From Acidobacteriota bacterium (lineage in GTDB: Bacteria > Acidobacteriota > CAIWXX01): a stretch of DNA of 64,000 nucleotides. Below, one piece after another: positions 1 through 64,000 of the stretch. Both the position numbers and the translations under genes were made by a program. The stretch spans positions 256,001 to 320,000 of the forward strand of contig JBFMAF010000010.1 of the NCBI GenBank assembly GCA_040755995.1, read 5' to 3'. The notes beneath the pieces were generated by a model. That model was not told the DNA's origin. It saw only the letters and a list, made by a program, of their open reading frames with translations, and ran no database searches. How positions within the stretch are numbered: the stretch's first letter is position 1; each line of letters begins with the position of its first letter.

Positions 1-2
1 TC

Positions 3-761
3 ATGCATCCGAGGGACAACCGTGTGCTGTATCTGTCGGACATGGACGAGGTCTTTCGAAGCATCGACGGAGGCAAGAATTGGACCGCCACGGCTCGAGC
101 GTGGAACAAGTATGTATCGCCCGAGCTTCTCGCAGTTGATCCCGCCAATTCCAGACGGGTTCTGATCGATACATGGAGTGAGGGTGCGCTCGAGACGCTA
201 GACGCCGGCGACCATTGGCATCAGCTTAGCCCTGATCTCTCGGCGGCAGGTTCGGTCTCTTCGATTGCCTTTGACGAGCGTCGCTCCAGTGTGATCTACG
301 CCGGCGTTTCCACTGATGCCGAGTCACGCCTGTGGATCAGCCGGGACAATGGGAAATCGTGGGGACCATTCGGCCCTGCACTCAGCGGCCGGTGGTGGTT
401 CAACCAGGTCGCCCCGGATCCGTTCGATGGGAACCTTTTCATGATCATAGCGTACGGGGCGTTGTTCCGTTGGAAGCCAGGGGATGGTTCCTGGACAAGG
501 GTCTTCCCCAAGACCGACAGATACGAATCCTTCTCAGAAGTGGAATTCGACCCGCGGGTTCCAGGCACCGTTTACGTTGCCTCACGTCGATGCGGTGTTT
601 GGCGCAGCCGAGATGGAGGCCTGAGCTGGCAACCTATGAGCAACGGGCTCTACAGAGACGACGAGATCCTTTGGGTTGAGTCCATTGCCTTTGATGCCAC
701 GCGACCAGTTCTGTACGCTGCCACAGAGGACGGAGTATATGTGCGCACACTTGCTGACTGA
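3..761 (+). CDS. BNR/Asp-box repeat beta-propeller protein (VPS10/YCF48-like), probably 5'-partial at the window edge
   Basis: Repeated S-x-D-x-G-x-x-W Asp-boxes (RSIDGGKNW, ISRDNGKSW, RSRDGGLSW); the frame is open at the window start. Confidence 0.8.
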   Translation: MHPRDNRVLYLSDMDEVFRSIDGGKNWTATARAWNKYVSPELLAVDPANSRRVLIDTWSEGALETLDAGDHWHQLSPDLSAAGSVSSIAFDERRSSVIYAGVSTDAESRLWISRDNGKSWGPFGPALSGRWWFNQVAPDPFDGNLFMIIAYGALFRWKPGDGSWTRVFPKTDRYESFSEVEFDPRVPGTVYVASRRCGVWRSRDGGLSWQPMSNGLYRDDEILWVESIAFDATRPVLYAATEDGVYVRTLAD

Positions 762-876
762 GGGCTACCGGGATCCGACGCCTCGGCACGAACTGACCGA
801 GCTGACCTCGCCTCTGGCGCATCCTGCCGCCAAGCGGACGGCGCTCTCGAACCGGACCTCTGTCGGTCGCGCGGCG

Positions 877-2757
877 ATGTGGTTGGCTGCACTCAGTGGG
901 ATCATTGTCATGACCGGTCATGCATGGGCAGGCTCGTCGCAGCGCCCCCGATGGAAGGACGTCAGTCCGGACGGTGGCAGCATCTCCGACATCGCAATCG
1001 CTCCCTCCAATCCTAACTACCTGTACACCTCGGCCGGCCACTTGTACCGGAGTCTCGACGGGGCCGCGAGCTGGAAGGCGGTTCCTGGTCAGGAGGGCCT
1101 CTACCACGAAGAGCTGCTGGTCGATCCGGCTAACGCAACCACCCTATACTCTTTGTCCAGCGACTTGTGGAAGAGCACAGACGCGGGCAAGGAGTGGACA
1201 AGAGTGCTGTACAGGGGCCATTTCACCTCGTCCTCGATCTACTGCGCCGCAGTCAGCGACTCGAGCAGCAACATCTTGTACGCCGGGACCGACGGGGACG
1301 GTGTCTTGAAGAGTACCGACGGCGGCACGACGTGGTCGAAGACGGGTCCCGGCATTGGCGATGACTGGGTCTTGACACTCGCCGTCGACCCCCAGAACCC
1401 GGCGGTCGTATTCGCGGGCTCGATGGACCACCTGTTCAAGACATCCGACGGCGGCGCAAGGTGGGCCGACTGCGGCCAAGGGCTCCCTTCAGATCTCATC
1501 TCCGTGACCAGCGTGAGCATTTCGCCTGCGATGCCCGATCTCGTTTACGTGGGATGCTACGACGATGGCCTCTTCAGGAGCACCGACGGCGGTGGTACGT
1601 GGAAGCTCGCCGGTGACTGGCCGCGGCGGGTCGTTTCCGCGCGCCTGACCCTGGACCCGGTCGCAGTGGACATCCTGTACACTGCCACCGACGAGGGCGC
1701 TTTCATGACGACAGCCGGCGGCAAGAAGTGGACGGCCATGCTCGGCTTGCCTGCCACCGAGATCGCGCGAATCGTCATCGATCCCACGGACCAGGCTCTG
1801 CTGTATGCAGGAACAGTATCGGGAGTCTACAAGAGCACGGACCGGGGAGTGACATGGTCATCGGCCAGCACTGGAATCCGAGAGTGGCCCGTCTACTCTG
1901 TCGATGTCGATCCCTCGAACCCCCAAATCGTCTTCGCAGGAACGGATGGGGGTGTCTTCAAGAGCACCGATGCTGGAAGGACCTGGAGGAGCTCGCACGG
2001 CAATTGCCGGACGTTCACTTATGTTGATGCCGTCACGGTCGACCCCAACACTCCGGGAGTCGTCTATGTCTCCGGAGAGTCGGGCACCTACAAGAGCATG
2101 GATGGTGGCGCCACGTGGACGCGGATCTACCAAGAGCTTGTGACGCTGGCGGTGGATTCGAGGACGCCAACAACCCTTTATGGCGGAAATGAGCAGGTGC
2201 TGAAGAGCACGGATGGAGGGTCGACCTGGAAGCCAAGCAGCCACTTCGCGGATGGCTACGTGTCAGCCATCGCGATAGACCCGTTCGCAACCGCCACGAT
2301 CTATGCCGGCAACAGCAGCAGCGGCTGCGTGTGGAAGAGCACCGATGGAGGTTCCGATTGGGGATGTGCACTTGTAGTCAGGGATCCGTACTATTGGTAC
2401 GGGTGGGGCATCACCATCGATCCGGAATCTTCGTCTACAGTCTACGCATATGCTGCAGCCGGGCCGAAGAAGCTCTGGAAGAGCACCGACGGAGGCCAGA
2501 GCTGGACCGGCATGATGAAGGGCCGCGCCGTCTCTTGCCTGCAGGTATCCCCTGCCACGACGGGCGTCCTGTACGCGGGGACCCTGGGCCAGGGCGTGTA
2601 CAAGAGCACGGACGGAGGCTCCACCTGGCGGTCGATGAACGCCGGATTCCTCCGGCCAAGATCGAAATTCGTGTACGCGCTCCGCGCGGGACAAGGTGCC
2701 GGGGATTTCACCTACGCGGCGACGGGCGCTGGTTTGTACCGAGTAGCGGACCAGTAG
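877..2757 (+). CDS. Secreted BNR/Asp-box repeat protein (sortilin/VPS10-like beta-propeller)
   Basis: More than 10 KSTDGGxxW-type repeats with DPxxxxxxYAG spacers; signal-peptide-like N-terminus from ATG 877 (start uncertain). Confidence 0.85.
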   Translation: MWLAALSGIIVMTGHAWAGSSQRPRWKDVSPDGGSISDIAIAPSNPNYLYTSAGHLYRSLDGAASWKAVPGQEGLYHEELLVDPANATTLYSLSSDLWKSTDAGKEWTRVLYRGHFTSSSIYCAAVSDSSSNILYAGTDGDGVLKSTDGGTTWSKTGPGIGDDWVLTLAVDPQNPAVVFAGSMDHLFKTSDGGARWADCGQGLPSDLISVTSVSISPAMPDLVYVGCYDDGLFRSTDGGGTWKLAGDWPRRVVSARLTLDPVAVDILYTATDEGAFMTTAGGKKWTAMLGLPATEIARIVIDPTDQALLYAGTVSGVYKSTDRGVTWSSASTGIREWPVYSVDVDPSNPQIVFAGTDGGVFKSTDAGRTWRSSHGNCRTFTYVDAVTVDPNTPGVVYVSGESGTYKSMDGGATWTRIYQELVTLAVDSRTPTTLYGGNEQVLKSTDGGSTWKPSSHFADGYVSAIAIDPFATATIYAGNSSSGCVWKSTDGGSDWGCALVVRDPYYWYGWGITIDPESSSTVYAYAAAGPKKLWKSTDGGQSWTGMMKGRAVSCLQVSPATTGVLYAGTLGQGVYKSTDGGSTWRSMNAGFLRPRSKFVYALRAGQGAGDFTYAATGAGLYRVADQ

Positions 2758-3119
2758 TGCCGACCCCCGAGTTCCTTCTAGCCTTCATTCTGAAGGCGGG
2801 GCTGGAAGGCCGCGCCGCCTCGGACCATCCGATTCGGACAGCGTGAGCGTTCCCGCGGCCATGCGCGATCGCCCTTCCACGCATGTACCCACGCCTACGG
2901 CGACGTCAACGGCGACGAATTCAGACAGGATCCGTCAACCCCGGTAGTAGTCATCCGGTTTGCAGGGCCCTTCCGACATGGAGGTAGTGCACCGGGCTGC
3001 GTCTCCCTGCGTCTCCTACTTGACACGCAGCCGGTACTTCGGGTGGAGTAGCTCCTCGACGGCTTGATTGAGATGCCGTCGCCGGCTATCGCGGACGCTT
3101 CTTGTTTGAGGATCTACAC

Positions 3120-3752
3120 ATGGGCGATGAGTTCGAGGCTCTCCTGACGGTCGTGCAGGGGCGCAGGAGCATCCGCCGCTTTCGGCAGGACCCGGTGCCG
3201 CCCGCGCTGCTGCGCCGAGTTGTCGACGCGGCACGATGGGCACCGAGCGCCGGGAATCGGCAGTCGTATCGATTTCTGGCGGTGGAAAACCGCGAAATGA
3301 TCGCGGCGATGGGTCGAGTGGTGACAGAGGAGATCGACAAAACGCTGCCCCTCCTTCGACCGGCATCCCGCGAAGAGGTCGAGGAGTACCTTCGGAGCTT
3401 CACGCGATTCGTCTGCGCGCCTCTCGTGCTTGTGCCGATCTACCGCACGGGTGTCAGCCTTATCGACTCCGCGGCAGACGGCGAGGCTCCCGACCTGATA
3501 CGACGAGCCGATGCCGATGCGCTATGCTCCGTGTCGGCTGCTACGATGTGTCTGCTGCTCGCGGCCCACGCGCTCGGCCTGGGAACCTGCTGGATGACGG
3601 GCCCTCTCCTGGCGGAGTCACCCCTCTGCGCACTGCTGGATGTGCCGAAGGGATGGTCGATCTCTGCGCTGATCCCCATGGGTTACGCAGCGGAGAGCCC
3701 GCCTGCACCACCGCGCCGCGACGCAGACAAGCTTCTCAGGTATTTCCCCTGA
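3120..3752 (+). CDS. Nitroreductase family flavoprotein
   Basis: RRSIRRF, APSAGNRQ, LAAHALGLGTCW motifs; GAGGA RBS before ATG 3120. Confidence 0.9.
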   Translation: MGDEFEALLTVVQGRRSIRRFRQDPVPPALLRRVVDAARWAPSAGNRQSYRFLAVENREMIAAMGRVVTEEIDKTLPLLRPASREEVEEYLRSFTRFVCAPLVLVPIYRTGVSLIDSAADGEAPDLIRRADADALCSVSAATMCLLLAAHALGLGTCWMTGPLLAESPLCALLDVPKGWSISALIPMGYAAESPPAPPRRDADKLLRYFP

Positions 3753-3768
3753 TTGCCGGGACCCTGCC

Positions 3769-4233
3769 ATGCGCTATCTCATGATCGACCGGATCGAAGA
3801 ACTCAAGAGGCACTCGTACGCCGTGGGCACGAAGTGCATCACCTTGAGCGACGACTGCTTCGAGCATCACTTCCCCGGGCAGCCCATATACCCCGGGGCG
3901 CTGCTCATCGAGACGATGGCACAGCTCGGCGGCGCGCTGTTGGAGATATCGCTTCGCGATGACATGGGTTATTGTCCGCGCTGCGTCCTGAGCACAGTGA
4001 AGGCCAAGTTCCGCGAGTTCGCCCATCCCGGCGATCTCCTGAGCATCAGGGCGGAGGTCGTCTCGATCCATGACGACTCGGCCATGGTTCGCGGCTCCGT
4101 CATGCGGGCCGATGAAACCATCAGCGAGGCCGAGATGATATTCGTGTTTCTGCGCGTCGAGGACTTGCGTCTCGAATCCTCCCGTCGCGAGCTCATCGAG
4201 CTCCTGACGCGAAAGACAAAGTTCGTCGAATGA
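3769..4233 (+). CDS. fabZ: 3-hydroxyacyl-ACP dehydratase, FabZ family
   Basis: YLMIDRI...FEHHFPGQPIYPGALLIETMAQ hot-dog motif with His/Glu dyad. Confidence 0.85.
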   Translation: MRYLMIDRIEELKRHSYAVGTKCITLSDDCFEHHFPGQPIYPGALLIETMAQLGGALLEISLRDDMGYCPRCVLSTVKAKFREFAHPGDLLSIRAEVVSIHDDSAMVRGSVMRADETISEAEMIFVFLRVEDLRLESSRRELIELLTRKTKFVE

Positions 4234-5390
4234 CGGAAGTCGTCATCAGCGGGATCGGCATGCACGGCGCATTCGGCGATTTCGGTGATACGCTCGATGC
4301 GCTCGCACAGGGGCGCACGGCGGTGACCCGGGTCAGCGTAGACGGCGCGCCAGGCTTTCCCGATGTGCTCGGGGCTCCCGCCGGGCCCTACGACCCGGGC
4401 TGCTACGCGCCCGATCGCAAGCTGGTGAAGTACATGAGCCGAACGGCGCAGCTCGCCGTCCTGGCAAGCGGGAGAGCCATCGAGCGCGCTGGGCTCATGG
4501 ATGATCCCCAAAGCCGCGCAGCCATGGCGCTATTCGTGGCGACCGGCTACATAGCGTTCGATCTGTCGAACGTCGCACGCTCGGCCGAGGCGTCGAAGAC
4601 CGCCGACGGCGCGTTCGATCTGGGTCGCATGGGGGAAGAGGGACTGCGCCTCTGCCATCCTCTCATGCCCTTCAAGATGCTGCTCAACATGCCGCTCGGC
4701 CTCGTCTCGATCGCATTCGGCATCCGTGGTGAGAACTTCGTTCTCTACCCGGGCGCCGATCAGGCCGGGATCGCATTCGAAACGGCCTGGCGCGGGATAC
4801 GGAACGGCCGGTTCGTGCGAGCGCTCGTCGGAGGTTGCGGGCAGGGTCTGAGCCCGATCCCCCTGGCGACGCTCATCCGGCAGGACAGAGTCGCCTGCCC
4901 AGACGACACCGGCGGAGGGAGGTTTCCAATCGCCGATCTCGCAGCCTTCGTCATCCTGGAGTCCGCCCAGGCAGCCGAAGATCGTGGCGCGAGAGCCATC
5001 GCGCGGATCGACTCAGTGCGGCTTGCGCGACCACAACGATCCAGTCAGTCGCTGGCCGCCTTCTTCGGCGGCGATCCCGACGGCCATCGACCCGACTCCG
5101 TCGTCGTGACAGGTTGCATCGACTCCGTTGACCTCCAGGTGCTGACTGACGCGGCGGCCTCGGCGTGGCCCGGCACGCCACCTGCTCTGGCCAGTTTCGA
5201 CGACCGCCTCGGTCACTGCGCGGCCGCCTCGTTGCCTCTCGCTCTGGGGCTCGCAGTCGAGAGCATGAGCCGCGGTTCCGTGCCCGTGCAGCAGGACCTG
5301 AGTGCGCCGCGAGACCTCCTGATCCTCTCGGCGGCCGCGGATGAGGCGCTGTTCTCGTGCCGAGTGCGTTCGGTGGAGGCTCCGCAGTGA
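4230..5390 (+). CDS. Beta-ketoacyl synthase-like protein lacking the catalytic Cys (chain-length-factor/FabF-mut type)
   Basis: KS N-terminal fold (VVISGIG, KYMSRTAQLA, FGIRGENF); YPGADQAG where TAC is expected; no HGTGT; ATGA overlap with fabZ. Confidence 0.75.
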   Translation: MTEVVISGIGMHGAFGDFGDTLDALAQGRTAVTRVSVDGAPGFPDVLGAPAGPYDPGCYAPDRKLVKYMSRTAQLAVLASGRAIERAGLMDDPQSRAAMALFVATGYIAFDLSNVARSAEASKTADGAFDLGRMGEEGLRLCHPLMPFKMLLNMPLGLVSIAFGIRGENFVLYPGADQAGIAFETAWRGIRNGRFVRALVGGCGQGLSPIPLATLIRQDRVACPDDTGGGRFPIADLAAFVILESAQAAEDRGARAIARIDSVRLARPQRSSQSLAAFFGGDPDGHRPDSVVVTGCIDSVDLQVLTDAAASAWPGTPPALASFDDRLGHCAAASLPLALGLAVESMSRGSVPVQQDLSAPRDLLILSAAADEALFSCRVRSVEAPQ

Positions 5391-6667
5391 GGCGCGTTGT
5401 GGTGACCGGTCTTGGTGTAGTGTCCCCCATAGGCATCGGCGTCGATGCTTTCTACGACGGTTTGCGACACGCCCGCTCAGGCATCGGCCTGATCCGTTCG
5501 TTCGATGCCAGCACGTTTCCCACTCGCATCGCGGGCGAGGTGACCGGTGACGTGCCGATTCCGGTCTGGGTCGCCGAGCCGCTTGGTTCGGCGATCAATC
5601 GCGACAGAAAGGCCTGCTTCGCTGTGGCTGCGGCTGACCAGGCTCTGACGGAAGCATTCAGCGGCGGTTCAATCGGATCGTCTTACGCGCCCGATCGGAT
5701 AGGGACCTACCTTGGAGCTGGTCTAGAGATCTTCCACCTTGATGACCTTGCGCCCCACGTGAGAGGAGGTGAGCTCGACGGAGCTTCCTTGTTGGCGTCT
5801 TTGCGAGATGCCCCGGCCTTTTCGAGAATGCAGATACCATCGCACCTTGCATCGTCGGCTGTCGCCGCACATGCTCGAGCTGAAGGGCCGCTGGCAGTGA
5901 ACGTCTCGGCGTGTACTGCTGCGGCCCAGGCGATCGGCGAGGCCTTTCTCGCCGTCCAAGACGACGTTCTCGACGCCGCCATTGTGGGAGGCTACGACTC
6001 CATGGTCAACCCGCTCGGCGTGGGAGGGTTCTGCATGCTCGAGGCCCTGTCACGCGCGAACCACCTTGGCGGCGCTGCGTCGAGACCCTTCGATCTGAAT
6101 CGAGACGGCTTCGTGCTCGGCGAAGGGAGCGCGGTGCTGATACTCGAAGAGCTGAATGCCGCGCACAGACGCAACGCGCCGATCTACGCCGAGCTCCTCG
6201 CGTATGCTTCCTCTCTCGACGCGTACCGTGTATCCGATCCGGATCCGTCACTGCAGGGCGCCGTGTCCGCCATGGCGCAGGCGCTGGCACGGGCCCGGCT
6301 CGAACCGTCGGACGTCGACTACATCAATGCGCATGGCACCGGTACTCGCAAGAACGACCCGATGGAGAGCCGGGCGATTCGGCGAGTGTTCGGCAGCGTA
6401 GCCGGCGAGATCCCGGTCAGCTCGACCAAAAGCCAGGTCGGGCATCTCATCGGCGCGGCCGGCGCGGTCGAACTGATCGCCTGCATCTTTGCGCTGACCG
6501 AGGGGATCGTACCGGCCACGATCAACCTGGACACGCCTGACCCGGAATGCGATCTCGACTATGTGCCGAAAAAGCCTCGCGCCAGGACGGTCAGAACGGC
6601 ACTCTCGAATTCTTTCGGCTTCGGAGGCCAGAATGCCTGCATTGCTATCGGGAGGCTCCGTGGTTGA
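5387..6667 (+). CDS. fabF: Beta-ketoacyl-ACP synthase II (FabF family)
   Basis: VVVTGLG, SACTAA (Cys), NAHGTGT, KSQVGHLIGAAG, SNSFGFGG; GTG start overlaps the previous stop. Confidence 0.92.
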   Translation: MRRVVVTGLGVVSPIGIGVDAFYDGLRHARSGIGLIRSFDASTFPTRIAGEVTGDVPIPVWVAEPLGSAINRDRKACFAVAAADQALTEAFSGGSIGSSYAPDRIGTYLGAGLEIFHLDDLAPHVRGGELDGASLLASLRDAPAFSRMQIPSHLASSAVAAHARAEGPLAVNVSACTAAAQAIGEAFLAVQDDVLDAAIVGGYDSMVNPLGVGGFCMLEALSRANHLGGAASRPFDLNRDGFVLGEGSAVLILEELNAAHRRNAPIYAELLAYASSLDAYRVSDPDPSLQGAVSAMAQALARARLEPSDVDYINAHGTGTRKNDPMESRAIRRVFGSVAGEIPVSSTKSQVGHLIGAAGAVELIACIFALTEGIVPATINLDTPDPECDLDYVPKKPRARTVRTALSNSFGFGGQNACIAIGRLRG

Positions 6668-6722
6668 GAGGGCGGGGCATCACGGCGATCGGGAATGGGT
6701 ACGGGTATGAGGTGAGCTGGAG

Positions 6723-7109
6723 ATGAGTACTGTAGAACGTGTCACGAAGTGTCTGGGTGAGGTGCTGGCTCTCGATCCTAAGACCATCACCGCGGATGCC
6801 CGAGTGATCGACGACCTGGGGGCCGATTCGCTGGATCTCGTGGAGTTGATGTTTCTGCTCGAGCGGGAGTTCTCGATCCGGCTGGACAAGCGGGATCTGA
6901 GCCTGAGCGCTCAGCTCGGGCTGACGGAGCAAGAGACGCACCATGAGGAGGTGCTCACGCCGAAGGCCATGAGCCTGCTGCGCGAACGCTACCCCCTCGC
7001 AGCCGATCGGCTGCGAGACGGCATGACCCGCAAGGATCTGGCCGTGCTCCTTACGGTCGGTGAGATCGCCTGGTCGATCGACCGCAAGCTGGCCAACGCG
7101 GGGGTGTAG
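6723..7109 (+). CDS. Acyl carrier protein with a C-terminal insertion (128 aa)
   Basis: DLGADSLDLVEL phosphopantetheine Ser motif; about 45 extra residues before the TVGEI last helix. Confidence 0.88.
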   Translation: MSTVERVTKCLGEVLALDPKTITADARVIDDLGADSLDLVELMFLLEREFSIRLDKRDLSLSAQLGLTEQETHHEEVLTPKAMSLLRERYPLAADRLRDGMTRKDLAVLLTVGEIAWSIDRKLANAGV

Positions 7110-7143
7110 CCCACGGGTTTCCGACAGAGATGCGAGGAACACA

Positions 7144-7878
7144 ATGCTGGAGGGAATGACCGGTCTGGTCACGGGTGGAACGGGCGCGATCGGCGGAGCC
7201 ATTTGCCGGGCGCTGGGCCGATACGGAATGGACGTGGCATTTGCGTATAGAAGACGCGAGGAGGAGGCGCAGAGGCTCGCGGCCGAGATCGAGGCGCTCG
7301 GTCGGAGGAGCCTCTGCGGCGCAGTAGACGGCCGGGACGGCAGGTCGGTCCATGCGTTCGTCGAGCTGGTCGAGGCGCGATTCGACCACATCGACCTTCT
7401 GGTCAACAATCTCGGTATCACGCAGGTCATGCCCTTCGCGTTGATCGAAGAAGAGGACTGGGACGAGATGATGCAGGTCAACCTGAAGAGTCTCTTCCTG
7501 TTCACCAAGGCCGTGCTGCGCGGCATGGTGCGCCGGCGGCAGGGGGTGATTCTGAACATGGGATCGATCGCCGGCCACAGGATGCTCGATGTGCCGGTAC
7601 ACTACGCCACATCGAAGGCCGCTGTCACGGGATTCACGACTTCGCTGGCGAAGGAGGTTTGCCGCTACGGCATACGCGTGAACGAGATCTGTCCCGGGTT
7701 GGTCGACGCCGGGATAGGCACGAACGTCTCCGAGCGGCAGCTCGCGCTGTACAACCAGTTCTGTTCGCTCGCCAGACCCGGCAAACCGGCGGAAGTCGCC
7801 GAGCTGGTGGCGTTTCTGGCGTCCGATCGCGCTTCCTACATCAACGCTCAGCAGATGGTCGTAGACGGAGGCTTGTGA
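7144..7878 (+). CDS. fabG: 3-oxoacyl-ACP reductase (SDR, FabG family)
   Basis: TGGTGAIG, NNLG, YATSK catalytic motif, VDGG end; GAGGA RBS. Confidence 0.88.
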   Translation: MLEGMTGLVTGGTGAIGGAICRALGRYGMDVAFAYRRREEEAQRLAAEIEALGRRSLCGAVDGRDGRSVHAFVELVEARFDHIDLLVNNLGITQVMPFALIEEEDWDEMMQVNLKSLFLFTKAVLRGMVRRRQGVILNMGSIAGHRMLDVPVHYATSKAAVTGFTTSLAKEVCRYGIRVNEICPGLVDAGIGTNVSERQLALYNQFCSLARPGKPAEVAELVAFLASDRASYINAQQMVVDGGL

Positions 7879-9335
7879 TGAGCTGTGTCGCAGGCGGGGA
7901 GCCGGTCACGTTCCTTTCCGCTTCCCGCGGAATGTGCCGTGCGTGCCGGCGCATGGTAAGGGTCCGCTATGTGGCCAGAGGACACCGTGTGTTTCTGGAG
8001 CGCACATGCCCAGAGCACGGAGTAGGCAGGGCGCTCGTTGCCGAAAGCGTCGGGTGGTACCTGGCCGCGATGCAGCGAGGCTCGTCGAGCCGGCCTCCGC
8101 CGCGCAGCTTCCCCAAGCGCGCCGAATGCCCCCATGACTGCGGGCCGTGCTCCTTTCACGCCCAGGCCTGCCACCTTCCCGTCGTCTCGATAACCAATGC
8201 ATGCGATCTTCGCTGCCCGATCTGCTTCACCTACAATCGGGCCGATCGCACATACTTCATGTCTCGCGACGAGTTCGTCCGCCAGCTGGACTTCGTGATC
8301 GAAGCATCAGGAGGAGTCGACCTCATCAACATCACGGGCGGTGAACCAACGTCACACCCACAACTGTTCGATCTGATCGAGGCTGCCAGGCGGACCGGGA
8401 TCGGGCGCGTCACCCTGAACACGAATGGACTCAGGCTCGCGCGCGAGCTGGACATGGTGGAGCGCCTCGCGGAGCTTGGCGCATACGTAGTGCTGTCGCT
8501 CGACACGCTCGATCCGCGGATCAGCTTTCGAATGCACGGGCGCGACATCGTGGCGGAGAAGCTGCGCGCACTCGAGCTGCTTGACCGGTTCGGCGTGCAG
8601 ACAACGCTGCTCATGGTGCTCGCAGGCGGCGTGAACGAGGGCGAGCTTGGGCGGCTCATCGACATCCTGCTCGAGCGCAGCTTCATCCGGAGTCTTACGA
8701 TTCAGACAATGACGTACACGGGACGGGGTGGCGGCACGTTCCGGCCGAGGGAACACATTCCCGTCGACGGCGTTACTCGCCGCGTCGAGGAAGCCAGCGG
8801 GGGCCGGATTCGACAGAGGGACTTCCTGCCTTTACCCTCGGCGCATCCTCTCTGTTACAGCGTGGCCTATTTCGTCGCGGACGGCCGGGGCGGTGCCCGG
8901 TCGCTTCTCGGCGTGCTCGATCGGAGCCTGCTGGAGCGCCACCTGACCCGCGGATACCTGCTCGATGCGGGAGCCGAGCTCGAGGAGGCGCTGAGGCTGG
9001 CGATCGACCGGGTGTGGAGCGAAGGTGACGATCCGGGCTTGCTCAAGACAATGAAGGATGTGCTCGGCCGCGTGTTTCCTCCAGGAGAGACTCTCGATCG
9101 GCACGAGCGGCAGCGCCGGGCCGAACAGGCGGTCAAGACCGTGTATGTTCACTCCCACATGGACGAGGACACATACGAGATCGGCAGGGCCATGCGGTGC
9201 CCGGATCAGGTGCCCGTCGACGGGGAGAAGCTCATCGGAGCATGCAACTACAACCTGTTCTACAGGCAGAATGACGAACGTTTCTGGGTGGAGGCAGGCG
9301 TCGTGGGAAAGGCGGAGGTCCAAGGGCCGCCGTGA
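7878..9335 (+). CDS. Radical SAM enzyme, tetraether lipid synthase (Tes/GDGT-MAS)-like, paralogue 1
   Basis: CRAC...CPEHG, CPHDCGPCSFH, CDLRCPIC, GGEP, HPLC, HMDEDTYEIGRAMRC, GACNYN; TGATG coupling to fabG. Confidence 0.85.
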   Translation: MSCVAGGEPVTFLSASRGMCRACRRMVRVRYVARGHRVFLERTCPEHGVGRALVAESVGWYLAAMQRGSSSRPPPRSFPKRAECPHDCGPCSFHAQACHLPVVSITNACDLRCPICFTYNRADRTYFMSRDEFVRQLDFVIEASGGVDLINITGGEPTSHPQLFDLIEAARRTGIGRVTLNTNGLRLARELDMVERLAELGAYVVLSLDTLDPRISFRMHGRDIVAEKLRALELLDRFGVQTTLLMVLAGGVNEGELGRLIDILLERSFIRSLTIQTMTYTGRGGGTFRPREHIPVDGVTRRVEEASGGRIRQRDFLPLPSAHPLCYSVAYFVADGRGGARSLLGVLDRSLLERHLTRGYLLDAGAELEEALRLAIDRVWSEGDDPGLLKTMKDVLGRVFPPGETLDRHERQRRAEQAVKTVYVHSHMDEDTYEIGRAMRCPDQVPVDGEKLIGACNYNLFYRQNDERFWVEAGVVGKAEVQGPP

Positions 9336-10756
9336 GCACTCGGGAAATGATGCAGACCGATCTACACGCCGACTCCGCCTCATCCTGCCTCGATGCCACG
9401 CTCGCCCTCTGCAACGCTTGCGGCCGCCTCTGCGACGCACAGATCCGCCTCGATCAGGAACGGGTCGTGCTGGTGAAGTGGTGTCCGGAACACGGCATCA
9501 CCAGGTCTCTGGTCAGCTCCGACAAGAGCTGGTATCTTCGGTCCCTCTCGTACGTGAAGCCCGGGACGCGCCCGCTGGCACGCGCATTCGATGGGTGCAC
9601 TGCGTGCCCGGGCTCCTGCGGTCTCTGTCCCGATCACCAGCAACACACCTGCGTCCCCATTGTCGAGATCACGGGCTCCTGCAATCTGCACTGCCCGATC
9701 TGCCTCGTTTCGGGGAGGGTCGGCAAGGAGCTCACGGTGGAAGAGGTCCGATCAGTCCTCGATCATCTCATCAGATACGAGGGGAAGATCAACATGCTGA
9801 CGCTCAGCGGTGGCGAGCCGACGGTCCACCCTGAGCTCACTGGCATCCTCGATCTTTGCCGGCGGCCGGAGATCGGGCTGGTCTCGGTTTCGACCAACGG
9901 CATCGCGCTCGACCGCGACCCTGACCTTATCCGGAAGATCCGGGACCGCGACGCGGTCATCTCGCTTCAATTTGACGGGTTCGCGGAGGAAGTGTACGGA
10001 TCGTTGCGCGGGAGAGGCGATCTTGCAGCGCTGAAACAACGGGTCGTCGAGAGAATCTTGGACGCCGGTGCACGGTTGTCCCTCACGGTGACCTTGGGGC
10101 GAGGTGTCAACGAAGCGGAGCTGCCGCGTATCCTGGACCTGTTCTTTGCCACCGACCTTGTACTGAGCCTCATGCTGCAGCCTCTCAGCTACGGAGCCTC
10201 CTGCGACGATCCGCTGAACGTCCTGACGATTCCCGATGTAGTCCGCCTCGTGGCCCAGGCATCCAGGGGCAGGCTCACGCGCGATGACTTCACGCCTCTG
10301 CCCTGCTCCCACCCGAGTTGTTTCGCGCTGACCTATCTGTTGAAGCTGGACGGCGGCGCGCTTGTGTCGCTGCCATCCCTCATCGACGTCGAGTCCTACA
10401 TCGATATCATAAAGAACCAGGCGCTCTTCGGCACGGACATGCAGACGCTTGAACGCATCAAGGACGCCCTCTACTCCCTGTGGTCGTCGGACGGCATGCT
10501 GCCGCATCGCGACGCGGTCCTCGGCCGAGTCAAGCGGTTGCTCAATGACATCTCGGCGTTGGGCCGGGCTGGATCTCACCGCGATCTGATCGACCTGGGC
10601 GTGTCGAACGTGAAGTCGATCTTCATCCACCATTTCATGGACCGCGCAACTTTCGATCTGAGCCGCGCGATCAAGTGCTGCAACCACTATGCGATGCCGG
10701 ACGGGAGGCTGTTGCCGGCCTGCGTACGCAACAACCTGACGGCAATTGGATCATGA
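9332..10756 (+). CDS. Radical SAM enzyme, Tes/GDGT-MAS-like, paralogue 2
   Basis: CNAC...CPEHG, CPGSCGLCPDH, CNLHCPIC, SGGEPT, SLQFDG, CSHPSC, HFMDRATFDLSRAIKCCNHY, PDGRLLPAC. Confidence 0.88.
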   Translation: MSTREMMQTDLHADSASSCLDATLALCNACGRLCDAQIRLDQERVVLVKWCPEHGITRSLVSSDKSWYLRSLSYVKPGTRPLARAFDGCTACPGSCGLCPDHQQHTCVPIVEITGSCNLHCPICLVSGRVGKELTVEEVRSVLDHLIRYEGKINMLTLSGGEPTVHPELTGILDLCRRPEIGLVSVSTNGIALDRDPDLIRKIRDRDAVISLQFDGFAEEVYGSLRGRGDLAALKQRVVERILDAGARLSLTVTLGRGVNEAELPRILDLFFATDLVLSLMLQPLSYGASCDDPLNVLTIPDVVRLVAQASRGRLTRDDFTPLPCSHPSCFALTYLLKLDGGALVSLPSLIDVESYIDIIKNQALFGTDMQTLERIKDALYSLWSSDGMLPHRDAVLGRVKRLLNDISALGRAGSHRDLIDLGVSNVKSIFIHHFMDRATFDLSRAIKCCNHYAMPDGRLLPACVRNNLTAIGS

Positions 10757-11799
10757 TCCGGTCGATCTGCAACTGCCTGGCGCACTTGGTTGCCGGACGG
10801 CCCGACGGCTGGTATCCGCTTCTCGGCGTCTACTACCTCACCTACGCCTGCGACATGAGGTGCACTTACTGCAGTGACGGCAGCGGCATCCCGTACTACC
10901 GCCTGCCGGATGAGCCCGTCTCGGGTGCAGGAGCAACCGAGATCATGCGGACCATGCGACGGTGGACGGACTACCTGGTGATCACAGGAGGCGAGCCGCT
11001 ACGGCACCCCGATTTCGTCGACGTGCTATCCGGCCTTCCCGCCCTTCGCTTCGACGGCGTCGTTCTAACGACCAACGGTTGCGACGTGGCCCCGTATCTT
11101 CAACTGATCAACGCCTCCGTGCGATACCTGGTCTTCTCCCTGGACACTCTGAACGAGGATCGCGCCGGGCACATCTACGGGCGGCGCCACGTGCTTGACC
11201 GAATACTCAGCAACATCGAATCTGCCGCAAGCGTCCCGGAGCGGCGGTACGAGATCATCATCTCCGCGGTCGCAACACCGGACAATCTCGAGGACCTGCC
11301 GGAGCTCTACCAGTACTGCCGCCGGCGAGGCTTCCGCTTCGCCCTGTGCCCGCAGCTGCTGGGGGTCAAGCCGCATCCGGCTCTGCGTGATAACCCCGGA
11401 TACCGGAGAGTCTTCGATATGCTCATCTCCGAGAAGCGGCGCGGCGGCCGAATCCATGGTAGTGTTCCATACCTGGAGCATATGCGCGACCTGCAACAAT
11501 TCTCATGCCGCCCAAGCACCGTTCTCGCCGTGTCGCCCGCCGGTAACGTTTTCTATCCGTGCCTGGAGATCGGCCACGCGGCCGGCTCCCTCGCCGATGA
11601 GCCCGACATCCACACCATTCGCCGGCAGGCACGAGAGAGGTTCGGCGAGGAACCACGGTGCGACAATCGCTGCCATTCGGCGTGCGCTCTCGGTTTCTCC
11701 TTGCTCCTGAACCGCCCTTGGTCGATTGTCCACGAGGCCGTTCTCGCCGCGAAGTCCACGTTGCGGCGCACGCTGAGGGGATACTCCAGTGTCTGCTAA
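10753..11799 (+). CDS. Radical SAM protein with C-terminal SPASM/twitch-like Cys cluster
   Basis: CDMRCTYC, TGGEP, TTNG; C-terminal CRP...YPC...CDNRCHSAC; ATGA coupling. Confidence 0.85.
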   Translation: MIRSICNCLAHLVAGRPDGWYPLLGVYYLTYACDMRCTYCSDGSGIPYYRLPDEPVSGAGATEIMRTMRRWTDYLVITGGEPLRHPDFVDVLSGLPALRFDGVVLTTNGCDVAPYLQLINASVRYLVFSLDTLNEDRAGHIYGRRHVLDRILSNIESAASVPERRYEIIISAVATPDNLEDLPELYQYCRRRGFRFALCPQLLGVKPHPALRDNPGYRRVFDMLISEKRRGGRIHGSVPYLEHMRDLQQFSCRPSTVLAVSPAGNVFYPCLEIGHAAGSLADEPDIHTIRRQARERFGEEPRCDNRCHSACALGFSLLLNRPWSIVHEAVLAAKSTLRRTLRGYSSVC

Positions 11800-13084
11800 G
11801 AAACGCTCCGTTGCCGCACTTGTCTGCACGGCCTGGCTTGGCGCCGGCGCGTCCATCGCAACTTCTTCCGCTCTGGCATGGATCGTGGGCGTCGAGGAGA
11901 TCTCCCCATCCGAGCTCGACCGGCTTCTCTCGTCGTCAAACCCGCCCGTCGTCGTCGACGTCACGACACGGGAAGAGTTCCTCCGTGAACATCTGCGCGG
12001 ATCCGTCAACGCCCCGCTGGGCGAGCTCGACTCCCAGCGAGGCGCCTTCGAGGCGTATCAGAACACGACCGTGGTGACTGTGTGCCAGGGAGGCGTGCGT
12101 TCGGCTCTGGCAGCGTCGAAGCTGGAAGGGCAGGGTCTGAAGCACGTGCTCAGCCTTTCGGGAGGCAAGCTCGCCTGGTCCAGTCAGGGGCTGCCACTCG
12201 AGTCCGGCGGGCCGCCCCCCTTCGCGGCAAGTGCACGCAGAGGCCCCTCAATCACGCTGTCGTTGGTGGAACAGACCGTGTCGGTGATTTCGGCGTTCGC
12301 CGTCAAGCCGGCCTACATGCTGCTCAGTCTGATCGCCGTGCTGCTAATGCACCGGCGCAGATCGCGAGACATGCTCTTGATTCGTGCGGGCCTTGCCGTG
12401 TTCTTCGCCGGCGAGCTCTTCTGCGCAATCAACTATCTGTGCACCGGCGGCGCCAACTTCTGGCTCGACATGCTCCACGGCATCGGCATGGTGGCGATGG
12501 GAGTGCTGGTTCCATGGGGAGCGTTCATATTGGTCGACGAGCGCGTGATCGGGCTGACGCAGCCCGACGCCGGCTGCTCGTTGAGGCGCTTCTGCGCGCG
12601 TTGCTGGAAGCAGGTTGAGGCTCCGTGTGCCGCGCACCGCATCTTCAAGCTCGTTGCGCCGGCCATGGCAGTCGTCTCGCTGATGCCGTGGACTGCGCCG
12701 ATCCGCGAGCTCAGCGAGGTCGGGACCGTCTTCGGGACGCCGGTGGCCTACTCGTACTCGCTGCCGCTGCAGCTCGCCGACTTCCGATTCTATCCGGCTG
12801 CAGGCGCCCTTTGCCTGGCAGTCGCTTCAGCAATGCTTTGCGGCGGCAGACGATCCATGAGATCTGCTCAGCCCTTCTTCTTCGCAGGCTTCGGGTTCAT
12901 GGCGTTTTCTCTGTTCCGTTTCCTACTGCTCAGCGCGTACCGCGAGACCCCCGTCTGGTCCGACTTCTGGGAGGAGCTCACGGAGCTCCTTTTCACGGTG
13001 ATCTCCATCGCCTTGCTCTGGATCTATCGGGAGCAGCTCGGCCTAGGCAGGGCAGCCCGTGTGACACCGTCCGCCGAGGAGTGA
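11789..13084 (+). CDS. Rhodanese-domain integral membrane protein
   Basis: Signal-like N-terminus, VVDV..EEF..HLRGS, active loop CQGGVRS, LSGG..AW; then about 8 hydrophobic segments with a CxxxxxCxxC...C loop. Confidence 0.8.
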   Translation: MSAKKRSVAALVCTAWLGAGASIATSSALAWIVGVEEISPSELDRLLSSSNPPVVVDVTTREEFLREHLRGSVNAPLGELDSQRGAFEAYQNTTVVTVCQGGVRSALAASKLEGQGLKHVLSLSGGKLAWSSQGLPLESGGPPPFAASARRGPSITLSLVEQTVSVISAFAVKPAYMLLSLIAVLLMHRRRSRDMLLIRAGLAVFFAGELFCAINYLCTGGANFWLDMLHGIGMVAMGVLVPWGAFILVDERVIGLTQPDAGCSLRRFCARCWKQVEAPCAAHRIFKLVAPAMAVVSLMPWTAPIRELSEVGTVFGTPVAYSYSLPLQLADFRFYPAAGALCLAVASAMLCGGRRSMRSAQPFFFAGFGFMAFSLFRFLLLSAYRETPVWSDFWEELTELLFTVISIALLWIYREQLGLGRAARVTPSAEE

Positions 13085-14118
13085 CGGGAGTGGGTGCCCC
13101 GGATCTGATCAGGCTTCTGACGTTCTTTCGTCGGCTGAATCTGCCTCGCTGGCCGCGCCGGGCCGCTGCACGCATTGTCGAAGAGCACGATCTCTCATCG
13201 CCGTCGGGCGCGCTCTACGACCACTACCTGCCGCGCAGCACGGTGCGATCCCGGATCGTGGCCCTTCACGGCGTCACGCGCAAGGGCAAGGACGACCCGA
13301 GGCTCGTCCGCTTCAGCCGCTCCCTCGCCTCCGCCGGGGTCGAGTGCTTTGTGCCGACACTCAGGGGCCTTGCCGAATTCGACTGGCGCGGCTCCGATAT
13401 CGACGACCTCGTGGCGCTTGTCCTTGGTGTCGCGGGCGGGGCGCGGTCGCTCGGGGTCGTCGGCTTCAGTTTCGGAGGCAGTTACGCATTGGTCGCCGCT
13501 GCTCGTTCGGAGATCAGCCAGACTCTCCGGTTCGTCCTCGCGGTAGGCGCATACCATTCGCTCGTCGATCTTTACGAACGCGTCGCGGCGGTTGGTGCAG
13601 ATGGAAGATTCGCCGGCAGTCGCGGAGACATGGATGACTGGATATACCTGCATCTCGTCGCGGCTCGGCGCCTGGCGCCCGAGCTGCGGCTCGACCCAGC
13701 AACACTCGTCGAGATGGATTCGCTGCTTGACCGCTACTGCCACTCCAGCTCGCTACCCGAGAAGACCTCCTTCTACGAGCGTCATCTCGAAGGCCGGAAT
13801 CTCTTGCAGCAGGATTGGGCGATGGCCGATCGCGCGGTGCTCGAACGCCTTTCGCCGGCGACCCGGCTGCGCAGCGTGGCATGTCCGGTTCGCCTGCTGC
13901 ACGATCCTGAGGACGCGATCGTTCCGGCCGATCACGCCCACAAGATCGCGGCCGAGCTCGGCCGGTGGGACCGCTCATGCAGGCTTGTCGTCACACCGTT
14001 GCTCCACCACGTCTCCCTGTCGAGCGCCCTGATGACGGCCGATTGGGTACGTATCGCGGCACTGTTTCTGCCGGTGATGGCAATGCGGCCCGGGAAGGAC
14101 GAAAGTGGGGCGGACTGA
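13081..14118 (+). CDS. Alpha/beta hydrolase (putative thioesterase/esterase)
   Basis: LHG, GFSFGG nucleophile, EDAIVP Asp, LLHH His; GTGA coupling. Confidence 0.8.
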   Translation: MTGVGAPDLIRLLTFFRRLNLPRWPRRAAARIVEEHDLSSPSGALYDHYLPRSTVRSRIVALHGVTRKGKDDPRLVRFSRSLASAGVECFVPTLRGLAEFDWRGSDIDDLVALVLGVAGGARSLGVVGFSFGGSYALVAAARSEISQTLRFVLAVGAYHSLVDLYERVAAVGADGRFAGSRGDMDDWIYLHLVAARRLAPELRLDPATLVEMDSLLDRYCHSSSLPEKTSFYERHLEGRNLLQQDWAMADRAVLERLSPATRLRSVACPVRLLHDPEDAIVPADHAHKIAAELGRWDRSCRLVVTPLLHHVSLSSALMTADWVRIAALFLPVMAMRPGKDESGAD

Positions 14119-15154
14119 GCTCGGCGAGCGCCTCAAGCGCGTGCGCTATGCCGCGAGCTTCCTGCGGAGGGGCATGGTACACGTCAATCTACAGGTGCTC
14201 TACCAGTGCAACTTCCGTTGCCGGATCTGCGACTTCTGGAAGCGGCGCTATCAGGAGATGCCGCAACTCGGCGCCGATCAGGCGCGCCTCATCGCGGACA
14301 AGCTCGACGAGTTGGGGCCGCAGATCGTGTCGATCGGCGGGGGCGAGCCGCTCATGCACCCGGAGATAGTCACGATTGCGAGGATACTGTCGCGGCGCCA
14401 TCTGCCTGTCATGATTACGAACGGATGGTTCGTCACGCCGGAGCTCGCCCGGAGCCTCTTCGAGGCAGGGATGTACGAGGTAAGCGTGTCGGTAGACTAC
14501 GCTGAGGCCGGCAGACATGACGCTCAGCGTGGGTGCAAGGGCGCATACGACGGCGCTATCGCCGCACTGGAGATTCTGCAAGCCAACCGGACACGGCCGT
14601 ACCAGAGGGTACACATGATCTCGGTGGCCATGGCAGACAACCTCGATGAAATCGAGCCCCTGATCCGGCTTTGCGGGAAGATGGGCATCACCTACCTCGT
14701 GACCCTGTACTCTGACGGCCGAGGGCAGAGGGACCTTTCCTGTGTTGCAGGAGACGCGAGTGCGCGCTTGCTGGCCCTCAAGGAACGCTACCCTGGATTC
14801 GTATCGCTGCGAGGCTATCTGGGGCGATTCAATGGTGCCGCTCCGGCCGCCCGACACGACCGTTGCTTCGCAGGCCTCAATCTGATGAACATAGACTGTC
14901 GGGGAAGCGTCTCCCTCTGCATCGACCGCGCGGATGAAGTCGTCGGCAACCTGCTCGAGGAGACCACGGAGGCGATCCGCCGCAAGCTGCTCGCGAGATA
15001 TCGCGACAACCAATGCCGCTCATGCTGGACGTCTTGCCGTGGTTCGATCGAGACCCTGATGTACGGCGGAGACCGGTTGGCGAACCTGCGTGACCTCTAC
15101 GGAATGACGAAGCCGGTCCCACTAGCCCCTGAGGCCGTGAGGCGACGGGGTTGA
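14105..15154 (+). CDS. Radical SAM protein with C-terminal SPASM/twitch-like domain
   Basis: CNFRCRIC, GGGEP, ITNG; CFAG...IDCRGSVSLC...GNL...CRSCWTSC. Confidence 0.85.
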   Translation: MGRTELGERLKRVRYAASFLRRGMVHVNLQVLYQCNFRCRICDFWKRRYQEMPQLGADQARLIADKLDELGPQIVSIGGGEPLMHPEIVTIARILSRRHLPVMITNGWFVTPELARSLFEAGMYEVSVSVDYAEAGRHDAQRGCKGAYDGAIAALEILQANRTRPYQRVHMISVAMADNLDEIEPLIRLCGKMGITYLVTLYSDGRGQRDLSCVAGDASARLLALKERYPGFVSLRGYLGRFNGAAPAARHDRCFAGLNLMNIDCRGSVSLCIDRADEVVGNLLEETTEAIRRKLLARYRDNQCRSCWTSCRGSIETLMYGGDRLANLRDLYGMTKPVPLAPEAVRRRG

Positions 15155-15421
15155 CGAACCGCGCTGGCCTCGACCGGCGCGGCGTCGCACATCGCCCGCA
15201 GGGCGCGCGCGTGTCGTCCTGAAGGGACACCCTGTCACAGAACACAGACACCGAGACAGCGCCCACTGACGCGGTGCGTCGTCTGTTGGCAGGGTTTCCA
15301 GGCCACTCTGAACCCGCGCGATTCTGGCACGTATATTGAATGTGGCAGCCTGGTCCTGGCTGTCCCGGGGACGCGAGATGGTCCTGGAGGTTGTTCCGGA
15401 GTAGCACATGAGAGGAGACGT

Positions 15422-17215
15422 ATGAGAAGTCGACACATCGCCCGCCTGACCACACAAGTCTTTGCAATCCTGTTCATAGCAGCCCCGGTTCACGCGGCGA
15501 CGCCCTTCGCACGCGCCGCCGGTGAGCTCGATTTCGTCCGGCGCTTGCGGGACGCGACGCCCCCGGCCGCGCGCCCTGCCCTGACGAATCTGGTCGAGAT
15601 GGTGCGGATGGATGACGGTGTGCGGTTGCACACGTCGGTCTATCTCGCCTCGCAGTCGGGGCGGTACCCAGCTATCCTGGTCCGGACGCCGTACAACGAC
15701 GCCACCGACGGCCTTGATGACTACGGCTACTCCGGCATCGCCGACTACTACTGCCCGCGCGGGTACGCCGTGGTGATCCAGACAATCCGCGGCAAGTACG
15801 CATCGGAGGGGACGTACCGTCTCATGTCGCGCGGCGAGATCGACGACGGCTACGCCGCAATTGAGTGGATCTCACGACAGGCCTGGTGCGACGGCAACGT
15901 GGCTGTCATGGGCGTGTCGCACGACGGGTTCGATGCACTTGCCGCCGGCATCCGCAACCCCAGCGGTCTCAAGCTGGTCATATCCGGCGGCGGCCCCGCG
16001 GACTTGCGGACCGACGCATTCATGCAGAAGGGGACCCTCGGCACGAGCCTGCTCGACTACATCGACTTCATGTTCACCGAGACCGGCCAGCCGTATGACG
16101 ATCTCTTCTTCCGCCTCATGGAGACGCTGGGGCTGCCGGAGCCGCGGCTTCTCGCCTACGACACGCTTGTGAGCGGCAAGGAGCTGCCGGCGTGGGACGA
16201 GCACATCAAGGCCATGAGCCGTGTCAACAGTGACTACTGGCAGAAGCGCCGGATTCGCGACCGGCTGCACGAGTGCAAGCTGCCGATAGTCCAGTTCGCG
16301 GGACTCTACAGCGACGGCGATATGCCCGATGTCCTGCGCAATTTCGAGTACCTCGAGGAGAGAGGCATCCAGGGCCGCTTGATCCTCGGCTGGTGGGCGC
16401 ACGGGTCCTCCGGCCCCTACGGCGATGTCGAGGGGTACACTCCACCCGATGTGCTCAAGCGATACAATGCTCTGCTCGACTACTACCTCAAAGGACTCAG
16501 CAGCCCGATTCTCAACGAGAAGCGGATCCAGGTCTTTGCGGCGGGCGAGGGCAAGTTCGTGCCATCCAACACGTGGCCTCAGCTTCCTGGATACACATCG
16601 CGCGAGTTCTACTTCGCGCGTGGCTCGACGCAGGCCGGCAAGCTGCTGAGCGCGCCACGATCGGAAAGCAAACCCAATGTGTCGTACGCTTATGACCCTA
16701 AGGTGCTTCCGACGATTCTCTACGATCCGGGGCCGATCCGAAACCACACCGACCAGCTGGCGTTTCTGAGTGATCCCATGCCCGCAGACACGCCGGTATG
16801 CGGCAAGGCGAGCCTGACGCTGTACGTGTCGAGCACGGCCAGGGACACCGACTTCTATGCGGCCGCATTCGTGCGCCAGACTGACGGGACGGATCGTGAG
16901 CTCGGGCCGGGACCGGGCCTTCTCCAGGCCCGCCAGCGGGACGGCGATTACGCGCGGCCGAAGATGCTCGTGCCGGGCCAGGTGTACGCCGTGACGATCG
17001 AGCCGCCGTTCATCTCTGGCATCGTCAAGAAAGGCGAACGCCTCGGGGTCGTGGTCTTCAGCAACGCCTTTCCGGTGGTCATCCGAAACGCCAACAGCGG
17101 AAAGCCGATAGGCTCCGACAAGGCCTTCATCACCGCGACCCAGAAATTCTACCTCGGGAAGCTCTACCCGTCGAAGCTGACCCTGAGCTGCCGGTCCCCA
17201 TCGACCGGCGGGTAG
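15422..17215 (+). CDS. Secreted CocE/NonD family hydrolase (peptidase S15-like)
   Basis: MDDGVRL, RTPY, RGKYASEG, WCDGNV, GVSHDG nucleophile, GWWAHG, C-terminal SSTARDTDF domain; signal peptide; AGGAG RBS. Confidence 0.88.
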   Translation: MRSRHIARLTTQVFAILFIAAPVHAATPFARAAGELDFVRRLRDATPPAARPALTNLVEMVRMDDGVRLHTSVYLASQSGRYPAILVRTPYNDATDGLDDYGYSGIADYYCPRGYAVVIQTIRGKYASEGTYRLMSRGEIDDGYAAIEWISRQAWCDGNVAVMGVSHDGFDALAAGIRNPSGLKLVISGGGPADLRTDAFMQKGTLGTSLLDYIDFMFTETGQPYDDLFFRLMETLGLPEPRLLAYDTLVSGKELPAWDEHIKAMSRVNSDYWQKRRIRDRLHECKLPIVQFAGLYSDGDMPDVLRNFEYLEERGIQGRLILGWWAHGSSGPYGDVEGYTPPDVLKRYNALLDYYLKGLSSPILNEKRIQVFAAGEGKFVPSNTWPQLPGYTSREFYFARGSTQAGKLLSAPRSESKPNVSYAYDPKVLPTILYDPGPIRNHTDQLAFLSDPMPADTPVCGKASLTLYVSSTARDTDFYAAAFVRQTDGTDRELGPGPGLLQARQRDGDYARPKMLVPGQVYAVTIEPPFISGIVKKGERLGVVVFSNAFPVVIRNANSGKPIGSDKAFITATQKFYLGKLYPSKLTLSCRSPSTGG

Positions 17216-17390
17216 GCAGCTGCCGAGGCACATTGTGCTCAGCGGCTTGGTGACTCCCGCGCGATCGGCCGGAGGCGCACGCGCGGGGGAGGCCGCCGGC
17301 CACTGAGCCCGAATGTCTCCGAGCCGCCTTCACAACGACGCCCCGAATGCAGCGATGATGCCGGTGAATTATGGAGACGGCCCTTGAATG

Positions 17391-17422
17391 ATTCTTGACT
17401 AAATAGTATACTTAATTACCAT
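17391..17422 (+). promoter_or_regulatory. Sigma70-like promoter overlapped by an AT-rich Rrf2/IscR-type operator
   Basis: TTGACT (17395-17400), 16 bp, TACCAT (17417-17422); ATTCTTGACTAAATAGTATACTTAAT is strikingly AT-rich and resembles IscR-type sites. Confidence 0.55.
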
Positions 17423-17439
17423 GACTAGTGAGGTGGGTG

Positions 17440-17910
17440 ATGAGATTCACGGCACAGGAAGAGTATGGGCTGAGATGCGCCCTGCAAATGGCCAAGAAAG
17501 ACGGGGAGAAGCCGCTCACGATCGCGGACCTGGCGAAGCTGGAGGGGCTGACGAGTGCCTACGTCGCCAAGCTGATGCGTGTGATGAGGAAGGGCGAGGT
17601 GGTGGTGAGCGTGCGCGGACAGTCTGGTGGCTACCGTCTGGCGCGCCCGCCGGCACTCATGAGTGTTGCCGATGTGTTGATGGTGCTCGACCGGAGGCTC
17701 TATCAACCATCCTACTGCCGGCAGTTCGCGGGATCGTCCCCGTCCTGCGTCCACATCCGCGACTGCACGATACGGGCCCTCTGGCGGAAGCTCCAGACCA
17801 CCCTCTGGCACACGCTCGAACAGATCACTCTCGCGGATCTCGTGCACGGAGGCGAGAGCGAGATGCTCGTAAGCCTGAGGACGGCGCTCCCCGTGGCGCG
17901 CTGCTCATAG
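17440..17910 (+). CDS. Rrf2 family transcriptional regulator (IscR-like, three Cys)
   Basis: EEYGLRC, SVRGQSGGYRLARP, C-x8-C-x5-C then LWRKL...LEQITLADL. Confidence 0.9.
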   Translation: MRFTAQEEYGLRCALQMAKKDGEKPLTIADLAKLEGLTSAYVAKLMRVMRKGEVVVSVRGQSGGYRLARPPALMSVADVLMVLDRRLYQPSYCRQFAGSSPSCVHIRDCTIRALWRKLQTTLWHTLEQITLADLVHGGESEMLVSLRTALPVARCS

Positions 17911-18052
17911 ACGGCTTCGAGCGCGAGGCTGCGGTGCACGTGCGCGTTGCGCGGGCGGGCCCAGCCGATGCTCTCACACCGACCACACCGGCCGCTCCGT
18001 CAGCACCACAACCCACCCAGAACGGACTGCGGACCGAGTGAGGAGATAAGCC

Positions 18053-19144
18053 ATGACTACACCGACAGTGACCGAAGCGGCAATCCTGGACGCCCTGCGC
18101 AACGTGCAGGATCCGGACCTGCACAAGAACATCGTGGACCTGGGGTTCGTCAAGCACGTCAAGATCGCGGAAAACGGCCGGGTCGCCCTGACAATCGAAC
18201 TGACGACACCAGCATGCCCCGTACGCGACCGGATGCGCGAAGATGCGCGTCGCCTCGTGTCGGCACTACCAGGCGTCAAGGCCGTCGACGTGAAGATGAC
18301 GGCCCAGGTCCGGCAGTCGCACGCGATGTCCAGGGAGATCCTCATCCCGGGTGTGCGCAACATCATCCCCATCGCCAGCGGAAAGGGGGGCGTGGGCAAG
18401 TCAACCGTGGCAGTCAACATGGCATTGGCTCTGTCGAAGATGAGCGCACGAGTGGGCCTGATGGATGCAGACGTATACGGCCCGAGCGTGCCGGGCATCA
18501 TGGGCATCCGGGAGCTGCCGCAACAGATCGGCGACAGGATCATCCCCGTGGTACAGGATGGGGTCAAGGTCATCTCCATGGGATTCTTCCTGCGCGACGA
18601 CCAGGCGGTCATGTGGCGCGGACCGATGCTCGCGAAGATGGTGGAACAGTTCCTCGGGGGCGTAGAATGGGGCGACCTCGACTACCTGATCATCGACCTG
18701 CCTCCCGGCACCGGCGACATCCAGCTCACCCTGTGCCAGCGCATCCCGTTGACCGGCGCCGCGATCGTCTCTACACCGCAGGACGTCGCACTCCGCATCG
18801 CCGAAAAGGCGATCATCATGTTCCGGCAGCTCAACACCCCCATCCTCGGCCTCATCGAAAACATGAGCCACTTCGTCTGCCGCCACTGCGGAACGCGCGA
18901 GGATATCTTCGGCTCCGGCGGGGCGCGAAGGGCCAGCGAACGGCTGGGAATCCCGTTCCTGGGTGAGATCCCGCTCGCCAGCGATATCCGCATCGACACC
19001 GACCGCGGTAATCCGTCGGTCCTGGCCGAGCCGGGCTCCGCCCACGCCCGTTCCTTCATGACTGTCGCCGAGAACCTGGCGGCTCAGGTGAGCGTCGCCA
19101 ACATGCAGCAGGAGCTCTCGGGCGCCGTACAGGTGACGTTCTAG
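18053..19144 (+). CDS. apbC: Mrp/NBP35 Fe-S cluster carrier ATPase with N-terminal DUF59 domain
   Basis: DPDLHKNIVDLG, LTTPACP, SGKGGVGKST, DADVYGPS, WRGPM, DLPPGTGD, ENMS..CRHC. Confidence 0.93.
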   Translation: MTTPTVTEAAILDALRNVQDPDLHKNIVDLGFVKHVKIAENGRVALTIELTTPACPVRDRMREDARRLVSALPGVKAVDVKMTAQVRQSHAMSREILIPGVRNIIPIASGKGGVGKSTVAVNMALALSKMSARVGLMDADVYGPSVPGIMGIRELPQQIGDRIIPVVQDGVKVISMGFFLRDDQAVMWRGPMLAKMVEQFLGGVEWGDLDYLIIDLPPGTGDIQLTLCQRIPLTGAAIVSTPQDVALRIAEKAIIMFRQLNTPILGLIENMSHFVCRHCGTREDIFGSGGARRASERLGIPFLGEIPLASDIRIDTDRGNPSVLAEPGSAHARSFMTVAENLAAQVSVANMQQELSGAVQVTF

Positions 19145-19146
19145 CC

Positions 19147-19479
19147 GTGGCCGCCATGATAGCCGCGAAGCCCATCCCGAAGGAGATCGGACGGGCGAAC
19201 ACGCAAGACGTGCGCGTCGTGTGGAACGACGGCCACGTGAGCGTATACGTCGCCCGCGACTTGCGCATGAAGTGCCCATGCGCCCTCTGCATCGAGGAGA
19301 CCAGCGGCGTCCAGGTCCTGACGGACGAGTCGGTCCCCGATGACGTTCACCCGCTCGCAATCACACTGGTGGGCCGCTACGCCATCAGCATAAACTGGAG
19401 CGACGGGCACTCGACAGGCATCTACACCTTCGAAAACCTCCGGCGGCTCTGCCGCTGTGCAGCCTGCTCCTCCCGATAG
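19147..19479 (+). CDS. DUF971 / GBBH-like N-terminal domain protein
   Basis: WNDGH, LRMKCPCALC, GRYAISINWSDGHSTGIY; typical partner of Mrp. Confidence 0.85.
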   Translation: MAAMIAAKPIPKEIGRANTQDVRVVWNDGHVSVYVARDLRMKCPCALCIEETSGVQVLTDESVPDDVHPLAITLVGRYAISINWSDGHSTGIYTFENLRRLCRCAACSSR

Positions 19480-19647
19480 CACCCGCGGGCCTGCATAGCG
19501 CGCGCGTTGCCGAGCCGGACGCAGGGGGCCCGGGCCTGTCAGGAGCGCGGCGATAACGGCACGCATGCAAACCGCGCCGGGGCCTTGAGGCTTAATGGAC
19601 GGCCCGGCGGCGCCGATCTGGTGCGCTGGTCGCCATCGAATCGGCCC

Positions 19648-19677
19648 TTGACAAGCAGATTGTACGGGTTGTACTAT
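19648..19677 (+). promoter_or_regulatory. Sigma70 promoter with TTGTAC direct repeats (putative MocR operator)
   Basis: TTGACA 19648-19653, TACTAT 19672-19677; TTGTAC at 19660 and 19669. Confidence 0.55.
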
Positions 19678-19683
19678 CGAATC

Positions 19684-21171
19684 ATGGCTGCGCATGGCAG
19701 AATCGGTCAAGCCGAAATCGTACAATCGGAACATTCCTCGCCCGCGTACCGGCAGATCAGCCATCACTTCGAAGCACTTGTGCGCAATGGAGAGCTGCGG
19801 CCGGGGGACCGATTGCCGACGGTCAGGGAGGTGGCCCGTCGCACCGGCTTCAACAAGGCGACCGTGTGCCAGGGCTTCGGTGACTTGCAGCGGCGAGGCC
19901 TTGTGGTGAGCCGCCCCGGGCGCGGAACCGTGGTCTCAGATCGACCAGGCGGTTCCGCTGTATTCCCGGTGGCGGAGCGCATCCAGGGGTTGTATCGCAG
20001 TCTCAAGCCGGATTCCGCGCGACGTGATACGCCGTCGCTCTACGACTTCGCGAGTCTCTGGCCCGAACCCGGGCTTTTTCCACTCAGAGCCCTGGGCCGC
20101 ATACTCGAACGGCTCCTGCGGGGCTCCCCTGAGCTGCTCCAGTACGGTCCTGCCCAGGGCTACCGTCCACTGCGCCGGTACCTCGAGGAACGCGCCGGCA
20201 GACTCGGCGTGGGCGAGGGCGAGGTTTTGATTGTCCAGGGATCTCAGCAGGGACTGGACCTCGTCTTTCGCACGTTCCTGAATCCGGGAGAATCGGTTGC
20301 CGTGGAATCGCCCACGTACGCCAACATCCTTCCGCAGATGGCGCTCCACCAGGCCCGCGTCGTCCCCATCCGGATGGAGGCAGATGGTCTCGCGATCGAG
20401 GAGCTGGACGCCGCAACCCGGCGGGACGGGGTAAGGGCGCTGTACTTCATGCCCAACTTCCAGAACCCCACCGGCATCACGATGTCGGAGCGCAAGAGGG
20501 TTCAGCTGGCGCGTTTCGCCGCTTCCTCAGGCCTGCTCGTTGTGGAAGATGACTTCGAGCATGATCTGCATTTCACCGGCCGCACGAAGCGGCCCGTCGC
20601 CGGACGCCATCCCGCGGCCAACGTCATCTACCTTTCGTCCTTCTCCAAGTCTCTGCTTCCGGGACTGCGGCTGGGGTGGATGGTCGTTCCGCGAGCGCTC
20701 GCTCAGCCGATCGTCCTGGCCAAGAAGTACACGGACATCTATACGTCCGTCCTTATCCAGGCGGCCCTTCTCGAATTCTGCCGCAGCGGGCAATACGATC
20801 GGCACGTTCGCCGGCTGCGGCGCGTGTATCACGACAGAACGAAGGCTGCTCGGAGCACGGTGCAGCGCTACATGCCGCGCGGGACGAGTTGCGCGGACCC
20901 GGAAGGCGGCTTCTCGCTCTGGGTGACGCTGCCGGTGGGATACGACGCCGACGCACTGGCGGCAGAGGCAGGGCATCACGGAGTGCATATCACTCCGGGT
21001 TCGATGTTCCACGCGAACGGGCGTGAGGGGGAGAGGTCCTTCCGGCTCTCTCTATCGCTCATGGACGAATCACAGATCGAGGCGGGGATCCGCATCCTCG
21101 GAAAACTCCTGCGAAGGCCTCAGGGACGGGCGAGGAGCGCCGAGGAGCTGCCGGGCACGCTTTGTCTTTGA
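19684..21171 (+). CDS. MocR/GabR family regulator (GntR HTH plus PLP aminotransferase domain), probable PdxR
   Basis: [42 protein letters not shown] lysine; directly upstream of pdxST. Confidence 0.88.
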
Positions 21172-21185
21172 CAGGAGGATTTTTC

Positions 21186-22067
21186 ATGGAAAACGCAACA
21201 TTGAAACTGAAGACCGGTCTTGCCGAGATGCTCAAGGGCGGAGTGATCATGGACGTGACCGACGCGACCCAGGCGAAAATCGCCGAAGATGCCGGAGCCG
21301 TGTCGGTGATGGCGCTCGAGCGGGTGCCGGCAGACATCCGCGCCGAGGGCGGCATCGCGCGGATGGCCTCGCCCAGGAAGATACGCGAAATCATGGACGG
21401 CGTATCCATTCCGGTGATGGCCAAGTGCCGGATCGGCCACTTCGTGGAAGCCCAGGTGCTCGAAGCTCTCGGCGTCGACTACATCGACGAGAGCGAGGTG
21501 TTGACACCTGCCGACGAGGAACACCATATCGACAAGCACGCTTTCAAGGTCCCGTTCGTCTGCGGGTGCAGGGACCTGGGCGAGGCGCTCCGGCGTATCG
21601 CCGAAGGCGCAGCCATGATCCGCACCAAGGGCGAGGCCGGGAGCGGCAACATCGTCGAGGCCGTGAGGCATCTGCGAAAGGTCCAGCGAGATATGAAGAT
21701 CCTGCACGCGCTCCCCGAAGAGGAGCTGGTGCGGCAGTCCAAGGAAATGGGTGCGCCGTACGAGCTGGTGAAGATGGTCGCGCGCGACGCGAAGCTCCCC
21801 GTGCCGAATTTCGCGGCAGGTGGAGTCGCAACACCGGCCGATGCGGCACTCTGCATGCAGCTCGGCGCGGAGAGCGTCTTCGTCGGCTCGGGCATTTTCA
21901 AGTCCCGTGATCCGGAGAAGCGAGCAAAGGCGATAGTGAAAGCCGTGACGCACTATCGTGATCCCGAGATCCTCCTCCAGGTCTCCGAGGACCTCGGCGA
22001 GCCGATGAAAGGCATCGACGTCGCGAAGCTGGACGAGAAGGACCTGCTCCAGACCCGGGGCTGGTGA
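21186..22067 (+). CDS. pdxS: Pyridoxal 5'-phosphate synthase lyase subunit
   Basis: [50 protein letters not shown] end; AGGAGG RBS. Confidence 0.98.
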
Positions 22068-22071
22068 GGAC

Positions 22072-22149
22072 GATTTCAGATCTCAGATTGCAGATTGCAG
22101 ATTTGGGGCACTTGAAATGCGGAATGCGGAGTGCGGAATGCGGAATGGG
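22072..22149. repeat. Two adjacent period-7 tandem tracts (GATTGCA-like x5; GAATGCG-like x5)
   Basis: gatttca gatctca gattgca gattgca gattt; aaatgcg gaatgcg gagtgcg gaatgcg gaatggg. Confidence 0.85.
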
Positions 22150-22215
22150 TGGCGAACCAACGATAGGGGGATGACGCCGACGGAACTGCCCGGGGCCCCA
22201 AGAACCGGTGACGAG

Positions 22216-22797
22216 ATGGTGAGAGTGGGTGTGCTTGCGTTGCAGGGTGATTTCGAGAAACATGCGATTGCCCTGCGTGCGGCGGAGGCCGATGTGATCG
22301 AAGTCCGAATGCCGTCGCAGCTGGATGGCCTCGGTGGGCTCGTGATACCGGGTGGAGAGAGCACGACGTTGCTCAAGCTGATGGAGGGCACGACGTTCTT
22401 CGAGGAGATCCCGCGCTTTCACCGGAGAGGCGGAGCCATTTTCGGAACATGCGCCGGGCTGATCCTGATTGCGAAGCGAGCGAGGAATCCCGAGCAGGCG
22501 TCCCTCGGCCTGCTCGACGTGGATGTCCTCCGCAACGGTTACGGGCGACAAGTGGACAGCTTCGAAACGACCGTACCCGTGCCAAGTCTCGGCGACCCGC
22601 CGCTCCCGATGGTCTTCATCCGCGCGCCGGTCATCGAATGGGTGGGGTCGGCTGTAGAGGTGCTCGCAACGCACGGCGGCCGCCCCGTACTTGTGCGCTC
22701 AGGACGTATCCTGGCGGCGACGTTTCACCCCGAGCTGACAAGCGACCTCCGCGTCCATCGCCTCTTCGCGGCGATGTGCACACGGCGGCCCGGGTGA
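22216..22797 (+). CDS. pdxT: Pyridoxal 5'-phosphate synthase glutaminase subunit
   Basis: GVLALQGDF, PGGESTT, FGTCAG, RNGYGRQVDSF, FIRAP, FHPEL. Confidence 0.96.
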   Translation: MVRVGVLALQGDFEKHAIALRAAEADVIEVRMPSQLDGLGGLVIPGGESTTLLKLMEGTTFFEEIPRFHRRGGAIFGTCAGLILIAKRARNPEQASLGLLDVDVLRNGYGRQVDSFETTVPVPSLGDPPLPMVFIRAPVIEWVGSAVEVLATHGGRPVLVRSGRILAATFHPELTSDLRVHRLFAAMCTRRPG

Positions 22798-22871
22798 CAT
22801 TCAGCTCCCGCCGCCGGACATCGCCGAGCGGTCAGCCATCAGGCGGGTCCGGGACGCTCCAAACGTCAGGT

Positions 22872-22900
22872 TTGACAGGCTTTCCATCCTCGTCTACCCT
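22872..22900 (+). promoter_or_regulatory. Sigma70 promoter, probably leaderless
   Basis: TTGACA, 17 bp, TACCCT; ATG 6 nt downstream. Confidence 0.55.
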
Positions 22901-22906
22901 GCGCGC

Positions 22907-23935
22907 ATGGATCGTCTTCACGCAGGCTTGGGTTCCGGAGCACACCGCTCGCCGGGCGACCTTCACGACGGTCACCGGCCGAGTGTGGCGCTGCTGATCG
23001 CCGCGGTTCTCATGAGCACCGCCTGTTTGCGGGCCGGTGGCCTCGAACCTTCACGGGCTGTGCGCTGCACGGGGTTGAGACCTGCTTCTAGACCCCCCGG
23101 CTCAGTGAGCCTTTCGCAGGGCACTGACCCGCGTCCAGACGCGCCCGCGCGTCGCCCGATCATGCTGATGGCACATCGCGGGGCGAAGAAGTTCGCCCCC
23201 GAGAACACGCTTGCCGCGATACAGAAGGCGGTCGAGCTGGGAATGGACTTCGCCGAGGTCGACGTGCAGTCGACGCGAGACGGTCACCTGGTCCTCATGC
23301 ACGACCCGGACGTGGACCGCACCACCGACGGCCGGGGTTTCGTCTACGACATGTCGCTGGGTCAGGTGAAGGCACTCGATGCGGGAGCTCGATTCCACGC
23401 GGGCTTCAAAGGGGTGAGGGTGCCGACACTGGAGGAGGCGTTCGACGCGGCGAGAGGACAGATCCAGCTCTGCATTCACTGGAAGGATGCCACGCCGGAG
23501 GCGCTGGCGAGGTCGTTCGAGCAAGCGCATGCTTGGGATTCTGCCGTTGTCCTGGGATCGGCGGGGCAGGTCGCTGCACTCAGGCGGGTGGATCCGCGCA
23601 TCCGAGTCATCACGGATGTGTATAGTTTGACAGCCTTGGAGGCCGTAGTGCAGTTGGAGGACAGGCCCTACGGCGTGTCTCCCAGCCTGAGTTGGCTGAA
23701 TGCCGAGGTGGTTGCGGAGTGCCACGCCGCTGGGATCATCGTCTTTGCGGACTTGCCCGGACCCGTGGAAGATTGTGTGCAGATAGTAACCGCCGTCGAG
23801 ATGGGGGTCGACGTCGTCCAGACTGACGATCCTGACGCCGTGCTGCGGTGCCTGGATGCTCTGGTTGGGCAAGCGGGGATCGTTCGGAAGCAGCCCCTTG
23901 CTGCGAACCCAGCGGGGAGAATACGATGGACTTGA
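22907..23935 (+). CDS. Glycerophosphodiester phosphodiesterase family protein (exported)
   Basis: AHRG, PENT, EVDV, LMHD..VDRTTDG, VPTLEE, GVDVVQTDDP. Confidence 0.88.
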   Translation: MDRLHAGLGSGAHRSPGDLHDGHRPSVALLIAAVLMSTACLRAGGLEPSRAVRCTGLRPASRPPGSVSLSQGTDPRPDAPARRPIMLMAHRGAKKFAPENTLAAIQKAVELGMDFAEVDVQSTRDGHLVLMHDPDVDRTTDGRGFVYDMSLGQVKALDAGARFHAGFKGVRVPTLEEAFDAARGQIQLCIHWKDATPEALARSFEQAHAWDSAVVLGSAGQVAALRRVDPRIRVITDVYSLTALEAVVQLEDRPYGVSPSLSWLNAEVVAECHAAGIIVFADLPGPVEDCVQIVTAVEMGVDVVQTDDPDAVLRCLDALVGQAGIVRKQPLAANPAGRIRWT

Positions 23936-23969
23936 AAGACGCGACACACGACGCGAGGAGGGCGAAGAG

Positions 23970-25346
23970 ATGAGAGCAAAGGGGTGTCTGTTCTCGGTTT
24001 GGATCTGCGCGGCACTGTTCGGCTGCACGGTCGCGTATGCGCAGAAGCCGCTCCTGATTTCGGGTGCGCTTGACGGTCTGAACCAGAGCGTCAAAATCGC
24101 GCTGAACAAGACGGACGGGCGAGGACTCGTAGTCTGGAGCCAGGGCAAGGCAGGCGCGAACTCCTATGGCCGGATCTACGCGGCCGAGCTCACGCCGCAG
24201 TCCGGTGGGTCCTACACCGCGGGCGCTCCCATGCTCATCTCCGCCAACTCAGGTTCCAACCAGCGCCCATCGGTCATGTATCTCTCGAAACTCGGCAAGT
24301 ACCTGATCACCTGGGACACGTCCTTCCGCGACTTGAGGCACTTTCTGGAGTTGGATCCGATTGACGGCCGCCCGTTCCCGCCTTCAGACGTGCTTGCGCG
24401 AACGTACACACCCGCATCAACAGGCGCCACGCAGGGTACCCTCGGCAATCTCCTCAAACTGAACGATACGGAGACCGTGCTTGCGGCAATCCCAGGGGCA
24501 TTTCAGCTGACCTCCAACGTCCTGGAGACCGGTGAGGCCGCGGTCGACAAGGCGTTCATCACGTTCCTGGGCAGCACCGAAGGAGGGGAGGATGGCCATA
24601 ACTGGGCGGCAGGACTCTGGGGAGCCCGCTGTGAGATACAGAAGAAAGGGTCGCCGGATCTCTCAGTCCCCAAGCGTGTGCAGATGTCGTCATGGGACCT
24701 GATCGCAACTGCTCCGTCCGGATTCTCTGCCGGCGGCAAGATCTACGCCGCGGGCATCCGCTTGGATGCGCTGGAATACTATGAGAATGGGCGAGGCGGT
24801 GTGTTCCGGATCAAGCCCGATAGCTTCAAGGTGGAACAGTTCATCACTACGAGTCCCAACTGGGACCCACACAAGAAGGCCCCGCCTCTGAAGACCTACG
24901 GGCAGGTCACCCCGCTGGATGCCCCCGCACAGGAGGCCGATGAAGCGGCATCTGCGGACTTCAGAATTGTGGGATTGTCTAACGTGGATCTGAACATCCT
25001 CGTCTTCTCGAGCGACATGTCGGCCGCGAGCTTTAAGAAAGTGGGCAGCGTCGCCGGGGCGAATACGATCGTGGACCAGAGATTCTTTACGATCACGGAC
25101 ACGCTGAAGGGGACGCGTCAGGTGTACGTGCTGTATCACACGACGAAACAGATGTTCATGTACCGCGCGCTTTCGTCGGCGACCGGGGCCCCCACCGGTG
25201 CCTCCGTCAAGGCCTTGAACAAGATCTCGGGGCCGCTCATCTGGATGGACACGATCGCCGTCGGCAGGGACGTGCTCGTCGTGTACTCGCAGAAGAAGAG
25301 CGACAGCCTGTACGAGGTCTACTTCAACAGGTTCGCCGTTCCCTAA
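23970..25346 (+). CDS. Hypothetical secreted protein
   Basis: GAGGAG RBS, signal peptide ending AYA-Q, 458-aa ORF with coding-like composition. Confidence 0.7.
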   Translation: MRAKGCLFSVWICAALFGCTVAYAQKPLLISGALDGLNQSVKIALNKTDGRGLVVWSQGKAGANSYGRIYAAELTPQSGGSYTAGAPMLISANSGSNQRPSVMYLSKLGKYLITWDTSFRDLRHFLELDPIDGRPFPPSDVLARTYTPASTGATQGTLGNLLKLNDTETVLAAIPGAFQLTSNVLETGEAAVDKAFITFLGSTEGGEDGHNWAAGLWGARCEIQKKGSPDLSVPKRVQMSSWDLIATAPSGFSAGGKIYAAGIRLDALEYYENGRGGVFRIKPDSFKVEQFITTSPNWDPHKKAPPLKTYGQVTPLDAPAQEADEAASADFRIVGLSNVDLNILVFSSDMSAASFKKVGSVAGANTIVDQRFFTITDTLKGTRQVYVLYHTTKQMFMYRALSSATGAPTGASVKALNKISGPLIWMDTIAVGRDVLVVYSQKKSDSLYEVYFNRFAVP

Positions 25347-25595
25347 GGGGGATATCGGCGCGCGTGCCCTGCCGCAAGACGTGAGACTGACGGCACAGGC
25401 GCAATTCCTTCAGGCCCACACGAGGCCTGAGTCCAAGAGCAGGCGGTCAACCGCGCGACAACGACGTGGGGAAATACTCCCTTGCCCGGCAATCTACGCC
25501 GTTGCTTCCGCCTCCGTCGGCCAGGGCTTGTCGGCATTCTGGAACGTCACATCGGAGGCTCGGAACGCCCTCTGCTGGATATCATGATGAACCAC

Positions 25596-25884
25596 ATGTT
25601 CACAAGAGCAATCCAACTTCCCGCGCGACCGTCCGACTCATTCTTCCTTTGGGGGCCGAGGCAGACCGGCAAGAGCACTCTCCTGCACGCCTTGTATCCC
25701 GGCGCGCATTGGAACGGCCTCTCCTCGTAGCGAATGAGGTCGTCAGTCTTGAGCAGATCGTTCCGTGAAGAGGCGGATCGTCGTCAGCCTCGAGGCCAAG
25801 CGCCGCCGTACCGAGGACGGGATCGACATCCTACCGTTCAAGGATTTCACGGCTGAGCTGTGGTCGGGGAGCTTGCTGGAATGA
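25596..25884 (+). pseudogene. AAA_14/DUF4143 ATP-binding protein remnant with a large internal deletion
   Basis: N-terminus MFTRAIQL..SFFLWGPRQTGKSTLL (Walker A) followed by the family C-terminus RRIVVSLEAKRRRTEDGIDILPFKDFTAELWSG (25765-25884). Confidence 0.75.
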
Positions 25885-25939
25885 CGAGACGTCTACCCTC
25901 AGTTTGCGAAATCACCGATTTCGCATATGTCTGCTCTAA

Positions 25940-26110
25940 CGCGAGCAGGAGGTGAGCCCTGGCGACAACCCGCCTGTCGCCATCCTCCTCTGCATCGAGA
26001 AGAGCCAACTCCTTGTCAGGTACGCCCTCGCCGGAAGGAGCAGTCAGCTCTTCGTCTCGAAGTACCAACTCGCGCTGCCGGACGAAGCGGAGATGCCCGC
26101 CTTCATCGAG
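25940..26110 (+). pseudogene. YhcG/DUF1016 PD-(D/E)xK nuclease C-terminal fragment
   Basis: PGDNPPVAILLCIEKS..VRYALAG..QLFVSKYQLALPDEAEM matches the family C-terminus; no N-terminal part present. Confidence 0.75.
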
Positions 26111-26550
26111 GTGATTCGGCGTGCCTCCGGCGCCTCGTGCGAGAACTCGATGCGGTAGGTGGCCTCCAGCGAGGGCTCGTGCCAGTGCTGCGCCCATTCG
26201 ATCACGAGCACTGAGGAGGGCGAGACCAGGTCCTCCATCGCGAGCTCCGCGATGGCTTCCTGGTTCTCCAATCGATACAGATCGACATGATGGACGGTCA
26301 AACTGCCGAAGTAGCTCTGGACGAGGGTGAAGGAGGGGCTCGTCACCGAGGCCGGATCGACGCCAAGCGCCGCCGCGAGCCCCTTCACGAACACGGTCTT
26401 GCCGCTGCCGAAATCACCGGAGAGAAATACAACCTCGCCTCCGTGCAGCAGTTGCGCCAGATCTGCGGCAAGCGCCATCGTCTCCGCTTCGGAGCAGCTC
26501 AGGTAGGAATGCGGAATGCGGAATGCGGAATGTGGAATAGAGCTGCTCAA
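26044..26550 (-). CDS. tsaE: tRNA threonylcarbamoyladenosine biosynthesis ATPase
   Basis: SEAET..LA, GDFGSGKT, VTSPSFTLVQSY, HVDLYRL, IEWA; TTG start overlapping the nnr stop (start inferred). Confidence 0.9.
   Translation of the reverse strand: MSSSIPHSAFRIPHSYLSCSEAETMALAADLAQLLHGGEVVFLSGDFGSGKTVFVKGLAAALGVDPASVTSPSFTLVQSYFGSLTVHHVDLYRLENQEAIAELAMEDLVSPSSVLVIEWAQHWHEPSLEATYRIEFSHEAPEARRITSMKAGISASSGSASWYFETKS
26506..26540. repeat. Period-7 tract (GGAATGC-like x5) at the tsaE 5' end
   Basis: ggaatgc ggaatgc ggaatgc ggaatgt ggaatag. Confidence 0.85.
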
Positions 26551-28097
26551 CGTGCGCCGCTGCACTCCCTGAAGGCAGCTGGAAGATGCTTCAGCAAATC
26601 GGTCGCCACTAGCGAGATCTCCCCGACATCGCGCGCTGCGAGATCCCCCGCGAGGCCGTGGAGATAGACGCCGAGGTTGACGACACCGGGGAGCGGCAGC
26701 GACTGCGCCATCAGCCCGCCGATCAGTCCAGTCAACACATCGCCGGTGCCGCCCGTGGCCATGCCGGGATTGCCGGTCGGGTTGACGAACACCTGTCCAG
26801 AGGGGGTCGCGATGAGTGTCCGGTAGCCCTTGAGCACGACGTGCAGCCCCAGCTCGATCGCAAGCCGTGAGGCCATATCCACGCGATCCTTGAGTACATC
26901 CGAGATGGAGATGCCGAGCAACCGGGCGAGCTCGCCCGGGTGAGGCGTAGCGATGATGTGCGGCGATCCCACGGCAGCCTGCAGCAGTCCCTGAGCGCCC
27001 GCGAAGCAGTTGACGCCGTCGGCGTCGAGGACGATCGGCTGCCGGCGCGTCCTGATGATTTCGCGAATCGCAATCACGGTAGACGGGTCGGTCGTGACGC
27101 CGGGGCCGACGACCAGCACGTCCTTTTCAGCGGCAAGCTCTTGGATGCGCCTCACGGCTTCCGACGAGATGGTGCCGTTCGGCGTTTCCGCGAGGGGCTC
27201 GGTCATGATCTCTGGAGCGCCGGCTGCCACAATCGGCAGGCAGCTTCTGGGTGTGGCCACGGTAACCAGGCCGGCTCCCGCGCGTAGTGCGGCCATTCCC
27301 GACATGATTGCAGCGCCGGTCTTTCCGATGGAGCCCGCGACGACCAGCGCGTGCCCGAAGTGGCCCTTGTGCGCGTCGCGCCGCCGAGGCGTCAGGATCG
27401 ACGCCGCGGCGGCATCCAGCAGCTCGAGTCGATGCTCGGGGATTTCATGCAGGCGCGGCGGAATGCCGATCGGAGCCACTACGACTTCGCCGCAGTATTC
27501 AGAGGCCGGCGGGAAGACATGGCATATCTTCGGGCACTGCAGAGCCACGGTGAGAGTCGCCCTCACGGTCGGCCCGAGCAGCTCGCCGGTGTCGCTCGAT
27601 AGTCCCGACGGCACGTCGATCGAGACGACTCGCCGCCCGCTGCCGTTGATGTCCTCGATCGCCGTTCCGAAAAGGCCCGACGCGGCGCTCTTGAGCCCCG
27701 TTCCGAAGATAGCGTCGACGACTAGGTCCGCGTCGATGCCGATCCAGTGCCGACGCCAGCTTTCGACGTCGGGTGTCTCCAGAACGTTGATGCCCGCGGC
27801 ACGTGCCATCCGGAGGTTGACGAGTGCATCCCCCTTGATTTCTGCGGCGGTCGCCGGAAGCACTACCCGCACGCGTCCCCCGCGTGTCGCCACATGCCGC
27901 GCGACGGCAAATCCGTCACCCCCGTTGTTGCCTTTGCCGCAGACGACGATGATGCTCCGGGCATCGGCGAAATGCTCTGAGAGCGCGCGGTAGACCTCGA
28001 TGGACGCGTTCTCCATCAGGGTCAGTCCGGTAATACCGAGCCCTTCGATCGCCGCCTTGTCGACGGCCTGCATCTGCGAGGACGTCAGTATCTTCAT
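26547..28097 (-). CDS. nnr: Bifunctional NAD(P)H-hydrate epimerase/dehydratase
   Basis: LMENA, GKGNNGGDG, DAIFGTG, DVPSG; HKGHFG, GPG, DADG, TPHPGE, GMATGGTGDVL. Confidence 0.95.
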   Translation of the reverse strand: MKILTSSQMQAVDKAAIEGLGITGLTLMENASIEVYRALSEHFADARSIIVVCGKGNNGGDGFAVARHVATRGGRVRVVLPATAAEIKGDALVNLRMARAAGINVLETPDVESWRRHWIGIDADLVVDAIFGTGLKSAASGLFGTAIEDINGSGRRVVSIDVPSGLSSDTGELLGPTVRATLTVALQCPKICHVFPPASEYCGEVVVAPIGIPPRLHEIPEHRLELLDAAAASILTPRRRDAHKGHFGHALVVAGSIGKTGAAIMSGMAALRAGAGLVTVATPRSCLPIVAAGAPEIMTEPLAETPNGTISSEAVRRIQELAAEKDVLVVGPGVTTDPSTVIAIREIIRTRRQPIVLDADGVNCFAGAQGLLQAAVGSPHIIATPHPGELARLLGISISDVLKDRVDMASRLAIELGLHVVLKGYRTLIATPSGQVFVNPTGNPGMATGGTGDVLTGLIGGLMAQSLPLPGVVNLGVYLHGLAGDLAARDVGEISLVATDLLKHLPAAFRECSGAR

Positions 28098-28183
28098 GAT
28101 GTTGCCACGTGCTTGTGTTCGGGCCTAGTCGGGTGCAGTCGTGGGCGTGAACGAAGAACGGGACGGAGGCACGGGATCCACCG

Positions 28184-28639
28184 CTAGGTGGCCTTCTCGG
28201 TCACTTCCTCGAAGCCGATTACCTGCAAGTACTTCTTGCCATCCATCTCCGCCAGATTGGCCTTGACCTTGACGAGCTTGCTGCCGTGGCTGGCCGCCTT
28301 GCAGAGATTCATCATCTCGGTGCCGGTCAGGAGATGGTAGTTCACCTCGCCGCTCTGCAGCACGTGCGTGCACTTCTTCTCGATCTTCAAATCGCACGAA
28401 GCGCAATACAGCTTGCCGGTGATCTCCACCTCCTTCGCCGTCTTCATCATCTCGGCCATGTGTTCGGCGAAGGCCTTGTCCTCGGTCTGCATCGCACAGC
28501 AGTTCGGCATCTCTCCGGATGCCGCCGCACTCTTCATACAGCAGCCCGGCTTATGGGCCGCCATGGGGCACGACGGATTATCCGCGTACACAGCCCATGC
28601 GAGAAGCAGGACTGCCGCAGCTACGAACATGTTCTTCAC
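28184..28639 (-). CDS. Secreted Cys/Met/His-rich protein (DUF6370-like), possible metal binder
   Basis: GAGGAGG RBS, signal peptide, CC pairs, ITGKLYCASCDLK..KKC. Confidence 0.65.
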   Translation of the reverse strand: MKNMFVAAAVLLLAWAVYADNPSCPMAAHKPGCCMKSAAASGEMPNCCAMQTEDKAFAEHMAEMMKTAKEVEITGKLYCASCDLKIEKKCTHVLQSGEVNYHLLTGTEMMNLCKAASHGSKLVKVKANLAEMDGKKYLQVIGFEEVTEKAT

Positions 28640-28817
28640 GCTCTTACCTCCTCAAAGGATTCGTCGCAAAGCATACTAGATTGTGTCGGATGCGCACAAG
28701 AGCTTCTCGACCACGTGTGAAATCCGCGATCAGAAGGTGAGGCCGTTCGATCCATTGACGCTGCAGATGCCACTTGCCCACCGTTGGCATATCGCGTCGA
28801 GACTTGCACTGCCGCTT

Positions 28818-29735
28818 CTAGCGGCTGCCCTTGTCCTTCCTGAAGTACACGCCCTTGAACGTGTACCAGCTGGGCCGTCGCTCTCCGCCTTCCCGGATCT
28901 GCTCGATGCGCACGTGGATCGCGCCGTCCTCTTCGGTCTCGAAGGTGATCGGCAAGACGCCGCGCATCTCGCGCTCGACGTAGGCGGTTTCGTATCTGGA
29001 CTTCCTGAGATTCCAGGTGAACATGCGGATTCGATCGAAGTCCACATCGATCGAGGTCGGTTTGGCATCTGCGAGCAGCAGCTGCGGATGCTCGCCATCC
29101 TCGCCGGTGATGCGATTGAGCTCGATGCATGCCCCGAGCGCCCGGTCCTCCTGGTACGGTTCGAGCTCCGGGCAAATCCTCGGCTCCACCAGCCATCCGG
29201 CCACCCAGCCTGCATGGCCTTCCGCCGATCGTACCTTCAGGAATGACCCGTTGGCGCGGCTATGGTCGAGGATGTAGACGGTGTCGCCCTTACTGAGGCG
29301 GCGCGGGAACGGAGCGTTCTTGTCGGGCTCCATCCGGAGGTTCGCGTCGCCGTTGAGCGCGCCACGGTACTGAACCTGCGCTTTCGCCGCCTCCTCCGCC
29401 ATCCTCCTCGATCGATCCAGCACCTCCAGAGGGGCCGTCTCCGCCTTCAGCACCCAGCCCTCCTCGTCTCTCCTCGTCCGAACCTTCAGCCACTCGTCCT
29501 TCTCGCTCAGAGCCGTCATCTCTTCGCCGTTCGGAATCTCGCGGATCGGCTTGAAGCCGCTTCGCGCAGACAGCATCAGCCCAGTGGACGGCGTGCAGAC
29601 GAAGACCTCCCATGTGGGGGCCTCGACAGTGCTGGTGCAGCCCACCAGAAGAGCCGTCGTTGTGCAGGCCGCCACGGTTCGAATCAATCGTAGCGCGCTG
29701 CGTGAGACCGATGCATGCCCGCTACCCGCTCTCAT
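28818..29735 (-). CDS. SH3-domain lipoprotein
   Basis: LLVGC lipobox; two SH3-like segments (WLKVRT..EGWV, FLKVRS..AGWV). Confidence 0.72.
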   Translation of the reverse strand: MRAGSGHASVSRSALRLIRTVAACTTTALLVGCTSTVEAPTWEVFVCTPSTGLMLSARSGFKPIREIPNGEEMTALSEKDEWLKVRTRRDEEGWVLKAETAPLEVLDRSRRMAEEAAKAQVQYRGALNGDANLRMEPDKNAPFPRRLSKGDTVYILDHSRANGSFLKVRSAEGHAGWVAGWLVEPRICPELEPYQEDRALGACIELNRITGEDGEHPQLLLADAKPTSIDVDFDRIRMFTWNLRKSRYETAYVEREMRGVLPITFETEEDGAIHVRIEQIREGGERRPSWYTFKGVYFRKDKGSR

Positions 29736-30513
29736 GAAACACCTCCGGGAACATCCGCTGAAAGTTGCCGGCAGTCGCGGTCGCCACTCGAGCCACGTCG
29801 ATCTTCCGGATGTCGGCCACCGTCTCGGCCACACGCACTACGAACGACGGCTCGTTTCTCTTTCCCCGATGAGGCACCGGTGCCAGATAGGGAGAGTCGG
29901 TTTCCACCAGAATCATCTCCTCGGGAAGCGACGCGACTGCTTCGCGGATCTTCTCAGCCTTCGGAAACGTCACAATGCCAGAGAAAGAGATCATGAACCC
30001 AAGCTCGACCATGCGATTCGCCAGATCGGCGTCTCCTGTGAAGCAATGCATGATTCCATTGAGCCGGCCCGGTCGAAAGTGGCGGGAGAGAATCGAATGC
30101 AGGTCGTCGTCCGATTCGCGCGAGTGGACGATGACCGGCAGGCCGCGATCGTTCGCCATCCGCACCTGCGCCTCGAATGCCGCTCGCTGATCCTCCGGCG
30201 GTGACAGGTTGTAATGGAAGTCCAGTCCGATTTCGCCCCAGGCGATCACCGCGGGGTCCTTCGAAGCTTCCGTCATGAAGGCCGCGACTGAGCGGTCGAA
30301 CAGCCTCGCATTGTGAGGGTGTATCCCCACCGTCGTCCGGATCCAGGGATGAGCCCGCACGAGGTCCAGCGACCTCTGGAAGATCGCAGGCGAGCTGGCA
30401 TCGCCGATCGACACCATCCTCCGAACTCCGGCGCTCTCCGCCCGAGCGATCACCTCGTCGCGATCGGAGTCGAAATCCTCCATGTCGAGGTGGCAGTGCG
30501 AGTCGATGAACAT
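29722..30513 (-). CDS. tatD: TatD family hydrolase
   Basis: DSHCH, GIHPH, GEIGLD, HSRE, MHCF, ETDSPY, RGKRNEP. Confidence 0.95.
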   Translation of the reverse strand: MFIDSHCHLDMEDFDSDRDEVIARAESAGVRRMVSIGDASSPAIFQRSLDLVRAHPWIRTTVGIHPHNARLFDRSVAAFMTEASKDPAVIAWGEIGLDFHYNLSPPEDQRAAFEAQVRMANDRGLPVIVHSRESDDDLHSILSRHFRPGRLNGIMHCFTGDADLANRMVELGFMISFSGIVTFPKAEKIREAVASLPEEMILVETDSPYLAPVPHRGKRNEPSFVVRVAETVADIRKIDVARVATATAGNFQRMFPEVFHESG

Positions 30514-30520
30514 GATGCCG

Positions 30521-30555
30521 GTTGACAGTTGTCAGTTGTCAGTTGTCGGTTGTCA
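30521..30555. repeat. Period-7 tract (GTTGTCA x5) just upstream of tatD
   Basis: gttgaca gttgtca gttgtca gttgtcg gttgtca. Confidence 0.85.
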
Positions 30556-30741
30556 GCCAACCGAGGACGGAATAGACGCTTGTGGTTGACACGACGGGCT
30601 TACCCCCGCGTGCACCAAGACGCCGCAGGTGCAGCGAACGGGTCCCGGCGTCCCAAGGTATCGCCGCCTCAGCGTCGCACGCCAAGGGACGCGGCGAGGC
30701 ATGCTGACTCGGATCTCGCCACCAGCTCGTCTCCAACATAC

Positions 30742-32652
30742 TCACTTCACGAGCGCGCCTGGCGGCGGATCTCCCTCGAAAGTGGCGATCGTCGGCGACC
30801 CGCCGACCGTTGCGGCGAGCAGCATGCCGCGGCTCTCGACACCCCGCAGCATCGCCGGCCGCAGATTCACGACCACAATGATCTTCTTGCCGACCAGCGC
30901 CTGCGGCTCGTAGGCCTCGGCGATGCCCGCCACGATCTGCCTCTTCTCGGTGCCGATGTCGACGACGAGCTTCATCAGCTTCTTGGTCCCCTCGACCCGT
31001 TCGGCCGAAACCACCTGCGCCACCCTCAACTCGACTCTCTGGAACTCCTCGATCGAGATGGGCTCCGTTTCTACCTTCTTCGGTTCTTCCACTTTCTTCA
31101 CCTCTTTCGGCTTGTGGTTTTCGATTCGCGGGAAAAGCGCGGCATGCGAAGGCCGAATCCGGAACTCGCGATCGGGACGGAACTCCCACGGATCTTCCTG
31201 CGGGGCGCCGATCGCATCCGCGATGCTCTGGGCGGCGCCCGGGAGCGCCGGAGCCACCAGCAAAGCAATAGCGCGCAGCCCCTCGGCGCATGTCAGCAGA
31301 ACCCGCAACAACCTGGGCCGCTTGACCGGATCGTCCAGGAGCGTCCAGGGCTCGGATACCGCCACGTATCTGTTCAGGACGTTCACGAACTCCCAGTCCG
31401 CCACCATCGCCCGGCTGGGCGCGTACTCCTCGAATGCCCGAATCGCGTCTTTGCTACATCTGTAGTAATTCGCGCTCACCGCCTGCTCCTCGGCACCCGC
31501 CTCGGCCGCGCCGGCGCTGCTCAACACCAAGGCCGGCTCGCCGGCGGGCGGCAGCGCTCTGGCGAAGAGGCGCTGGATACGGCTGTTGAGATTGCCCAGG
31601 TCGTTGGCCAGGTCGTAGTTGTACCGGTCGACGACGGCCTCCTCGGAGAAGTTGCTGTCGAGGCCGAGGGGGACTTCGCGGAGGAGGAAGTAGCGGAGCG
31701 GGTCCGGGCCGAAGCGATCGATGAGGGGCCCGGGGTTGAAGACGTTGCCCAGCGACTTGGACATCTTCCGGTCGTCCTGCAGCCACCAGCCGTGGGCGAA
31801 GACGGTCTGAGGGAGCGGCAACCCGGCGGACATCAGGAAGGCGGGCCAGTAGACGGCATGGAAGCGGAGGATGTCTTTGCCGACCAGATGGAGTGTGGCC
31901 GGCCAGCGGCGCAAGAACGACTCCTCGTCGGTGCCGTACCCGATCCCGGTCAGGTAGTTGGTCAGGGCGTCGAACCAGACGTAGATCACCTGCTCGGGGT
32001 CGTCCGGCACGGGAATGCCCCATCGAACGCTCGAGCGTGTCACGGAGAGATCGCGCAGCCCCCCGCGCACGAACTCCGTCACCTCGTTGTACCGGCTCTC
32101 GGGCCGGATGAAACCCGGGTTGGCGCGGTAGTAATCGAGCAGCGGCACCTGGTACTTGGAGAGCCTGAAGTAGTAGCAGCGCTCCTTCAGGATCTCCGTC
32201 TCCTTGAAACAGTCCGGGCAGCGCCTGTCCTGGATCTCCCGCTCGGTGACGAATTTCTCGCATGAGGTGCAGTACCACCCCTCGTACTCGCCCGCATAGA
32301 TGTCCCCCTTGGAACGGACGATGTCGAACAGGCGCTGAACGCCCCGCTCGTGCACCGCATCGGTCGTTCTGATGAACTGCGAGTACTGTATGCCCATCCG
32401 CGTCCACAGATCGAGGTAGTTGTGGACGACCCTGTCGGCCAGCTCCTTGGGACTGATACCCTGCTTCGCCGCGGCCTTCTCCACCTTCTGGCCGTGCTCG
32501 TCGGTCCCTGTGAGGAAGAAAACATCGCGCCCTCGGGATCGCATGTGACGCGCGATCGCATCGGCCACCACAGTCGTGTAGATGTGGCCGAGATGCGGAT
32601 TGTCGTTGACGTAGTAGATCGGCGTCGTGATGTAGAACTTATCTTTGTTCAT
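30742..32652 (-). CDS. metG: Methionine--tRNA ligase with C-terminal tRNA-binding domain
   Basis: YITTPIYY, HLGH, GTDEHG, CxxC knuckles, YVWFDAL, GKDILRFH, KMSKS, C-terminal OB fold. Confidence 0.98.
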   Translation of the reverse strand: MNKDKFYITTPIYYVNDNPHLGHIYTTVVADAIARHMRSRGRDVFFLTGTDEHGQKVEKAAAKQGISPKELADRVVHNYLDLWTRMGIQYSQFIRTTDAVHERGVQRLFDIVRSKGDIYAGEYEGWYCTSCEKFVTEREIQDRRCPDCFKETEILKERCYYFRLSKYQVPLLDYYRANPGFIRPESRYNEVTEFVRGGLRDLSVTRSSVRWGIPVPDDPEQVIYVWFDALTNYLTGIGYGTDEESFLRRWPATLHLVGKDILRFHAVYWPAFLMSAGLPLPQTVFAHGWWLQDDRKMSKSLGNVFNPGPLIDRFGPDPLRYFLLREVPLGLDSNFSEEAVVDRYNYDLANDLGNLNSRIQRLFARALPPAGEPALVLSSAGAAEAGAEEQAVSANYYRCSKDAIRAFEEYAPSRAMVADWEFVNVLNRYVAVSEPWTLLDDPVKRPRLLRVLLTCAEGLRAIALLVAPALPGAAQSIADAIGAPQEDPWEFRPDREFRIRPSHAALFPRIENHKPKEVKKVEEPKKVETEPISIEEFQRVELRVAQVVSAERVEGTKKLMKLVVDIGTEKRQIVAGIAEAYEPQALVGKKIIVVVNLRPAMLRGVESRGMLLAATVGGSPTIATFEGDPPPGALVK

Positions 32653-33847
32653 TGGGATGGGTCCTCAGAAACGAAGCAACCGCCTCCGCTTGCACCTTCT
32701 TCAGCGGAACGCGCGCCTCGCGCGCCAGCGCGGCGCAATCCTCGTACTCGGGGTGGTAGTTGACGATCCGGCCTTCCAGCCTCCCGATCTTCATGCGAAC
32801 GTCCCCCCACGGCGTCTGGACGGTCTCGCTCTCGCGGTCGAGCGTGAGCCTGTTCATTCTGGAAAAACGCAAACCGAGGCTGGTGGTCTCCTCGAAAAGA
32901 AGGCGCGATAGCGCCTGGATGTGCTCGGCGTCGCTCAGGCACGTCAGCTTCACCGCCGGGCGGTTCTTCTTCATATAGATGGGGGTGAAGTACACCTCGA
33001 TGGCTCCGATTGCTAGCGCTCTCTCGAACAGGTACCCTGCCACCTGCCCGTTCATGTCGTCGATGGTCGCCTCGATCACCTCGACTTCCTCCGCACGGGC
33101 TCCCGATCGCCCGTCCGCATCTTCCCCCAGAAACACCCTCAGCACGTTTGGATAGCCCGCGCTGTCGTTGTCGCCTGCGCCATAGCCGACTCGATCGTAG
33201 ACGAAAGCGGGGAAGCCGGTGAACTCGGGCCGCAGTGCGCGGATGATGGCAGCTCCAGTGGGCGTGACTCGTTCAAGCGGCGGGCCGGCCTGGTAGACAG
33301 GGACGCCGCGGAGCAGCTCCGCAGTAGCCGGGGCGGGGACGGGATACGTGCCATGGCTGCACGTGGCCGTGCCGTGCCCGACGTTGAGAGGCGAACATGT
33401 CACCCTGTCGACGTCGAGTGCCTCGATCAGGAAAAAGGATCCCAGGACGTCGATCAAGGCGTCGACTGCCCCCGCCTCGTGCAGGTGAACGCTCCTCAGA
33501 TCCTGGCCGTGAATGGCGGCCTCGGCATCGAACAGGTGTCGAAATGCCGCTTCGCCGCGCTGTCGCACGGCCGGCGAGAGCTGCTGCGCGCGCGACAGCA
33601 GCTCCATGACCTCACCCAGGTTCCGGTGCATGTCCCTCAGGCGGGTGACATCCACGGTGATCTTGGACGCAGAGACGCCGGCCCGCCGCACTCTGGTCGA
33701 GACCAGGTCGCAATCGCCGCCTCCAGCCAACGGCAGCATCTTCTCTCTCAGCTGTCCGAAGCGCGCCGGTTCGAGGTCGCAGAGAGCCCCGAGCAGCATG
33801 TCGCCGCTCACCCCGGCGAAACAGTCCAGATACAGGTGCCTTCCCAT
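32639..33847 (-). CDS. larC: Nickel pincer cofactor biosynthesis protein LarC
   Basis: DCFAGVSGDMLLGAL, HLHEAGAVD, HGTYPVPAPAT, TPTGAA, MKKNRP, PEYEDC. Confidence 0.92.
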   Translation of the reverse strand: MGRHLYLDCFAGVSGDMLLGALCDLEPARFGQLREKMLPLAGGGDCDLVSTRVRRAGVSASKITVDVTRLRDMHRNLGEVMELLSRAQQLSPAVRQRGEAAFRHLFDAEAAIHGQDLRSVHLHEAGAVDALIDVLGSFFLIEALDVDRVTCSPLNVGHGTATCSHGTYPVPAPATAELLRGVPVYQAGPPLERVTPTGAAIIRALRPEFTGFPAFVYDRVGYGAGDNDSAGYPNVLRVFLGEDADGRSGARAEEVEVIEATIDDMNGQVAGYLFERALAIGAIEVYFTPIYMKKNRPAVKLTCLSDAEHIQALSRLLFEETTSLGLRFSRMNRLTLDRESETVQTPWGDVRMKIGRLEGRIVNYHPEYEDCAALAREARVPLKKVQAEAVASFLRTHPNEQR

Positions 33848-34020
33848 GGCCTAGTATTATTCATCAGAACCCGCCGATTCGCCAGTAGCGACCGGATGCG
33901 CAGCAATCAGACGGCTCCCAGGCCTCTCACGAGCATTCGCCCGAGCGCGGGTCTTGGGGCCGCTCTTGTCGACTTCGAAGGGACCAGGTTGCTGTGATAG
34001 CATCATGTCCCGGGACTGAG

Positions 34021-34668
34021 ATGTCGAACAGACGTGCGGAGATCCGTGTTCTGGTGGTCGAAGACCATACATTTGTGCGCCAGGGCCTGGTCTCCATGAT
34101 CGAACAGCAGCCCGATATGACGGTTGTGGGCGAGGTCTCCAATGGCAGAGACGCAGTGGATGGCTTTCGGAAGCTCAAGCCCACGGTCACGCTCATGGAC
34201 CTGCGCCTGCCGGAGATGGACGGGTTCGAAGCGATGCAGCTGATCCGCACACTGGATCCGCAGGCAAGGATTGTCGTTCTGACGGCATGCCAGGGCGACG
34301 AAGATATCTACCGGGCGCTCGATGCGGGTGCGTTGGGGTATCTGATGAAAGCGTCGTGCCGGGAAGAGGTGCTGCAGACGATCCGCATGGCCCACGCTGG
34401 GAAGCGCAGGATCGCGGCGAGTGTCGCAGCATGCCTGGCCGAGATGATGCCGCGCATGGACCTGACACCGCGCGAAGTGGAAGTGTTGAGACTCGTGGCC
34501 CGGGGAGAGAGCAACAAAGAGATCGGAGTCGCACTCTCGATCAACGAAACGACCGTGAAGGTCCACGTCCGCAGCATTCTCGGGAAGCTCGGAGCGCGAG
34601 ACCGCACCGAAGCCGTCATGATCGCGCTTCGGCGGGGGATCATCTGCGTCGGGCGCACCTACTACTAA
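34021..34668 (+). CDS. NarL/LuxR family response regulator
   Basis: VEDH, MDLRLPEMDG, GDEDIYRAL, LTPREVEVL..SNKEI..TVKVH. Confidence 0.93.
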   Translation: MSNRRAEIRVLVVEDHTFVRQGLVSMIEQQPDMTVVGEVSNGRDAVDGFRKLKPTVTLMDLRLPEMDGFEAMQLIRTLDPQARIVVLTACQGDEDIYRALDAGALGYLMKASCREEVLQTIRMAHAGKRRIAASVAACLAEMMPRMDLTPREVEVLRLVARGESNKEIGVALSINETTVKVHVRSILGKLGARDRTEAVMIALRRGIICVGRTYY

Positions 34669-34677
34669 AGTAGTAGG
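34658..34677. promoter_or_regulatory. Perfect inverted repeat CCTACTACT-AA-AGTAGTAGG, putative NarL-type operator
   Basis: 9-2-9 palindrome over the regulator stop codon, upstream of the next gene. Confidence 0.6.
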
Positions 34678-34733
34678 CGATTCTACTTCCCCCGGCGGAT
34701 GCGCCGCCCGCCGTCTCGTTCTATCTTGTCGCC

Positions 34734-35312
34734 ATGCTGATTCCGCTGATCGCGCAACCGGGTACGGCGCGTGGTGCGGCCCCGCGACGGGCGCGCCGTG
34801 CGTTCCACAGTGGCTCGGTCCTCTTGATCGGCCTTCTCTTCGGTCTCGGAGGTTGTCTTCGGCCTTCACCGCCTGAAGAGAAAGAGATCGCCCGGCTGGT
34901 CGAGAGCGAATGGAAGTCGAGTCCTGTGATCTACCTCAAGCCCGCAGTTGGCGGGCAACCCCCCACGGCATTGGCAAGACCCCCGTCCCAGAGCACCACG
35001 ATCATGAGCATCGCCGTCGGGACCGCCGAGGACGGTCAGTTCTGGCAGAGCGGAGGCGCTACCGACACATTTGGACCCCGGACGGGTGGAACCGGCATTC
35101 AGGTCGACCCAACGGCCGGTCCGACGAAGCTCGGGCCCAAGATCAAGATCTGGCCACTGAAAGCACGGATCAATTGGACCCACCAAGACACGTACGCATT
35201 GGGCGCGCAGAAGGAGGTCACCGAGGAACAGGACTACGCCTGCTTCCTGTATCAGGACAAGGACGGCGCCTGGAAGGTGACCTTTGCGCCGCCCGCGCAA
35301 GGATATCTCTGA
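34734..35312 (+). CDS. Hypothetical lipoprotein
   Basis: Hydrophobic stretch ending LGGC; TATCTT -10 element 6 nt upstream of ATG. Confidence 0.65.
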   Translation: MLIPLIAQPGTARGAAPRRARRAFHSGSVLLIGLLFGLGGCLRPSPPEEKEIARLVESEWKSSPVIYLKPAVGGQPPTALARPPSQSTTIMSIAVGTAEDGQFWQSGGATDTFGPRTGGTGIQVDPTAGPTKLGPKIKIWPLKARINWTHQDTYALGAQKEVTEEQDYACFLYQDKDGAWKVTFAPPAQGYL

Positions 35313-35313
35313 G

Positions 35314-35871
35314 ATGGTGGGTGGGCATGGCGATAGCGGGCGCGCCTCGGTTTCCCGGTGGAAGAGCATCGAGGAAGTGCTGCTCGCGAAGAGCGTCACG
35401 GCGAAGATTCTTTCCCTTTTCCCCATCGCATTGCCAACGGTCTTCGCTGTTCCACGGGGCGAGGGGTTTTCTGACATCAATGTCATCCTGGGAGCGTTTG
35501 TTGCGACCGCGCCGCTAACCGTCGCGGTCGCGGTCGCCGGCGTGATGCTCGTGCGGGACGCCGACGCCAGGGGGAACCCAGCGTTCGATCCCTTGTTGAT
35601 CCCCTGGATGTTGTTCGCACTTGGCATCGTGACCCTGGTCTCCACGCTCGTTGCCAGCTGGCTCGGCGTCGGAGCAGGGATCACGGTTTCAGAGATCTGG
35701 CGGCGGGCCGGCGGCGGAGCAACGGCGATACTTGGATTCCCGATCGCAGTTGTGGAGTACTACTACGAGTGGTACGGACTCCGCGCACTGCTCTCCTCCT
35801 TCGTTGCAGGCGCCTTCCTCGCGTGGTTGTGGACCAGCAAGCTCCTGCCTGCGAAAACCGATCAGGAGTAG
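35314..35871 (+). CDS. Hypothetical membrane protein
   Basis: About 5 hydrophobic segments; starts right after the previous stop. Confidence 0.6.
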   Translation: MVGGHGDSGRASVSRWKSIEEVLLAKSVTAKILSLFPIALPTVFAVPRGEGFSDINVILGAFVATAPLTVAVAVAGVMLVRDADARGNPAFDPLLIPWMLFALGIVTLVSTLVASWLGVGAGITVSEIWRRAGGGATAILGFPIAVVEYYYEWYGLRALLSSFVAGAFLAWLWTSKLLPAKTDQE

Positions 35872-35950
35872 TCAGTGACCATGCGGACGACGCATACGAC
35901 AACTATTCGCCACAGAATTCATGCTGCTGGAATGAGGCCTGGAGGGTGAC

Positions 35951-36774
35951 ATGGGAAACGCCGGGCGATGGGAGGTGCAGCTACAGGAGCGGGTGGTGGC
36001 CGTGCCGCTACCTGGGGGCTGGAGGGCCACGGAGCAGCCGATTCCCCAGGGCGTGGCGATCGGCGATCGGCATCGCACACTCCTCGTCTATGATCCTGAG
36101 CTGCGACAGTGCCGCCTCGATCTGGTCATGGCGACCGGCGATCGCGTCCGCGCGGTGTGCCAGAACGCACAGGCCGGCCGTCAGCTGACTCACTCGTCTC
36201 ACATCGCCAACGTGATCGAAGCCGGCTGGATCGAGCCCGATCTCTACTATCAGCTCTCCGATCTCACACCGTCAGCAGAGGAGCTCCGGGTGGGAAAGGC
36301 CGTCGACGACGTGTGACTGCGGGCGATCTCGGGTGTCCTGGTGTCGGGTCTGGCCCATCTCCATCACGGAGGTTTCGTTCATGGGGCGCTGTCACCGGCG
36401 TGCCTGGTCCCCGCTTTCCCGGTACCCAGGCTCGGTGCGCTGTGGTGGGTTCACACCTCGGACGGGGAACCTCTCTCTCCGCTCCTCGCGGGAGTCTACT
36501 GGTCCACGTTGCCCGCTCTCTCACGATCTTGCGCCGCACCGGAGCTCGCGCACTGGGGAGTGCCCCGGATGACGCAGACGAATGGAACCGATTCGATGCT
36601 CGCGGCGTGATGAACTTGCTGGAAGTGACCGGGCCGCTACCACAGGCGCTCCTGGTGCAGGTCTCCAGCGATAGCGACGAGCCAGACAAGGTGCTGTGCC
36701 GAGCCGGTTCTGAGACGCCGCCCAGGGACTGGGTAGCGAAAATCGAGTCGTGCATGCGTCCCACGAGGAAGTAG
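35951..36774 (+). pseudogene. Degenerate protein-kinase-like gene interrupted by an in-frame TGA (36314)
   Basis: HIANVIEAG, then in the same frame GLAHLHHGGFVHGALSPACL...APE; probable further frameshift near 36610. Confidence 0.55.
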
Positions 36775-36949
36775 AGTCACTGCAAGGTCCAGAAGGAAAG
36801 GGGTGTCCACCATGAAGAGAGCCGCATTGGGTCGCCGCTGCGCCAGCAGGCCGTCATCGCCTGCCCGCATTCCCGCCGTGCCCAGTGTCCGTCACGTCTT
36901 CCGAACAACCCCTTCGAGCTGTCCTGAGGCCGATTCCGCGCTGCGCTCG

Positions 36950-38194
36950 ATGCGAGCCGGGGCAGTGCTTCGGTCACTCGATCGTGCGTGCACGGAGAAC
37001 GGCAAGAAGAGTCTACTCGGCCGAGCATGCCTGATCCTGTCTGCCGCCGTCTGGTTCCACGGCGGCATGATCTGGGCGCAGACGCCGGTCACCCGCCTCG
37101 TGATCGACGACCAGAAAGGGAAGGACGCCAGTCCGAGAATCGCGGCGCTCGGAAACGGTCGCTACGCAATCCTGTGGAGCAGGTACGCCGACGACTACGA
37201 GTCGATGCTGTATGGGCGCGTCGTCGACATCGAGGGCCGGACCATCACACCCGTTCGAAAGAGCATGTTGGGGACAACCGTGGCGGATCCCTGGGCATTC
37301 GACGTCGCAGCGCAAGGCGCAGGTGTCTTTCTGATGGCAGCTGAGCGGTCGTCAGATGAATCGATCGTTACCCGCAAGTTCGGATCGAACGCGAAACCTC
37401 TTTCGGCGCTGGTAGTTGCCACATCGCCAGGAGATGATCCGACCCTCGCCGTGGGCTCAGCCGGCACGGCGCTCGGGTGTACCTGGGGTGCACAGACCTA
37501 CGCCGGCCTGCTGGATGCAGCGGGCCGGATCAGCGGCGACCTGCTCGCGCTTCAGGCGTCTTCAACGTCCAGGTACTTCTTCGGCCTGCATCTGGTCGAA
37601 ACTCCATCCGGGTTTCTATACGTCGGAATCGAGACGACCAGCGACTACTCCGATCGGCGAGCGGCTGGTTGTGCGATTCGATCCGATGCCGGCAGTGCGA
37701 CGAAGGCGACCGCCTACCAGGGGTTCCAGGCCAACGCGGGAAACCCTTACCTCGATGCTGCGTTCGATGGCCCCAGGGGGCTTGTCCTGTTCGGCAGAGG
37801 AGTGGTCGGCGCCGGCGGTATCGGGTACTACAGGCAGCTCAAGAGTGATGGACGGCCGGCGGCGCCGGCCAGGCGCTTTCCGACAAGCGGCGCCACGACG
37901 GCGCACATGTTCAGCGTCCACCCACTGACCGGTACCGATCGCTTCGCATGCGCTTGGCTGGATGAGACGAATTGGAATGCTTACCTGCAGATACGCAAAA
38001 TCGATGGAAGCGCGTCCGCTGCCGCAGTGCAACTCTCTTCGAATTACTGGGCGATGAGCGACCAGGAGATCGCGATGGCGTACGACGCGCCGACCAACAG
38101 GATTCTGGCGGCGTGGATCGAGCGTGCGACTACTCAGAATCCCACAGCCGTCTGGATCGGTGTTTTCGGCCTCGCCGTCGAGGTCCGGGAGTGA
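36950..38194 (+). CDS. Hypothetical secreted repeat protein (start uncertain)
   Basis: Long ORF, hydrophobic signal ending IWA-Q, recurring A/I-L-W and F-A-C-A-W segments. Confidence 0.65.
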   Translation: MRAGAVLRSLDRACTENGKKSLLGRACLILSAAVWFHGGMIWAQTPVTRLVIDDQKGKDASPRIAALGNGRYAILWSRYADDYESMLYGRVVDIEGRTITPVRKSMLGTTVADPWAFDVAAQGAGVFLMAAERSSDESIVTRKFGSNAKPLSALVVATSPGDDPTLAVGSAGTALGCTWGAQTYAGLLDAAGRISGDLLALQASSTSRYFFGLHLVETPSGFLYVGIETTSDYSDRRAAGCAIRSDAGSATKATAYQGFQANAGNPYLDAAFDGPRGLVLFGRGVVGAGGIGYYRQLKSDGRPAAPARRFPTSGATTAHMFSVHPLTGTDRFACAWLDETNWNAYLQIRKIDGSASAAAVQLSSNYWAMSDQEIAMAYDAPTNRILAAWIERATTQNPTAVWIGVFGLAVEVRE

Positions 38195-38280
38195 GTGGAT
38201 GGAGTCCGGAATCCGGCCCACGTGCTGCCGGCCTCGCCGAGACCAGGTTCTCAAACGCGCGAAGGAAAGGGGAGTCGAAT

Positions 38281-38637
38281 ATGAAGAGAGCCGGAATGGG
38301 TCGCCGCGCCCTGCTCACCGCTGCTGCAGCCTCTGCGGGCATGCTGCTGGCCTTGACGGCTGTTCCTGCAGCGGATGCGCCGCAGAAGCGGCACGATCGT
38401 GCGCCTGGTAGCACCGAAGACGTGACCGTAGTCCCCTCGTTGTCGTTCAAGGGGTTCTTGGTGCCGAGCTCAGCCACCGTGACCGTGAAGGTCATGAACG
38501 GAAACAAGCCGGTGAAGGGCAGACCGGTGAGCTTCATGATCTACCAGGGTCCCCACATCAACACTCCCAAGTTGTCGACGAAGACCGGTAGCGACGGGAC
38601 GGCAAGCTACGAGATCAGCTTCTTCGCGCCGTCATGA
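38281..38637 (+). CDS. Small secreted protein with Ig-like (Big_1-type) segment
   Basis: AAGGAAAGGGGAG RBS, signal peptide, TVTVKV..KPVKGRPVSF..TGSDGTASY. Confidence 0.6.
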   Translation: MKRAGMGRRALLTAAAASAGMLLALTAVPAADAPQKRHDRAPGSTEDVTVVPSLSFKGFLVPSSATVTVKVMNGNKPVKGRPVSFMIYQGPHINTPKLSTKTGSDGTASYEISFFAPS

Positions 38638-38739
38638 GTCCGATTCCGCGCTGAGCTCCATGGGAGACGGAAGAGGGCGAGACGAGCACATGGGAGGTCG
38701 TCACGTCGTTCGAGCCCCTGACAGGCATCGGTGCCAGGC

Positions 38740-39633
38740 ATGAGTGATCAACCGTCGATTTCCGTCGAAGACTGCACGATCTTCCTGAAGACGCTGAGCT
38801 TCGACGCCGAACCGGGACTTGCGCTGGAGATCGTCGACCGCTGGCGCGATGGGGACCGGGTGAATGTGCGCATGCGCCACCCCAAGAGTCGTGCGTGCGG
38901 GCGTTTCTCCGTTCAACAGGCGTTCTCCTCGGCTGGCCGAAGGTACCTGGTCCTCCATACGTGGCGGACGCAGTTCACGGGCGGCGCCGACATCCTTGTC
39001 GCCCTCCCCGATCCGAACCATGCGGCGACACTCGTCCCCGAAGAGTATCGAGAGCTTTCAAAGCAGGTGGCATGCATGCCGGTCAACGACGATTTCGGCA
39101 GGCTTGCCGAGTACCTCGGGGAGATACCCGATCTGACTGAGCAGATCCGATCTCGCGAGGAGTTTCTGTCCAGAGATCTGACGGCCGAGATCTGCCTTCC
39201 TTGCGAGCCGGTGTCGCCCGGGAGCCTCTTCACGATCGCCGGCAAGCGCCAGCACGAGGGGTGCGTCTTTCTGACGCTCAGGGCCGCGGGCGGCGAATCG
39301 CACACAGATCCACTACTCCTGGAGTTCCTTGCCCGCACGAACCGGCCAGCCGTTTCGACTCAGGATTTCCGCCTGCACTGGATAGCAGAGGTCCACAAAG
39401 ACACCTTCGTTGTGCTCAGCTATCCGCCCGAGCTCGTGGCCGATTCCGATGAACGCCCCCTGATGGTTCTCAGACTGGTTGACGAGCGCACAATGGCGGT
39501 GCTCACCCCGATGGAGTTCGCGGAAGTACGTTTGATCCTGATCGACTGGCTGAGCGTGCGTGACGAGACCAGAGCGACCGAGGCCGACGAGTACCTCGGC
39601 TTCATTCCCGCGCCTCACGGGCGGTCGGCCTAG
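38740..39633 (+). CDS. Hypothetical protein with two internally repeated halves
   Basis: Both halves end (A/D)EYLG-x-IP. Confidence 0.55.
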   Translation: MSDQPSISVEDCTIFLKTLSFDAEPGLALEIVDRWRDGDRVNVRMRHPKSRACGRFSVQQAFSSAGRRYLVLHTWRTQFTGGADILVALPDPNHAATLVPEEYRELSKQVACMPVNDDFGRLAEYLGEIPDLTEQIRSREEFLSRDLTAEICLPCEPVSPGSLFTIAGKRQHEGCVFLTLRAAGGESHTDPLLLEFLARTNRPAVSTQDFRLHWIAEVHKDTFVVLSYPPELVADSDERPLMVLRLVDERTMAVLTPMEFAEVRLILIDWLSVRDETRATEADEYLGFIPAPHGRSA

Positions 39634-39650
39634 GCTCCTGAGGGCCACAC

Positions 39651-40574
39651 ATGAGCGCAGAGATCGCGGCCAGGGTCGAGAACGCGATCGCTCTCTGGTG
39701 GGAGCGAGGGGACGCAGATCCCGTGCTGCCGGATCTCATCCTGGGGCTCTCCGACCCTCTGGCACGACCGCGCGCGCTGCGTGGGCTGCGTCTGCTCGGT
39801 CCATCCGCTGCGCCGGCGCTGCCAGCGCTATGCCAGTGCCTGACGTGTGCTTCGGCCGAAGATGCGCCAGCGATCTCCTGCACGATGGCTGTCGTCTGCC
39901 CGGACCATCCGGTGGTGCTCGATCGGCTCGCCCACGGAACGGAGGAGGAACGCTTCCGCGTGCTGCTGGCTCTGGGCGAGGCCGGTGAGGCGGCGCGGGG
40001 AGCAGAGACAGCCATCCGAGCCGCAACCCGCGATCCGTCGCCACAGGTGCGTTGGCAGGCGGCGACAACGCTCTGGTCGGTCGCGCGTCGAGCCGACATA
40101 GTCTTCACACTTCTCCGGCGCGAACCCTTTCTCGAAATCCTCTACGATGACCGCGAACACGAGCTCTATGGCGCCTCGTGGCCGAGCCTGCGCAAGATGT
40201 GGCCCTGGTTCGTCGGCCTCATCGCCGAGATCGTCGCGAGCCACCGGAGGTACCTGGACGACCTCCGGCACGGGCTCGAGGGTCGTGGTCTGGTCGAGTG
40301 CCTCAACGCCTGCCGAGTGATCTACCTTGTGGATGGCAGAGACAGCAGTCTCGTCGACCCCATCCGGCGGGTGCTCTTGAACGTTTCGAGCTTCCAGGCC
40401 TTCGTGGCGAGCTGCGAGATGCTCGCCGCCTTGGGCCCTACGGCGCGCAGTGCCGTCGATGTGCTCGAGCGCCTTGCCGTCCCAGTGCCGCCGCTCTGGC
40501 GGGATTATGCAGATCGCGCGCTGATCGCTATTCGAGGGGGCTCCGGCGCCGCGCCCGATTATGGCGCGGGGTGA
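39651..40574 (+). CDS. HEAT-repeat protein
   Basis: ALRGLRLLGPSAAPALPAL, LALGEAG, DPSPQVRWQAA, LAALGPTARSAV. Confidence 0.65.
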   Translation: MSAEIAARVENAIALWWERGDADPVLPDLILGLSDPLARPRALRGLRLLGPSAAPALPALCQCLTCASAEDAPAISCTMAVVCPDHPVVLDRLAHGTEEERFRVLLALGEAGEAARGAETAIRAATRDPSPQVRWQAATTLWSVARRADIVFTLLRREPFLEILYDDREHELYGASWPSLRKMWPWFVGLIAEIVASHRRYLDDLRHGLEGRGLVECLNACRVIYLVDGRDSSLVDPIRRVLLNVSSFQAFVASCEMLAALGPTARSAVDVLERLAVPVPPLWRDYADRALIAIRGGSGAAPDYGAG

Positions 40575-40779
40575 CGGAACCGAGTCCCTGGAGATCGCTG
40601 GCCGCGACAAGTGTTCGCACGCAGCGCCCCCGCCCCGTCTCGCTCACATATGGCGTACCTGGACGGTCGGGCCTGCCACACCGTCGAGATTCTCGGCGCA
40701 CGCCTGCGGCTCGGATGTCGAATAGTCTGTCTACCTGCCATCAGGCCTCCTCCCGGATCGAAATACGAATTCGTGTGAC

Positions 40780-40809
40780 TTGAAAATACTCCGAAGATGT
40801 TCCTATACT
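40780..40809 (+). promoter_or_regulatory. Sigma70-like promoter for the kinase gene
   Basis: TTGAAA, 18 bp, TATACT. Confidence 0.45.
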
Positions 40810-40869
40810 TCAATCCGGAAGCAGAGTGACTATGAGGGGAGTTCCGCGCTTCATGGTACCGGTGCGGCG

Positions 40870-43401
40870 ATGACCGGCCGCATCATCTCGCACTTCGAGA
40901 TCCTCGACCAACTCGGGCGGGGCGGCATGGGGATCGTTTACCGGGCGCGCGATCTTACCCTCGATCGCGAGGTGGCGCTCAAGTTCCTTCCGCCTCACGC
41001 CGCGGGAAGCCCTGAGGAGCGACAGCGCCTGCTCCGCGAGGCGCGCACGGCCTCGCGCCTGGATCATCCGAACGTGTGCACGATCTACGAGGTCGGCGAG
41101 TCAGAGGCCGGCGAGCTGTTCGTGGCCATGCCGCGGTACGAGGGAGAGACTTTGGCCGAGATGCTCGTGAGCGGTCCGCTGCACCCGGCCGTGGCGCTGG
41201 ACCTCACTCGGCAGGCGGCCGACGGGCTCGCTGCGGCGCACGAGCGCGGTATCGTGCATCGCGATATCAAGCCGGCCAATCTGTTCCTGACGCGCGGTGG
41301 TCGTCTGAAAGTGCTCGACTTTGGCCTTGCCCGCAGCGTCGATCTGGTTCGCCTGACGCAAGATGGGGTACTTGCCGGCACTCCGATCTACATGGCGCCG
41401 GAACAGCTGCGCGGAGAGGAGGCCGATGCCAGCTCTGACTTGTGGGCACTCGGCGTGGTTCTCTACGAACTGATAGCAGGGAAGCCGCCCTTCGCCGGCG
41501 ACCTCGCCGGGATCGTGCAGCGTATTCTGGCCGCCCCCACTCCGCCGCTGCCCGCGCACGCGGAGTTCTCCGTGCGGCCATCAGTCGAGGCCCTGCTGGC
41601 CCGACTGCTTGCCAAAGAGCGTCACGACCGGCCGTCATCCGCGGCCGACGTGTCGCGCGATCTGGCCCATCTGCATGCCGAGAGCTCCGCGAGCGACGCA
41701 TGCACCTTCGCGTCCGACGATCGACCGACGAGCCTGCTCGCGATGCAACCGGTGCCTGCGAAGCTTGCGATTGCCGTGCTCGATTTCGCGAATACCGGCC
41801 CCCAGACCGATCTCGATTGGCTCTCAGCAGGTCTCGCGGACAGCCTCGCGGCGCGTCTTGATCGACTGCCGGGCCTGCACATGGTGCCGCGTCCTCTGAC
41901 CCGCCAACGCGCCACCGCAGCAGCCGGCGATCGCGCCGCCCTCACCAAGATCCTGAGTGCCCGCTGGCTGTTCGCCGGCACATTTCTGCGCCTCGGGCTG
42001 GGACTGCGGCTGGAAGGAGAGCTGCTCGATGCCGCCACCGGGAAGACCTCCTCTCTCGCGCCGGTCGACGGCCTCGTCGAGGAGGTGTTCTCGCTCCAGG
42101 ATCGCCTGCTGCAGCAGATCCTGGTGCTGCTGGCCATCGAACCCAGCGACTCCCAGCGAGGCCGCCTGGCGACGGCCCCCACCGAGGATCTCGCCGCCTT
42201 CGAGTGTTTCGCTCGCGCCCGCTGCCTGATCCATGAAATGGGGCCGCGCGCCTTCGCGCAGGCACAGCCTTTCCTGGAGCGCGCTGTGGCGCTTGATCCC
42301 GACTATGCTCTGGCTCACTCCGGCCTCGGCCAGCTCCGGCTGATGCGCTTCATTGCCACCACGGACCCTGAGGATCTGGCAGCAGGTTCGCGGCACCTCG
42401 AGCGAGCCGCCGAGCTCGATCCAGAGCTCGGCGAGCCCTGGGCCTGGCTGGCCTATGCACGGGCCCGCACTGGTGAGTTCGCCGCTGCCCGCGAGGCTGG
42501 CCGGAGGGCCGTCGCGGCCGAGCCCGAGAACCCGTTTGCCCACTACTTATCGGGCGTTGCGGGCTGGCTCGCGGCGTCCATCGGCGGAGATGGCGAGGCC
42601 TGGCCTGAAGCGGCGGCTGGATTCGCGCACACCATCAGACTGGCACCTCGCTATCCGGCGGCTTCGCAGATGATGGGCCTCGTACACATGGCACAGGGCG
42701 ACTACGACCGCGGCGAGCCCATGCTGCGCCGGGCGGCGGAGATCGAGGCCTCCGAAGACTTCGAGTTCGCCCGTTTCGTCGGCGCGGCCGTGCTGCTCGG
42801 CTGGGCGCGCCTGCGGCGCGGAGCGCGGCAGGAGGCGGCCGATCTACTGCGCGCTGCCGCTGCAACCCTCTCCACAAGCGAGCACGTCTACGCTCCGGCC
42901 CACCTCGCGCTGGCGCGGATCGGTCTCGGAGAGTTGGCGCTGCGCGAACGACGCCCTGACGAGGCCATATCGGCCTTCCGCCAGGCCGCGGCCGGTATCG
43001 AAGAAAGGCCGCGGGTGCTCGGCGGCGGATGGATTCTCCTGCGCGCCCGCCTGGGGCTCTCACGGGCCTTTCGGAAGCTCGGAATGCCGCGAGAGGCCGA
43101 GCGGTTGCGCGCAGAGGTCTTGGCGTTGCGCTCCACGCGCCAGGGATTCGATTTCAGCGGAATCTGGGAAGGCAGCGAGGCCGACCTCGATGTCGAGCTG
43201 GCCGTGGCCTCGGCTGCCGCCCGCCGCGCGCCAGAGGCGCTCGGCCTCCTCTCTCAGGCCGTCGCACGCGGCTTCGCCGACATCGTTCATCTGGCGGACG
43301 AGCCGGCCCTGAAAGAGATCGCCGGTGACCCGGAAATGGTCCGGCTAAGAGAGATCGTCACGCCGCGCGCGACGGCCTGGCGTGCGATCGAGCGATTCTG
43401 A
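40870..43401 (+). CDS. Ser/Thr protein kinase with TolB-like and TPR domains
   Basis: GRGGMGIVY, VALK, HRDIKPAN, DFG, GTPIYMAPE, DLWALG; IAVLDFAN TolB-like segment; TPRs (ALDPDYALAH). Confidence 0.93.
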   Translation: MTGRIISHFEILDQLGRGGMGIVYRARDLTLDREVALKFLPPHAAGSPEERQRLLREARTASRLDHPNVCTIYEVGESEAGELFVAMPRYEGETLAEMLVSGPLHPAVALDLTRQAADGLAAAHERGIVHRDIKPANLFLTRGGRLKVLDFGLARSVDLVRLTQDGVLAGTPIYMAPEQLRGEEADASSDLWALGVVLYELIAGKPPFAGDLAGIVQRILAAPTPPLPAHAEFSVRPSVEALLARLLAKERHDRPSSAADVSRDLAHLHAESSASDACTFASDDRPTSLLAMQPVPAKLAIAVLDFANTGPQTDLDWLSAGLADSLAARLDRLPGLHMVPRPLTRQRATAAAGDRAALTKILSARWLFAGTFLRLGLGLRLEGELLDAATGKTSSLAPVDGLVEEVFSLQDRLLQQILVLLAIEPSDSQRGRLATAPTEDLAAFECFARARCLIHEMGPRAFAQAQPFLERAVALDPDYALAHSGLGQLRLMRFIATTDPEDLAAGSRHLERAAELDPELGEPWAWLAYARARTGEFAAAREAGRRAVAAEPENPFAHYLSGVAGWLAASIGGDGEAWPEAAAGFAHTIRLAPRYPAASQMMGLVHMAQGDYDRGEPMLRRAAEIEASEDFEFARFVGAAVLLGWARLRRGARQEAADLLRAAAATLSTSEHVYAPAHLALARIGLGELALRERRPDEAISAFRQAAAGIEERPRVLGGGWILLRARLGLSRAFRKLGMPREAERLRAEVLALRSTRQGFDFSGIWEGSEADLDVELAVASAAARRAPEALGLLSQAVARGFADIVHLADEPALKEIAGDPEMVRLREIVTPRATAWRAIERF

Positions 43402-43762
43402 GTACGGTCCGGCGGCGCGCGTGCGGAAAGTCCGAGGAAGCCCTTGGATGCGGCTCTCACTCTGAACAGACCGGACTGCACGATCTGAACGAGGAGAGTC
43501 GGAGGCCAGCCACCCGGCTCCACCCCATGTAAGCCTCCGCATCCGCGGAAAACCTGCGCCAGAACGGATGTGCAGTGATTCCCACGGGCTGGTTGTCTTG
43601 CCGCGCTGCGAGCTTCAGCTGTTCGTGAAGCGTGATGTTTCGCAGCCGTGGTCGCCTTTCCGATTTGACTCATCGGCCGGTGCGGGCGTAGTCTTCCACA
43701 GACTTCAAGGTGCGAACTGATGGTTGCGGCTCTCTGAAGAGGAAAAAGCGGGAGGACTTCTC

Positions 43763-44488
43763 ATGGTGCGAACAATCTCCGCAGTCGTGACACTCGCGAT
43801 CCTGATTGCATCCGGGGCCGGGCTTGTGGCTGCCCAGACCCCTGCAAGCGGCGAGGTGCCGCTGCTCCAATTGCCCGACCAGGAGCGCGTCGAGAAATGC
43901 AAGCAGATCATCCTCAGTCGCGTGACACGAGACAAAGTCACATTCCGTGGCGACAAACCGGGACAGATGCGCATACGCTGGGAATGGTACGACAAGATCG
44001 TCAAGAACTACATTTTTGAGAAGACAATGCTGCTGAGAGAATTGTCGGCCAACGAGAAGCACCAGCTTCGCCCCGAATGGGCCTACAAGGGGATGAAGGT
44101 GACGTTCCAGGAGCTCTTTCAGCTCGGCCCAAATGATGATGACAAGCTTCTACCGATCCTCTCACACCAGGCCCTTCTGAACATGATCCCGAAGGCGAGT
44201 CTCCAAGGAGTCACGCTTCTCGGCAAGCAGGGTGAACTAAAGGGGCCATTCACGCGCAAGTACAAGGTCCCCAGCATCTACCTGACGAACGTCTATGAGA
44301 CGAAGATCGAGTATCGCGCGAGCAACGGCTCGCTCGCGACGGCCTTCGGCCTGTCCTACGACGCGTTCACGCTCCGATGGAAGGACATCAAGGACCGCGT
44401 GGTGGATGAGGTGTCGGATGCCAAGGAGATCGAGGACCTGCAGATGGTCCGGGATGCCGAGAACCCGGCCGGGGCAGACAGGGATTAG
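43763..44488 (+). CDS. Hypothetical secreted protein
   Basis: GGAGGA RBS, signal peptide, 241-aa ORF. Confidence 0.7.
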   Translation: MVRTISAVVTLAILIASGAGLVAAQTPASGEVPLLQLPDQERVEKCKQIILSRVTRDKVTFRGDKPGQMRIRWEWYDKIVKNYIFEKTMLLRELSANEKHQLRPEWAYKGMKVTFQELFQLGPNDDDKLLPILSHQALLNMIPKASLQGVTLLGKQGELKGPFTRKYKVPSIYLTNVYETKIEYRASNGSLATAFGLSYDAFTLRWKDIKDRVVDEVSDAKEIEDLQMVRDAENPAGADRD

Positions 44489-44534
44489 GCCCCAACCCCG
44501 TGGACCGGTGTAGCCCGAAGGGATCCGTTCACGT

Positions 44535-45764
44535 TCACGGATCCGATGAGGCTGCTGACGGCTCACGGGAACCCCACTGCACGTACGGGATGGCGAGTGC
44601 CATCAGCACCGGCATCACAACTTCCGAATCGCCGAAGTTGTAATCGAACATACCTGCCACGAGGAAGCTGACGACGGCGGCGAGAGAGGCGTCCAGCAGC
44701 GGAGGCGCACGCGCTCCGGCCGGAGCGCGGCGCAGCAGGGATATCACCCGGCCGAAGTACGCACCGAACATAAGGCACCAGAAGAAGAGGGCGAACAGAC
44801 CGCGTTCTGCCCCCAGATGCACGACGTTGTTGTGCAGATGCGGACTGACCCTCGGGAACGCACCGGGCATCATGTACAGCACATAGGCCCGGCTGACCAT
44901 GTTTGGGCCGAGCCCGAACAGAGGATGATCGCGAATCATCAGGACGCCGCTTCGCACCATATCGATCCGGTCGCGATTGCTCTCGTCACGCAGCGAGACG
45001 ATCGACACCATCCGGGTGAACACATTGAGCGGTGCGAGCACGAGCAGGAAGAGCAGGATTCCGGGAACGCCGAGCAGATACCAGGGCTTCTTCCTCAGCA
45101 GGAGAGCAGCGAGTCCGGCGAGCATTCCGACCCACGCGCCTCGGACGTAGCTCAGCACGACAGCTGCCGTAGACGCGACGGCGACCCCGGCTGCGGCCAG
45201 CCGCCTCGCCAGCGTACCCGGCTCCGTGACGAGCGCGAATGCGAAAGACGCGATCACCATCATGAACTGGCCGTACGTCATGTAGATGCTGAAGAACCCG
45301 CGCGCGCGGCCTTCGAGCCCGGCCGCACCGAGCTGAAAGAAGTACTGGTAGATCCCGAATCCTGCCGCGATGAGGCTCGAGACAGCCAGGGCGGCGAGGA
45401 ACACGCGCCAGCGTCTGGCCGTGTCGAGAAACGCCAGGATCGTGAACGGGAGAAGCACCAGAAGCAGGCTCTTGCAGTCGACAAGGCTTTCGACGGGGCT
45501 CGGCGAGAGAGCCGCCGACACGAGCGAGCAAACGGCGAAACCGCCCGCGCCGGCTCCAAGCCACCGTACTCCGGCAGAGCGCAGCCGTCGCATGGCAGCG
45601 CCGATGTCCACGAGGAAGGCGATCAGCGCCACGATCAGACACGACTGGCTGGCGAAGATCGAGATGGGCGCGGCCAGCGCGTATCCGACCAGCGCCAGGA
45701 ACCCCACCTGCGAAGGCCTGGACCGGACGCCTTCGGCAGTCACCGGAGCCATACTGCGCGACAT
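44535..45764 (-). CDS. O-antigen ligase family protein (Wzy_C)
   Basis: Multi-TM; GRARGFF, SYVRGAWVG, SNRDR, HPLFGLG, HLHN, ERG motifs. Confidence 0.85.
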   Translation of the reverse strand: MSRSMAPVTAEGVRSRPSQVGFLALVGYALAAPISIFASQSCLIVALIAFLVDIGAAMRRLRSAGVRWLGAGAGGFAVCSLVSAALSPSPVESLVDCKSLLLVLLPFTILAFLDTARRWRVFLAALAVSSLIAAGFGIYQYFFQLGAAGLEGRARGFFSIYMTYGQFMMVIASFAFALVTEPGTLARRLAAAGVAVASTAAVVLSYVRGAWVGMLAGLAALLLRKKPWYLLGVPGILLFLLVLAPLNVFTRMVSIVSLRDESNRDRIDMVRSGVLMIRDHPLFGLGPNMVSRAYVLYMMPGAFPRVSPHLHNNVVHLGAERGLFALFFWCLMFGAYFGRVISLLRRAPAGARAPPLLDASLAAVVSFLVAGMFDYNFGDSEVVMPVLMALAIPYVQWGSREPSAASSDP

Positions 45765-45791
45765 AAGTCGCGCGGTATGCGGGTGGGGGTT

Positions 45792-45962
45792 CCGGGGGAG
45801 GCCTCGCGCGGAGGCATCCCCCGGTGGGGTACGCGGGGAGGGCTCAGGCCTTGCGCGGCCCTCCGGCCGCATATGCAAGGCCTGAGGCCATCCCCGCGAA
45901 TACGGCGCGTCATACACTGCGTCGGCTCCTTGAACCTGCAGTGGACCTATGACGCGCCGTAT
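45792..45962. repeat. Three consecutive GC-rich hairpins (REP/MITE-like or structured RNA)
   Basis: Stems 45792-45824, 45832-45898 and 45900-45962 (the last has a perfect 15-bp arm). Confidence 0.7.
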
Positions 45963-46001
45963 GCCACCTGCTCAGCGTCGAGCGCTTCGACCGGTCACCC
46001 C

Positions 46002-47318
<1,317 letters not shown>

Positions 47319-47434
47319 TCATGGTTGACTTATCCTAGCATCTTGCGGCAGCGAATCAAAGCGCTTGACGACACGCGCACCTTCACTCCACTCTCACGGC
47401 ATCCTCCTCGCCTCCGTGAGCGTGGAGGTCGCTC

Positions 47435-49147
47435 TCACCTCAGCCAGAGCACGGCCATGCGGCCGTCGGTTTTTACGGTATCGCCCGTGGCATTCTGAGT
47501 CGCCCGCGGCACGGCGGGGCGGTCGACCAGGCTGTAGTCCGCGACCAGGCCGGTGAACAGGAGGTCGTTCAACACCTTCGCGCGCTCGTGATCCACCATC
47601 GAGTCGATTTTGTGATACCACTTCGTGCCGCTCCGCTCGGCCCTGATCCCAATATCATGAGTTCCTGCGCCAATCCAGACATCCCGCCCGTCATATGGCG
47701 CGTCGGCGTGCCAGATTCGGATATGGTGCCTCTTGGCGAAGGTGTTGTTCTGCTTCTGATAGACAATATCGGGATCGCGGCCGTTGAGTGTCAGCAGTGA
47801 GACGGGAGCTGCGCCATAGCCCCTGTTCTGCGCTGTCGCGATGAAGCTCTTGAGTCCCGACTTGAGGCCCAGCTTCGCGGCCTCGATCCAGCCGCCCGAC
47901 TCGAACGCGGCCACCAGCTGCTCGCGCGTCCCGATGAAGGCGAAATTCGTCAGGTCGGATGGCACGCCGTTCTTCGCCTGTACCCGCAGAGGCTGAGCGT
48001 TCACGAATTCGACCAGCGCCGGCGGAGCCGCGATCGGGGTCCAGACGGGCGAGCTCGGGAGCTCCGCCACCTTCTCCGGGATCAAGACCTTCAGCGTCAT
48101 GTCAACGCCCGGCTCATACACGATCTCCCGCGAGTATGTCCTACCGAATCCAAAGGTCGCTGCCTGGACAATCGGTCCCACAAGCGGCACGGCGTACCCG
48201 ATGCCGGATCCCACCATCCCGACCTTGCTCAGGACGCTGTTCGGGAAGGGGGCGCCGACAATCCAACCTGAGTGGACGGTCTCGCGCGAGTTGTCCACCT
48301 CCACAACCCGGGTAGCCAGCCGGGTCCGCTGCCCGTTCGCGTGAACCAGGTTGGCGAAATCGAGGAACATGACGGCCTGCTGGTACTTGTCCTTCGCTCT
48401 TCTCGCCAGCATCATCGAGCCCTCGACGGGAGTGCCCGGCGCCACCACCATCCGGTCCTCCACCATGACCGGCACAGTCACGACAGCTCGGGCCGGATCC
48501 CCCGGCCTGGACGAGTTGCTGGCTGCTCGAGTCGTAAGGCGGATCTGGATTTCGGTACCGCAGGGCAGGTCGGCAGCGAGGGCCGACCGCACCCCCTCGA
48601 TCTCGCCCGCTTCCGCCGCCGCAGCTACCTTGTCGAGGTAGTCGATCAACCGAAGCGTCTCATCTTGAGAGTGGCCGTTCTCTGCGCCGGCCTCGATCAG
48701 CGCATTCTGCAAGGCGTCAGAATTCGAGAAGCTCTGCCAGTCCAGAGGGGTGTTGCCATAGCGGTCCTCCGCGTTCACATCAGCTCCGGCTGCCAACAAC
48801 CTCTGCGTCAGATCTTCGAGATCGCGCCCGAAATCTCCCTTCCTCGTCGAGATGCCGTTGATGATTGCCCAGTGGAGCGGCGTCAGCCCTTCAGCGTCGC
48901 AGGTGCCGACGTCACCACCTGCCGACAGGATGTCCGACGCTTTCTCCAAATAGTCGGTCGCCTCGGAGTCCTTTGAAGCGCGCGACGCCTGCGTAAGCGT
49001 GCCGAGGAGCGCCGTCGACGGCGAGGTCTGCGCCGCCGCGACGGCGGCAGGCTGAGTGGCGGGAGCAGGTCCCGTGCTCTCTGCGGGATCGACTGGAGAC
49101 GCGCCGCCCAGGAACACTGCGAGAATGAGACTGACTGGTGGCTGCAT
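47435..49147 (-). CDS. Ankyrin-repeat plus LssY C-terminal domain exported protein
   Basis: GLTPLHWA, GADVNAEDRYGNTPL; middle beta domain; C-terminal YQKQNNTFAKRHHIRIW...THDIG (start uncertain). Confidence 0.75.
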   Translation of the reverse strand: MQPPVSLILAVFLGGASPVDPAESTGPAPATQPAAVAAAQTSPSTALLGTLTQASRASKDSEATDYLEKASDILSAGGDVGTCDAEGLTPLHWAIINGISTRKGDFGRDLEDLTQRLLAAGADVNAEDRYGNTPLDWQSFSNSDALQNALIEAGAENGHSQDETLRLIDYLDKVAAAAEAGEIEGVRSALAADLPCGTEIQIRLTTRAASNSSRPGDPARAVVTVPVMVEDRMVVAPGTPVEGSMMLARRAKDKYQQAVMFLDFANLVHANGQRTRLATRVVEVDNSRETVHSGWIVGAPFPNSVLSKVGMVGSGIGYAVPLVGPIVQAATFGFGRTYSREIVYEPGVDMTLKVLIPEKVAELPSSPVWTPIAAPPALVEFVNAQPLRVQAKNGVPSDLTNFAFIGTREQLVAAFESGGWIEAAKLGLKSGLKSFIATAQNRGYGAAPVSLLTLNGRDPDIVYQKQNNTFAKRHHIRIWHADAPYDGRDVWIGAGTHDIGIRAERSGTKWYHKIDSMVDHERAKVLNDLLFTGLVADYSLVDRPAVPRATQNATGDTVKTDGRMAVLWLR

Positions 49148-49265
49148 CTGAAGAACCCTCCTTCGTCCGCCCTCTGTCGCGCGATCTACCCCTGTGGTCC
49201 GCGCTTCGCCAGACGGCTTTGGGCGAAAAACGTGTTGCGATTGTTTGGAGCGGCGCGTCGCTGCC

Positions 49266-49297
49266 ACTCTCTACGCTCCCCTCTCTACTCTCTACGC
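49266..49297. repeat. Degenerate period-7 tract (ACTCTCT)
   Basis: actctct acgctcc cctctct actctct acgc. Confidence 0.55.
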
Positions 49298-49350
49298 GAG
49301 GCGCGGCCAAAGTGGTCGTGCACGCTTAACAGGTCCGAGGCCGCGCCTCG

Positions 49351-49611
49351 CTAACCGGAGCGCCGCCGACCCTTGAATGACGACAGCGGAACCGCCGCAG
49401 GCCCGGGGCCTTCGGCGGCGCGACGTTCGAGCGCCTCGATGTGTTCGAGCTCCGCTTCGATGAACGCGTTCACGGCGCGCAGGACGAGCTTCTTCGTCTC
49501 GAGAACGTTGCGGCGAGTCACGCCGCATTCTTCGAGCATCTCTGCTATGTAGCAGCAGTAGCGCTTGCCGTTGCGTGCGTTGCGCGTCGCCTTTCCATTA
49601 CTTCTGGGCAT
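49351..49611 (-). CDS. Small helical protein coupled to the ArsA/GET3 ATPase
   Basis: GGAGG RBS, 14-bp overlap with the ATPase gene, amphipathic helix LVLRAVNAFIEAELEHIE. Confidence 0.65.
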   Translation of the reverse strand: MPRSNGKATRNARNGKRYCCYIAEMLEECGVTRRNVLETKKLVLRAVNAFIEAELEHIEALERRAAEGPGPAAVPLSSFKGRRRSG

Positions 49612-50776
49612 CTTTGCCTCCGAACGTGATCTTCAGCCGGTCGTCCACGTACCGTGCGTCTTTGAGCTTTCGTGCGGCGAGGGAGCGGGGGAGGAAGAAG
49701 TTGCGCTTGATATTCTTCACCTGGATGATCAACTGGTCTCCCTTCACCCAGATACCCAGCTCTTTCTCGTCGAGGAACGGGAGCTTGAGCGAGAGCACGT
49801 AGTTGCCGCGCTCCTTGCGTATCTCCATCGGCTTCTCCCGGTGCAAGACCTGCGACGGGTCGCGGTCGCCGAAGACGTGCCGCGCGAAACGGCTCAGCCG
49901 CTCCAGCCCCACAACCTCCGTCTCGAACAGCTCGGCGGTGAACGTCGGGATCGGATCGAACGACTCGTGGCATTCAGCCAGGTGCTTTTGCTGCACGGCG
50001 ATCCAATCGCTGAGGTAGCTGTTCTTGACCTGCTCCGGAAAGATCTTGTTGGCGAAGATCGAATCCACCGAGAATCCGAACAGGTTGAGATAGGTGTACA
50101 GACGGTGCGACTCCTTGATCACCATCTTTTCCGGATTGAGCACGATGCGGATCGAGCTCTGCTCCGGGTCGCAGAGTATCGCGCGCAGCCCGTCGACCCG
50201 CCTGTACAGGTTCTGCAGAGAAAAGAAGACGTCGTCTGTAGGAAGAGGAACGTTCACCACACGCTCGGCGATCGGCCTCACCGCCTTCACCACGCGCCGA
50301 TGGAGATTGAAAATCTTCTCGAAGTACCAGCGCATGATGTCGGGCATGCTCAGCATGCGAATCGTGGAACCGGTCGGAGCGCAGTCGATGATTGCCACGT
50401 CGAACAGATCCTTCTCGTGGTATTCCTTCAGCTTCAGCAGGCTGAAGAGCTCCTCCATCCCCGGGAACACCGCGAACTCCTCCGCCATGACCTCCTCGAA
50501 CCCGCGGGCGCGGAGGAACTGGGTCAGGAACTCCTGGATCTTCCCCCAGTTGCTCGTGAGCTCCAAGTTCACGTCGATCTCGATAGCCTGCAGATTTGGC
50601 ATGACCGGCGTCAGGGATGTGCCGACCTGGGTGTCGAGCGAATCGCCGAGGGAGTGGGCCGCGTCGGTAGAGAGGACGACGGTGCGGCGGCCGAGCTCGG
50701 CGCACCTTACCGCCGTCGCGGCGGACATGCTGGTCTTGCCAACGCCTCCCTTGCCGGTGTAGAGAATCGTCCTCAT
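49598..50776 (-). CDS. ArsA/GET3 family ATPase with C-terminal HSP20-like domain
   Basis: GKGGVGKT, STDAAHSL, PGMEE, DCAPTG, VLNPEKM; C-terminal alpha-crystallin-like LKLPF..GDQLII..KRNFFLP. Confidence 0.92.
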   Translation of the reverse strand: MRTILYTGKGGVGKTSMSAATAVRCAELGRRTVVLSTDAAHSLGDSLDTQVGTSLTPVMPNLQAIEIDVNLELTSNWGKIQEFLTQFLRARGFEEVMAEEFAVFPGMEELFSLLKLKEYHEKDLFDVAIIDCAPTGSTIRMLSMPDIMRWYFEKIFNLHRRVVKAVRPIAERVVNVPLPTDDVFFSLQNLYRRVDGLRAILCDPEQSSIRIVLNPEKMVIKESHRLYTYLNLFGFSVDSIFANKIFPEQVKNSYLSDWIAVQQKHLAECHESFDPIPTFTAELFETEVVGLERLSRFARHVFGDRDPSQVLHREKPMEIRKERGNYVLSLKLPFLDEKELGIWVKGDQLIIQVKNIKRNFFLPRSLAARKLKDARYVDDRLKITFGGKDAQK

Positions 50777-51171
50777 GTGCTTGCCGCTTGCGCGCCGTGG
50801 CTACTGTCGCGGGGCGGCGACGCGCTCGTGCCTCCTCTTTCTGGCGACTCGACCGGACTCGAGTGCCTCGGCCATCCGACGCAAGCTGTGCATGTCGCGT
50901 ATATCCTCTTCCAGAACGGCAGTGCCGTCAAGGTGAGCGTGTGCTGCCCCAGCCGTCTTGCATCCCGCGCATCGCCAAAGTACAATCCCTTCACCACGGT
51001 GAGAAATACGGATGCCGATGCTGTCTGCCTGCGCGGCGCCGAGGTTGCCGTGAACAAGGGAGCGCTGCCGAGTCCCGGCTCCCGGCTTCGCGATGCCGTC
51101 AGGCACTTCGCGGAGGATCGTATGGTGGCTGAGAAAGGGGAGCGCGGGTAGGCCCTGCCGGGACCGTAGTC

Positions 51172-52090
51172 ATGCTCCCAATCGATCTGCTCTGTCCCGG
51201 GTGTTTTCGCGAGAAGGAGCCCGGCGCAGCCTGTGCGGGCTGCGGATTTGACGAATCGAGGCCCCGTTCGAGGTTGTTCTTGCCCTGCCGGACCGTCCTT
51301 CAGCAACTGTATGTGGTGGGGAGAGAACTGGGCAACCCCGGCAGCTTCGGCATAACGTACCTCGCTTGCGACACCGCCTTGCAGACGTGCGTCGCCATCA
51401 AGGAGTACTTCCCGCGCGGAATCGTCGAGCGAGGTCCGGATGGACTCGGCGTTCACGTCATTCGCGAGCGCGACAGGGAACTATACAGCGGCGGTCTTGC
51501 CGGCTTCCTTCGCGAGGCACAGACTCTCGCGAAGATCGATCATCCGAATGTGGTGCGCGTCCGGACGTTCTTCCAGTCGAACCAGACCGCGTACCTGGTG
51601 ATGGATCACGTCGAAGGCAGCTCGCTGGCGGAGCACCTCAGGCAGCATGGCGGTCGCGTTTCGGTCGAACAGGCGCTTCGCATCATGATCCCGGTTCTGG
51701 ACGGCCTCGCAGCTGTCCATGACAAAGGCTACCTGCACAACGACGTCACCCCGCAGAACATCTGCATCAGATCGGACGGTCGGCCGGTCCTGTTGGACTT
51801 CGGGGCAGCGCGACTGGCGCTCGGAGGACAGGGCGTGAGCCAGTCGGTTCTGGTGACGCCTGGGTTCGCGCCGTTCGAGCAGTACCGGCGAGGAGGTGAC
51901 CTGGGCCCGTGGACAGACGTGTACGGCGCGGCGGCGACGCTTTGCAAACTGCTCACCGGCGTTGTGCCGCCCGGAGCCCTGGACCGCAGACGGCACGATG
52001 ACTTCCTCCCGCCAGATCGCCTCGTGCCCTGGCTGTCCAGGGACATCGCCATAGCCATCACCGGCGCACTCGCTCTCGATCCACCAGCAT
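51172..52090 (+). pseudogene. Ser/Thr kinase (Zn-ribbon N-terminus), truncated and out of frame with the downstream part
   Basis: CPGC..CAGC, GSFGITY, AIKEYFP, HNDVTPQN, DFG, TPGFAPFEQY, WTDVYG; similarity ends at ALALDP. Confidence 0.7.
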
Positions 52091-53566
52091 GCACTCCGGA
52101 TCATCGTCCCAATACTCGATGCGCTGGAAGCGGTTCATCGCCGAAGCCTCCTGCACCGCGACGTCAAACCGCAGAATATTTTCATCGCAGCAGATGGCCG
52201 GCCGGTCCTGCTCGATTTCGGCTCTGCCAGAGCGTTTCTCGGCGAGTCCAGCCATAGCCTGACTGTCCAGTTCACCCCCGGGTTTGCGCCCTACGAGCAG
52301 TACCTTCGAAGAGGAGAACAAGGACCGTGGACCGACGTGTACGGGGCCGCCGCGACGTTCTACAACCTGATCACGGGGATAGTGCCGGAGAACGCGATCG
52401 AAAGGGAAGTCCATGACACGCTGGTTCCGCCTGCCAGGCTGTTCGGCGACATTCCCGCGGAGCTCAGCAACGCCGTGATGAGAGCGCTTTCTACTTTGCC
52501 GTCGCAGCGTCATCGGACGGTGAACGAATTCAGAGACGAGCTGACGGGTAAGAAGGTCCTGGCAGCAGAGTCGACCCCCTCCGAGCCCGACTCGACGACG
52601 ATGTTGTCGAGATCGAGGTCGCCGCTCAAGCGCCGTTCGCTGCGGCTCGGCATCGGTACTGTCGCGCTCGCGCTTCTCACGGGTCTCATCGGCTTCGTCG
52701 TCATTCGCGATCGGCTATTCCAAGGTGCCGCACCCGAGGACCCCGGGGCTCGGGCCGCCCCGGCCATGAACACCCTTCCAAAGCCGGCCTCCGATCGAAA
52801 GCCCGGCGAAGTCTGGACCGACCCGGCTACCGGAGTGGAGCTGGCCTGGTGTCCGGCCGGCAGCTTCATGATGGGGTCCGATGCGCTCAACGACGAGACG
52901 CCGATGCACGAGGTCAGTTTCGCGCAGGGCTTCTGGATGCAGACGACCGAGGTCACTCAGGCACTGTGGAAAAGGGTCGTGGGATCGAAGCCTTGGGTGG
53001 CGGTGAGAGGCGGCGCCCATGAGGTGCCGGACATCGATGACTGCCCGGGCATCTACGTGACCTTGTACGACGCCCAGCTGTTCGCGAATGAACTGAACCG
53101 GCGCGGCGGCGTTGGCTACCATGTCCCCTCCGAAGCAGAATGGGAGTACGCGTGCCGCGCCGGTTCCACGGGCATGTTCTGTTTCGGGGACGACGAGTCG
53201 GTCCTGGCGGAGTATGCCTGGTACGAAGAGACCGCAGCCAACATCGGGGAGAAATTCGTGCACCGGGTTCGGTTGAAGCGTCCGAATGCTTGGGGACTGT
53301 ACGACATGCACGGCGGCGTCTTCGAATGGTGCACGGACTGGTATCATTCGACCTACGCAGCCGCCCCCACCGACGGCAGCCCATGGCTCACGCCCCCGAC
53401 ATCGAGCCAAGTGAATCGCGGCGGCTGCTGGGCATCGAGCGCCGGCAGCTGCCGCTCAGCCAACCGCAACGACTACACACCCGCGAGCTTCGGCAGCCTG
53501 GTGGGCTTCAGGGTGGCGAAGTCCGACGCGCCGGCGACCGAGAGGCCACCGCAGCCCGGCAGTTGA
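52085..53566 (+). pseudogene. Kinase C-lobe, TM segment and FGE-sulfatase (SUMF1) domain; N-lobe missing
   Basis: ALRIIVPILDALEAVH..HRDVKPQN..DFG, TM segment, GSFMMG, TEVT, PSEAEWEYACRAG, NAWGLYDMHG, RGG, GFRV; no start codon before the C-lobe. Confidence 0.75.
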
Positions 53567-53836
53567 TGTCGAACCGGGAGGTTTGCCGCCTTTGACTTGA
53601 TACTTGAGGGGGCTATATCAAGAAGGATCTCACGCCACGCCAACCAGGATGCCACAAGCGGTTGAATCGTCTAGGACCATGCGCACGGGTCGACTTGACA
53701 GCCCTGTGGCATGACACATGCTATTAACGCAGAGAGGTGATGACCAACGAGCGCACCGCGAGGCCGGTGGCGAACTGAGGCCATGCCTCGTGGATGCTTG
53801 ATGCCGACGTTGATCGGGTTGCCAAGGAGGTGACAA

Positions 53837-55294
53837 ATGAAGAGGGCAATCATCGCTGTGGCCGCGCTGATCATCCTCGGGACTCATGCCGAGGCTCAGC
53901 TATCGAAAGCAGACCTGGACGAAGCGAACAGGATGCTCAAGGGGACGCTGTATCTGCGAATCAACCTGGTCTGCGCTCATGATTGGGGAGATGTGAGCTT
54001 CTGGATGCGGGGGACGCGTTGGCAGACTGGTCTCGCGCTGAAGACCCTCACCGAGGTAGGGCCAACGGGCTCGAACGTCGATCTCAGCCAGCCAAGAGTT
54101 GCCGATTCGCTGAATCGCAGAGGTGTTGTCTGGTGGTTCCTCCCCAATGACGCCATCCGCAATGCAAAGGTCTACAAGACGGATGACGGGTTCTTGGAGA
54201 TCGGAGCTGAGGGCCTGCCGCCGAAGGACCTGGAAGTAACGATACGGCTTGTCGGCGCGAACAACCTCGACGACTTCAAGGCGGCGTTCCAACGGGCCTT
54301 TTCGAGGGTGCCGCTTCAAGACGATCACGCTGAGTGGCCACCGGATGTGCGCAAGGCAATCGGCGAAAGGCGGCCGCTCTTGGGCATGACAGCCGAACAG
54401 ACATATTGCGTCGTCGGCCGCCCAATCGAGATCCGGACGAGCGAGCTGGACGGCAAGAAAGTCGAGACATGGGTCCTTCTTCAGGATATCGGCCGCGGGA
54501 TGAGTCTCGGCGAAGTTCAAGACGTAGCGGATGATGTGACAACAGACTGCACCGGATTCCCCGTCTCGCTTGAGTTCATCGACGGTAGGATAGCCTCCAT
54601 CGGCTTCGTGCCGGCCGCGGCCGATTGGAACGCGCTCTCAGAGAAGGAGCAGAGCGAAGTAGAGAAGATGGTCGAGGGGACTCTGTACCTCCGAGTGAAT
54701 GCTGTAAGCAATTATCACCTGGAGGGTCGCACGGTGGTCTCGCCTGGGGGCTCCAACCTCGACATGGCCGTTCTGCCCGAGACATTCACCGAGAATGGGG
54801 CGATCTGGCGGTACTTCCCGAACGACGCTATTCGAGAGGCGGAGATCATCTGGGAAGATGACGGGTCCGTCTCGGTCTGGGCCGAGGGTGCTCCACCGAA
54901 GAAGGGCGAAGTCATGGTGCACCTCGTCGGTTTCATGAGCATGGACGAATTCAAAGCCGCCTTCAATCGCGCGTTCTCGAAGGTGCCGTTGCAGGACGAG
55001 CATCCCGAGTGGCCGATCGAGATCCGGAATGCGATTACCGAGAGACGCGTTGTGGAGGGGATGACGGCCGAGCAGGCCTACTGCGTCGTGGGCCGGCCGC
55101 TCGGACTGAGCAGACGCGATGACGCTGGCAAGCAGATCGAGACATGGCTGCCGCCGCAGGAGATCGGCATCGGGATGAGCGTAGAGGAGCTCAAAGAGGT
55201 CTACGCCGACCTGAAGGAGAACCGCACCGGCCTGCCGGCATCTATCGAGCTCATTGACGGCAAAGTGGTCTCGGTGACCGGCGCGGTGAAGTAG
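53837..55294 (+). CDS. Hypothetical secreted protein with two tandem ~230-aa repeats
   Basis: AAGGAGG RBS, signal peptide; GTLYLR-x-N...PNDAIR...RAFSxVPLQDxH...GMTAEQxYCVVGRP occurs twice. Confidence 0.8.
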   Translation: MKRAIIAVAALIILGTHAEAQLSKADLDEANRMLKGTLYLRINLVCAHDWGDVSFWMRGTRWQTGLALKTLTEVGPTGSNVDLSQPRVADSLNRRGVVWWFLPNDAIRNAKVYKTDDGFLEIGAEGLPPKDLEVTIRLVGANNLDDFKAAFQRAFSRVPLQDDHAEWPPDVRKAIGERRPLLGMTAEQTYCVVGRPIEIRTSELDGKKVETWVLLQDIGRGMSLGEVQDVADDVTTDCTGFPVSLEFIDGRIASIGFVPAAADWNALSEKEQSEVEKMVEGTLYLRVNAVSNYHLEGRTVVSPGGSNLDMAVLPETFTENGAIWRYFPNDAIREAEIIWEDDGSVSVWAEGAPPKKGEVMVHLVGFMSMDEFKAAFNRAFSKVPLQDEHPEWPIEIRNAITERRVVEGMTAEQAYCVVGRPLGLSRRDDAGKQIETWLPPQEIGIGMSVEELKEVYADLKENRTGLPASIELIDGKVVSVTGAVK

Positions 55295-55898
55295 TCCAAG
55301 GGCGTTCCACTTCCGGTCGGGCTCCGCCTATCGAGCTTCATGCCACTATCGGAGTCACGAGACAGCGCTTTTCCGTCCGCGGTTCTCGCATCGAGTCCTT
55401 GCCGCGGAGAGAGTGCCTTCGCCTGACGACAGACCTGAAGGCTACTCGATTGTTGCCTTCGGTTGTCTATCGAGCCGCCTCTGTCTGTGAATTGCAGACT
55501 CAATCACAGTGCGCGAGGCAATGGGAATCGAGCGCCCCTTCTCCAGTCAGGTTCAACCGCCACCGAGCTTGCACCGCATGCGAGGCTGTCGGCGGACGAC
55601 CGCAGCTTGATACTCTATAAAGAACTTGATGTTCACCGGCAATGTGCATCCCCCATAGCCTGGCCCGCTGCTCTGTATGTCCATGATCTTGCTGCCGGGT
55701 ACCAATGCCGTGCCCGGCGGCGCGGCAATGGCACGGTTCAGGCATCATGGACGGCTCGAGTGGGGAAGTCACTATGAAGACCAACAAGAACATGAATCGT
55801 GGCGGGACTTCCGTTCATCGGGTAGACGCTGCTGGGAGATGTGGTGCCCGCCTCTGTATCCGCGGCAGAACTCAGACGCAACATTGCTGGAGGACAAC

Positions 55899-56714
55899 AT
55901 GGAGTCACATCTGAGGCCTCAACAAAGAGCTGGCTGGGTCATTCGCCTGCTCTCGTGGAAACGGCTGAACACCGCGTCATTGTTCTCCCTGTGGGGGGTG
56001 ATTGCGATTGCTTTGGGGGCTGCCCATGTTCTGTCGGGACAGGATCTCCCCGCTCCCATAGCCACCTTGTGGGTTGGCAAGAGCGTTGACCTGATCTGGA
56101 TCACAGGGGCGACGCAAATGGAATCGTTGCTGAGACTGGGTGAGAGCCCCCAAGGCGCCGACATCGTGGTCCTGGACAAGGGAGAACTGCCCAGGAACGT
56201 CTCCCTGGTTCTGCGCGGTTGGATCGAACAGGGTGGCGTTGTTATCGCTTTCGACCGGGCGTTCGGGTCAACCTGGCGGAATAGCGATCTCTTTGGCGGC
56301 CTGATCGAAGGAGCCGACAAGGGATGGGAGCCCCCCGAGGATAGTATGGCGTTCGTTAAGGGCTCGACCGTCTACGTGGCAGACAGGGAGCACCCCCTCG
56401 CCCAAGGGGTTGACACCATATACGTCGCCCGCGACCATACGATGGTCGGTGACGCCTCCGGAGAAAAAAACGCCGGCCTCGGCGTGTTCGACAGGTCCGT
56501 TGACGCATCCACACGGGCGATACTGAAAGCACAGAAGATTGGAGAGGCTGTGATCAGCAGTCGGCCTTTGCAGCCTGCGGGCGATGTCACGGTGGGTGTG
56601 TGCAAACAGGTGGGAAAGGGACGAGTCGTCATCCTCCCATCGCTCGACTACACAGCGGGCTCAACCGCCCGATTCATGGTGAACCTACTCGAATGGAGTG
56701 TTTCCCAGGAATAG
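55899..56714 (+). CDS. Exported protein with a class I glutamine amidotransferase-like (ThuA-type) fold
   Basis: GGAGGA RBS; LRGWIEQGG, HPLAQGV, VGKGRVV, NLLEW. Confidence 0.6.
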   Translation: MESHLRPQQRAGWVIRLLSWKRLNTASLFSLWGVIAIALGAAHVLSGQDLPAPIATLWVGKSVDLIWITGATQMESLLRLGESPQGADIVVLDKGELPRNVSLVLRGWIEQGGVVIAFDRAFGSTWRNSDLFGGLIEGADKGWEPPEDSMAFVKGSTVYVADREHPLAQGVDTIYVARDHTMVGDASGEKNAGLGVFDRSVDASTRAILKAQKIGEAVISSRPLQPAGDVTVGVCKQVGKGRVVILPSLDYTAGSTARFMVNLLEWSVSQE

Positions 56715-56883
56715 GAGTGGCCTCGGCACTTGCGGTGAATTCCAGAACAACCAAGAATGGTCCAGCGATCGCTCGCAGTCCCTTCTGTTCGAACAGTACA
56801 ACTCGAGGCTAACAACCAGCAGAATGCGATGGTTGCACTTCGTCGCTGAAGTCTCCCGATGGAGGGAGAGAAAGGACAACGAC

Positions 56884-58311
56884 ATGAAACGCGCCTCGCC
56901 GGATCCGTTCGTCGCAATCCCCGCGAGCGAGAGGGCGGTCAGGCTGCCCGGGATCTGTCCCGGCTGCGGTGGCGGAGAGGCTCTCTCGTCAAGAACGGCC
57001 GAGTTTCCGCTCAACCGCCCGGCGGCGGTCGCGGCGGCCTTTGCCGCGCTCGCCTTTCCCCTGGGCCGAATCTACGGACCGCAGATCCTGCAGCTCCTCC
57101 ACCAAGGCCCCCCTGTAGCATTCCCCAACCAGTGGGCCGTCTTCGCCATGCTGATGGGCCTCGGCTACGCCGCGTTCTACAGCGCCGGGCAAGGCTTCTC
57201 GGTCACCTATGAGGCATGCTCCGCGTGCACCGCCAGGTTGGCGGCGCCAGCGCACCTGCTGCTGCCGGCTTTGGCTGCCATGACTGTATGCCTTGCTGTT
57301 CTCGGCACAGTCGCCGCGGTCGGCGTGGCAGTCAGCAATCCTTTCCCGCTTGGAGCGGGGATCGGGCTCGTGTTGCTGGCGATAAGTCTCGGCATCACCT
57401 GGGCTGGCAGGAAGGCGTTCCTTGCCTATCGCCGTGGGTGTGTTCTCCGAGTGGAGGGCGACCACTACTCGGCACGTGTGCATTCCCAGTCACCGGCGTT
57501 CCTGTCTGCCTTGCGCGATCAGCGGGCGACGAGAGCATCCGCATCCCTATCCCTCGAGACGGACGGGATCGTAGAGGTCTCGTCGAGCAGTCCGGCTGGC
57601 GCATACCGACCCCTGGACGGATTGGCTCGATGGTGCTCGGCGCTACTCCTGGCTACGATCGCCTGGAGCCTCCTCTGCTCGGTGTTTGCAGTCACACGGC
57701 TCGCTTCGCTCCAAGGCGATCTCAACCTCCTGTCCCGCGGGGCGCGTGAGGAACTGTTGATCGACCGGTTTAGCTCGATCTTCACACCAGGGCTCCTCGT
57801 CCTTGCCCTGGCCGTGTTCTTGGCATGGCTTCACCGGGCGCGACGGAATCTGAGCGTGCTCGGAGCGAAAGGGCTGCTCTTCTCTCCGGGGTGGGCCGTG
57901 GGATGGTGGTTCGTGCCGCTCGGCAATCTCTACCAGCCCTTCAAGATCATGACCGAGACGTGGAAGGCGAGTTCTCCCAGTCTCGACGAATCGAGAGCCG
58001 AGTCGTGGCAGCACGTGAGCGTGCCACGCATCCTCACGGCTTGGTGGCTTCTCTTCATCCTCGCCTGCGTGGCAGGCAACCTCGCCGACGGCTTGTACCC
58101 GAACCTCGTCGTCTTCAGGGATAGCCCCTACGCTTGGAAGGAAGGCCTGCTCCACATCACCATCATTCAGGCCATAGGCGCCGTGGCGTGGATCGCCTCC
58201 GCGGTCCTCCTCATGGTCGCCGTCACACGGATCAGCCAGAACCAAGAGATCGGCATGCAGCAGGTAGGAAAGGCGGCACAGATATGTCGAAGCCCGGATA
58301 GCGATCGGTGA
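56884..58311 (+). CDS. DUF4328-domain membrane protein
   Basis: FLAWLHRARRNL...SPGWAVGWWFVPLGNLYQPFKIM.E.W; N-terminal CxxC pairs and TM segments. Confidence 0.78.
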   Translation: MKRASPDPFVAIPASERAVRLPGICPGCGGGEALSSRTAEFPLNRPAAVAAAFAALAFPLGRIYGPQILQLLHQGPPVAFPNQWAVFAMLMGLGYAAFYSAGQGFSVTYEACSACTARLAAPAHLLLPALAAMTVCLAVLGTVAAVGVAVSNPFPLGAGIGLVLLAISLGITWAGRKAFLAYRRGCVLRVEGDHYSARVHSQSPAFLSALRDQRATRASASLSLETDGIVEVSSSSPAGAYRPLDGLARWCSALLLATIAWSLLCSVFAVTRLASLQGDLNLLSRGAREELLIDRFSSIFTPGLLVLALAVFLAWLHRARRNLSVLGAKGLLFSPGWAVGWWFVPLGNLYQPFKIMTETWKASSPSLDESRAESWQHVSVPRILTAWWLLFILACVAGNLADGLYPNLVVFRDSPYAWKEGLLHITIIQAIGAVAWIASAVLLMVAVTRISQNQEIGMQQVGKAAQICRSPDSDR

Positions 58312-58597
58312 AATAGGCATCTGTGAGGGCATCGCACAGCGGGTCCAGCTGCGCCACAAGGTCGGAGCCGCGGGCGCGGAGCTCTCCCGAGAGGGCCTCC
58401 AGGTCATGGGTTCTCACAAGAAGCCAGCCCAGTCTCAGCAGCTCTGCCTTCATGAGCTTCTCGACGACTTCCGCTAGCTTGCTGCGGCACATCGAATATC
58501 CAACCTCCCGCTCAGCGCACACCTGCAGTGCCTCGATGTCTGACTCCGCGATGAACAGCCAGTCGACTGGATTGATCGAGTCAGTCTTCCGCAGCAA
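58232..58597 (-). CDS. HEPN domain protein (toxin partner), C-terminus probably truncated
   Basis: W...AESD, EKLMKA, RTHDL..L, DRYPG. Confidence 0.8.
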   Translation of the reverse strand: MLRKTDSINPVDWLFIAESDIEALQVCAEREVGYSMCRSKLAEVVEKLMKAELLRLGWLLVRTHDLEALSGELRARGSDLVAQLDPLCDALTDAYFTDRYPGFDISVPPFLPAACRSLGSG

Positions 58598-58940
58598 TCA
58601 GTACTCCCTCATTCAAGAGCGTCTTGAAGAAGTGATCCGACCTGGCCAGCTTCTCCTCGAGCCGTTGCGGTGCGATAGGGATGAGCGTGAACGGCGGGCG
58701 CGGCCAGACGTGCCTCATTGCGACCCGCCACCGGGACGCTGCCTCCATTTGCCGCTCCGCACCGTCAGCCACATCGCACAGGTCCAGGTCGCTATCGGCG
58801 CGCGCATCTCCGTGGGCGTGGGAGCCGAACAGGATTACGCGCCTGAGCGGCAGGGCACGATCCATGGCTTCCAGGCACCGTGACAGCGTCTCCCGCTGTG
58901 GCTCAAGGGAAGCCGGCAGGTTCTCGAGCAGCAGTCTCAT
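58581..58940 (-). CDS. Minimal nucleotidyltransferase (MNT antitoxin)
   Basis: VILFGSHAHGDARADSDLDL; FFKTLLNEGVLI end; overlaps the HEPN gene. Confidence 0.85.
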   Translation of the reverse strand: MRLLLENLPASLEPQRETLSRCLEAMDRALPLRRVILFGSHAHGDARADSDLDLCDVADGAERQMEAASRWRVAMRHVWPRPPFTLIPIAPQRLEEKLARSDHFFKTLLNEGVLIAAED

Positions 58941-59042
58941 CCCAGAAATTCTAGTCGTTCCGGGCATGCACCACAAGGATATCCACGGCCGTTCGATGGC
59001 CCCCTCGTCATTGGTGCGCCCACCAGCGACTCCCCCTGGGGC

Positions 59043-59700
59043 TCAGTAGTGCGTGAACGTACCGACCGTCGTGGAAGTCACGCTGGAGGCGACCTTGACG
59101 TCGACCGTTCCAGGGGTGCCCGCCGGGCTGTCGCAGGTGATGACGTTCGGCTGCGTGAAACGGACGTTGCCCGCCACGGCCGAGCCGAAGAGCACGTTGA
59201 ACTGCGTGCCGCTCGTGCCCGACGGCGCCAGAATCGTCACGCGCGTCCCGCCGGCCGCGGGCCCGGATGTCGGATACACGTTGCCCGAGGGGGGTACGGC
59301 GATGAATTCGTACGGATTGCTCTTCTTGTTGAGCACAACTACGGTCACCGGCCCCGTCTGTACCCCGTTCGGAACCGTCACCTTGATGCTGGTGTCGGAC
59401 CAGCGCCGAGCAACCCCGGCGTCGGTCGATCTGAAGAGCACTTTGCTGGTCCCCTGTACTGCCCCGAAGCCTCTCCCATTCACGGATATCGTGTCTCCGG
59501 CCTTGCCGGCTGCCGGGAGGAGCTGTTCGATGACGGGGCCGTTCCCTGCTGCCTTGCGGGTGTATGAATAAACACCGCGATCCGTGGCAACGAAAAGACG
59601 GTTGCGATTGGTCGGATCGGTGAGGAGTCGCCTGATGGTGAAAGCCCCCAGACCGGTGGAATCGAAAGCAGCCCAGGATTCCCCGTGATCTGTCGAGCAG
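59043..59700 (-). pseudogene. C-terminal fragment of a BNR-repeat plus two IPT/TIG domain protein
   Basis: Begins mid Asp-box (STDHGESW), then PAAGKAGDTISVNGRGFG..WSDTSI and PTSGPAAGGTRVTI; no signal peptide or RBS. Confidence 0.7.
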
Positions 59701-59888
59701 CACGCAGCACACACGCGACCAGGTTTCCATGTCGAACCCCTTCAGCCCTAGATGCTCACGACCTCGCCTGCGACTCCGTTGCGTACGCTTCCACGAACAG
59801 GGCGTGTCCGCCGTGGATTCATCACAGCCCGCAAGCCTGGCTCATTCTACCACGGCGTGGGGTGGCAGGATTGATGGTTGCAATCGCT

Positions 59889-60092
59889 TCACTCCTTCTT
59901 TGCTTGGCGAAGACGCGGCCATTCGGCGAATCCGAGATAGAAGAGCATCAGAATGTTTATCAACGGGAGAAGCATCAACAGACTCAGTGCCGGGGGGAAC
60001 CCCGCTTTGCTGAATATCTTCCAGAATGGAAGTACGATGATGAAAACAACCACGACAACCATGACCAGCTCTGCGACACCCAGAGCGCCCAT
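59889..60092 (-). CDS. Small two-TM membrane protein
   Basis: GGGAGGA RBS; PFWKIFSKAGF..LSLLM..PLINI...EWP. Confidence 0.8.
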   Translation of the reverse strand: MGALGVAELVMVVVVVFIIVLPFWKIFSKAGFPPALSLLMLLPLINILMLFYLGFAEWPRLRQAKKE

Positions 60093-60186
60093 TCAGTCCT
60101 CCCTTCTGTTGTTGAACGACCTCGCGAGCGGGACAAGTGTGCTCTGCAGTACCGACACGGTGCACTATCACCTGCCTCGCCTCAGT

Positions 60187-62394
60187 TCACTTCTCAGGCT
60201 CCACCGGTTGCATTTCGCCGAGCAGCGCTTCTGCACGCTCGGCTATGTTCTTGAGGTGGCTGTCTTGCGATTGCGACGCCAACGCGACGACGCGCTTCAG
60301 ATCCGACTCAGCCTTCTCACGGTACGCGGCCGCCTGCGCAGGATCGAGCCTGGCGAGATGCAGCTGGATCTCTCCAAGCCGACAACGGATCGCAGCCTCA
60401 TCCGATGGTCCCCCTGAGAACGCCAGGCCGGAGTTGAACACATCGGTGGCTTTCCGGAACTCGGCGACGGCCCCATCGATCCGGCCGGCGCTTTCGAGGG
60501 AAGCGGCACGCGTGGCGCAGTCCGCGCCCCAGCCAAATGTGTCAACGAACTTGCAGTTGCGCACGAGCTCTTCGTCGACGGGGAAGCGGTAGGCGGTGAA
60601 TTGATCCTTCTTGATCTCGCATGTGACACCGCGATAGTCATCCACGATTGTGTTGACGTCCCCGTCATCGCGGAATAGCGAAGTGGGGGTCTTCCGGCCG
60701 GTCTCCCTGTCCACGCGCAGCAGCCGCAGCTTCTTGTCCTCCTTCGCAACGTAGAAGGTCGCATCCCCGCCTGTCGCACGGACCTGCAGATAATCCGTCC
60801 TCGCGAGCTGGCCCAAGCTGCCTGCCATGAGCTCTGAGGATTGAAGCAGAAGAGGCGCGTTGGTCATGGCAGCTCCGGTGCTGCCTGCCGCGACCATCAG
60901 CGCGCCGCCGAGAAGCATGCCAAAGGCCGCACCTCCCTTCGACATCTCCTTCTGCGGGATGACCCCCGTGTCGTAGACCTCGCGCCAGTCGACCGCGTCG
61001 TACTTCGCCATCTGGTTGGCCGATTGCAGAACAACGAACCTGTCCCCTGCCGGCGTCATCGTCTCGATGCCGCTCTTGAACTTCACTGTTTGGCTGTAGA
61101 CCTCTTTGCCGGTTCGCTTGTCCAGGGCGGTGACCTTCTGACCCGTCGCGAACAGCACGCGATCACCCACGAGGGTCATACCCGCACTGACATCTCTGAA
61201 ACGCGCCGTCTCCCACAGCAAGGCTCCTGTCTCGGCATTGACGGCCTTCAGCTGGAACTTCTTGCCTCGCGGGCGATGGACGAAGAGCATGTCGCCATCG
61301 AGATAGAGGCACTTCGGATCGTCGTTGTCGTACTTGGTGAGCTCTTCGTCTTTCGCAAACCACACGGCAATCCGCTCGCCCGTCGAACGATTCACGACGA
61401 ATAGGCCGTCGCTCATCAGGGCATACACGCGGTCTGTCGATATCGCCATTGACAGGACACGATCATGCCCGTCCTGATCCCCTGGCACTTGCCAGTTCGT
61501 CCTCCCGGTTTCCATGTCAAAGCTCTGGAGCACAAATCGATAGTGGATGCCTGAGAACGCGCCCCTTACACAAGTCAGGTCGCTCCCGGAGTTGCCGAGG
61601 AAGTTCCCGGGATCTTGATGGTATTGATCCTGGCCCGGCTGACCTACCCACATGCCCTGAACGCTTGAGACCGAGGCCGGAAGCACCAGGGTCCCACCGC
61701 GGGATTGCTCCTGATGCCATCGGGTGGCCCCCGTGTCCATGTCGATCGCATACAGCTCCGATGAGCGCCAGAGACTGGGAATGGTCCGTGCGAGAATCAC
61801 CCGTTGCTGGGGGATTCCCGTGACGCCGATCCTTGTCTCGCGTACGTCGCCGTTTCGCCACAGAACACGCCCGTCGTGCAGGTCTACTGCCGCGAAGCGG
61901 AAGTGGTCGGATTTTGACTCCACGAGGTTGTCCTTCCAATATCGCACGAGGATGATGTTGCCCACCACCATCACGCCGCCCTCGTCCCCCAGCTCGAACC
62001 CGCCGTATTCCCAACGTGTCTTTCCGGTTTCCGAGTCGATGGCCGCAAGGCGTACTGCGTATCCCCCGTCGTACATCAGGGCCACGATCAGTCCGTTGGC
62101 AGTTCGGGAGAAATCGAGCCCACTGGGTCGAATCTCGTATGGGGAACTCATTCCAAACACACGGCAGACCGACCTCATGCTCTCCACCTCAGCCCGAGGC
62201 GAGATCGTGCCCGAATCAGCGTTGAGCACCCAGAGGACCCTCTCCTTGCCTTTCAGGGTCCACGCGGGCGGTGTGGTGTTCTTCTCGGCCGCAGTCAATG
62301 AGGCTGCGAGCAGACATTGGATCAGCAGCGCCATGGCCAAGACGACCATGTCTGCTCTGAACGAGGCTGGCGTTCGGTCGGCACGAGGATTCAT
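60187..62394 (-). CDS. Secreted PQQ-like beta-propeller (BamB-like) protein with C-terminal TPR-like helices
   Basis: Repeated A-x-D-x-x-T-G-x-x-x-W motifs; signal peptide; AAGGAG RBS. Confidence 0.8.
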   Translation of the reverse strand: MNPRADRTPASFRADMVVLAMALLIQCLLAASLTAAEKNTTPPAWTLKGKERVLWVLNADSGTISPRAEVESMRSVCRVFGMSSPYEIRPSGLDFSRTANGLIVALMYDGGYAVRLAAIDSETGKTRWEYGGFELGDEGGVMVVGNIILVRYWKDNLVESKSDHFRFAAVDLHDGRVLWRNGDVRETRIGVTGIPQQRVILARTIPSLWRSSELYAIDMDTGATRWHQEQSRGGTLVLPASVSSVQGMWVGQPGQDQYHQDPGNFLGNSGSDLTCVRGAFSGIHYRFVLQSFDMETGRTNWQVPGDQDGHDRVLSMAISTDRVYALMSDGLFVVNRSTGERIAVWFAKDEELTKYDNDDPKCLYLDGDMLFVHRPRGKKFQLKAVNAETGALLWETARFRDVSAGMTLVGDRVLFATGQKVTALDKRTGKEVYSQTVKFKSGIETMTPAGDRFVVLQSANQMAKYDAVDWREVYDTGVIPQKEMSKGGAAFGMLLGGALMVAAGSTGAAMTNAPLLLQSSELMAGSLGQLARTDYLQVRATGGDATFYVAKEDKKLRLLRVDRETGRKTPTSLFRDDGDVNTIVDDYRGVTCEIKKDQFTAYRFPVDEELVRNCKFVDTFGWGADCATRAASLESAGRIDGAVAEFRKATDVFNSGLAFSGGPSDEAAIRCRLGEIQLHLARLDPAQAAAYREKAESDLKRVVALASQSQDSHLKNIAERAEALLGEMQPVEPEK

Positions 62395-62591
62395 GCTTGT
62401 CCATCTCCTTTCATGACTGGTTGCCTGAACAGACTCGGGCATGGGAGACGATGCGGTATCACGCGGCGGGAGAGTCGGCCTCATATCAAGCAGTCTTGCA
62501 ACCGCGGTGCCAGGGCGCCAAGTGCGAGCTCAGCCTCCGGAGGCGTGCCGGATGAAGGGCATATGGGTCGCCAAGCTGTCGGCTCAATTCT

Positions 62592-62607
62592 GCACTTTAT
62601 AAAGTGC
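62592..62607. promoter_or_regulatory. Perfect 16-bp palindrome GCACTTTATAAAGTGC between divergent genes
   Basis: Self-complementary, in an AT-rich divergent intergenic region. Confidence 0.5.
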
Positions 62608-62767
62608 TTGATATCGACACAAGAAACACCTTTCGATTCTCCCGGCTATCTCGTTGAGTCTCAAGCTGGCTGCACCTGGGCACAGTCCAGCAACCATCTG
62701 GCATGATTCGTGAGAGATACGGACGCCTGGGAACTCCGTGAAATCTGTTAGAGGGAGGACAGACAGC

Positions 62768-64000
62768 ATGTGCGCAAGGTTGGTTCGAAGAGGGATTCAC
62801 TGCCTGTTTCTGGCCATAACGCTGGCGGCCCCCTGTGCCGCTGCCAGCAGCGGAGTCCGTTTGTCGGCGATGGACATACTCGTCACACCACCCGGGTTTG
62901 ACGATATCGGTGATGTGCTCGTGCAGCAGTTCGGGTGGCAGCAGGGTGTGGCATGGACCGAGATCCCGACCTCGTCCCTTGGGAACTACGATGCAATCAA
63001 GAACGCGAAGGTCATCTTCATCAACTGCTCCACGCTGTCCGTGGAGCCGGGGGCAGCGACTGCGTTGCGCCAATTCGTGAGTGCCGGTGGAGCCCTTTAC
63101 GCGTCTGACTGGGCCTATCGCTACATTCAGGACGGCTTTCCAGGATACCTGCAATTTCACGGAAGCCTCCCCACAGTTGGACCGGCAGGGCAGGTAGTGG
63201 CCCAGATCGTGGATCAAGGACTTCGCAACTACATCTACGGATCGTCGCCCGCAAGCACGATGATTCTCGATTTTGACCTGTCCTGGTGGGCAGTGCTGGA
63301 TCGCGCCCTGCGCTCGGATGTCTCGATTCTGCTACAGGGAGACATACCGGTGGCTCAGCGAAGTTCTGCATACCCCGCCACCGAGTCCTCATGGCGAAGG
63401 GCGGGCAGGACCTATTCGGAAAGCCAAGGGCTGACGTCGATGACTACCCATCCGCTGGCGGTGACGTTCCCGTATGGGGCTGGCAGGGTCGTGTACACAA
63501 GCTTCCACAACGAAGCCCAGACCGGGCCCGAGGAAAAGCGACTCATCGAGTACCTCGTCCTTGTTCCATATACAACACAGCTTCAGAACAGCCTCAACCA
63601 AGCCTTCGGCTCCAGAGGTCTGTCCACCGTCCGCACTGACCTGAACATGATAGACAGAGGATCCGAGGTGACGGGCACCTTTTATGACGTCACTGCTGGT
63701 GTGAATGCTGGGATTGGGCTCGCATGGGCCGGGAGCACCATGCGCCTGAGCGTCTACAGGCCTGACGGCTCGCCATACGCCGAGCAGACGGCCAGTACCT
63801 CGCCCGTGATCGTGACGATAGCGAAAGCCGATGCTTCGGGCGGCTCGTGGTCCTATCGCGTTGCCGCGGTGGATATCCCAAGCGACAGGTATCCGTTCGT
63901 CGTCGGCATCGGCACTGATGCGGCGAGCGGCGGGCCGCAGATAACGAAGATACAGTGCAGAAGGGCTACACCAGGGAGTCCGGCCACGATCAGGGGAACG
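62768..64000 (+). CDS. Secreted protein, 3'-partial: GATase-like domain, PPC-like domain and start of an IPT-like domain
   Basis: Not in the ORF track because it runs off the window; GGGAGG RBS, signal peptide, FINC, LRQFVSAGGALYASDWA, GAGRVVYTSFHNE, LSVYRPDG, PQITK. Confidence 0.75.
   Translation, partial: MCARLVRRGIHCLFLAITLAAPCAAASSGVRLSAMDILVTPPGFDDIGDVLVQQFGWQQGVAWTEIPTSSLGNYDAIKNAKVIFINCSTLSVEPGAATALRQFVSAGGALYASDWAYRYIQDGFPGYLQFHGSLPTVGPAGQVVAQIVDQGLRNYIYGSSPASTMILDFDLSWWAVLDRALRSDVSILLQGDIPVAQRSSAYPATESSWRRAGRTYSESQGLTSMTTHPLAVTFPYGAGRVVYTSFHNEAQTGPEEKRLIEYLVLVPYTTQLQNSLNQAFGSRGLSTVRTDLNMIDRGSEVTGTFYDVTAGVNAGIGLAWAGSTMRLSVYRPDGSPYAEQTASTSPVIVTIAKADASGGSWSYRVAAVDIPSDRYPFVVGIGTDAASGGPQITKIQCRRATPGSPATIRGT

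Follow-up and report, generated by a model that had tools for sequence, protein, structure and literature searches.

An acidobacterial operon joining Tes-superfamily radical SAM enzymes to a dedicated chain-building set, a possible variant of a widespread and undescribed biosynthetic gene cluster family

Several described systems resemble parts of the locus reported here. Tes/GDGT-MAS (MJ0619; PDB entries 7TOL and 7TOM; NCBIfam model NF045702) is a radical SAM enzyme that acts alone on membrane diethers, and two studies describe its mechanism as running via a C–S(cluster) intermediate (PMC13459092; PMC9433317). Mss from Thermotoga and Thermoanaerobacter, which we compare by description only, is also a radical SAM enzyme and couples unactivated fatty-acid tail carbons anoxically; it has been set apart from Tes in that the genomes of these bacteria lack a Tes homolog (PMC13159169). 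It works solo on ordinary membrane fatty acids with no dedicated FAS, unlike the operon considered below. The anammox Cluster I (KustE3603-3608), a candidate for ladderane synthesis, combines a radical SAM enzyme with an ACP of its own, a variant FabZ, and a KS and its catalytically dead KS partner, which behave as a KS/CLF heterodimer; the link to its product is likewise unproven (10.64898/2026.05.19.726425; PMC10139942). Its radical SAM enzyme is cobalamin-dependent and is accompanied by a phytoene dehydrogenase homolog. The type II PKSs for aryl polyenes, ishigamide and cispentacin (Amc) likewise pair a discrete C-H-H KS with a triad-less CLF-like partner; their ACP stands alone, the ketoreductase is an SDR and the dehydratase has the hot-dog fold. 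To our knowledge, none of these PKS systems includes Tes-superfamily radical SAM enzymes or a long ACP.

The locus lies in a 64,000-nucleotide stretch of contig JBFMAF010000010.1 from an Acidobacteriota bacterium, referred to in its entirety as the window. Twelve genes on the + strand span positions 3102/3120–15154:

3120–3752 (alternative TTG start at 3102), +, NTR, nitroreductase-fold flavoenzyme (PF00881, E 1.7e-30)
3769–4233, +, FabZ-like 3-hydroxyacyl-ACP dehydratase (PF07977, E 1.4e-16)
4230–5390, +, CLF-like, Cys-less KS paralog (PF00109 N-terminal domain only, E 2.9e-8)
5387–6667, +, FabF-like ketosynthase, KS (TIGR03150, 421 bits; NF005589, 401 bits)
6723–7109, +, long ACP of 128 aa (PF00550, E 3.4e-10)
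7144–7878, +, FabG-like SDR ketoreductase (PF13561 and PF00106, E ~1e-54)
7878–9335, +, RS1, Tes-superfamily radical SAM enzyme (PF23545 and PF04055)
9332–10756, +, RS2, Tes-superfamily radical SAM enzyme, paralog of RS1 (PF23545 and PF04055)
10753–11799, +, RS3, accessory radical SAM enzyme near PTO1314/HpnH (DUF3463) (PF04055, E 3e-14; weak DUF3463)
11789–13084, +, rhodanese and membrane domain protein (PF00581, E 5.7e-14)
13081–14118, +, alpha/beta hydrolase (PF12697, E 4.7e-6)
14105–15154, +, RS4, accessory radical SAM enzyme with SPASM domain (PF04055, E 2.2e-17; PF13186, 24 bits)

The gene set and order given by a first-pass annotation of this DNA were reproduced by the ORF listing and by Pfam and NCBIfam scans, as were the overlapping stop/start codons that it reported at 4230, 5387, 7878, 9332, 10753, 11789, 13081 and 14105, i.e., at eight of the eleven junctions. 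The remaining three gaps measure 16, 55 and ~35 nt. For FabG, the ATG at 7144 is the most likely start and the longest-ORF start at 7060 less so; the start of NTR is ambiguous between TTG 3102 and ATG 3120. The operon is bordered by genes that have no relation to it, namely those for BNR/sortilin-repeat proteins on the upstream side and, after a 267-nt gap, for an S15 hydrolase downstream, and these flanks are not conserved in comparison with the closest relative (L013). The clustering exceeds chance because the same genes recur jointly in other genomes.

The KS with its Cys-less CLF, FabG, FabZ and the long ACP constitute a FAS II or highly reducing type II PKS-like set. The FabF-like KS has a complete triad (C176, H316, H353) and scores 421 bits against a cut-off of 494 for TIGR03150 and 401 against 387 for NF005589. 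In the CLF, which lacks the Cys-His-His triad, the residues that align with the active site are YPGADQ, and neither catalytic His is present. Across loci the C-H-H triad occurs in 46 of 77 KS-family ORFs, with partner ORFs lacking it, and Gln is retained in 25 of the 30 Cys-less KS-family ORFs of related loci; these counts, and that of the ACPs below, are affected by a script heuristic that set the ORF starts in related loci. The FabZ-like protein carries the HxFPGxPxxPG and LIE motifs but reaches only 88 bits against the 155-bit cut-off of TIGR01750, and the FabG-like SDR 212 bits against the 298 of TIGR01830. Contig 49 carries both housekeeping counterparts, FabF (663 bits) and AcpP (114 bits). 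Because the FAS-like members of the operon fall below equivalog cut-offs while canonical FabF and AcpP are found elsewhere, we consider the chain-building set dedicated rather than housekeeping. The Amc models score far under their cut-offs in the window (AmcF 198 vs 325, AmcE 36 vs 140, AmcB 21 vs 80 bits).

The long ACP is a hallmark specific to the cluster family. Its PF00550 match is limited to residues 5–59 and includes a DSL phosphopantetheine site (Ser36); a folded insertion of ~45–50 residues precedes helix IV, and the AF2 model (pLDDT 88.5) places additional helices at residues 61–109. The best fold match in the PDB is the specialized ACP RPA2022, with a TMq of only 0.58. A length of 120–144 aa is found in 40 of 44 ORFs (43 related loci plus that of the window). 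NTR falls below all cut-offs of the NCBIfam equivalogs, its best weak matches being BluB and the C-terminal domain of FbiB; in the PDB it is related to generic nitroreductases, again to the FbiB C-terminal domain, and to albonoursin synthase.

RS1 and RS2 match PDB entry 7TOL with E values of 7e-40 and, over its full length, 3e-59, respectively. The RS2 model (pLDDT 87) shares the four-domain fold of Tes, with a TM-score of 0.81 to 7TOM; the next fold is MoaA at 0.39. The CX2C...CX2H rubredoxin-like site, the N-terminal CX3CX2C plus His, the radical SAM CX3CX2C and the C-terminal three Cys of Tes all occur in RS1 and RS2 and are invariant in 31-row alignments, so that by motif neither protein has lost the radical SAM cluster, the iron site of rubredoxin type or either auxiliary [4Fe-4S] site. 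The scores against the Tes model, however, lie at about 170–225 bits (RS1 178, RS2 225) against a cut-off of 450. The top NCBIfam model for both is that of the radical SAM (seleno)protein TrsS (NF045646), which aligns end-to-end (RS2 residues 23–471 on profile positions 3–433 of 441) at 206 and 236 bits against a cut-off of 490; TrsS has been listed as a selenoprotein (PMC13188914). In place of the labile Met439 of Tes, which is the non-Cys ligand to the C-terminal cluster, both enzymes have a conserved His (H425 in RS1, H433 in RS2); Tyr459 is Val in RS1 but retained as Y453 in RS2, and an insert of ~20 residues before the HPxC motif of Tes is absent from both. As these changes affect positions fully conserved in archaeal Tes, the chemistry of RS1 and RS2 may differ. 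The description of these enzymes as Tes-like in the first-pass annotation thus stands for superfamily and fold but does not extend to orthology, which the NCBIfam scores and the Met439-to-His replacement rule out.

Based on a FastTree phylogeny with SH-like support, in which several long branches are flagged, the RS1 clade (57 rows) has a support of 99, the RS2 clade (78 rows) a support of 92, which is under the starred level, and the true Tes outgroup a support of 100. Both clades divide into (A+B) and C sub-clades, corresponding to the cluster types described below. Judged from sequence, RS1 and RS2 are anciently diverged, co-diverging paralogs of the Tes/GDGT-MAS superfamily; as annotated, they always co-occur and adjoin FabG, which lies directly beside the pair in all three cluster types. 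In contrast to Tes, they form a co-evolving pair within a FAS-like operon with its own ACP. In structure prediction of the RS1–RS2 complex, ipSAE was 0.83 in 3/3 runs, compared with 0.60 for the best of three controls; 116 of 157 solved complexes pass the mark applied, as do 2 of 215 mismatched pairs, rates that are only approximate here owing to in-house alignments. The runs share at least 86% of contacts, with partner pLDDT of at least 82. Because 7TOL and 7TOM contain one chain each, a memorized solved dimer is impossible. The model therefore supports an RS1–RS2 heterodimer, with the qualification that one control is high and that passing the mark is no proof of binding.

Among the accessory genes of the operon, RS3 has no relative in the PDB at E ≤ 1e-5, and its Atlas neighbors are unnamed radical SAM clusters together with the PTO1314 and HpnH clusters. 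The rhodanese protein begins with a signal-peptide-like N-terminus (KKR, a hydrophobic stretch, ALA), from which its rhodanese domain is probably periplasmic; the active-site loop reads CQGGVRS. By sequence and hydropathy, the protein also has a six-helix membrane domain that bears a Cys-rich loop; this domain matched no named family, and homologs occur in L013, L014, L016 and G096. The alpha/beta hydrolase, a candidate thioesterase or esterase, has the nucleophile elbow GFSFGG and homologs in 10 of the 80 related loci. RS4 scores 24 bits for PF13186 (SPASM) against a cut-off of 21.5, with BlsE as its best PDB match (E 3e-11); homologs are found in 32/80 loci and in all three cluster types.

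We define the core as eight genes: RS1, RS2, FabG, FabZ, KS, CLF, the nitroreductase and the 120–144 aa ACP. Of the 80 related loci, 43 have full flanks (at least 8 kb upstream and 9 kb downstream); at least six core genes are present in 33 of these and all eight in 16, with CLF under-detected by tblastn, and the nitroreductase is co-conserved in 31. The gene set therefore recurs in other genomes, the co-conservation on which the first-pass annotation had itself made its proposal depend. By record titles, the loci fall under ~17 bacterial labels at phylum level and include five genomes of cultured Sorangium as well as two records of archaeal MAGs. Three variants can be distinguished by their accessories: type A, that of the window, has the rhodanese–membrane protein and the hydrolase; type B has a cysteine desulfurase–rhodanese fusion, an ICMT-like methyltransferase and a hexapeptide transferase; and type C has a class III aminotransferase. 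RS3 is confined to types A and B (10/80 related loci), and a second SDR (PF13561) occurs in 26 of the 43 full-flank loci. Within the host phylum the cluster is sporadic, with an RS2-type gene in none of 40 relatives of the host, both same-family genomes included, and, among 400 genomes sampled from the phylum, in only 3 (at least 595 bits). A literature search found no description of the gene cluster or its product, in agreement with the earlier view that no characterized cluster has this gene set.

Taken together, we give a probability of roughly one half to the reading that the operon is a type A variant within a biosynthetic gene cluster family that is widespread, moves horizontally and has so far gone undescribed, and encodes a specialized pathway that radically functionalizes a self-made chain, most likely by C–C bonding. 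The operon encodes neither FabH nor FabD; the KS/CLF pair would prime by decarboxylation of malonyl-ACP and then elongate the chain on the long ACP, while the nitroreductase-fold flavoenzyme would supply the enoyl reduction that is otherwise lacking, or else would desaturate. The RS1/RS2 heterodimer would work on the ACP-borne chain, a tethering that we infer from gene neighborhood. RS1 and RS2 would each take hydrogen from an unactivated C–H, with the radical parked on the C-terminal auxiliary cluster as in Tes, and the most likely outcome would be at least one new C–C bond, by intrachain ring closure or two-chain coupling. This outcome is extrapolated from the sole characterized member of the superfamily, whose substrates are membrane diethers and not acyl-ACP. 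RS3 and RS4 could add further radical tailoring, and the hydrolase could free the product.

The main rival to C–C bonding is sulfur insertion, a possible but rather unlikely alternative in which RS1/RS2 or RS3/RS4 would stop at the carbon–sulfur(cluster) stage and free a thiolated chain, giving a LipA/BioB-like pathway to a mercapto- or dithiolane-type fatty acid, with a rhodanese or cysteine desulfurase–rhodanese delivering sulfur or rebuilding the sacrificed cluster. Sulfur-trafficking genes point to sulfur incorporation rather than C–C bonding: in type B the operon itself encodes the cysteine desulfurase–rhodanese fusion (PF00266 for the desulfurase; for example L020, 12406–13875; L019, 12041–13546; L071, 1830–3347), which occurs in 14/80 loci, either sulfur gene is found in 19/80 loci (11/43 with full flanks), and a rhodanese with an intact CQGGVRS loop is encoded both in the window and in L013, L014 and L016, the loci nearest to it. 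The idea is also consistent with the Met-to-His change at the C-terminal cluster and with the substrate–sulfur adduct that Tes forms when SAM is limiting (PMC13459092). Yet type C clusters, Sorangium included, keep RS1/RS2 with no sulfur gene in the fetched flanks apart from a weak rhodanese match in L070. By our reading, sulfur genes accompany RS3 in 8 of the 11 RS3-bearing loci (window included), so they may serve RS3 or general Fe–S supply in clusters with three to five radical SAM enzymes. A probably periplasmic rhodanese is hard to square with feeding cytoplasmic enzymes, and thiol release as product is known for no member of the Tes superfamily. The sulfuration suggested earlier gains support from related clusters but stays a candidate.

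It is improbable that the operon makes the membrane-spanning lipid of the host (iso-diabolic acid or a brGDGT precursor), the leading idea of the first-pass annotation, in which RS1/RS2 would couple two chains made by the cluster tail to tail, in the manner of Tes in archaea or Mss in bacteria. The Tes fold and metal sites of RS1/RS2 fit this proposal. So does an acidobacterial host, with a true Tes elsewhere in its genome whose nearest named relatives are from Terriglobia and Bryobacteraceae, and so do the type C clusters found in MAGs of Acidobacteriota, Pyrinomonadaceae among them (L024, L045, L050, L056). The enzyme that makes iso-diabolic acid in acidobacteria is reported as yet to be found; acidobacteria lack mss, and Tes homologs occur in only 3 of 14 iso-diabolic acid producers (PMC13159169). 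However, that separate, true Tes equivalog is present on contig 31 (563 bits against the 450 cut-off). Contig 33 carries another FAS-like cluster, with FabH, three B12 radical SAM enzymes and a further Tes-like paralog, which is at least an equally good candidate. The absence of RS2-type genes from same-family genomes and their rarity in the phylum argue against a core membrane-spanning lipid, whereas iso-diabolic acid is reported from almost all species of SD1, 3, 4 and 6 (PMC13159169). A Pfam scan and flank check found no acyltransferase or glycerol-lipid gene in the operon. The core is also present in Sorangium, Azoarcus-type Betaproteobacteria, Fibrobacteria and others, and we know of no report of membrane-spanning lipids in these groups.

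A ladderane-like or polyene-derived carbocycle, formed if KS/CLF, KR and DH built a polyunsaturated chain in the absence of FabI for the radical SAM enzymes to cyclize, is the least probable reading: Pfam/NCBIfam scans found no enoyl reductase family gene in the operon, the gene composition with ACP fits polyene-type type II PKSs and the logic of anammox Cluster I, and there are as many as four radical SAM enzymes, but the core nitroreductase-fold enzyme or the second SDR could be the enoyl reductase, Tes acts at saturated sp3 carbons, FabZ and ACP are nearer to ordinary FabZ (E 9e-19 in the PDB) and ACP than to amxFabZ (E 1.9e-12) and amxACP, and the phytoene dehydrogenase homolog and B12-binding radical SAM enzyme of anammox are absent by Pfam scan. 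The operon, which has four radical SAM enzymes, two of them of the Tes superfamily, and a nitroreductase, is an analog of the anammox cluster and not a relative, and the ladderane parallel drawn earlier is weakened.

The first-pass inference of an ACP-bound, self-made chain that is then radically modified is retained in this general form, without the core membrane-spanning lipid. On the preferred reading, with C–C bonding by RS1/RS2, the product would be a specialized lipid or fatty-acid-derived metabolite and not the bulk membrane lipid of the host.

The open reading frames, together with Pfam and NCBIfam scans, bear out the layout proposed in the first-pass annotation: twelve + strand genes follow one another in the claimed order from 3102/3120 to 15154, and at each of the eight sites it had named the stop codon of one gene overlaps the start codon of the next (4230, 5387, 7878, 9332, 10753, 11789, 13081 and 14105). 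Eight of the eleven junctions in the operon are thus overlapping, and the remaining three gaps are short.

Genes of the operon
3102 (TTG) or 3120 (ATG), either of which may be the start, + strand: nitroreductase (NTR)
between NTR and CLF, + strand: dehydratase (FabZ)
4230-5390, + strand: Cys-less ketosynthase partner (CLF)
5387-6667, + strand: ketosynthase (KS)
between KS and FabG, + strand: long acyl carrier protein (ACP)
from 7144 (ATG, probably the start), + strand: ketoreductase (FabG)
7878-9335, + strand: Tes-superfamily radical SAM enzyme (RS1)
9332-10756, + strand: Tes-superfamily radical SAM enzyme (RS2)
from 10753, + strand: accessory radical SAM enzyme (RS3)
11789-13084, + strand: rhodanese-membrane protein
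from 13081, + strand: hydrolase
from 14105 to 15154, + strand: radical SAM enzyme (RS4)

The upstream neighbours encode BNR/sortilin-repeat proteins and the downstream neighbour, 267 nt away, an S15-family hydrolase, all unrelated to the cluster; the closest related locus, L013, has different flanking genes. Because the flanking genes are unrelated and are not those of L013, we take 3102-15154 as the unit. Simple scans for promoter and terminator motifs across 2500-15600 gave counts no higher than the shuffled expectation, and a look-up of public sequencing runs listed none over 3102-13000. At 18053-19144, 3 kb downstream of this operon with its four Fe-S-rich radical SAM enzymes, lies an Mrp/NBP35/ApbC-type Fe-S cluster carrier ATPase (PF10609 and PF01883), which is probably housekeeping, and at 19507-22797 follow an ordinary set of pyridoxal phosphate synthase genes, PdxS (SOR/SNZ) and PdxT (SNO), preceded by a PdxR-like GntR-aminotransferase regulator.

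The first half of the operon encodes a type II FAS or highly reducing type II PKS core, with a discrete KS, a CLF-like partner, an ACP carrying a DSL serine, a ketoreductase and a dehydratase. The KS has the complete triad Cys176-His316-His353, passes the FabF subfamily cut-off NF005589 (401 versus 387 bits) and fails the equivalog cut-off. CLF matches weakly, in the KS N-terminal domain only; its active-site stretch is YPGADQ, and the Cys and both His are absent; judged from sequence alone, the operon therefore pairs a KS with a catalytically dead, KS/CLF-like partner. Among 77 KS-family ORFs of at least 300 aa in related loci, 46 carry the C-H-H triad and 30 are Cys-less partners, 25 of which keep a Gln whose register differs by one or two residues between HMMER and MAFFT. 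This Gln close to the absent Cys is reminiscent of type II PKS chain-length factors. FabZ, FabG and the ACP each score below the housekeeping equivalog cut-off, and canonical FabF (663 bits) and AcpP (114 bits) genes adjoin on contig 49 of the same genome; the FAS-like set of the operon is therefore private. No homologue of FabD, FabH or FabI occurs in the operon, and the enoyl reductase families FabI, FabK, FabL and FabV have no match there. PDB relatives of the NTR fold include FbiB-C, a dehydro-F420 reductase, and albonoursin synthase, a dehydrogenase.

In the 128-residue ACP, the PP-binding model covers residues 5-59 only, with Ser36 in the DSL motif. Across 44 ACP ORFs (43 related loci plus the window), 40 measure 120-144 aa, one measures 92 aa and three are longer, the last probably as an artefact of ORF extension. 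An AlphaFold model built on a 35-row alignment (pLDDT 88.5) places a folded helical insertion at residues ~60-110, between helices III and IV. Its top solved-structure match, the specialised ACP RPA2022, reaches a TMq of just 0.58; ordinary ACPs superpose over ~58 residues, and the anammox carrier protein amxACP is a weak sequence match (E 4.6e-5).

To our knowledge, the archaeal tetraether synthase Tes (GDGT-MAS), which joins two membrane-lipid alkyl chains at their terminal carbons, is the sole characterised member of its superfamily, and bacterial relatives have hitherto been discussed only as possible brGDGT synthases. Tes is the closest characterised protein to RS1 and RS2, both of which carry the HMPTM/Tes N-terminal zinc-ribbon and a radical SAM domain: in the PDB, M. 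jannaschii GDGT-MAS (7TOL) is the sole strong relative of either (E 3e-59 for RS2, over chain residues 23-495; E 7e-40 for RS1), and the RS2 model (pLDDT 87.2) matches 7TOM with a TM of 0.81 over 492 alignment columns, the next fold, MoaA, reaching 0.39. With metal-ligand motifs as defined in the relevant parts of Lloyd et al. (PMC9433317) and in section 2.1 of a review (PMC13459092), the rubredoxin-like CX2C...CX2H, the N-terminal CX3CX2C plus His, the radical SAM CX3CX2C and the three C-terminal-cluster Cys are invariant in RS1 and RS2 (31-row alignments). The four-domain Tes architecture (rubredoxin-like Fe site, [4Fe-4S]N, [4Fe-4S]RS and [4Fe-4S]C) is thus present, as read from the RS2 model and the ligand motifs.

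The description of RS1 and RS2 as Tes-like therefore holds for the superfamily fold and the metal sites, but the two are not Tes itself, differing in the equivalog score and at Met439. Against the Tes cut-off of 450 bits (NF045702), RS1 and RS2 score 178 and 225 bits in the protein scan and both ~170 in the genome scan; against the TrsS cut-off of 490 bits (NF045646), which no gene of the source genome reaches in the genome scan, they score 206 and 236. The labile Met439 ligand of [4Fe-4S]C, which Lloyd et al. describe in the part concerned as fully conserved in 1000 archaeal Tes homologues (PMC9433317) and which is kept in nine bacterial Tes rows, is replaced by His (H433 in RS2, H425 in RS1), invariant in each family. 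Tyr459 of Tes is kept in RS2 (Y453, invariant) and is Val in RS1 (V445, invariant); Phe and Leu variants at this position of Tes retain activity according to the review's passage on them (PMC13459092). An insert of ~20 residues before the HPxC motif of Tes is absent from RS1 and RS2.

The two enzymes have evolved as a pair. In a FastTree phylogeny of 149 Tes-superfamily rows, with four truncated, fused or spurious rows left out and ten true-Tes-like rows as the root, the Tes outgroup splits off with a support of 100, and RS1 and RS2 form clades of 57 rows (support 99) and 78 rows (support 92), these supports being SH-like only, with long branches and composition heterogeneity flagged. Both clades split in parallel into (A+B) and C sub-clades, which correspond to cluster variants defined below, indicating that the divergence of RS1 and RS2 predates diversification of the cluster and that the genes have travelled together since. 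At two related loci (L025, 6805; L047, 7747), an extra Tes-superfamily paralogue lies beside the pair, and the two form a clade of their own with a support of 100.

Complex prediction for RS1 with RS2 gave a score of 0.83 in three of three runs, compared with 0.60 for the best of three controls; the benchmark mark for this score, which 116 of 157 solved complexes and 2 of 215 mismatched pairs attain, is a rough guide here given the custom alignments. The runs share at least 86% of contacts, with partner pLDDT of at least 82, and in the model the two chains meet through their N-terminal rubredoxin-like and N-cluster domains and through residues ~434-448 on either side. Solved structures of relatives are limited to 7TOL and 7TOM, with one chain apiece. 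The prediction supports binding of RS1 and RS2 as a heterodimer.

Metagenomic protein collections hold more than 120 clusters of RS2 homologues at 53-67% identity, and a scan of species-representative genomes with the RS2 alignment yielded at least 481 confirmed relatives, the best 80 loci of which were analysed for synteny by tblastn. Among these 80, RS1 was detected at 61, FabG at 60, KS at 47, FabZ at 46, ACP at 42 and NTR at 38. Many of the contigs are short; in the 43 loci with full flanks (at least 8 kb upstream and at least 9 kb downstream), at least six of the eight core genes (RS1, RS2, FabG, FabZ, KS, CLF, NTR and ACP) are present in 33, KS, ACP, FabZ and FabG occur together in 29, and all eight are found in 16, the divergent CLF being under-detected at the thresholds used. 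Co-conservation of the core genes in other genomes, whose absence the first-pass annotation had named as refuting its reading, is thus observed. As greedy ORF calls fused or mis-stranded some genes in high-GC loci, tblastn labels and low-GC loci were used instead. The related loci fall into three variants.

Variants of the cluster among related loci
Type A (window, L013-L018, L022, L023): NTR, FabZ, CLF, KS, (second SDR), ACP, FabG, RS1, RS2, with or without RS3, rhodanese-membrane protein, hydrolase, RS4
Type B (e.g. L019, L020, L071, L075, L082, L086, L087): adds, within the operon, a cysteine desulfurase fused to rhodanese, and further a hexapeptide-repeat transferase placed between RS1 and RS2, a membrane methyltransferase of the ICMT/PEMT family, and RS3 plus RS4
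Type C (e.g. Sorangium, other Polyangiaceae, Planctomycetota, Pyrinomonadaceae): RS1, RS2, FabG, second FabG-like SDR, often a class III aminotransferase, RS4, then FabZ, CLF, KS, SDR, NTR, ACP

The identical twelve genes in identical order recur among the best 80 loci only in L013, with an extra SDR, and the class III aminotransferase is present in 25 of the 80. Carriers among these loci, judged by record titles, include Myxococcota (five complete Sorangium genomes), Elusimicrobiota, Bacillota, Thermodesulfobacteriota, Acidobacteriota, Rokubacteria, Planctomycetota, Pseudomonadota, Vulcanimicrobiota, Verrucomicrobiota, Spirochaetota, Riflebacteria, Muiribacteriota, Actinomycetota, KSB1, Fibrobacterota, a Kapaibacterium and two archaeal MAG records, a spread that derives partly from MAGs, in which binning errors are possible. 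In the two archaeal records (L081 and L090; an 'uncultured archaeon' and a Thermoplasmatota MAG), FabZ, a short CLF-like ORF, KS, an SDR, NTR, a long ACP and FabG are accompanied by a single, RS2-like Tes-superfamily gene of 549-557 aa, and RS1 is absent; these records reflect either a pathway variant with one such enzyme or faulty binning. Among the accessory proteins, residues 140-431 of the window's rhodanese protein form a six-helix membrane domain with a CX6CX2CX8C loop that belongs to no named family; in an Atlas look-up, similar domains, rhodanese-linked or stand-alone, fall in unnamed clusters in Thermodesulfobacteriota, Planctomycetota, Chloroflexota and Myxococcota, and RS3 returned unnamed or generic clusters only.

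Within the host phylum the cluster is rare. None of 40 relatives, including both same-family genomes and G025 (weak matches only), has an RS2-type gene with FAS neighbours, and only three of 400 other genomes of the phylum (G025 in the tally) reach at least 595 bits with the RS2 profile: G096, with a near-complete type-B-like cluster, and G083 and G143, each with an RS2-type gene beside accessory genes at a contig end. True Tes is much commoner, 24 of 200 other phylum genomes (G025 again in the tally) matching at E<=1e-80. The nearest relatives of the window cluster are Myxococcota MAGs, at 63-64% identity. Given its rarity in the phylum, the cluster behaves as sporadically acquired accessory metabolism. 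The one match of its kind among the relatives, in G040 (E 9e-70), is not RS2; it lacks FAS neighbours and belongs to a third Tes-like subfamily, basal to RS1 and RS2 on the tree, which comprises this gene (L011, contig 58) and those of genomes scoring 313-430 bits with the RS2 profile. In G040, G336 and G306 the gene stands alone, with no FAS genes nearby, and, judged by score band, the subfamily occurs in ~20 of the 400 sampled genomes.

The source genome holds further Tes-superfamily genes. On contig 31 (37682-39148; L012, L093) lies a bona fide Tes equivalog (563 versus 450 bits), whose neighbours include no lipid genes (HlyD-like, phosphonate-binding protein, Ser/Thr kinase-PAP2 fusion and DegT aminotransferase). 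The named proteins closest to this equivalog come from Terriglobia, Acidobacteriia and Bryobacteraceae, several of them annotated as Tes, so the genome is probably acidobacterial, as the first-pass annotation had assumed. On the minus strand of contig 33 (~3300-22900; L116), a second FAS-like and radical SAM cluster encodes a FabA/FabZ-like dehydratase, B12-binding radical SAMs (663, 540 and 438 aa), a KS, a partner with the KS N-domain only, a FabH-like KAS III, a Tes-like paralogue and an SDR. In 200 phylum genomes, nothing is closer to this paralogue (524 aa; Tes HMM 341 versus 450 bits) than true Tes, at no more than 42% identity.

We propose that the KS/CLF pair would prime synthesis by decarboxylation of malonyl-ACP, as the anammox KS pair does in the portion of that work describing it (10.64898/2026.05.19.726425), and that the chain would be elongated on the long ACP, with NTR acting as an enoyl reductase or desaturase. 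The putative RS1-RS2 heterodimer would then abstract hydrogen from unactivated carbons, its C-terminal cluster serving as a radical parking site of the kind proposed for Tes in the review's account of that enzyme (PMC13459092). By analogy, the outcome would be C-C bond formation, through cyclisation or coupling, a reading to which we assign a probability of about 0.5 and which we favour because this is the sole chemistry documented for the superfamily and because sulfur genes are not universal among the clusters. The main rival, sulfur insertion, would agree with the substrate-sulfur adduct known for Tes and with the changed C-terminal cluster ligand in RS1 and RS2. The window operon includes a rhodanese, but this looks periplasmic, and although type B clusters carry a desulfurase-rhodanese within the operon, type C clusters show no sulfur genes within the flanks covered, one weak rhodanese match in L070 apart, and the sulfur genes track the accessory RS3; we regard sulfur insertion as unlikely.

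A membrane-spanning lipid, as first suggested alongside the kinship to Tes, now appears improbable, and the contig-33 cluster, with its FabH and B12 radical SAMs, looks at least as relevant as the window cluster to branched or methylated membrane-spanning lipids. The original interpretation was right in outline but is best narrowed, from Tes-like enzymes making a membrane-spanning lipid to a separate pair within the Tes superfamily that serves a specialised pathway with a wide history of transfer. At the level of whole clusters, the closest analogue is anammox Cluster I, whose product link is itself unproven; in the parts of two reports describing it, a cobalamin-binding radical SAM and a phytoene-dehydrogenase homologue lie beside amxACP, amxFabZ and a FabF pair (10.64898/2026.05.19.726425; PMC10139942). 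A ladderane-like product is more improbable still, and the window operon is not itself Cluster I: the KS with a catalytically dead KS partner is common to both clusters, but Cluster I uses another radical SAM class and has no nitroreductase, and B12-binding (PF02310) and amine-oxidase/phytoene-desaturase domains occur in 0 of the 12 window proteins.

We also hold, tentatively, a broader proposal: within the Tes superfamily, RS1 and RS2 may constitute the first branch that is heterodimeric and depends on a carrier protein, forging C-C (or C-S) bonds at unactivated carbons on a chain tethered to the long ACP. The products may be fatty-acid metabolites of a class not seen before, carbocyclic, macrocyclic or cross-linked, made by related clusters under ~17 phylum-level labels in bacteria and in some archaeal MAGs and falling into three chemically distinct sub-classes (thio-, amino- and plain).

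As a FAS-II-like cluster with radical SAM tailoring, the operon is of a known kind, and its FAS-like core is similar to that of highly reducing type II PKSs; the paired Tes-superfamily branch, the new ACP type and the three accessory-gene variants are new elements. The cispentacin Amc system was considered and set aside, with AmcF (198 versus 325 bits), AmcE (36 versus 140) and AmcB (21 versus 80) all below cut-off. The initial statement that no characterised cluster has this gene set agrees with our search, the set being undescribed in the main texts covered, from a collection with few subscription journals; among the section headings of the 2026 review of lipid-modifying radical SAM enzymes (PMC13459092), nothing similar appears. 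antiSMASH may well tag such loci as 'ladderane' or T2PKS-like with the product unassigned; MXAN_6377-6414 of M. xanthus bears its 'ladderane' label with no product assigned in the pertinent part of one report (PMC4902038).

With RS1 and RS2, the Tes superfamily gains a second large branch, in which two co-evolving paralogues are coupled to FAS-like machinery of their own and to a new ACP type. Their cluster offers a concrete system in which radical C-H functionalisation of alkyl chains on a carrier protein can be tested. Because RS1/RS2-type genes, which lie in a secondary-metabolite context, would pass loose BLAST thresholds, bacterial and metagenomic 'Tes' matches cannot be read as tetraether capacity, which matters for proxy work based on Tes homology. 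With the cluster present in cultured Sorangium strains (L035-L039; S. cellulosum So ce26 and related So ce strains), the question is experimentally accessible now.

Follow-up and report, generated by a model that had tools for sequence, protein, structure and literature searches.

The only solved relative of the proteins considered here is the tetraether synthase Tes (GDGT-MAS; MJ0619 of M. jannaschii, structure entries 7TOL and 7TOM, family model NF045702). According to the available parts of its description (PMC9433317, PMC8941075), this archaeal enzyme couples the tails of membrane lipids (Csp3-Csp3), joining both radicals at one [Fe4S4]C cluster held by three cysteines, given there without numbers, and Met439. 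The variants Y459F, Y459L and M439A remain active, the enzyme forms a C-S intermediate with this cluster and, under limiting SAM, gives off a lipid that contains sulfur, and the protein was purified from monomer fractions. Those same parts state that bacterial homologues exist and that their reactions are unknown. Bacterial Tes homologues have been proposed as brGDGT synthases, and surveys count them by loose similarity (E < 1e-50) as possible brGDGT producers.

Here we examine two genes, RS1 and RS2, in a window of 64,000 nucleotides of DNA from an Acidobacteriota bacterium. Like Tes, their products have the four-domain fold, the four metal-site motif sets and three invariant cysteines at the C-terminal cluster. 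Unlike Tes, they have a His for Met439 and a shorter link before the HPxC cysteine, are two paralogues predicted to dimerise, and fall below the family cut-off in a separate clade within an ACP/KS cluster. Our best reading, advanced tentatively and with slightly less than even confidence, is a heterodimer in which both radical SAM subunits are active and which forms C-C bonds on the cluster's ACP-bound chain. We found no paper on the pair or the cluster in the literature searched, in which subscription journals were thinly covered.

Other systems offer partial parallels. The lipoyl synthase LipS1/LipS2 (PMC9585515, PMC13692748) also consists of two radical SAM proteins, often adjacent and each with an auxiliary cluster, which act sequentially on a carrier-bound acyl chain; a His is a proposed auxiliary ligand in LipS1. 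However, these proteins are annotated as biotin synthases, are not Tes-fold and use octanoyl-lysine as substrate; the available parts of both reports state no LipS1-LipS2 complex, and the likeness is one of functional analogy only. The anammox ladderane cluster (bioRxiv 10.64898/2026.05.19.726425, PMC13459092) has its own type II FAS/PKS genes, a KS-null partner included (a KS/CLF-like amxFabF heterodimer, a dedicated ACP and FabZ), radical SAM tailoring enzymes and an unusual lipid product. A review (PMC13459092) reports one B12-dependent radical SAM enzyme and one phytoene-dehydrogenase-like enzyme for it, neither of which was found in the RS1/RS2 operon, and the resemblance is one of gene content. 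The membrane-spanning lipid synthase Mss (PMC13459092) is likewise bacterial and of the radical SAM type, and it couples fatty acyl chains; compared by description, it is a single enzyme acting on host fatty acids.

Results

RS1 (7878..9335, plus strand, 485 aa) was assigned as a Tes-fold radical SAM protein from its ORF, motifs and fold, and RS2 (9332..10756, plus strand, 474 aa) from its ORF, motifs and sequence match. RS1 starts with an ATG at 7878 that overlaps the FabG stop, and RS2 with a GTG at 9332 that overlaps the RS1 stop. RS1 runs from a rubredoxin-like domain through an N-terminal cluster motif and the radical SAM core to a C-terminal cluster site. As the initial annotation had described, the tandem genes are real and both carry all four motif sets: CxxC..CPEH, CPxxCGxCxxH, CxxxCxxC and HPxC / (R/K)C / (G/P)AC. 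The Cys, Cys, Cys, His ligands of the rubredoxin-like domain and of the N-terminal cluster are as in Tes, as is the radical SAM CxxxCxxC; the rubredoxin His is replaced by Cys in about half of RS1 relatives. The two proteins are 31% identical over 456 columns, and both exceed the gathering scores of PF23545 and PF04055, which places them in the Tes-like superfamily.

Alignment to the M. jannaschii structure bears out the resemblance. By sequence search, 7TOL is the best PDB match of RS1 (E 7e-40) and of RS2 (E 3e-59), and the RS1 model fits 7TOM (Z 44.2, rmsd 2.9, 432 residues aligned, TM 0.81), the next-best fold reaching Z 20.1; the likeness to Tes is therefore not due to chance. The four-domain fold was assigned to RS1 by model fold search and to RS2 by sequence alone. 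A promoter and terminator scan gave nothing exceeding shuffles, a search for RNA holders of the two genes came up empty, and the Atlas returned only unnamed radical SAM clusters for RS1.

The pair sits in a conserved, widespread fatty-acid/polyketide gene cluster, here an operon of 12 genes, all on the plus strand. Upstream are a nitroreductase-family flavoprotein (3102..3752, start codon uncertain), recognised as a conserved member by domain search and cluster comparison; a FabZ-like dehydratase (3769..4233, profile match); a KS-null, chain-length-factor-like ketosynthase homologue without Cys at the catalytic position (4230..5390); a FabF-like ketosynthase with Cys-His-His motifs (5387..6667, profile and motifs); a dedicated acyl carrier protein of 128 aa (6723..7109, domain search and alignment), much longer than typical ACPs, with a C-terminal extension common to the cluster family; and a FabG-like SDR ketoreductase (7144..7878, profile match). 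BLASTP gave no usable alignment of KS-null with KS, so the missing Cys was read off an alignment to solved FabF. Downstream are RS3 (10753..11799, profile match), a radical SAM protein that is not Tes-like and has a weak C-terminal DUF3463 match; a membrane protein (11789..13084, domain search) with an N-terminal hydrophobic segment, a rhodanese domain that keeps its active-site Cys and a multi-pass membrane domain to which the Atlas gave no family name; an alpha/beta hydrolase (13081..14118, domain search), a candidate release enzyme; and RS4 (14105..15154, profile match), a radical SAM/SPASM protein 25% identical to RS3. With a Cys-His-His KS, KS-null, dedicated ACP, ketoreductase and dehydratase, this is a type II PKS/FAS with a KS/CLF pair. 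RS1/RS2 had been thought to mirror the KS/KS-null pair. That pair is real, but the analogy is weak on conservation, because RS1 is slightly more conserved than RS2 (mean identity 52% versus 48% over 37 paired loci, with RS1 ahead in 90% of pairwise comparisons).

The two proteins had also been taken for Tes/GDGT-MAS paralogues, of which the Tes-type fold stands but the family assignment does not. RS1 scores 178 and RS2 225 bits against NF045702, with a cut-off of 450. They belong to the same broad family as the TrsS radical SAM (seleno)protein (NF045646), scoring 206 and 236 bits, but the cut-off there is 490, TrsS forms a separate clade, and neither RS1 nor RS2 has an in-frame TGA. A TGA flagged as a possible selenocysteine codon in an RS2 relative (G1087) proved to be the RS1 stop adjoining the RS2 start. 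In a 56-row IQ-TREE quick search (SH-aLRT only, midpoint root; FastTree was also used), RS1, RS2 and third paralogues form one clade with support of 100, apart from the Tes group (99) and TrsS (99). Some clusters contain such a third Tes-like paralogue, and a true Tes of 563 bits is encoded on another contig of the same genome. We read RS1 and RS2 as products of an ancient duplication within a Tes-related radical SAM clade that is confined to this type of gene cluster; taken whole, with the heterodimer included, that reading strikes us as plausible though a little short of an even bet.

The C-terminal cluster motifs, located by motif and alignment, extend from H425 to C456 in RS1 (9150..9245, plus strand; HSHMD, RCPDQV, GAC) and from H433 to C464 in RS2 (10628..10723, plus strand; HHFMD, KCCNHY, PAC). 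Both proteins have the three cluster cysteines, probable ligands to judge by their invariance; the sites comprise C326/C441/C456 and H425 in RS1 and C330/C449/C464 and H433 in RS2. Using a 20-residue offset for Tes numbering, derived by hand from the C9/C12 given for Tes, His425 and His433 align with Met439, and Val445 of RS1 and Tyr453 of RS2 with Tyr459. The Met439 column holds Met in 33 of 35 Tes and His in 42 of 43 RS1 (the other is truncated) and 60 of 60 RS2; the His noted earlier at the Met position is thus general to both paralogues, neither of which has Met as fourth ligand.

The motif quoted in the initial annotation for the archaeal enzyme, MHFMD...RCCIHY, equals the M. jannaschii chain in 7TOL, but RCCIHY is not a family consensus. 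Of 35 Tes representatives that score above the cut-off, 5 have the second Cys of RCC; among 120 close relatives of the same genome's own Tes, none does. The first Cys is invariant (35/35 Tes) and kept in RS1. We rejected the idea that the second Cys is a cluster ligand without which RS1 would be disabled, as it is missing from most true Tes. The asymmetry between the paralogues is clade-wide, but loss of the second Cys and of His-Tyr does not mark RS1 as degenerate, because the first Cys is kept and Tyr459 and Met439 are dispensable in Tes.

Around the SAM pocket, RS2 keeps the equivalents of Arg210, Gln197-Asp199 and Tyr459. RS1-type proteins have His, Leu, Gln or Tyr in the Arg210 column, only 58% of main-clade RS1-type rows have Asp in the Asp199 column, and RS1 differs from both Tes and RS2 at several pocket columns. 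In SuiB and MoaA, as aligned to RS1, the Arg210 column holds no Arg. RS1 retains CxxxCxxC, GGEP and the three C-terminal cysteines, and its active-site lining motifs (CxxxCxxC, GGEP, TQTMTxTG-type, HxHMDED) are invariant. Judged by these motifs, each subunit probably retains four metal sites as well as a SAM site that is still usable.

Structure prediction supports the heterodimer that had been suggested for the pair. The RS1:RS2 ipSAE values are 0.86/0.85/0.86, against 0.00 for the best of 3 controls, none of them a homodimer; the runs have at least 96% of contacts in common, with a partner pLDDT of at least 83. Of 157 solved complexes, 116 reach the pass mark, as do 2 of 215 mismatched pairs, although proteins closely related to a true partner reach it too. 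Recall of a solved dimer by the predictor is unlikely, since Tes was purified as a monomer and 7TOL and 7TOM contain one chain each. Most of the predicted interface would be supplied by RS1 residues 9-73, the rubredoxin-like domain and following helix (7902..8096, plus strand; 26 of 39 RS1 interface residues), and RS2 residues 16-78 (9377..9565, plus strand; 26 of 35). At the interface position RS1 G436/RS2 S444, Gly, Ser or Ala occurs in 41 of 43 RS1 and 60 of 60 RS2; the equivalent is Glu in 30 of 31 close Tes and Gly, Ser or Ala in 6 of 35 diverse Tes. A tandem second rubredoxin-like domain occurs in 20 RS2-type and 0 of 54 RS1-type proteins, and it corresponds to the RS1 region that contributes the bulk of the predicted interface. 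Interface conservation gave no support (RS1 0.51 versus 0.64 elsewhere; RS2 0.55 versus 0.59 elsewhere).

The two genes co-occur in other genomes, in line with the initial annotation. RS2 was found in 23 of 23 RS1 genomes checked, 19 times in the locus and 4 times elsewhere in the genome, and of 36 metagenome loci with a main-clade RS2, 26 also have RS1; 9 of the 10 without it have less than 1.8 kb upstream. RS2 is present with no RS1 match in G147 (91% complete), and RS2-type genes at L058, L083, L084, L085 and L097 have no RS1 within the available DNA. Three loci encoding the tandem rubredoxin domain (L086, L092, L095) have an RS1-type gene nearby; several other tandem-domain RS2-type relatives have none. 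No well-assembled genome with RS1 and without RS2 was seen, the sole RS1-only case being G111 (83% complete). The reading of Planctomycetota genomes with a single match as RS1-only was rejected; the 23 of 47 such genomes that were inspected belong to another subfamily. In several clusters RS1 and RS2 are split by other genes.

Discussion

We propose a model where RS1 and RS2 assemble as the predicted pseudo-two-fold heterodimer, with contacts made by the rubredoxin-like domains, the N-terminal cluster loops and the helix preceding the C-terminal cluster Cys. The KS/KS-null pair, FabG and FabZ, going by their family roles, would assemble an acyl chain attached to the dedicated ACP. By analogy with Tes, each subunit may then abstract an H atom at its own chain position and park the resulting carbon radical on one sulfur of its [Fe4S4]C cluster, which 3Cys+His would hold. 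Using a second SAM, it would complete a C-C bond within its own active site, either closing a ring or making a cross-link, with electron supply possibly shared across the dimer interface. The product would be a specialised lipid or acyl metabolite, not a GDGT. The initial suggestion that each protein handles one chain end is a poor fit, because Tes couples both radicals at a single cluster. It is tempting to speculate, with the chances somewhat against us, that RS1:RS2 uses eight metal centres for two regiospecific functionalisations of unactivated C-H bonds (C-C or sulfur insertion) on an ACP-bound chain, giving an undescribed bacterial lipid class across several phyla.

The chemistry may instead resemble that of LipS1/LipS2, possibly still in a heterodimer. 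Each His-ligated C-terminal cluster would give one sulfur, leaving a thiol, thioether or S-ring on the ACP-bound chain, and its sulfur would be replenished by a rhodanese or a cysteine desulfurase-rhodanese. We consider this doubtful. The C-S intermediate and sulfur-bearing lipid of Tes are in keeping with such a role, as is a His fourth ligand in both paralogues like that proposed for LipS1. Of 23 aligned rhodanese domains, 22 retain the Cys, and a cysteine desulfurase-rhodanese fusion lies near RS2 in 7 loci showing no membrane-rhodanese gene; in two of those genomes the query used found the membrane protein nowhere. Yet in 13 of the 34 loci that encode the membrane domain, the ORF concerned lacks a rhodanese domain, and the rhodanese may face outward, because a hydrophobic N-terminal segment with basic residues before it precedes the domain. 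The desulfurase could merely help to build the Fe-S clusters of four radical SAM enzymes, and the sole characterised fold relative makes C-C bonds. Catalysis by RS2 with RS1 as an accessory, for structure, substrate binding or electron transfer via its rubredoxin and N-terminal cluster, largely agrees with one suggestion of the initial annotation but seems unlikely to us. It would account for the SAM-pocket residues kept in RS2 and changed in RS1, for clusters that show no RS1 but an RS2 fused to a second rubredoxin-like domain, and for the restriction of RS1-only genomes to G111, but the stronger conservation of RS1, its invariant active-site motifs and the active radical SAM enzymes that align without Arg at the Arg210 column argue against it.

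The predicted interface is pseudo-symmetric, with 31 alignment columns common to both sides, and could be a family homodimer surface; RS1 and RS2 would then work apart from each other, one step after the other, each as a monomer or homodimer. The separation of the genes in several clusters and the third paralogue in some would agree with this. We find it distinctly improbable, as the second rubredoxin domain is confined to RS2-types and co-occurrence is near complete; homodimers are compatible with both observations. That the pair are redundant Tes enzymes joining the tails of finished membrane lipids into branched GDGTs is suggested by the 7TOL match, the brGDGT proposal for bacterial homologues and the JGI label 'tetraether lipid synthase' on two RS2 orthologues. 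The sub-cut-off scores, the separate clade, the true Tes in the same genome and the constant linkage to a dedicated ACP/KS cluster make this highly improbable. As for the preferred C-C-forming heterodimer, observations that count against it are the RS2-without-RS1 cases, the lower conservation at the interface, the RS1 SAM-pocket changes and the sulfur-related neighbours. The rhodanese and cysteine desulfurase neighbours point toward sulfur chemistry.

This work defines one clade of bacterial Tes homologues and gives it a partner, a predicted complex and a candidate carrier for its substrate. If our reading is true, Tes-type radical parking extends from free membrane lipids to ACP-bound biosynthesis, and the locus points to a new lipid or metabolite. 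Because the survey threshold is loose and RS2 orthologues carry a tetraether label, counts of possible brGDGT producers may include this non-Tes clade, which is relevant to biomarker work. The similarity network of bacterial homologues in Suppl. Fig. 5 of PMC9433317 may include this clade.

Results

RS1 and RS2, the tandem Tes-fold radical SAM paralogues of the window, belong with their cluster to a real, conserved and uncharacterised system, as seen in motifs, fold, clade, gene context and co-occurrence. We regard it as a new, probably heterodimeric variant of the Tes-type (tetraether synthase, GDGT-MAS) radical SAM enzymes, set within a dedicated type II PKS/FAS gene cluster. The initial annotation had proposed asymmetric Tes paralogues, possibly a heterodimer or two-step coupling enzyme; the partnership holds, but the residue-level case for a crippled subunit fails. 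No published account of the pair or cluster was found in the literature searched, supplements aside, and bacterial Tes homologues are described as untested in the sections cited (PMC9433317, PMC13459092, PMC8941075, PMC11868695, PMC13188914, bioRxiv 10.64898/2026.05.19.726425).

RS1 (7878-9335, + strand, 485 aa) and RS2 (9332-10756, + strand, 474 aa) overlap in their codons, are 31% identical, and both carry PF23545 and PF04055 together with the metal-site motifs exactly as first quoted. M. jannaschii GDGT-MAS (MJ0619; 7TOL) is the top solved-structure match for each. The fold search covered the RS1 AlphaFold model (pLDDT 83.5; 85.4 for RS2), and comparison with the MJ0619 structure, as originally suggested, gave the Tes type as best fold (7TOM; TM 0.81; Z 44.2, rmsd 2.9, 432 residues), the second-ranked fold reaching only Z 20.1. 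An extra invariant Cys directly after the N-terminal cluster His (RS1 C98, 8169-8171; RS2 C107, 9650-9652) is absent in Tes and lies one alignment column apart in the two proteins.

Membership of the Tes clade, assumed at the outset, is not borne out. Scores fall below cut-off for Tes (NF045702; RS1 178 bits, RS2 225 bits, cut-off 450) and TrsS (NF045646; 206 and 236 bits, cut-off 490), and a 56-row tree (quick search, SH-aLRT support only, midpoint root) places RS1-type (support 100), RS2-type (93) and third paralogues together in a single clade (100), with Tes (99) and TrsS (99) grouping apart. The rows came from a representative search with 150 listed and 77 scanned, every second over-cut-off Tes and TrsS being used. 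The window's genome itself encodes a canonical, over-cut-off Tes of 563 bits on another contig (L024:1384-3021, G000:C31), whose named close relatives are mostly Terriglobia/Bryobacteraceae and point to a probable acidobacterial host, and a second Tes-clade protein (L025, G000:C33:9792-11207) scoring 341 bits on NF045702. In the alignment the L025 protein shows no N-terminal cluster motif; hits to FabG and ketosynthase lie within about 8 kb of its gene. Third Tes-like paralogues occur in some clusters (L061, L088, L052, L107, L113, L124, L132), one type with Met at the fourth-ligand column (MQFMD) and another reading HSYMD. Another Tes-like subfamily (L180-L202, Planctomycetota sample) is single-copy, with cluster genes absent within 1.5 kb; single Tes-like hits appeared in 47 of 401 Planctomycetota genomes, 23 of which were inspected.

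The pair lies in a 12-gene run on the + strand (3102 to 15154) encoding a nitroreductase-family protein, FabZ, KS-null (a chain-length-factor-like ketosynthase homologue without the catalytic Cys), KS, a long ACP, FabG, RS1, RS2, the radical SAM protein RS3, a rhodanese-membrane protein, a hydrolase and a further radical SAM protein, RS4. The ACP (6723-7109) exceeds standard length by ~50 residues, and this extra part, conserved in all aligned relatives, is a possible docking surface for tailoring enzymes. The membrane protein (11789-13084) has a multi-pass domain with conserved Glu/His and a four-Cys loop, and matches no named family. Two BNR/sortilin-like repeat proteins lie upstream (3-2757). 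The genes downstream (15422-23935), for a CocE/NonD hydrolase, an ApbC/Mrp Fe-S carrier, a MocR-type regulator with pdxS and pdxT, and a glycerophosphodiester phosphodiesterase, do not recur among related loci.

A GTDB scan led by RS1 returned 23 loci, with records that include Myxococcota, Planctomycetota, Deltaproteobacteria, Riflebacteria, Cyanobacteria and Pseudomonadota. RS2 lies within 19 of them and elsewhere in the same genome for the other 4, so that the expected co-occurrence of both genes was found in 23/23 RS1-bearing genomes. Many contigs end early, and with that limit the 23 loci contain KS in 16, KS-null in 15, ACP in 15, FabZ in 16, nitroreductase in 14, rhodanese-membrane protein in 14, and RS3 and RS4 in 12 each. 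In a metagenome scan led by RS2 (80 kept of 118 confirmed loci), RS1 accompanies 26 of 36 main-clade RS2 loci, 9 of the 36 being short of upstream room; at L058, neither the 7.4 kb upstream of RS2 nor the 3.3 kb downstream of it contains RS1. Occurrence is patchy: 5/401 genomes match in the host's phylum, the window's genome included, 7/401 Planctomycetota genomes have an RS2-type gene, and the pair is present in 2/401 and 1/44 genomes of the phyla of G411 and G406. Pairing breaks down in G147 (91% complete), where RS2 occurs alone, and in G111 (83% complete), which has an RS1-type gene but no RS2. On a low-quality contig (L018:748-2162) RS1 is frame-split at N runs and was excluded from counts. 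Several genes absent from the window's operon occur in relatives: a hexapeptide-repeat acyltransferase (24 loci, as at L015:18185-18796), a small unnamed membrane protein (12 loci, as at L107:12558-13022), and, commonly, a second SDR and a second FabZ-like gene. One variant cluster (L092:2364-20753) combines three Tes-like genes with two KS/KS-null pairs, and also encodes a class III aminotransferase and a fatty acid hydroxylase.

In the sections cited, the C-terminal cluster of Tes is ligated by three Cys and a labile Met439, and variants M439A, Y459F and Y459L keep robust activity (PMC9433317; PMC13459092). Across 35 over-cut-off Tes representatives, the RCC motif has its first Cys in 35 and its second in 5, two reading Cys-Pro as RS1 does; Tyr459 is present in 28 and Met439 in 33. 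The second Cys occurs in 0/120 close relatives of the window genome's own Tes. RS1 retains C326, C441, C456 and His425 and has lost no likely ligand, because the first RCC Cys is invariant and the second mostly absent in Tes, an assignment made from invariance rather than coordinates. The substitutions that had suggested a crippled RS1 thus lose their force, the second Cys being rare in Tes and the three variants active.

The asymmetry itself, correctly noted at first, is systematic across the clade. Counts were made on 157 near-full-length ORFs, grouped by tree and HMM score, after removal of rows <380 aa, duplicate or X-rich. H[AST]HMD is found in 41 of 43 main-clade RS1 and Cys-Pro in about 93%; the 60 RS2 all combine Cys-Cys and Tyr with a His at the Met position. 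In the SAM pocket of RS1, Arg210 becomes His, the Gln of QFDG becomes Ser, and Arg275 is mostly Gln, with Asp in 58% at the Asp199 column. These differences are no proof of inactivity, since SuiB and MoaA likewise align without Arg at the Arg210 column. Mean conservation is slightly higher in RS1 than in RS2 (52% vs 48%, 37 paired loci).

Discussion

Co-folding points to RS1 and RS2 forming a heterodimer, which we consider fairly likely and which agrees with the partnership first proposed. With RS1 8-474 and RS2 16-474 and a 20-row alignment each, predicted ipSAE was 0.86, 0.85 and 0.86, against 0.00 for the best control; the runs had at least 96% of contacts in common and partner pLDDT of at least 83. 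The pass mark is reached by 116/157 solved and 2/215 mismatched pairs, rates that are only rough here. Paralogues with a shared surface can pass such a test without being specific partners, and the interface columns of RS1 and RS2 are not especially conserved, which weakens the case for a specific heterodimer. The predicted interface is pseudo-two-fold, pairing the first strands of both rubredoxin domains and including the N-terminal cluster loops and the helix preceding C441/C449. The heterodimer agrees with two sequence facts. The contact column RS1 G436/RS2 S444 holds a small residue in 41/43 RS1 and 60/60 RS2, and Glu in 30/31 close Tes and 21/21 complete rows of RS2c, an RS2-type subclade. 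A second tandem rubredoxin-like domain is found in 20 RS2-type proteins (L058 and 19/24 RS2c) vs 0/54 RS1-type, and spans the region supplying 26 of 39 RS1 interface residues. Its carriers (L058:7465-9123; L092:9752-11500, both with two PF23545 hits in Pfam; 18 other RS2c loci) represent about two independent lineages, being L058 plus the RS2c subclade. L083, L084, L085 and L097 have the tandem domain and no RS1 in 7.9-9.9 kb downstream; in L086, L092 and L095 an RS1-type gene lies close to the gene with the tandem domain. The second domain is not clearly closer to either paralogue, that of L058 scoring 51.6 bits to RS1 vs 47.9 bits to RS2.

We infer an ACP-bound substrate and activity in both subunits. 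That each subunit handles one chain end, as initially suggested, is unlikely because Tes, in the sections cited, generates both radicals at one SAM site and joins them at one cluster (PMC13459092); more economically, each subunit of RS1:RS2 would make one bond. As to reaction type, C-C bond formation is our first choice by analogy, since Tes, the only characterised fold relative, does so. Sulfur insertion follows close behind: Tes passes through a C-S intermediate, and LipS1/LipS2, as described in the portion cited (PMC9585515), are likewise a radical SAM pair, whose members work one after the other on an acyl chain attached to a carrier. His is proposed as an auxiliary ligand in LipS1 in the part cited (PMC13692748), the rhodanese Cys is retained in 22/23 aligned domains, and cysteine desulfurase-rhodanese fusions stand near RS2 in 7 loci showing no membrane-rhodanese gene (L079:11419-13564; also L021, L023, L059, L065, L067, L088). 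Against insertion, the rhodanese domain is missing from the membrane-domain ORF in 13/34 loci. The fusions near RS2 are usually accompanied by a PEMT/ICMT-like membrane methyltransferase.
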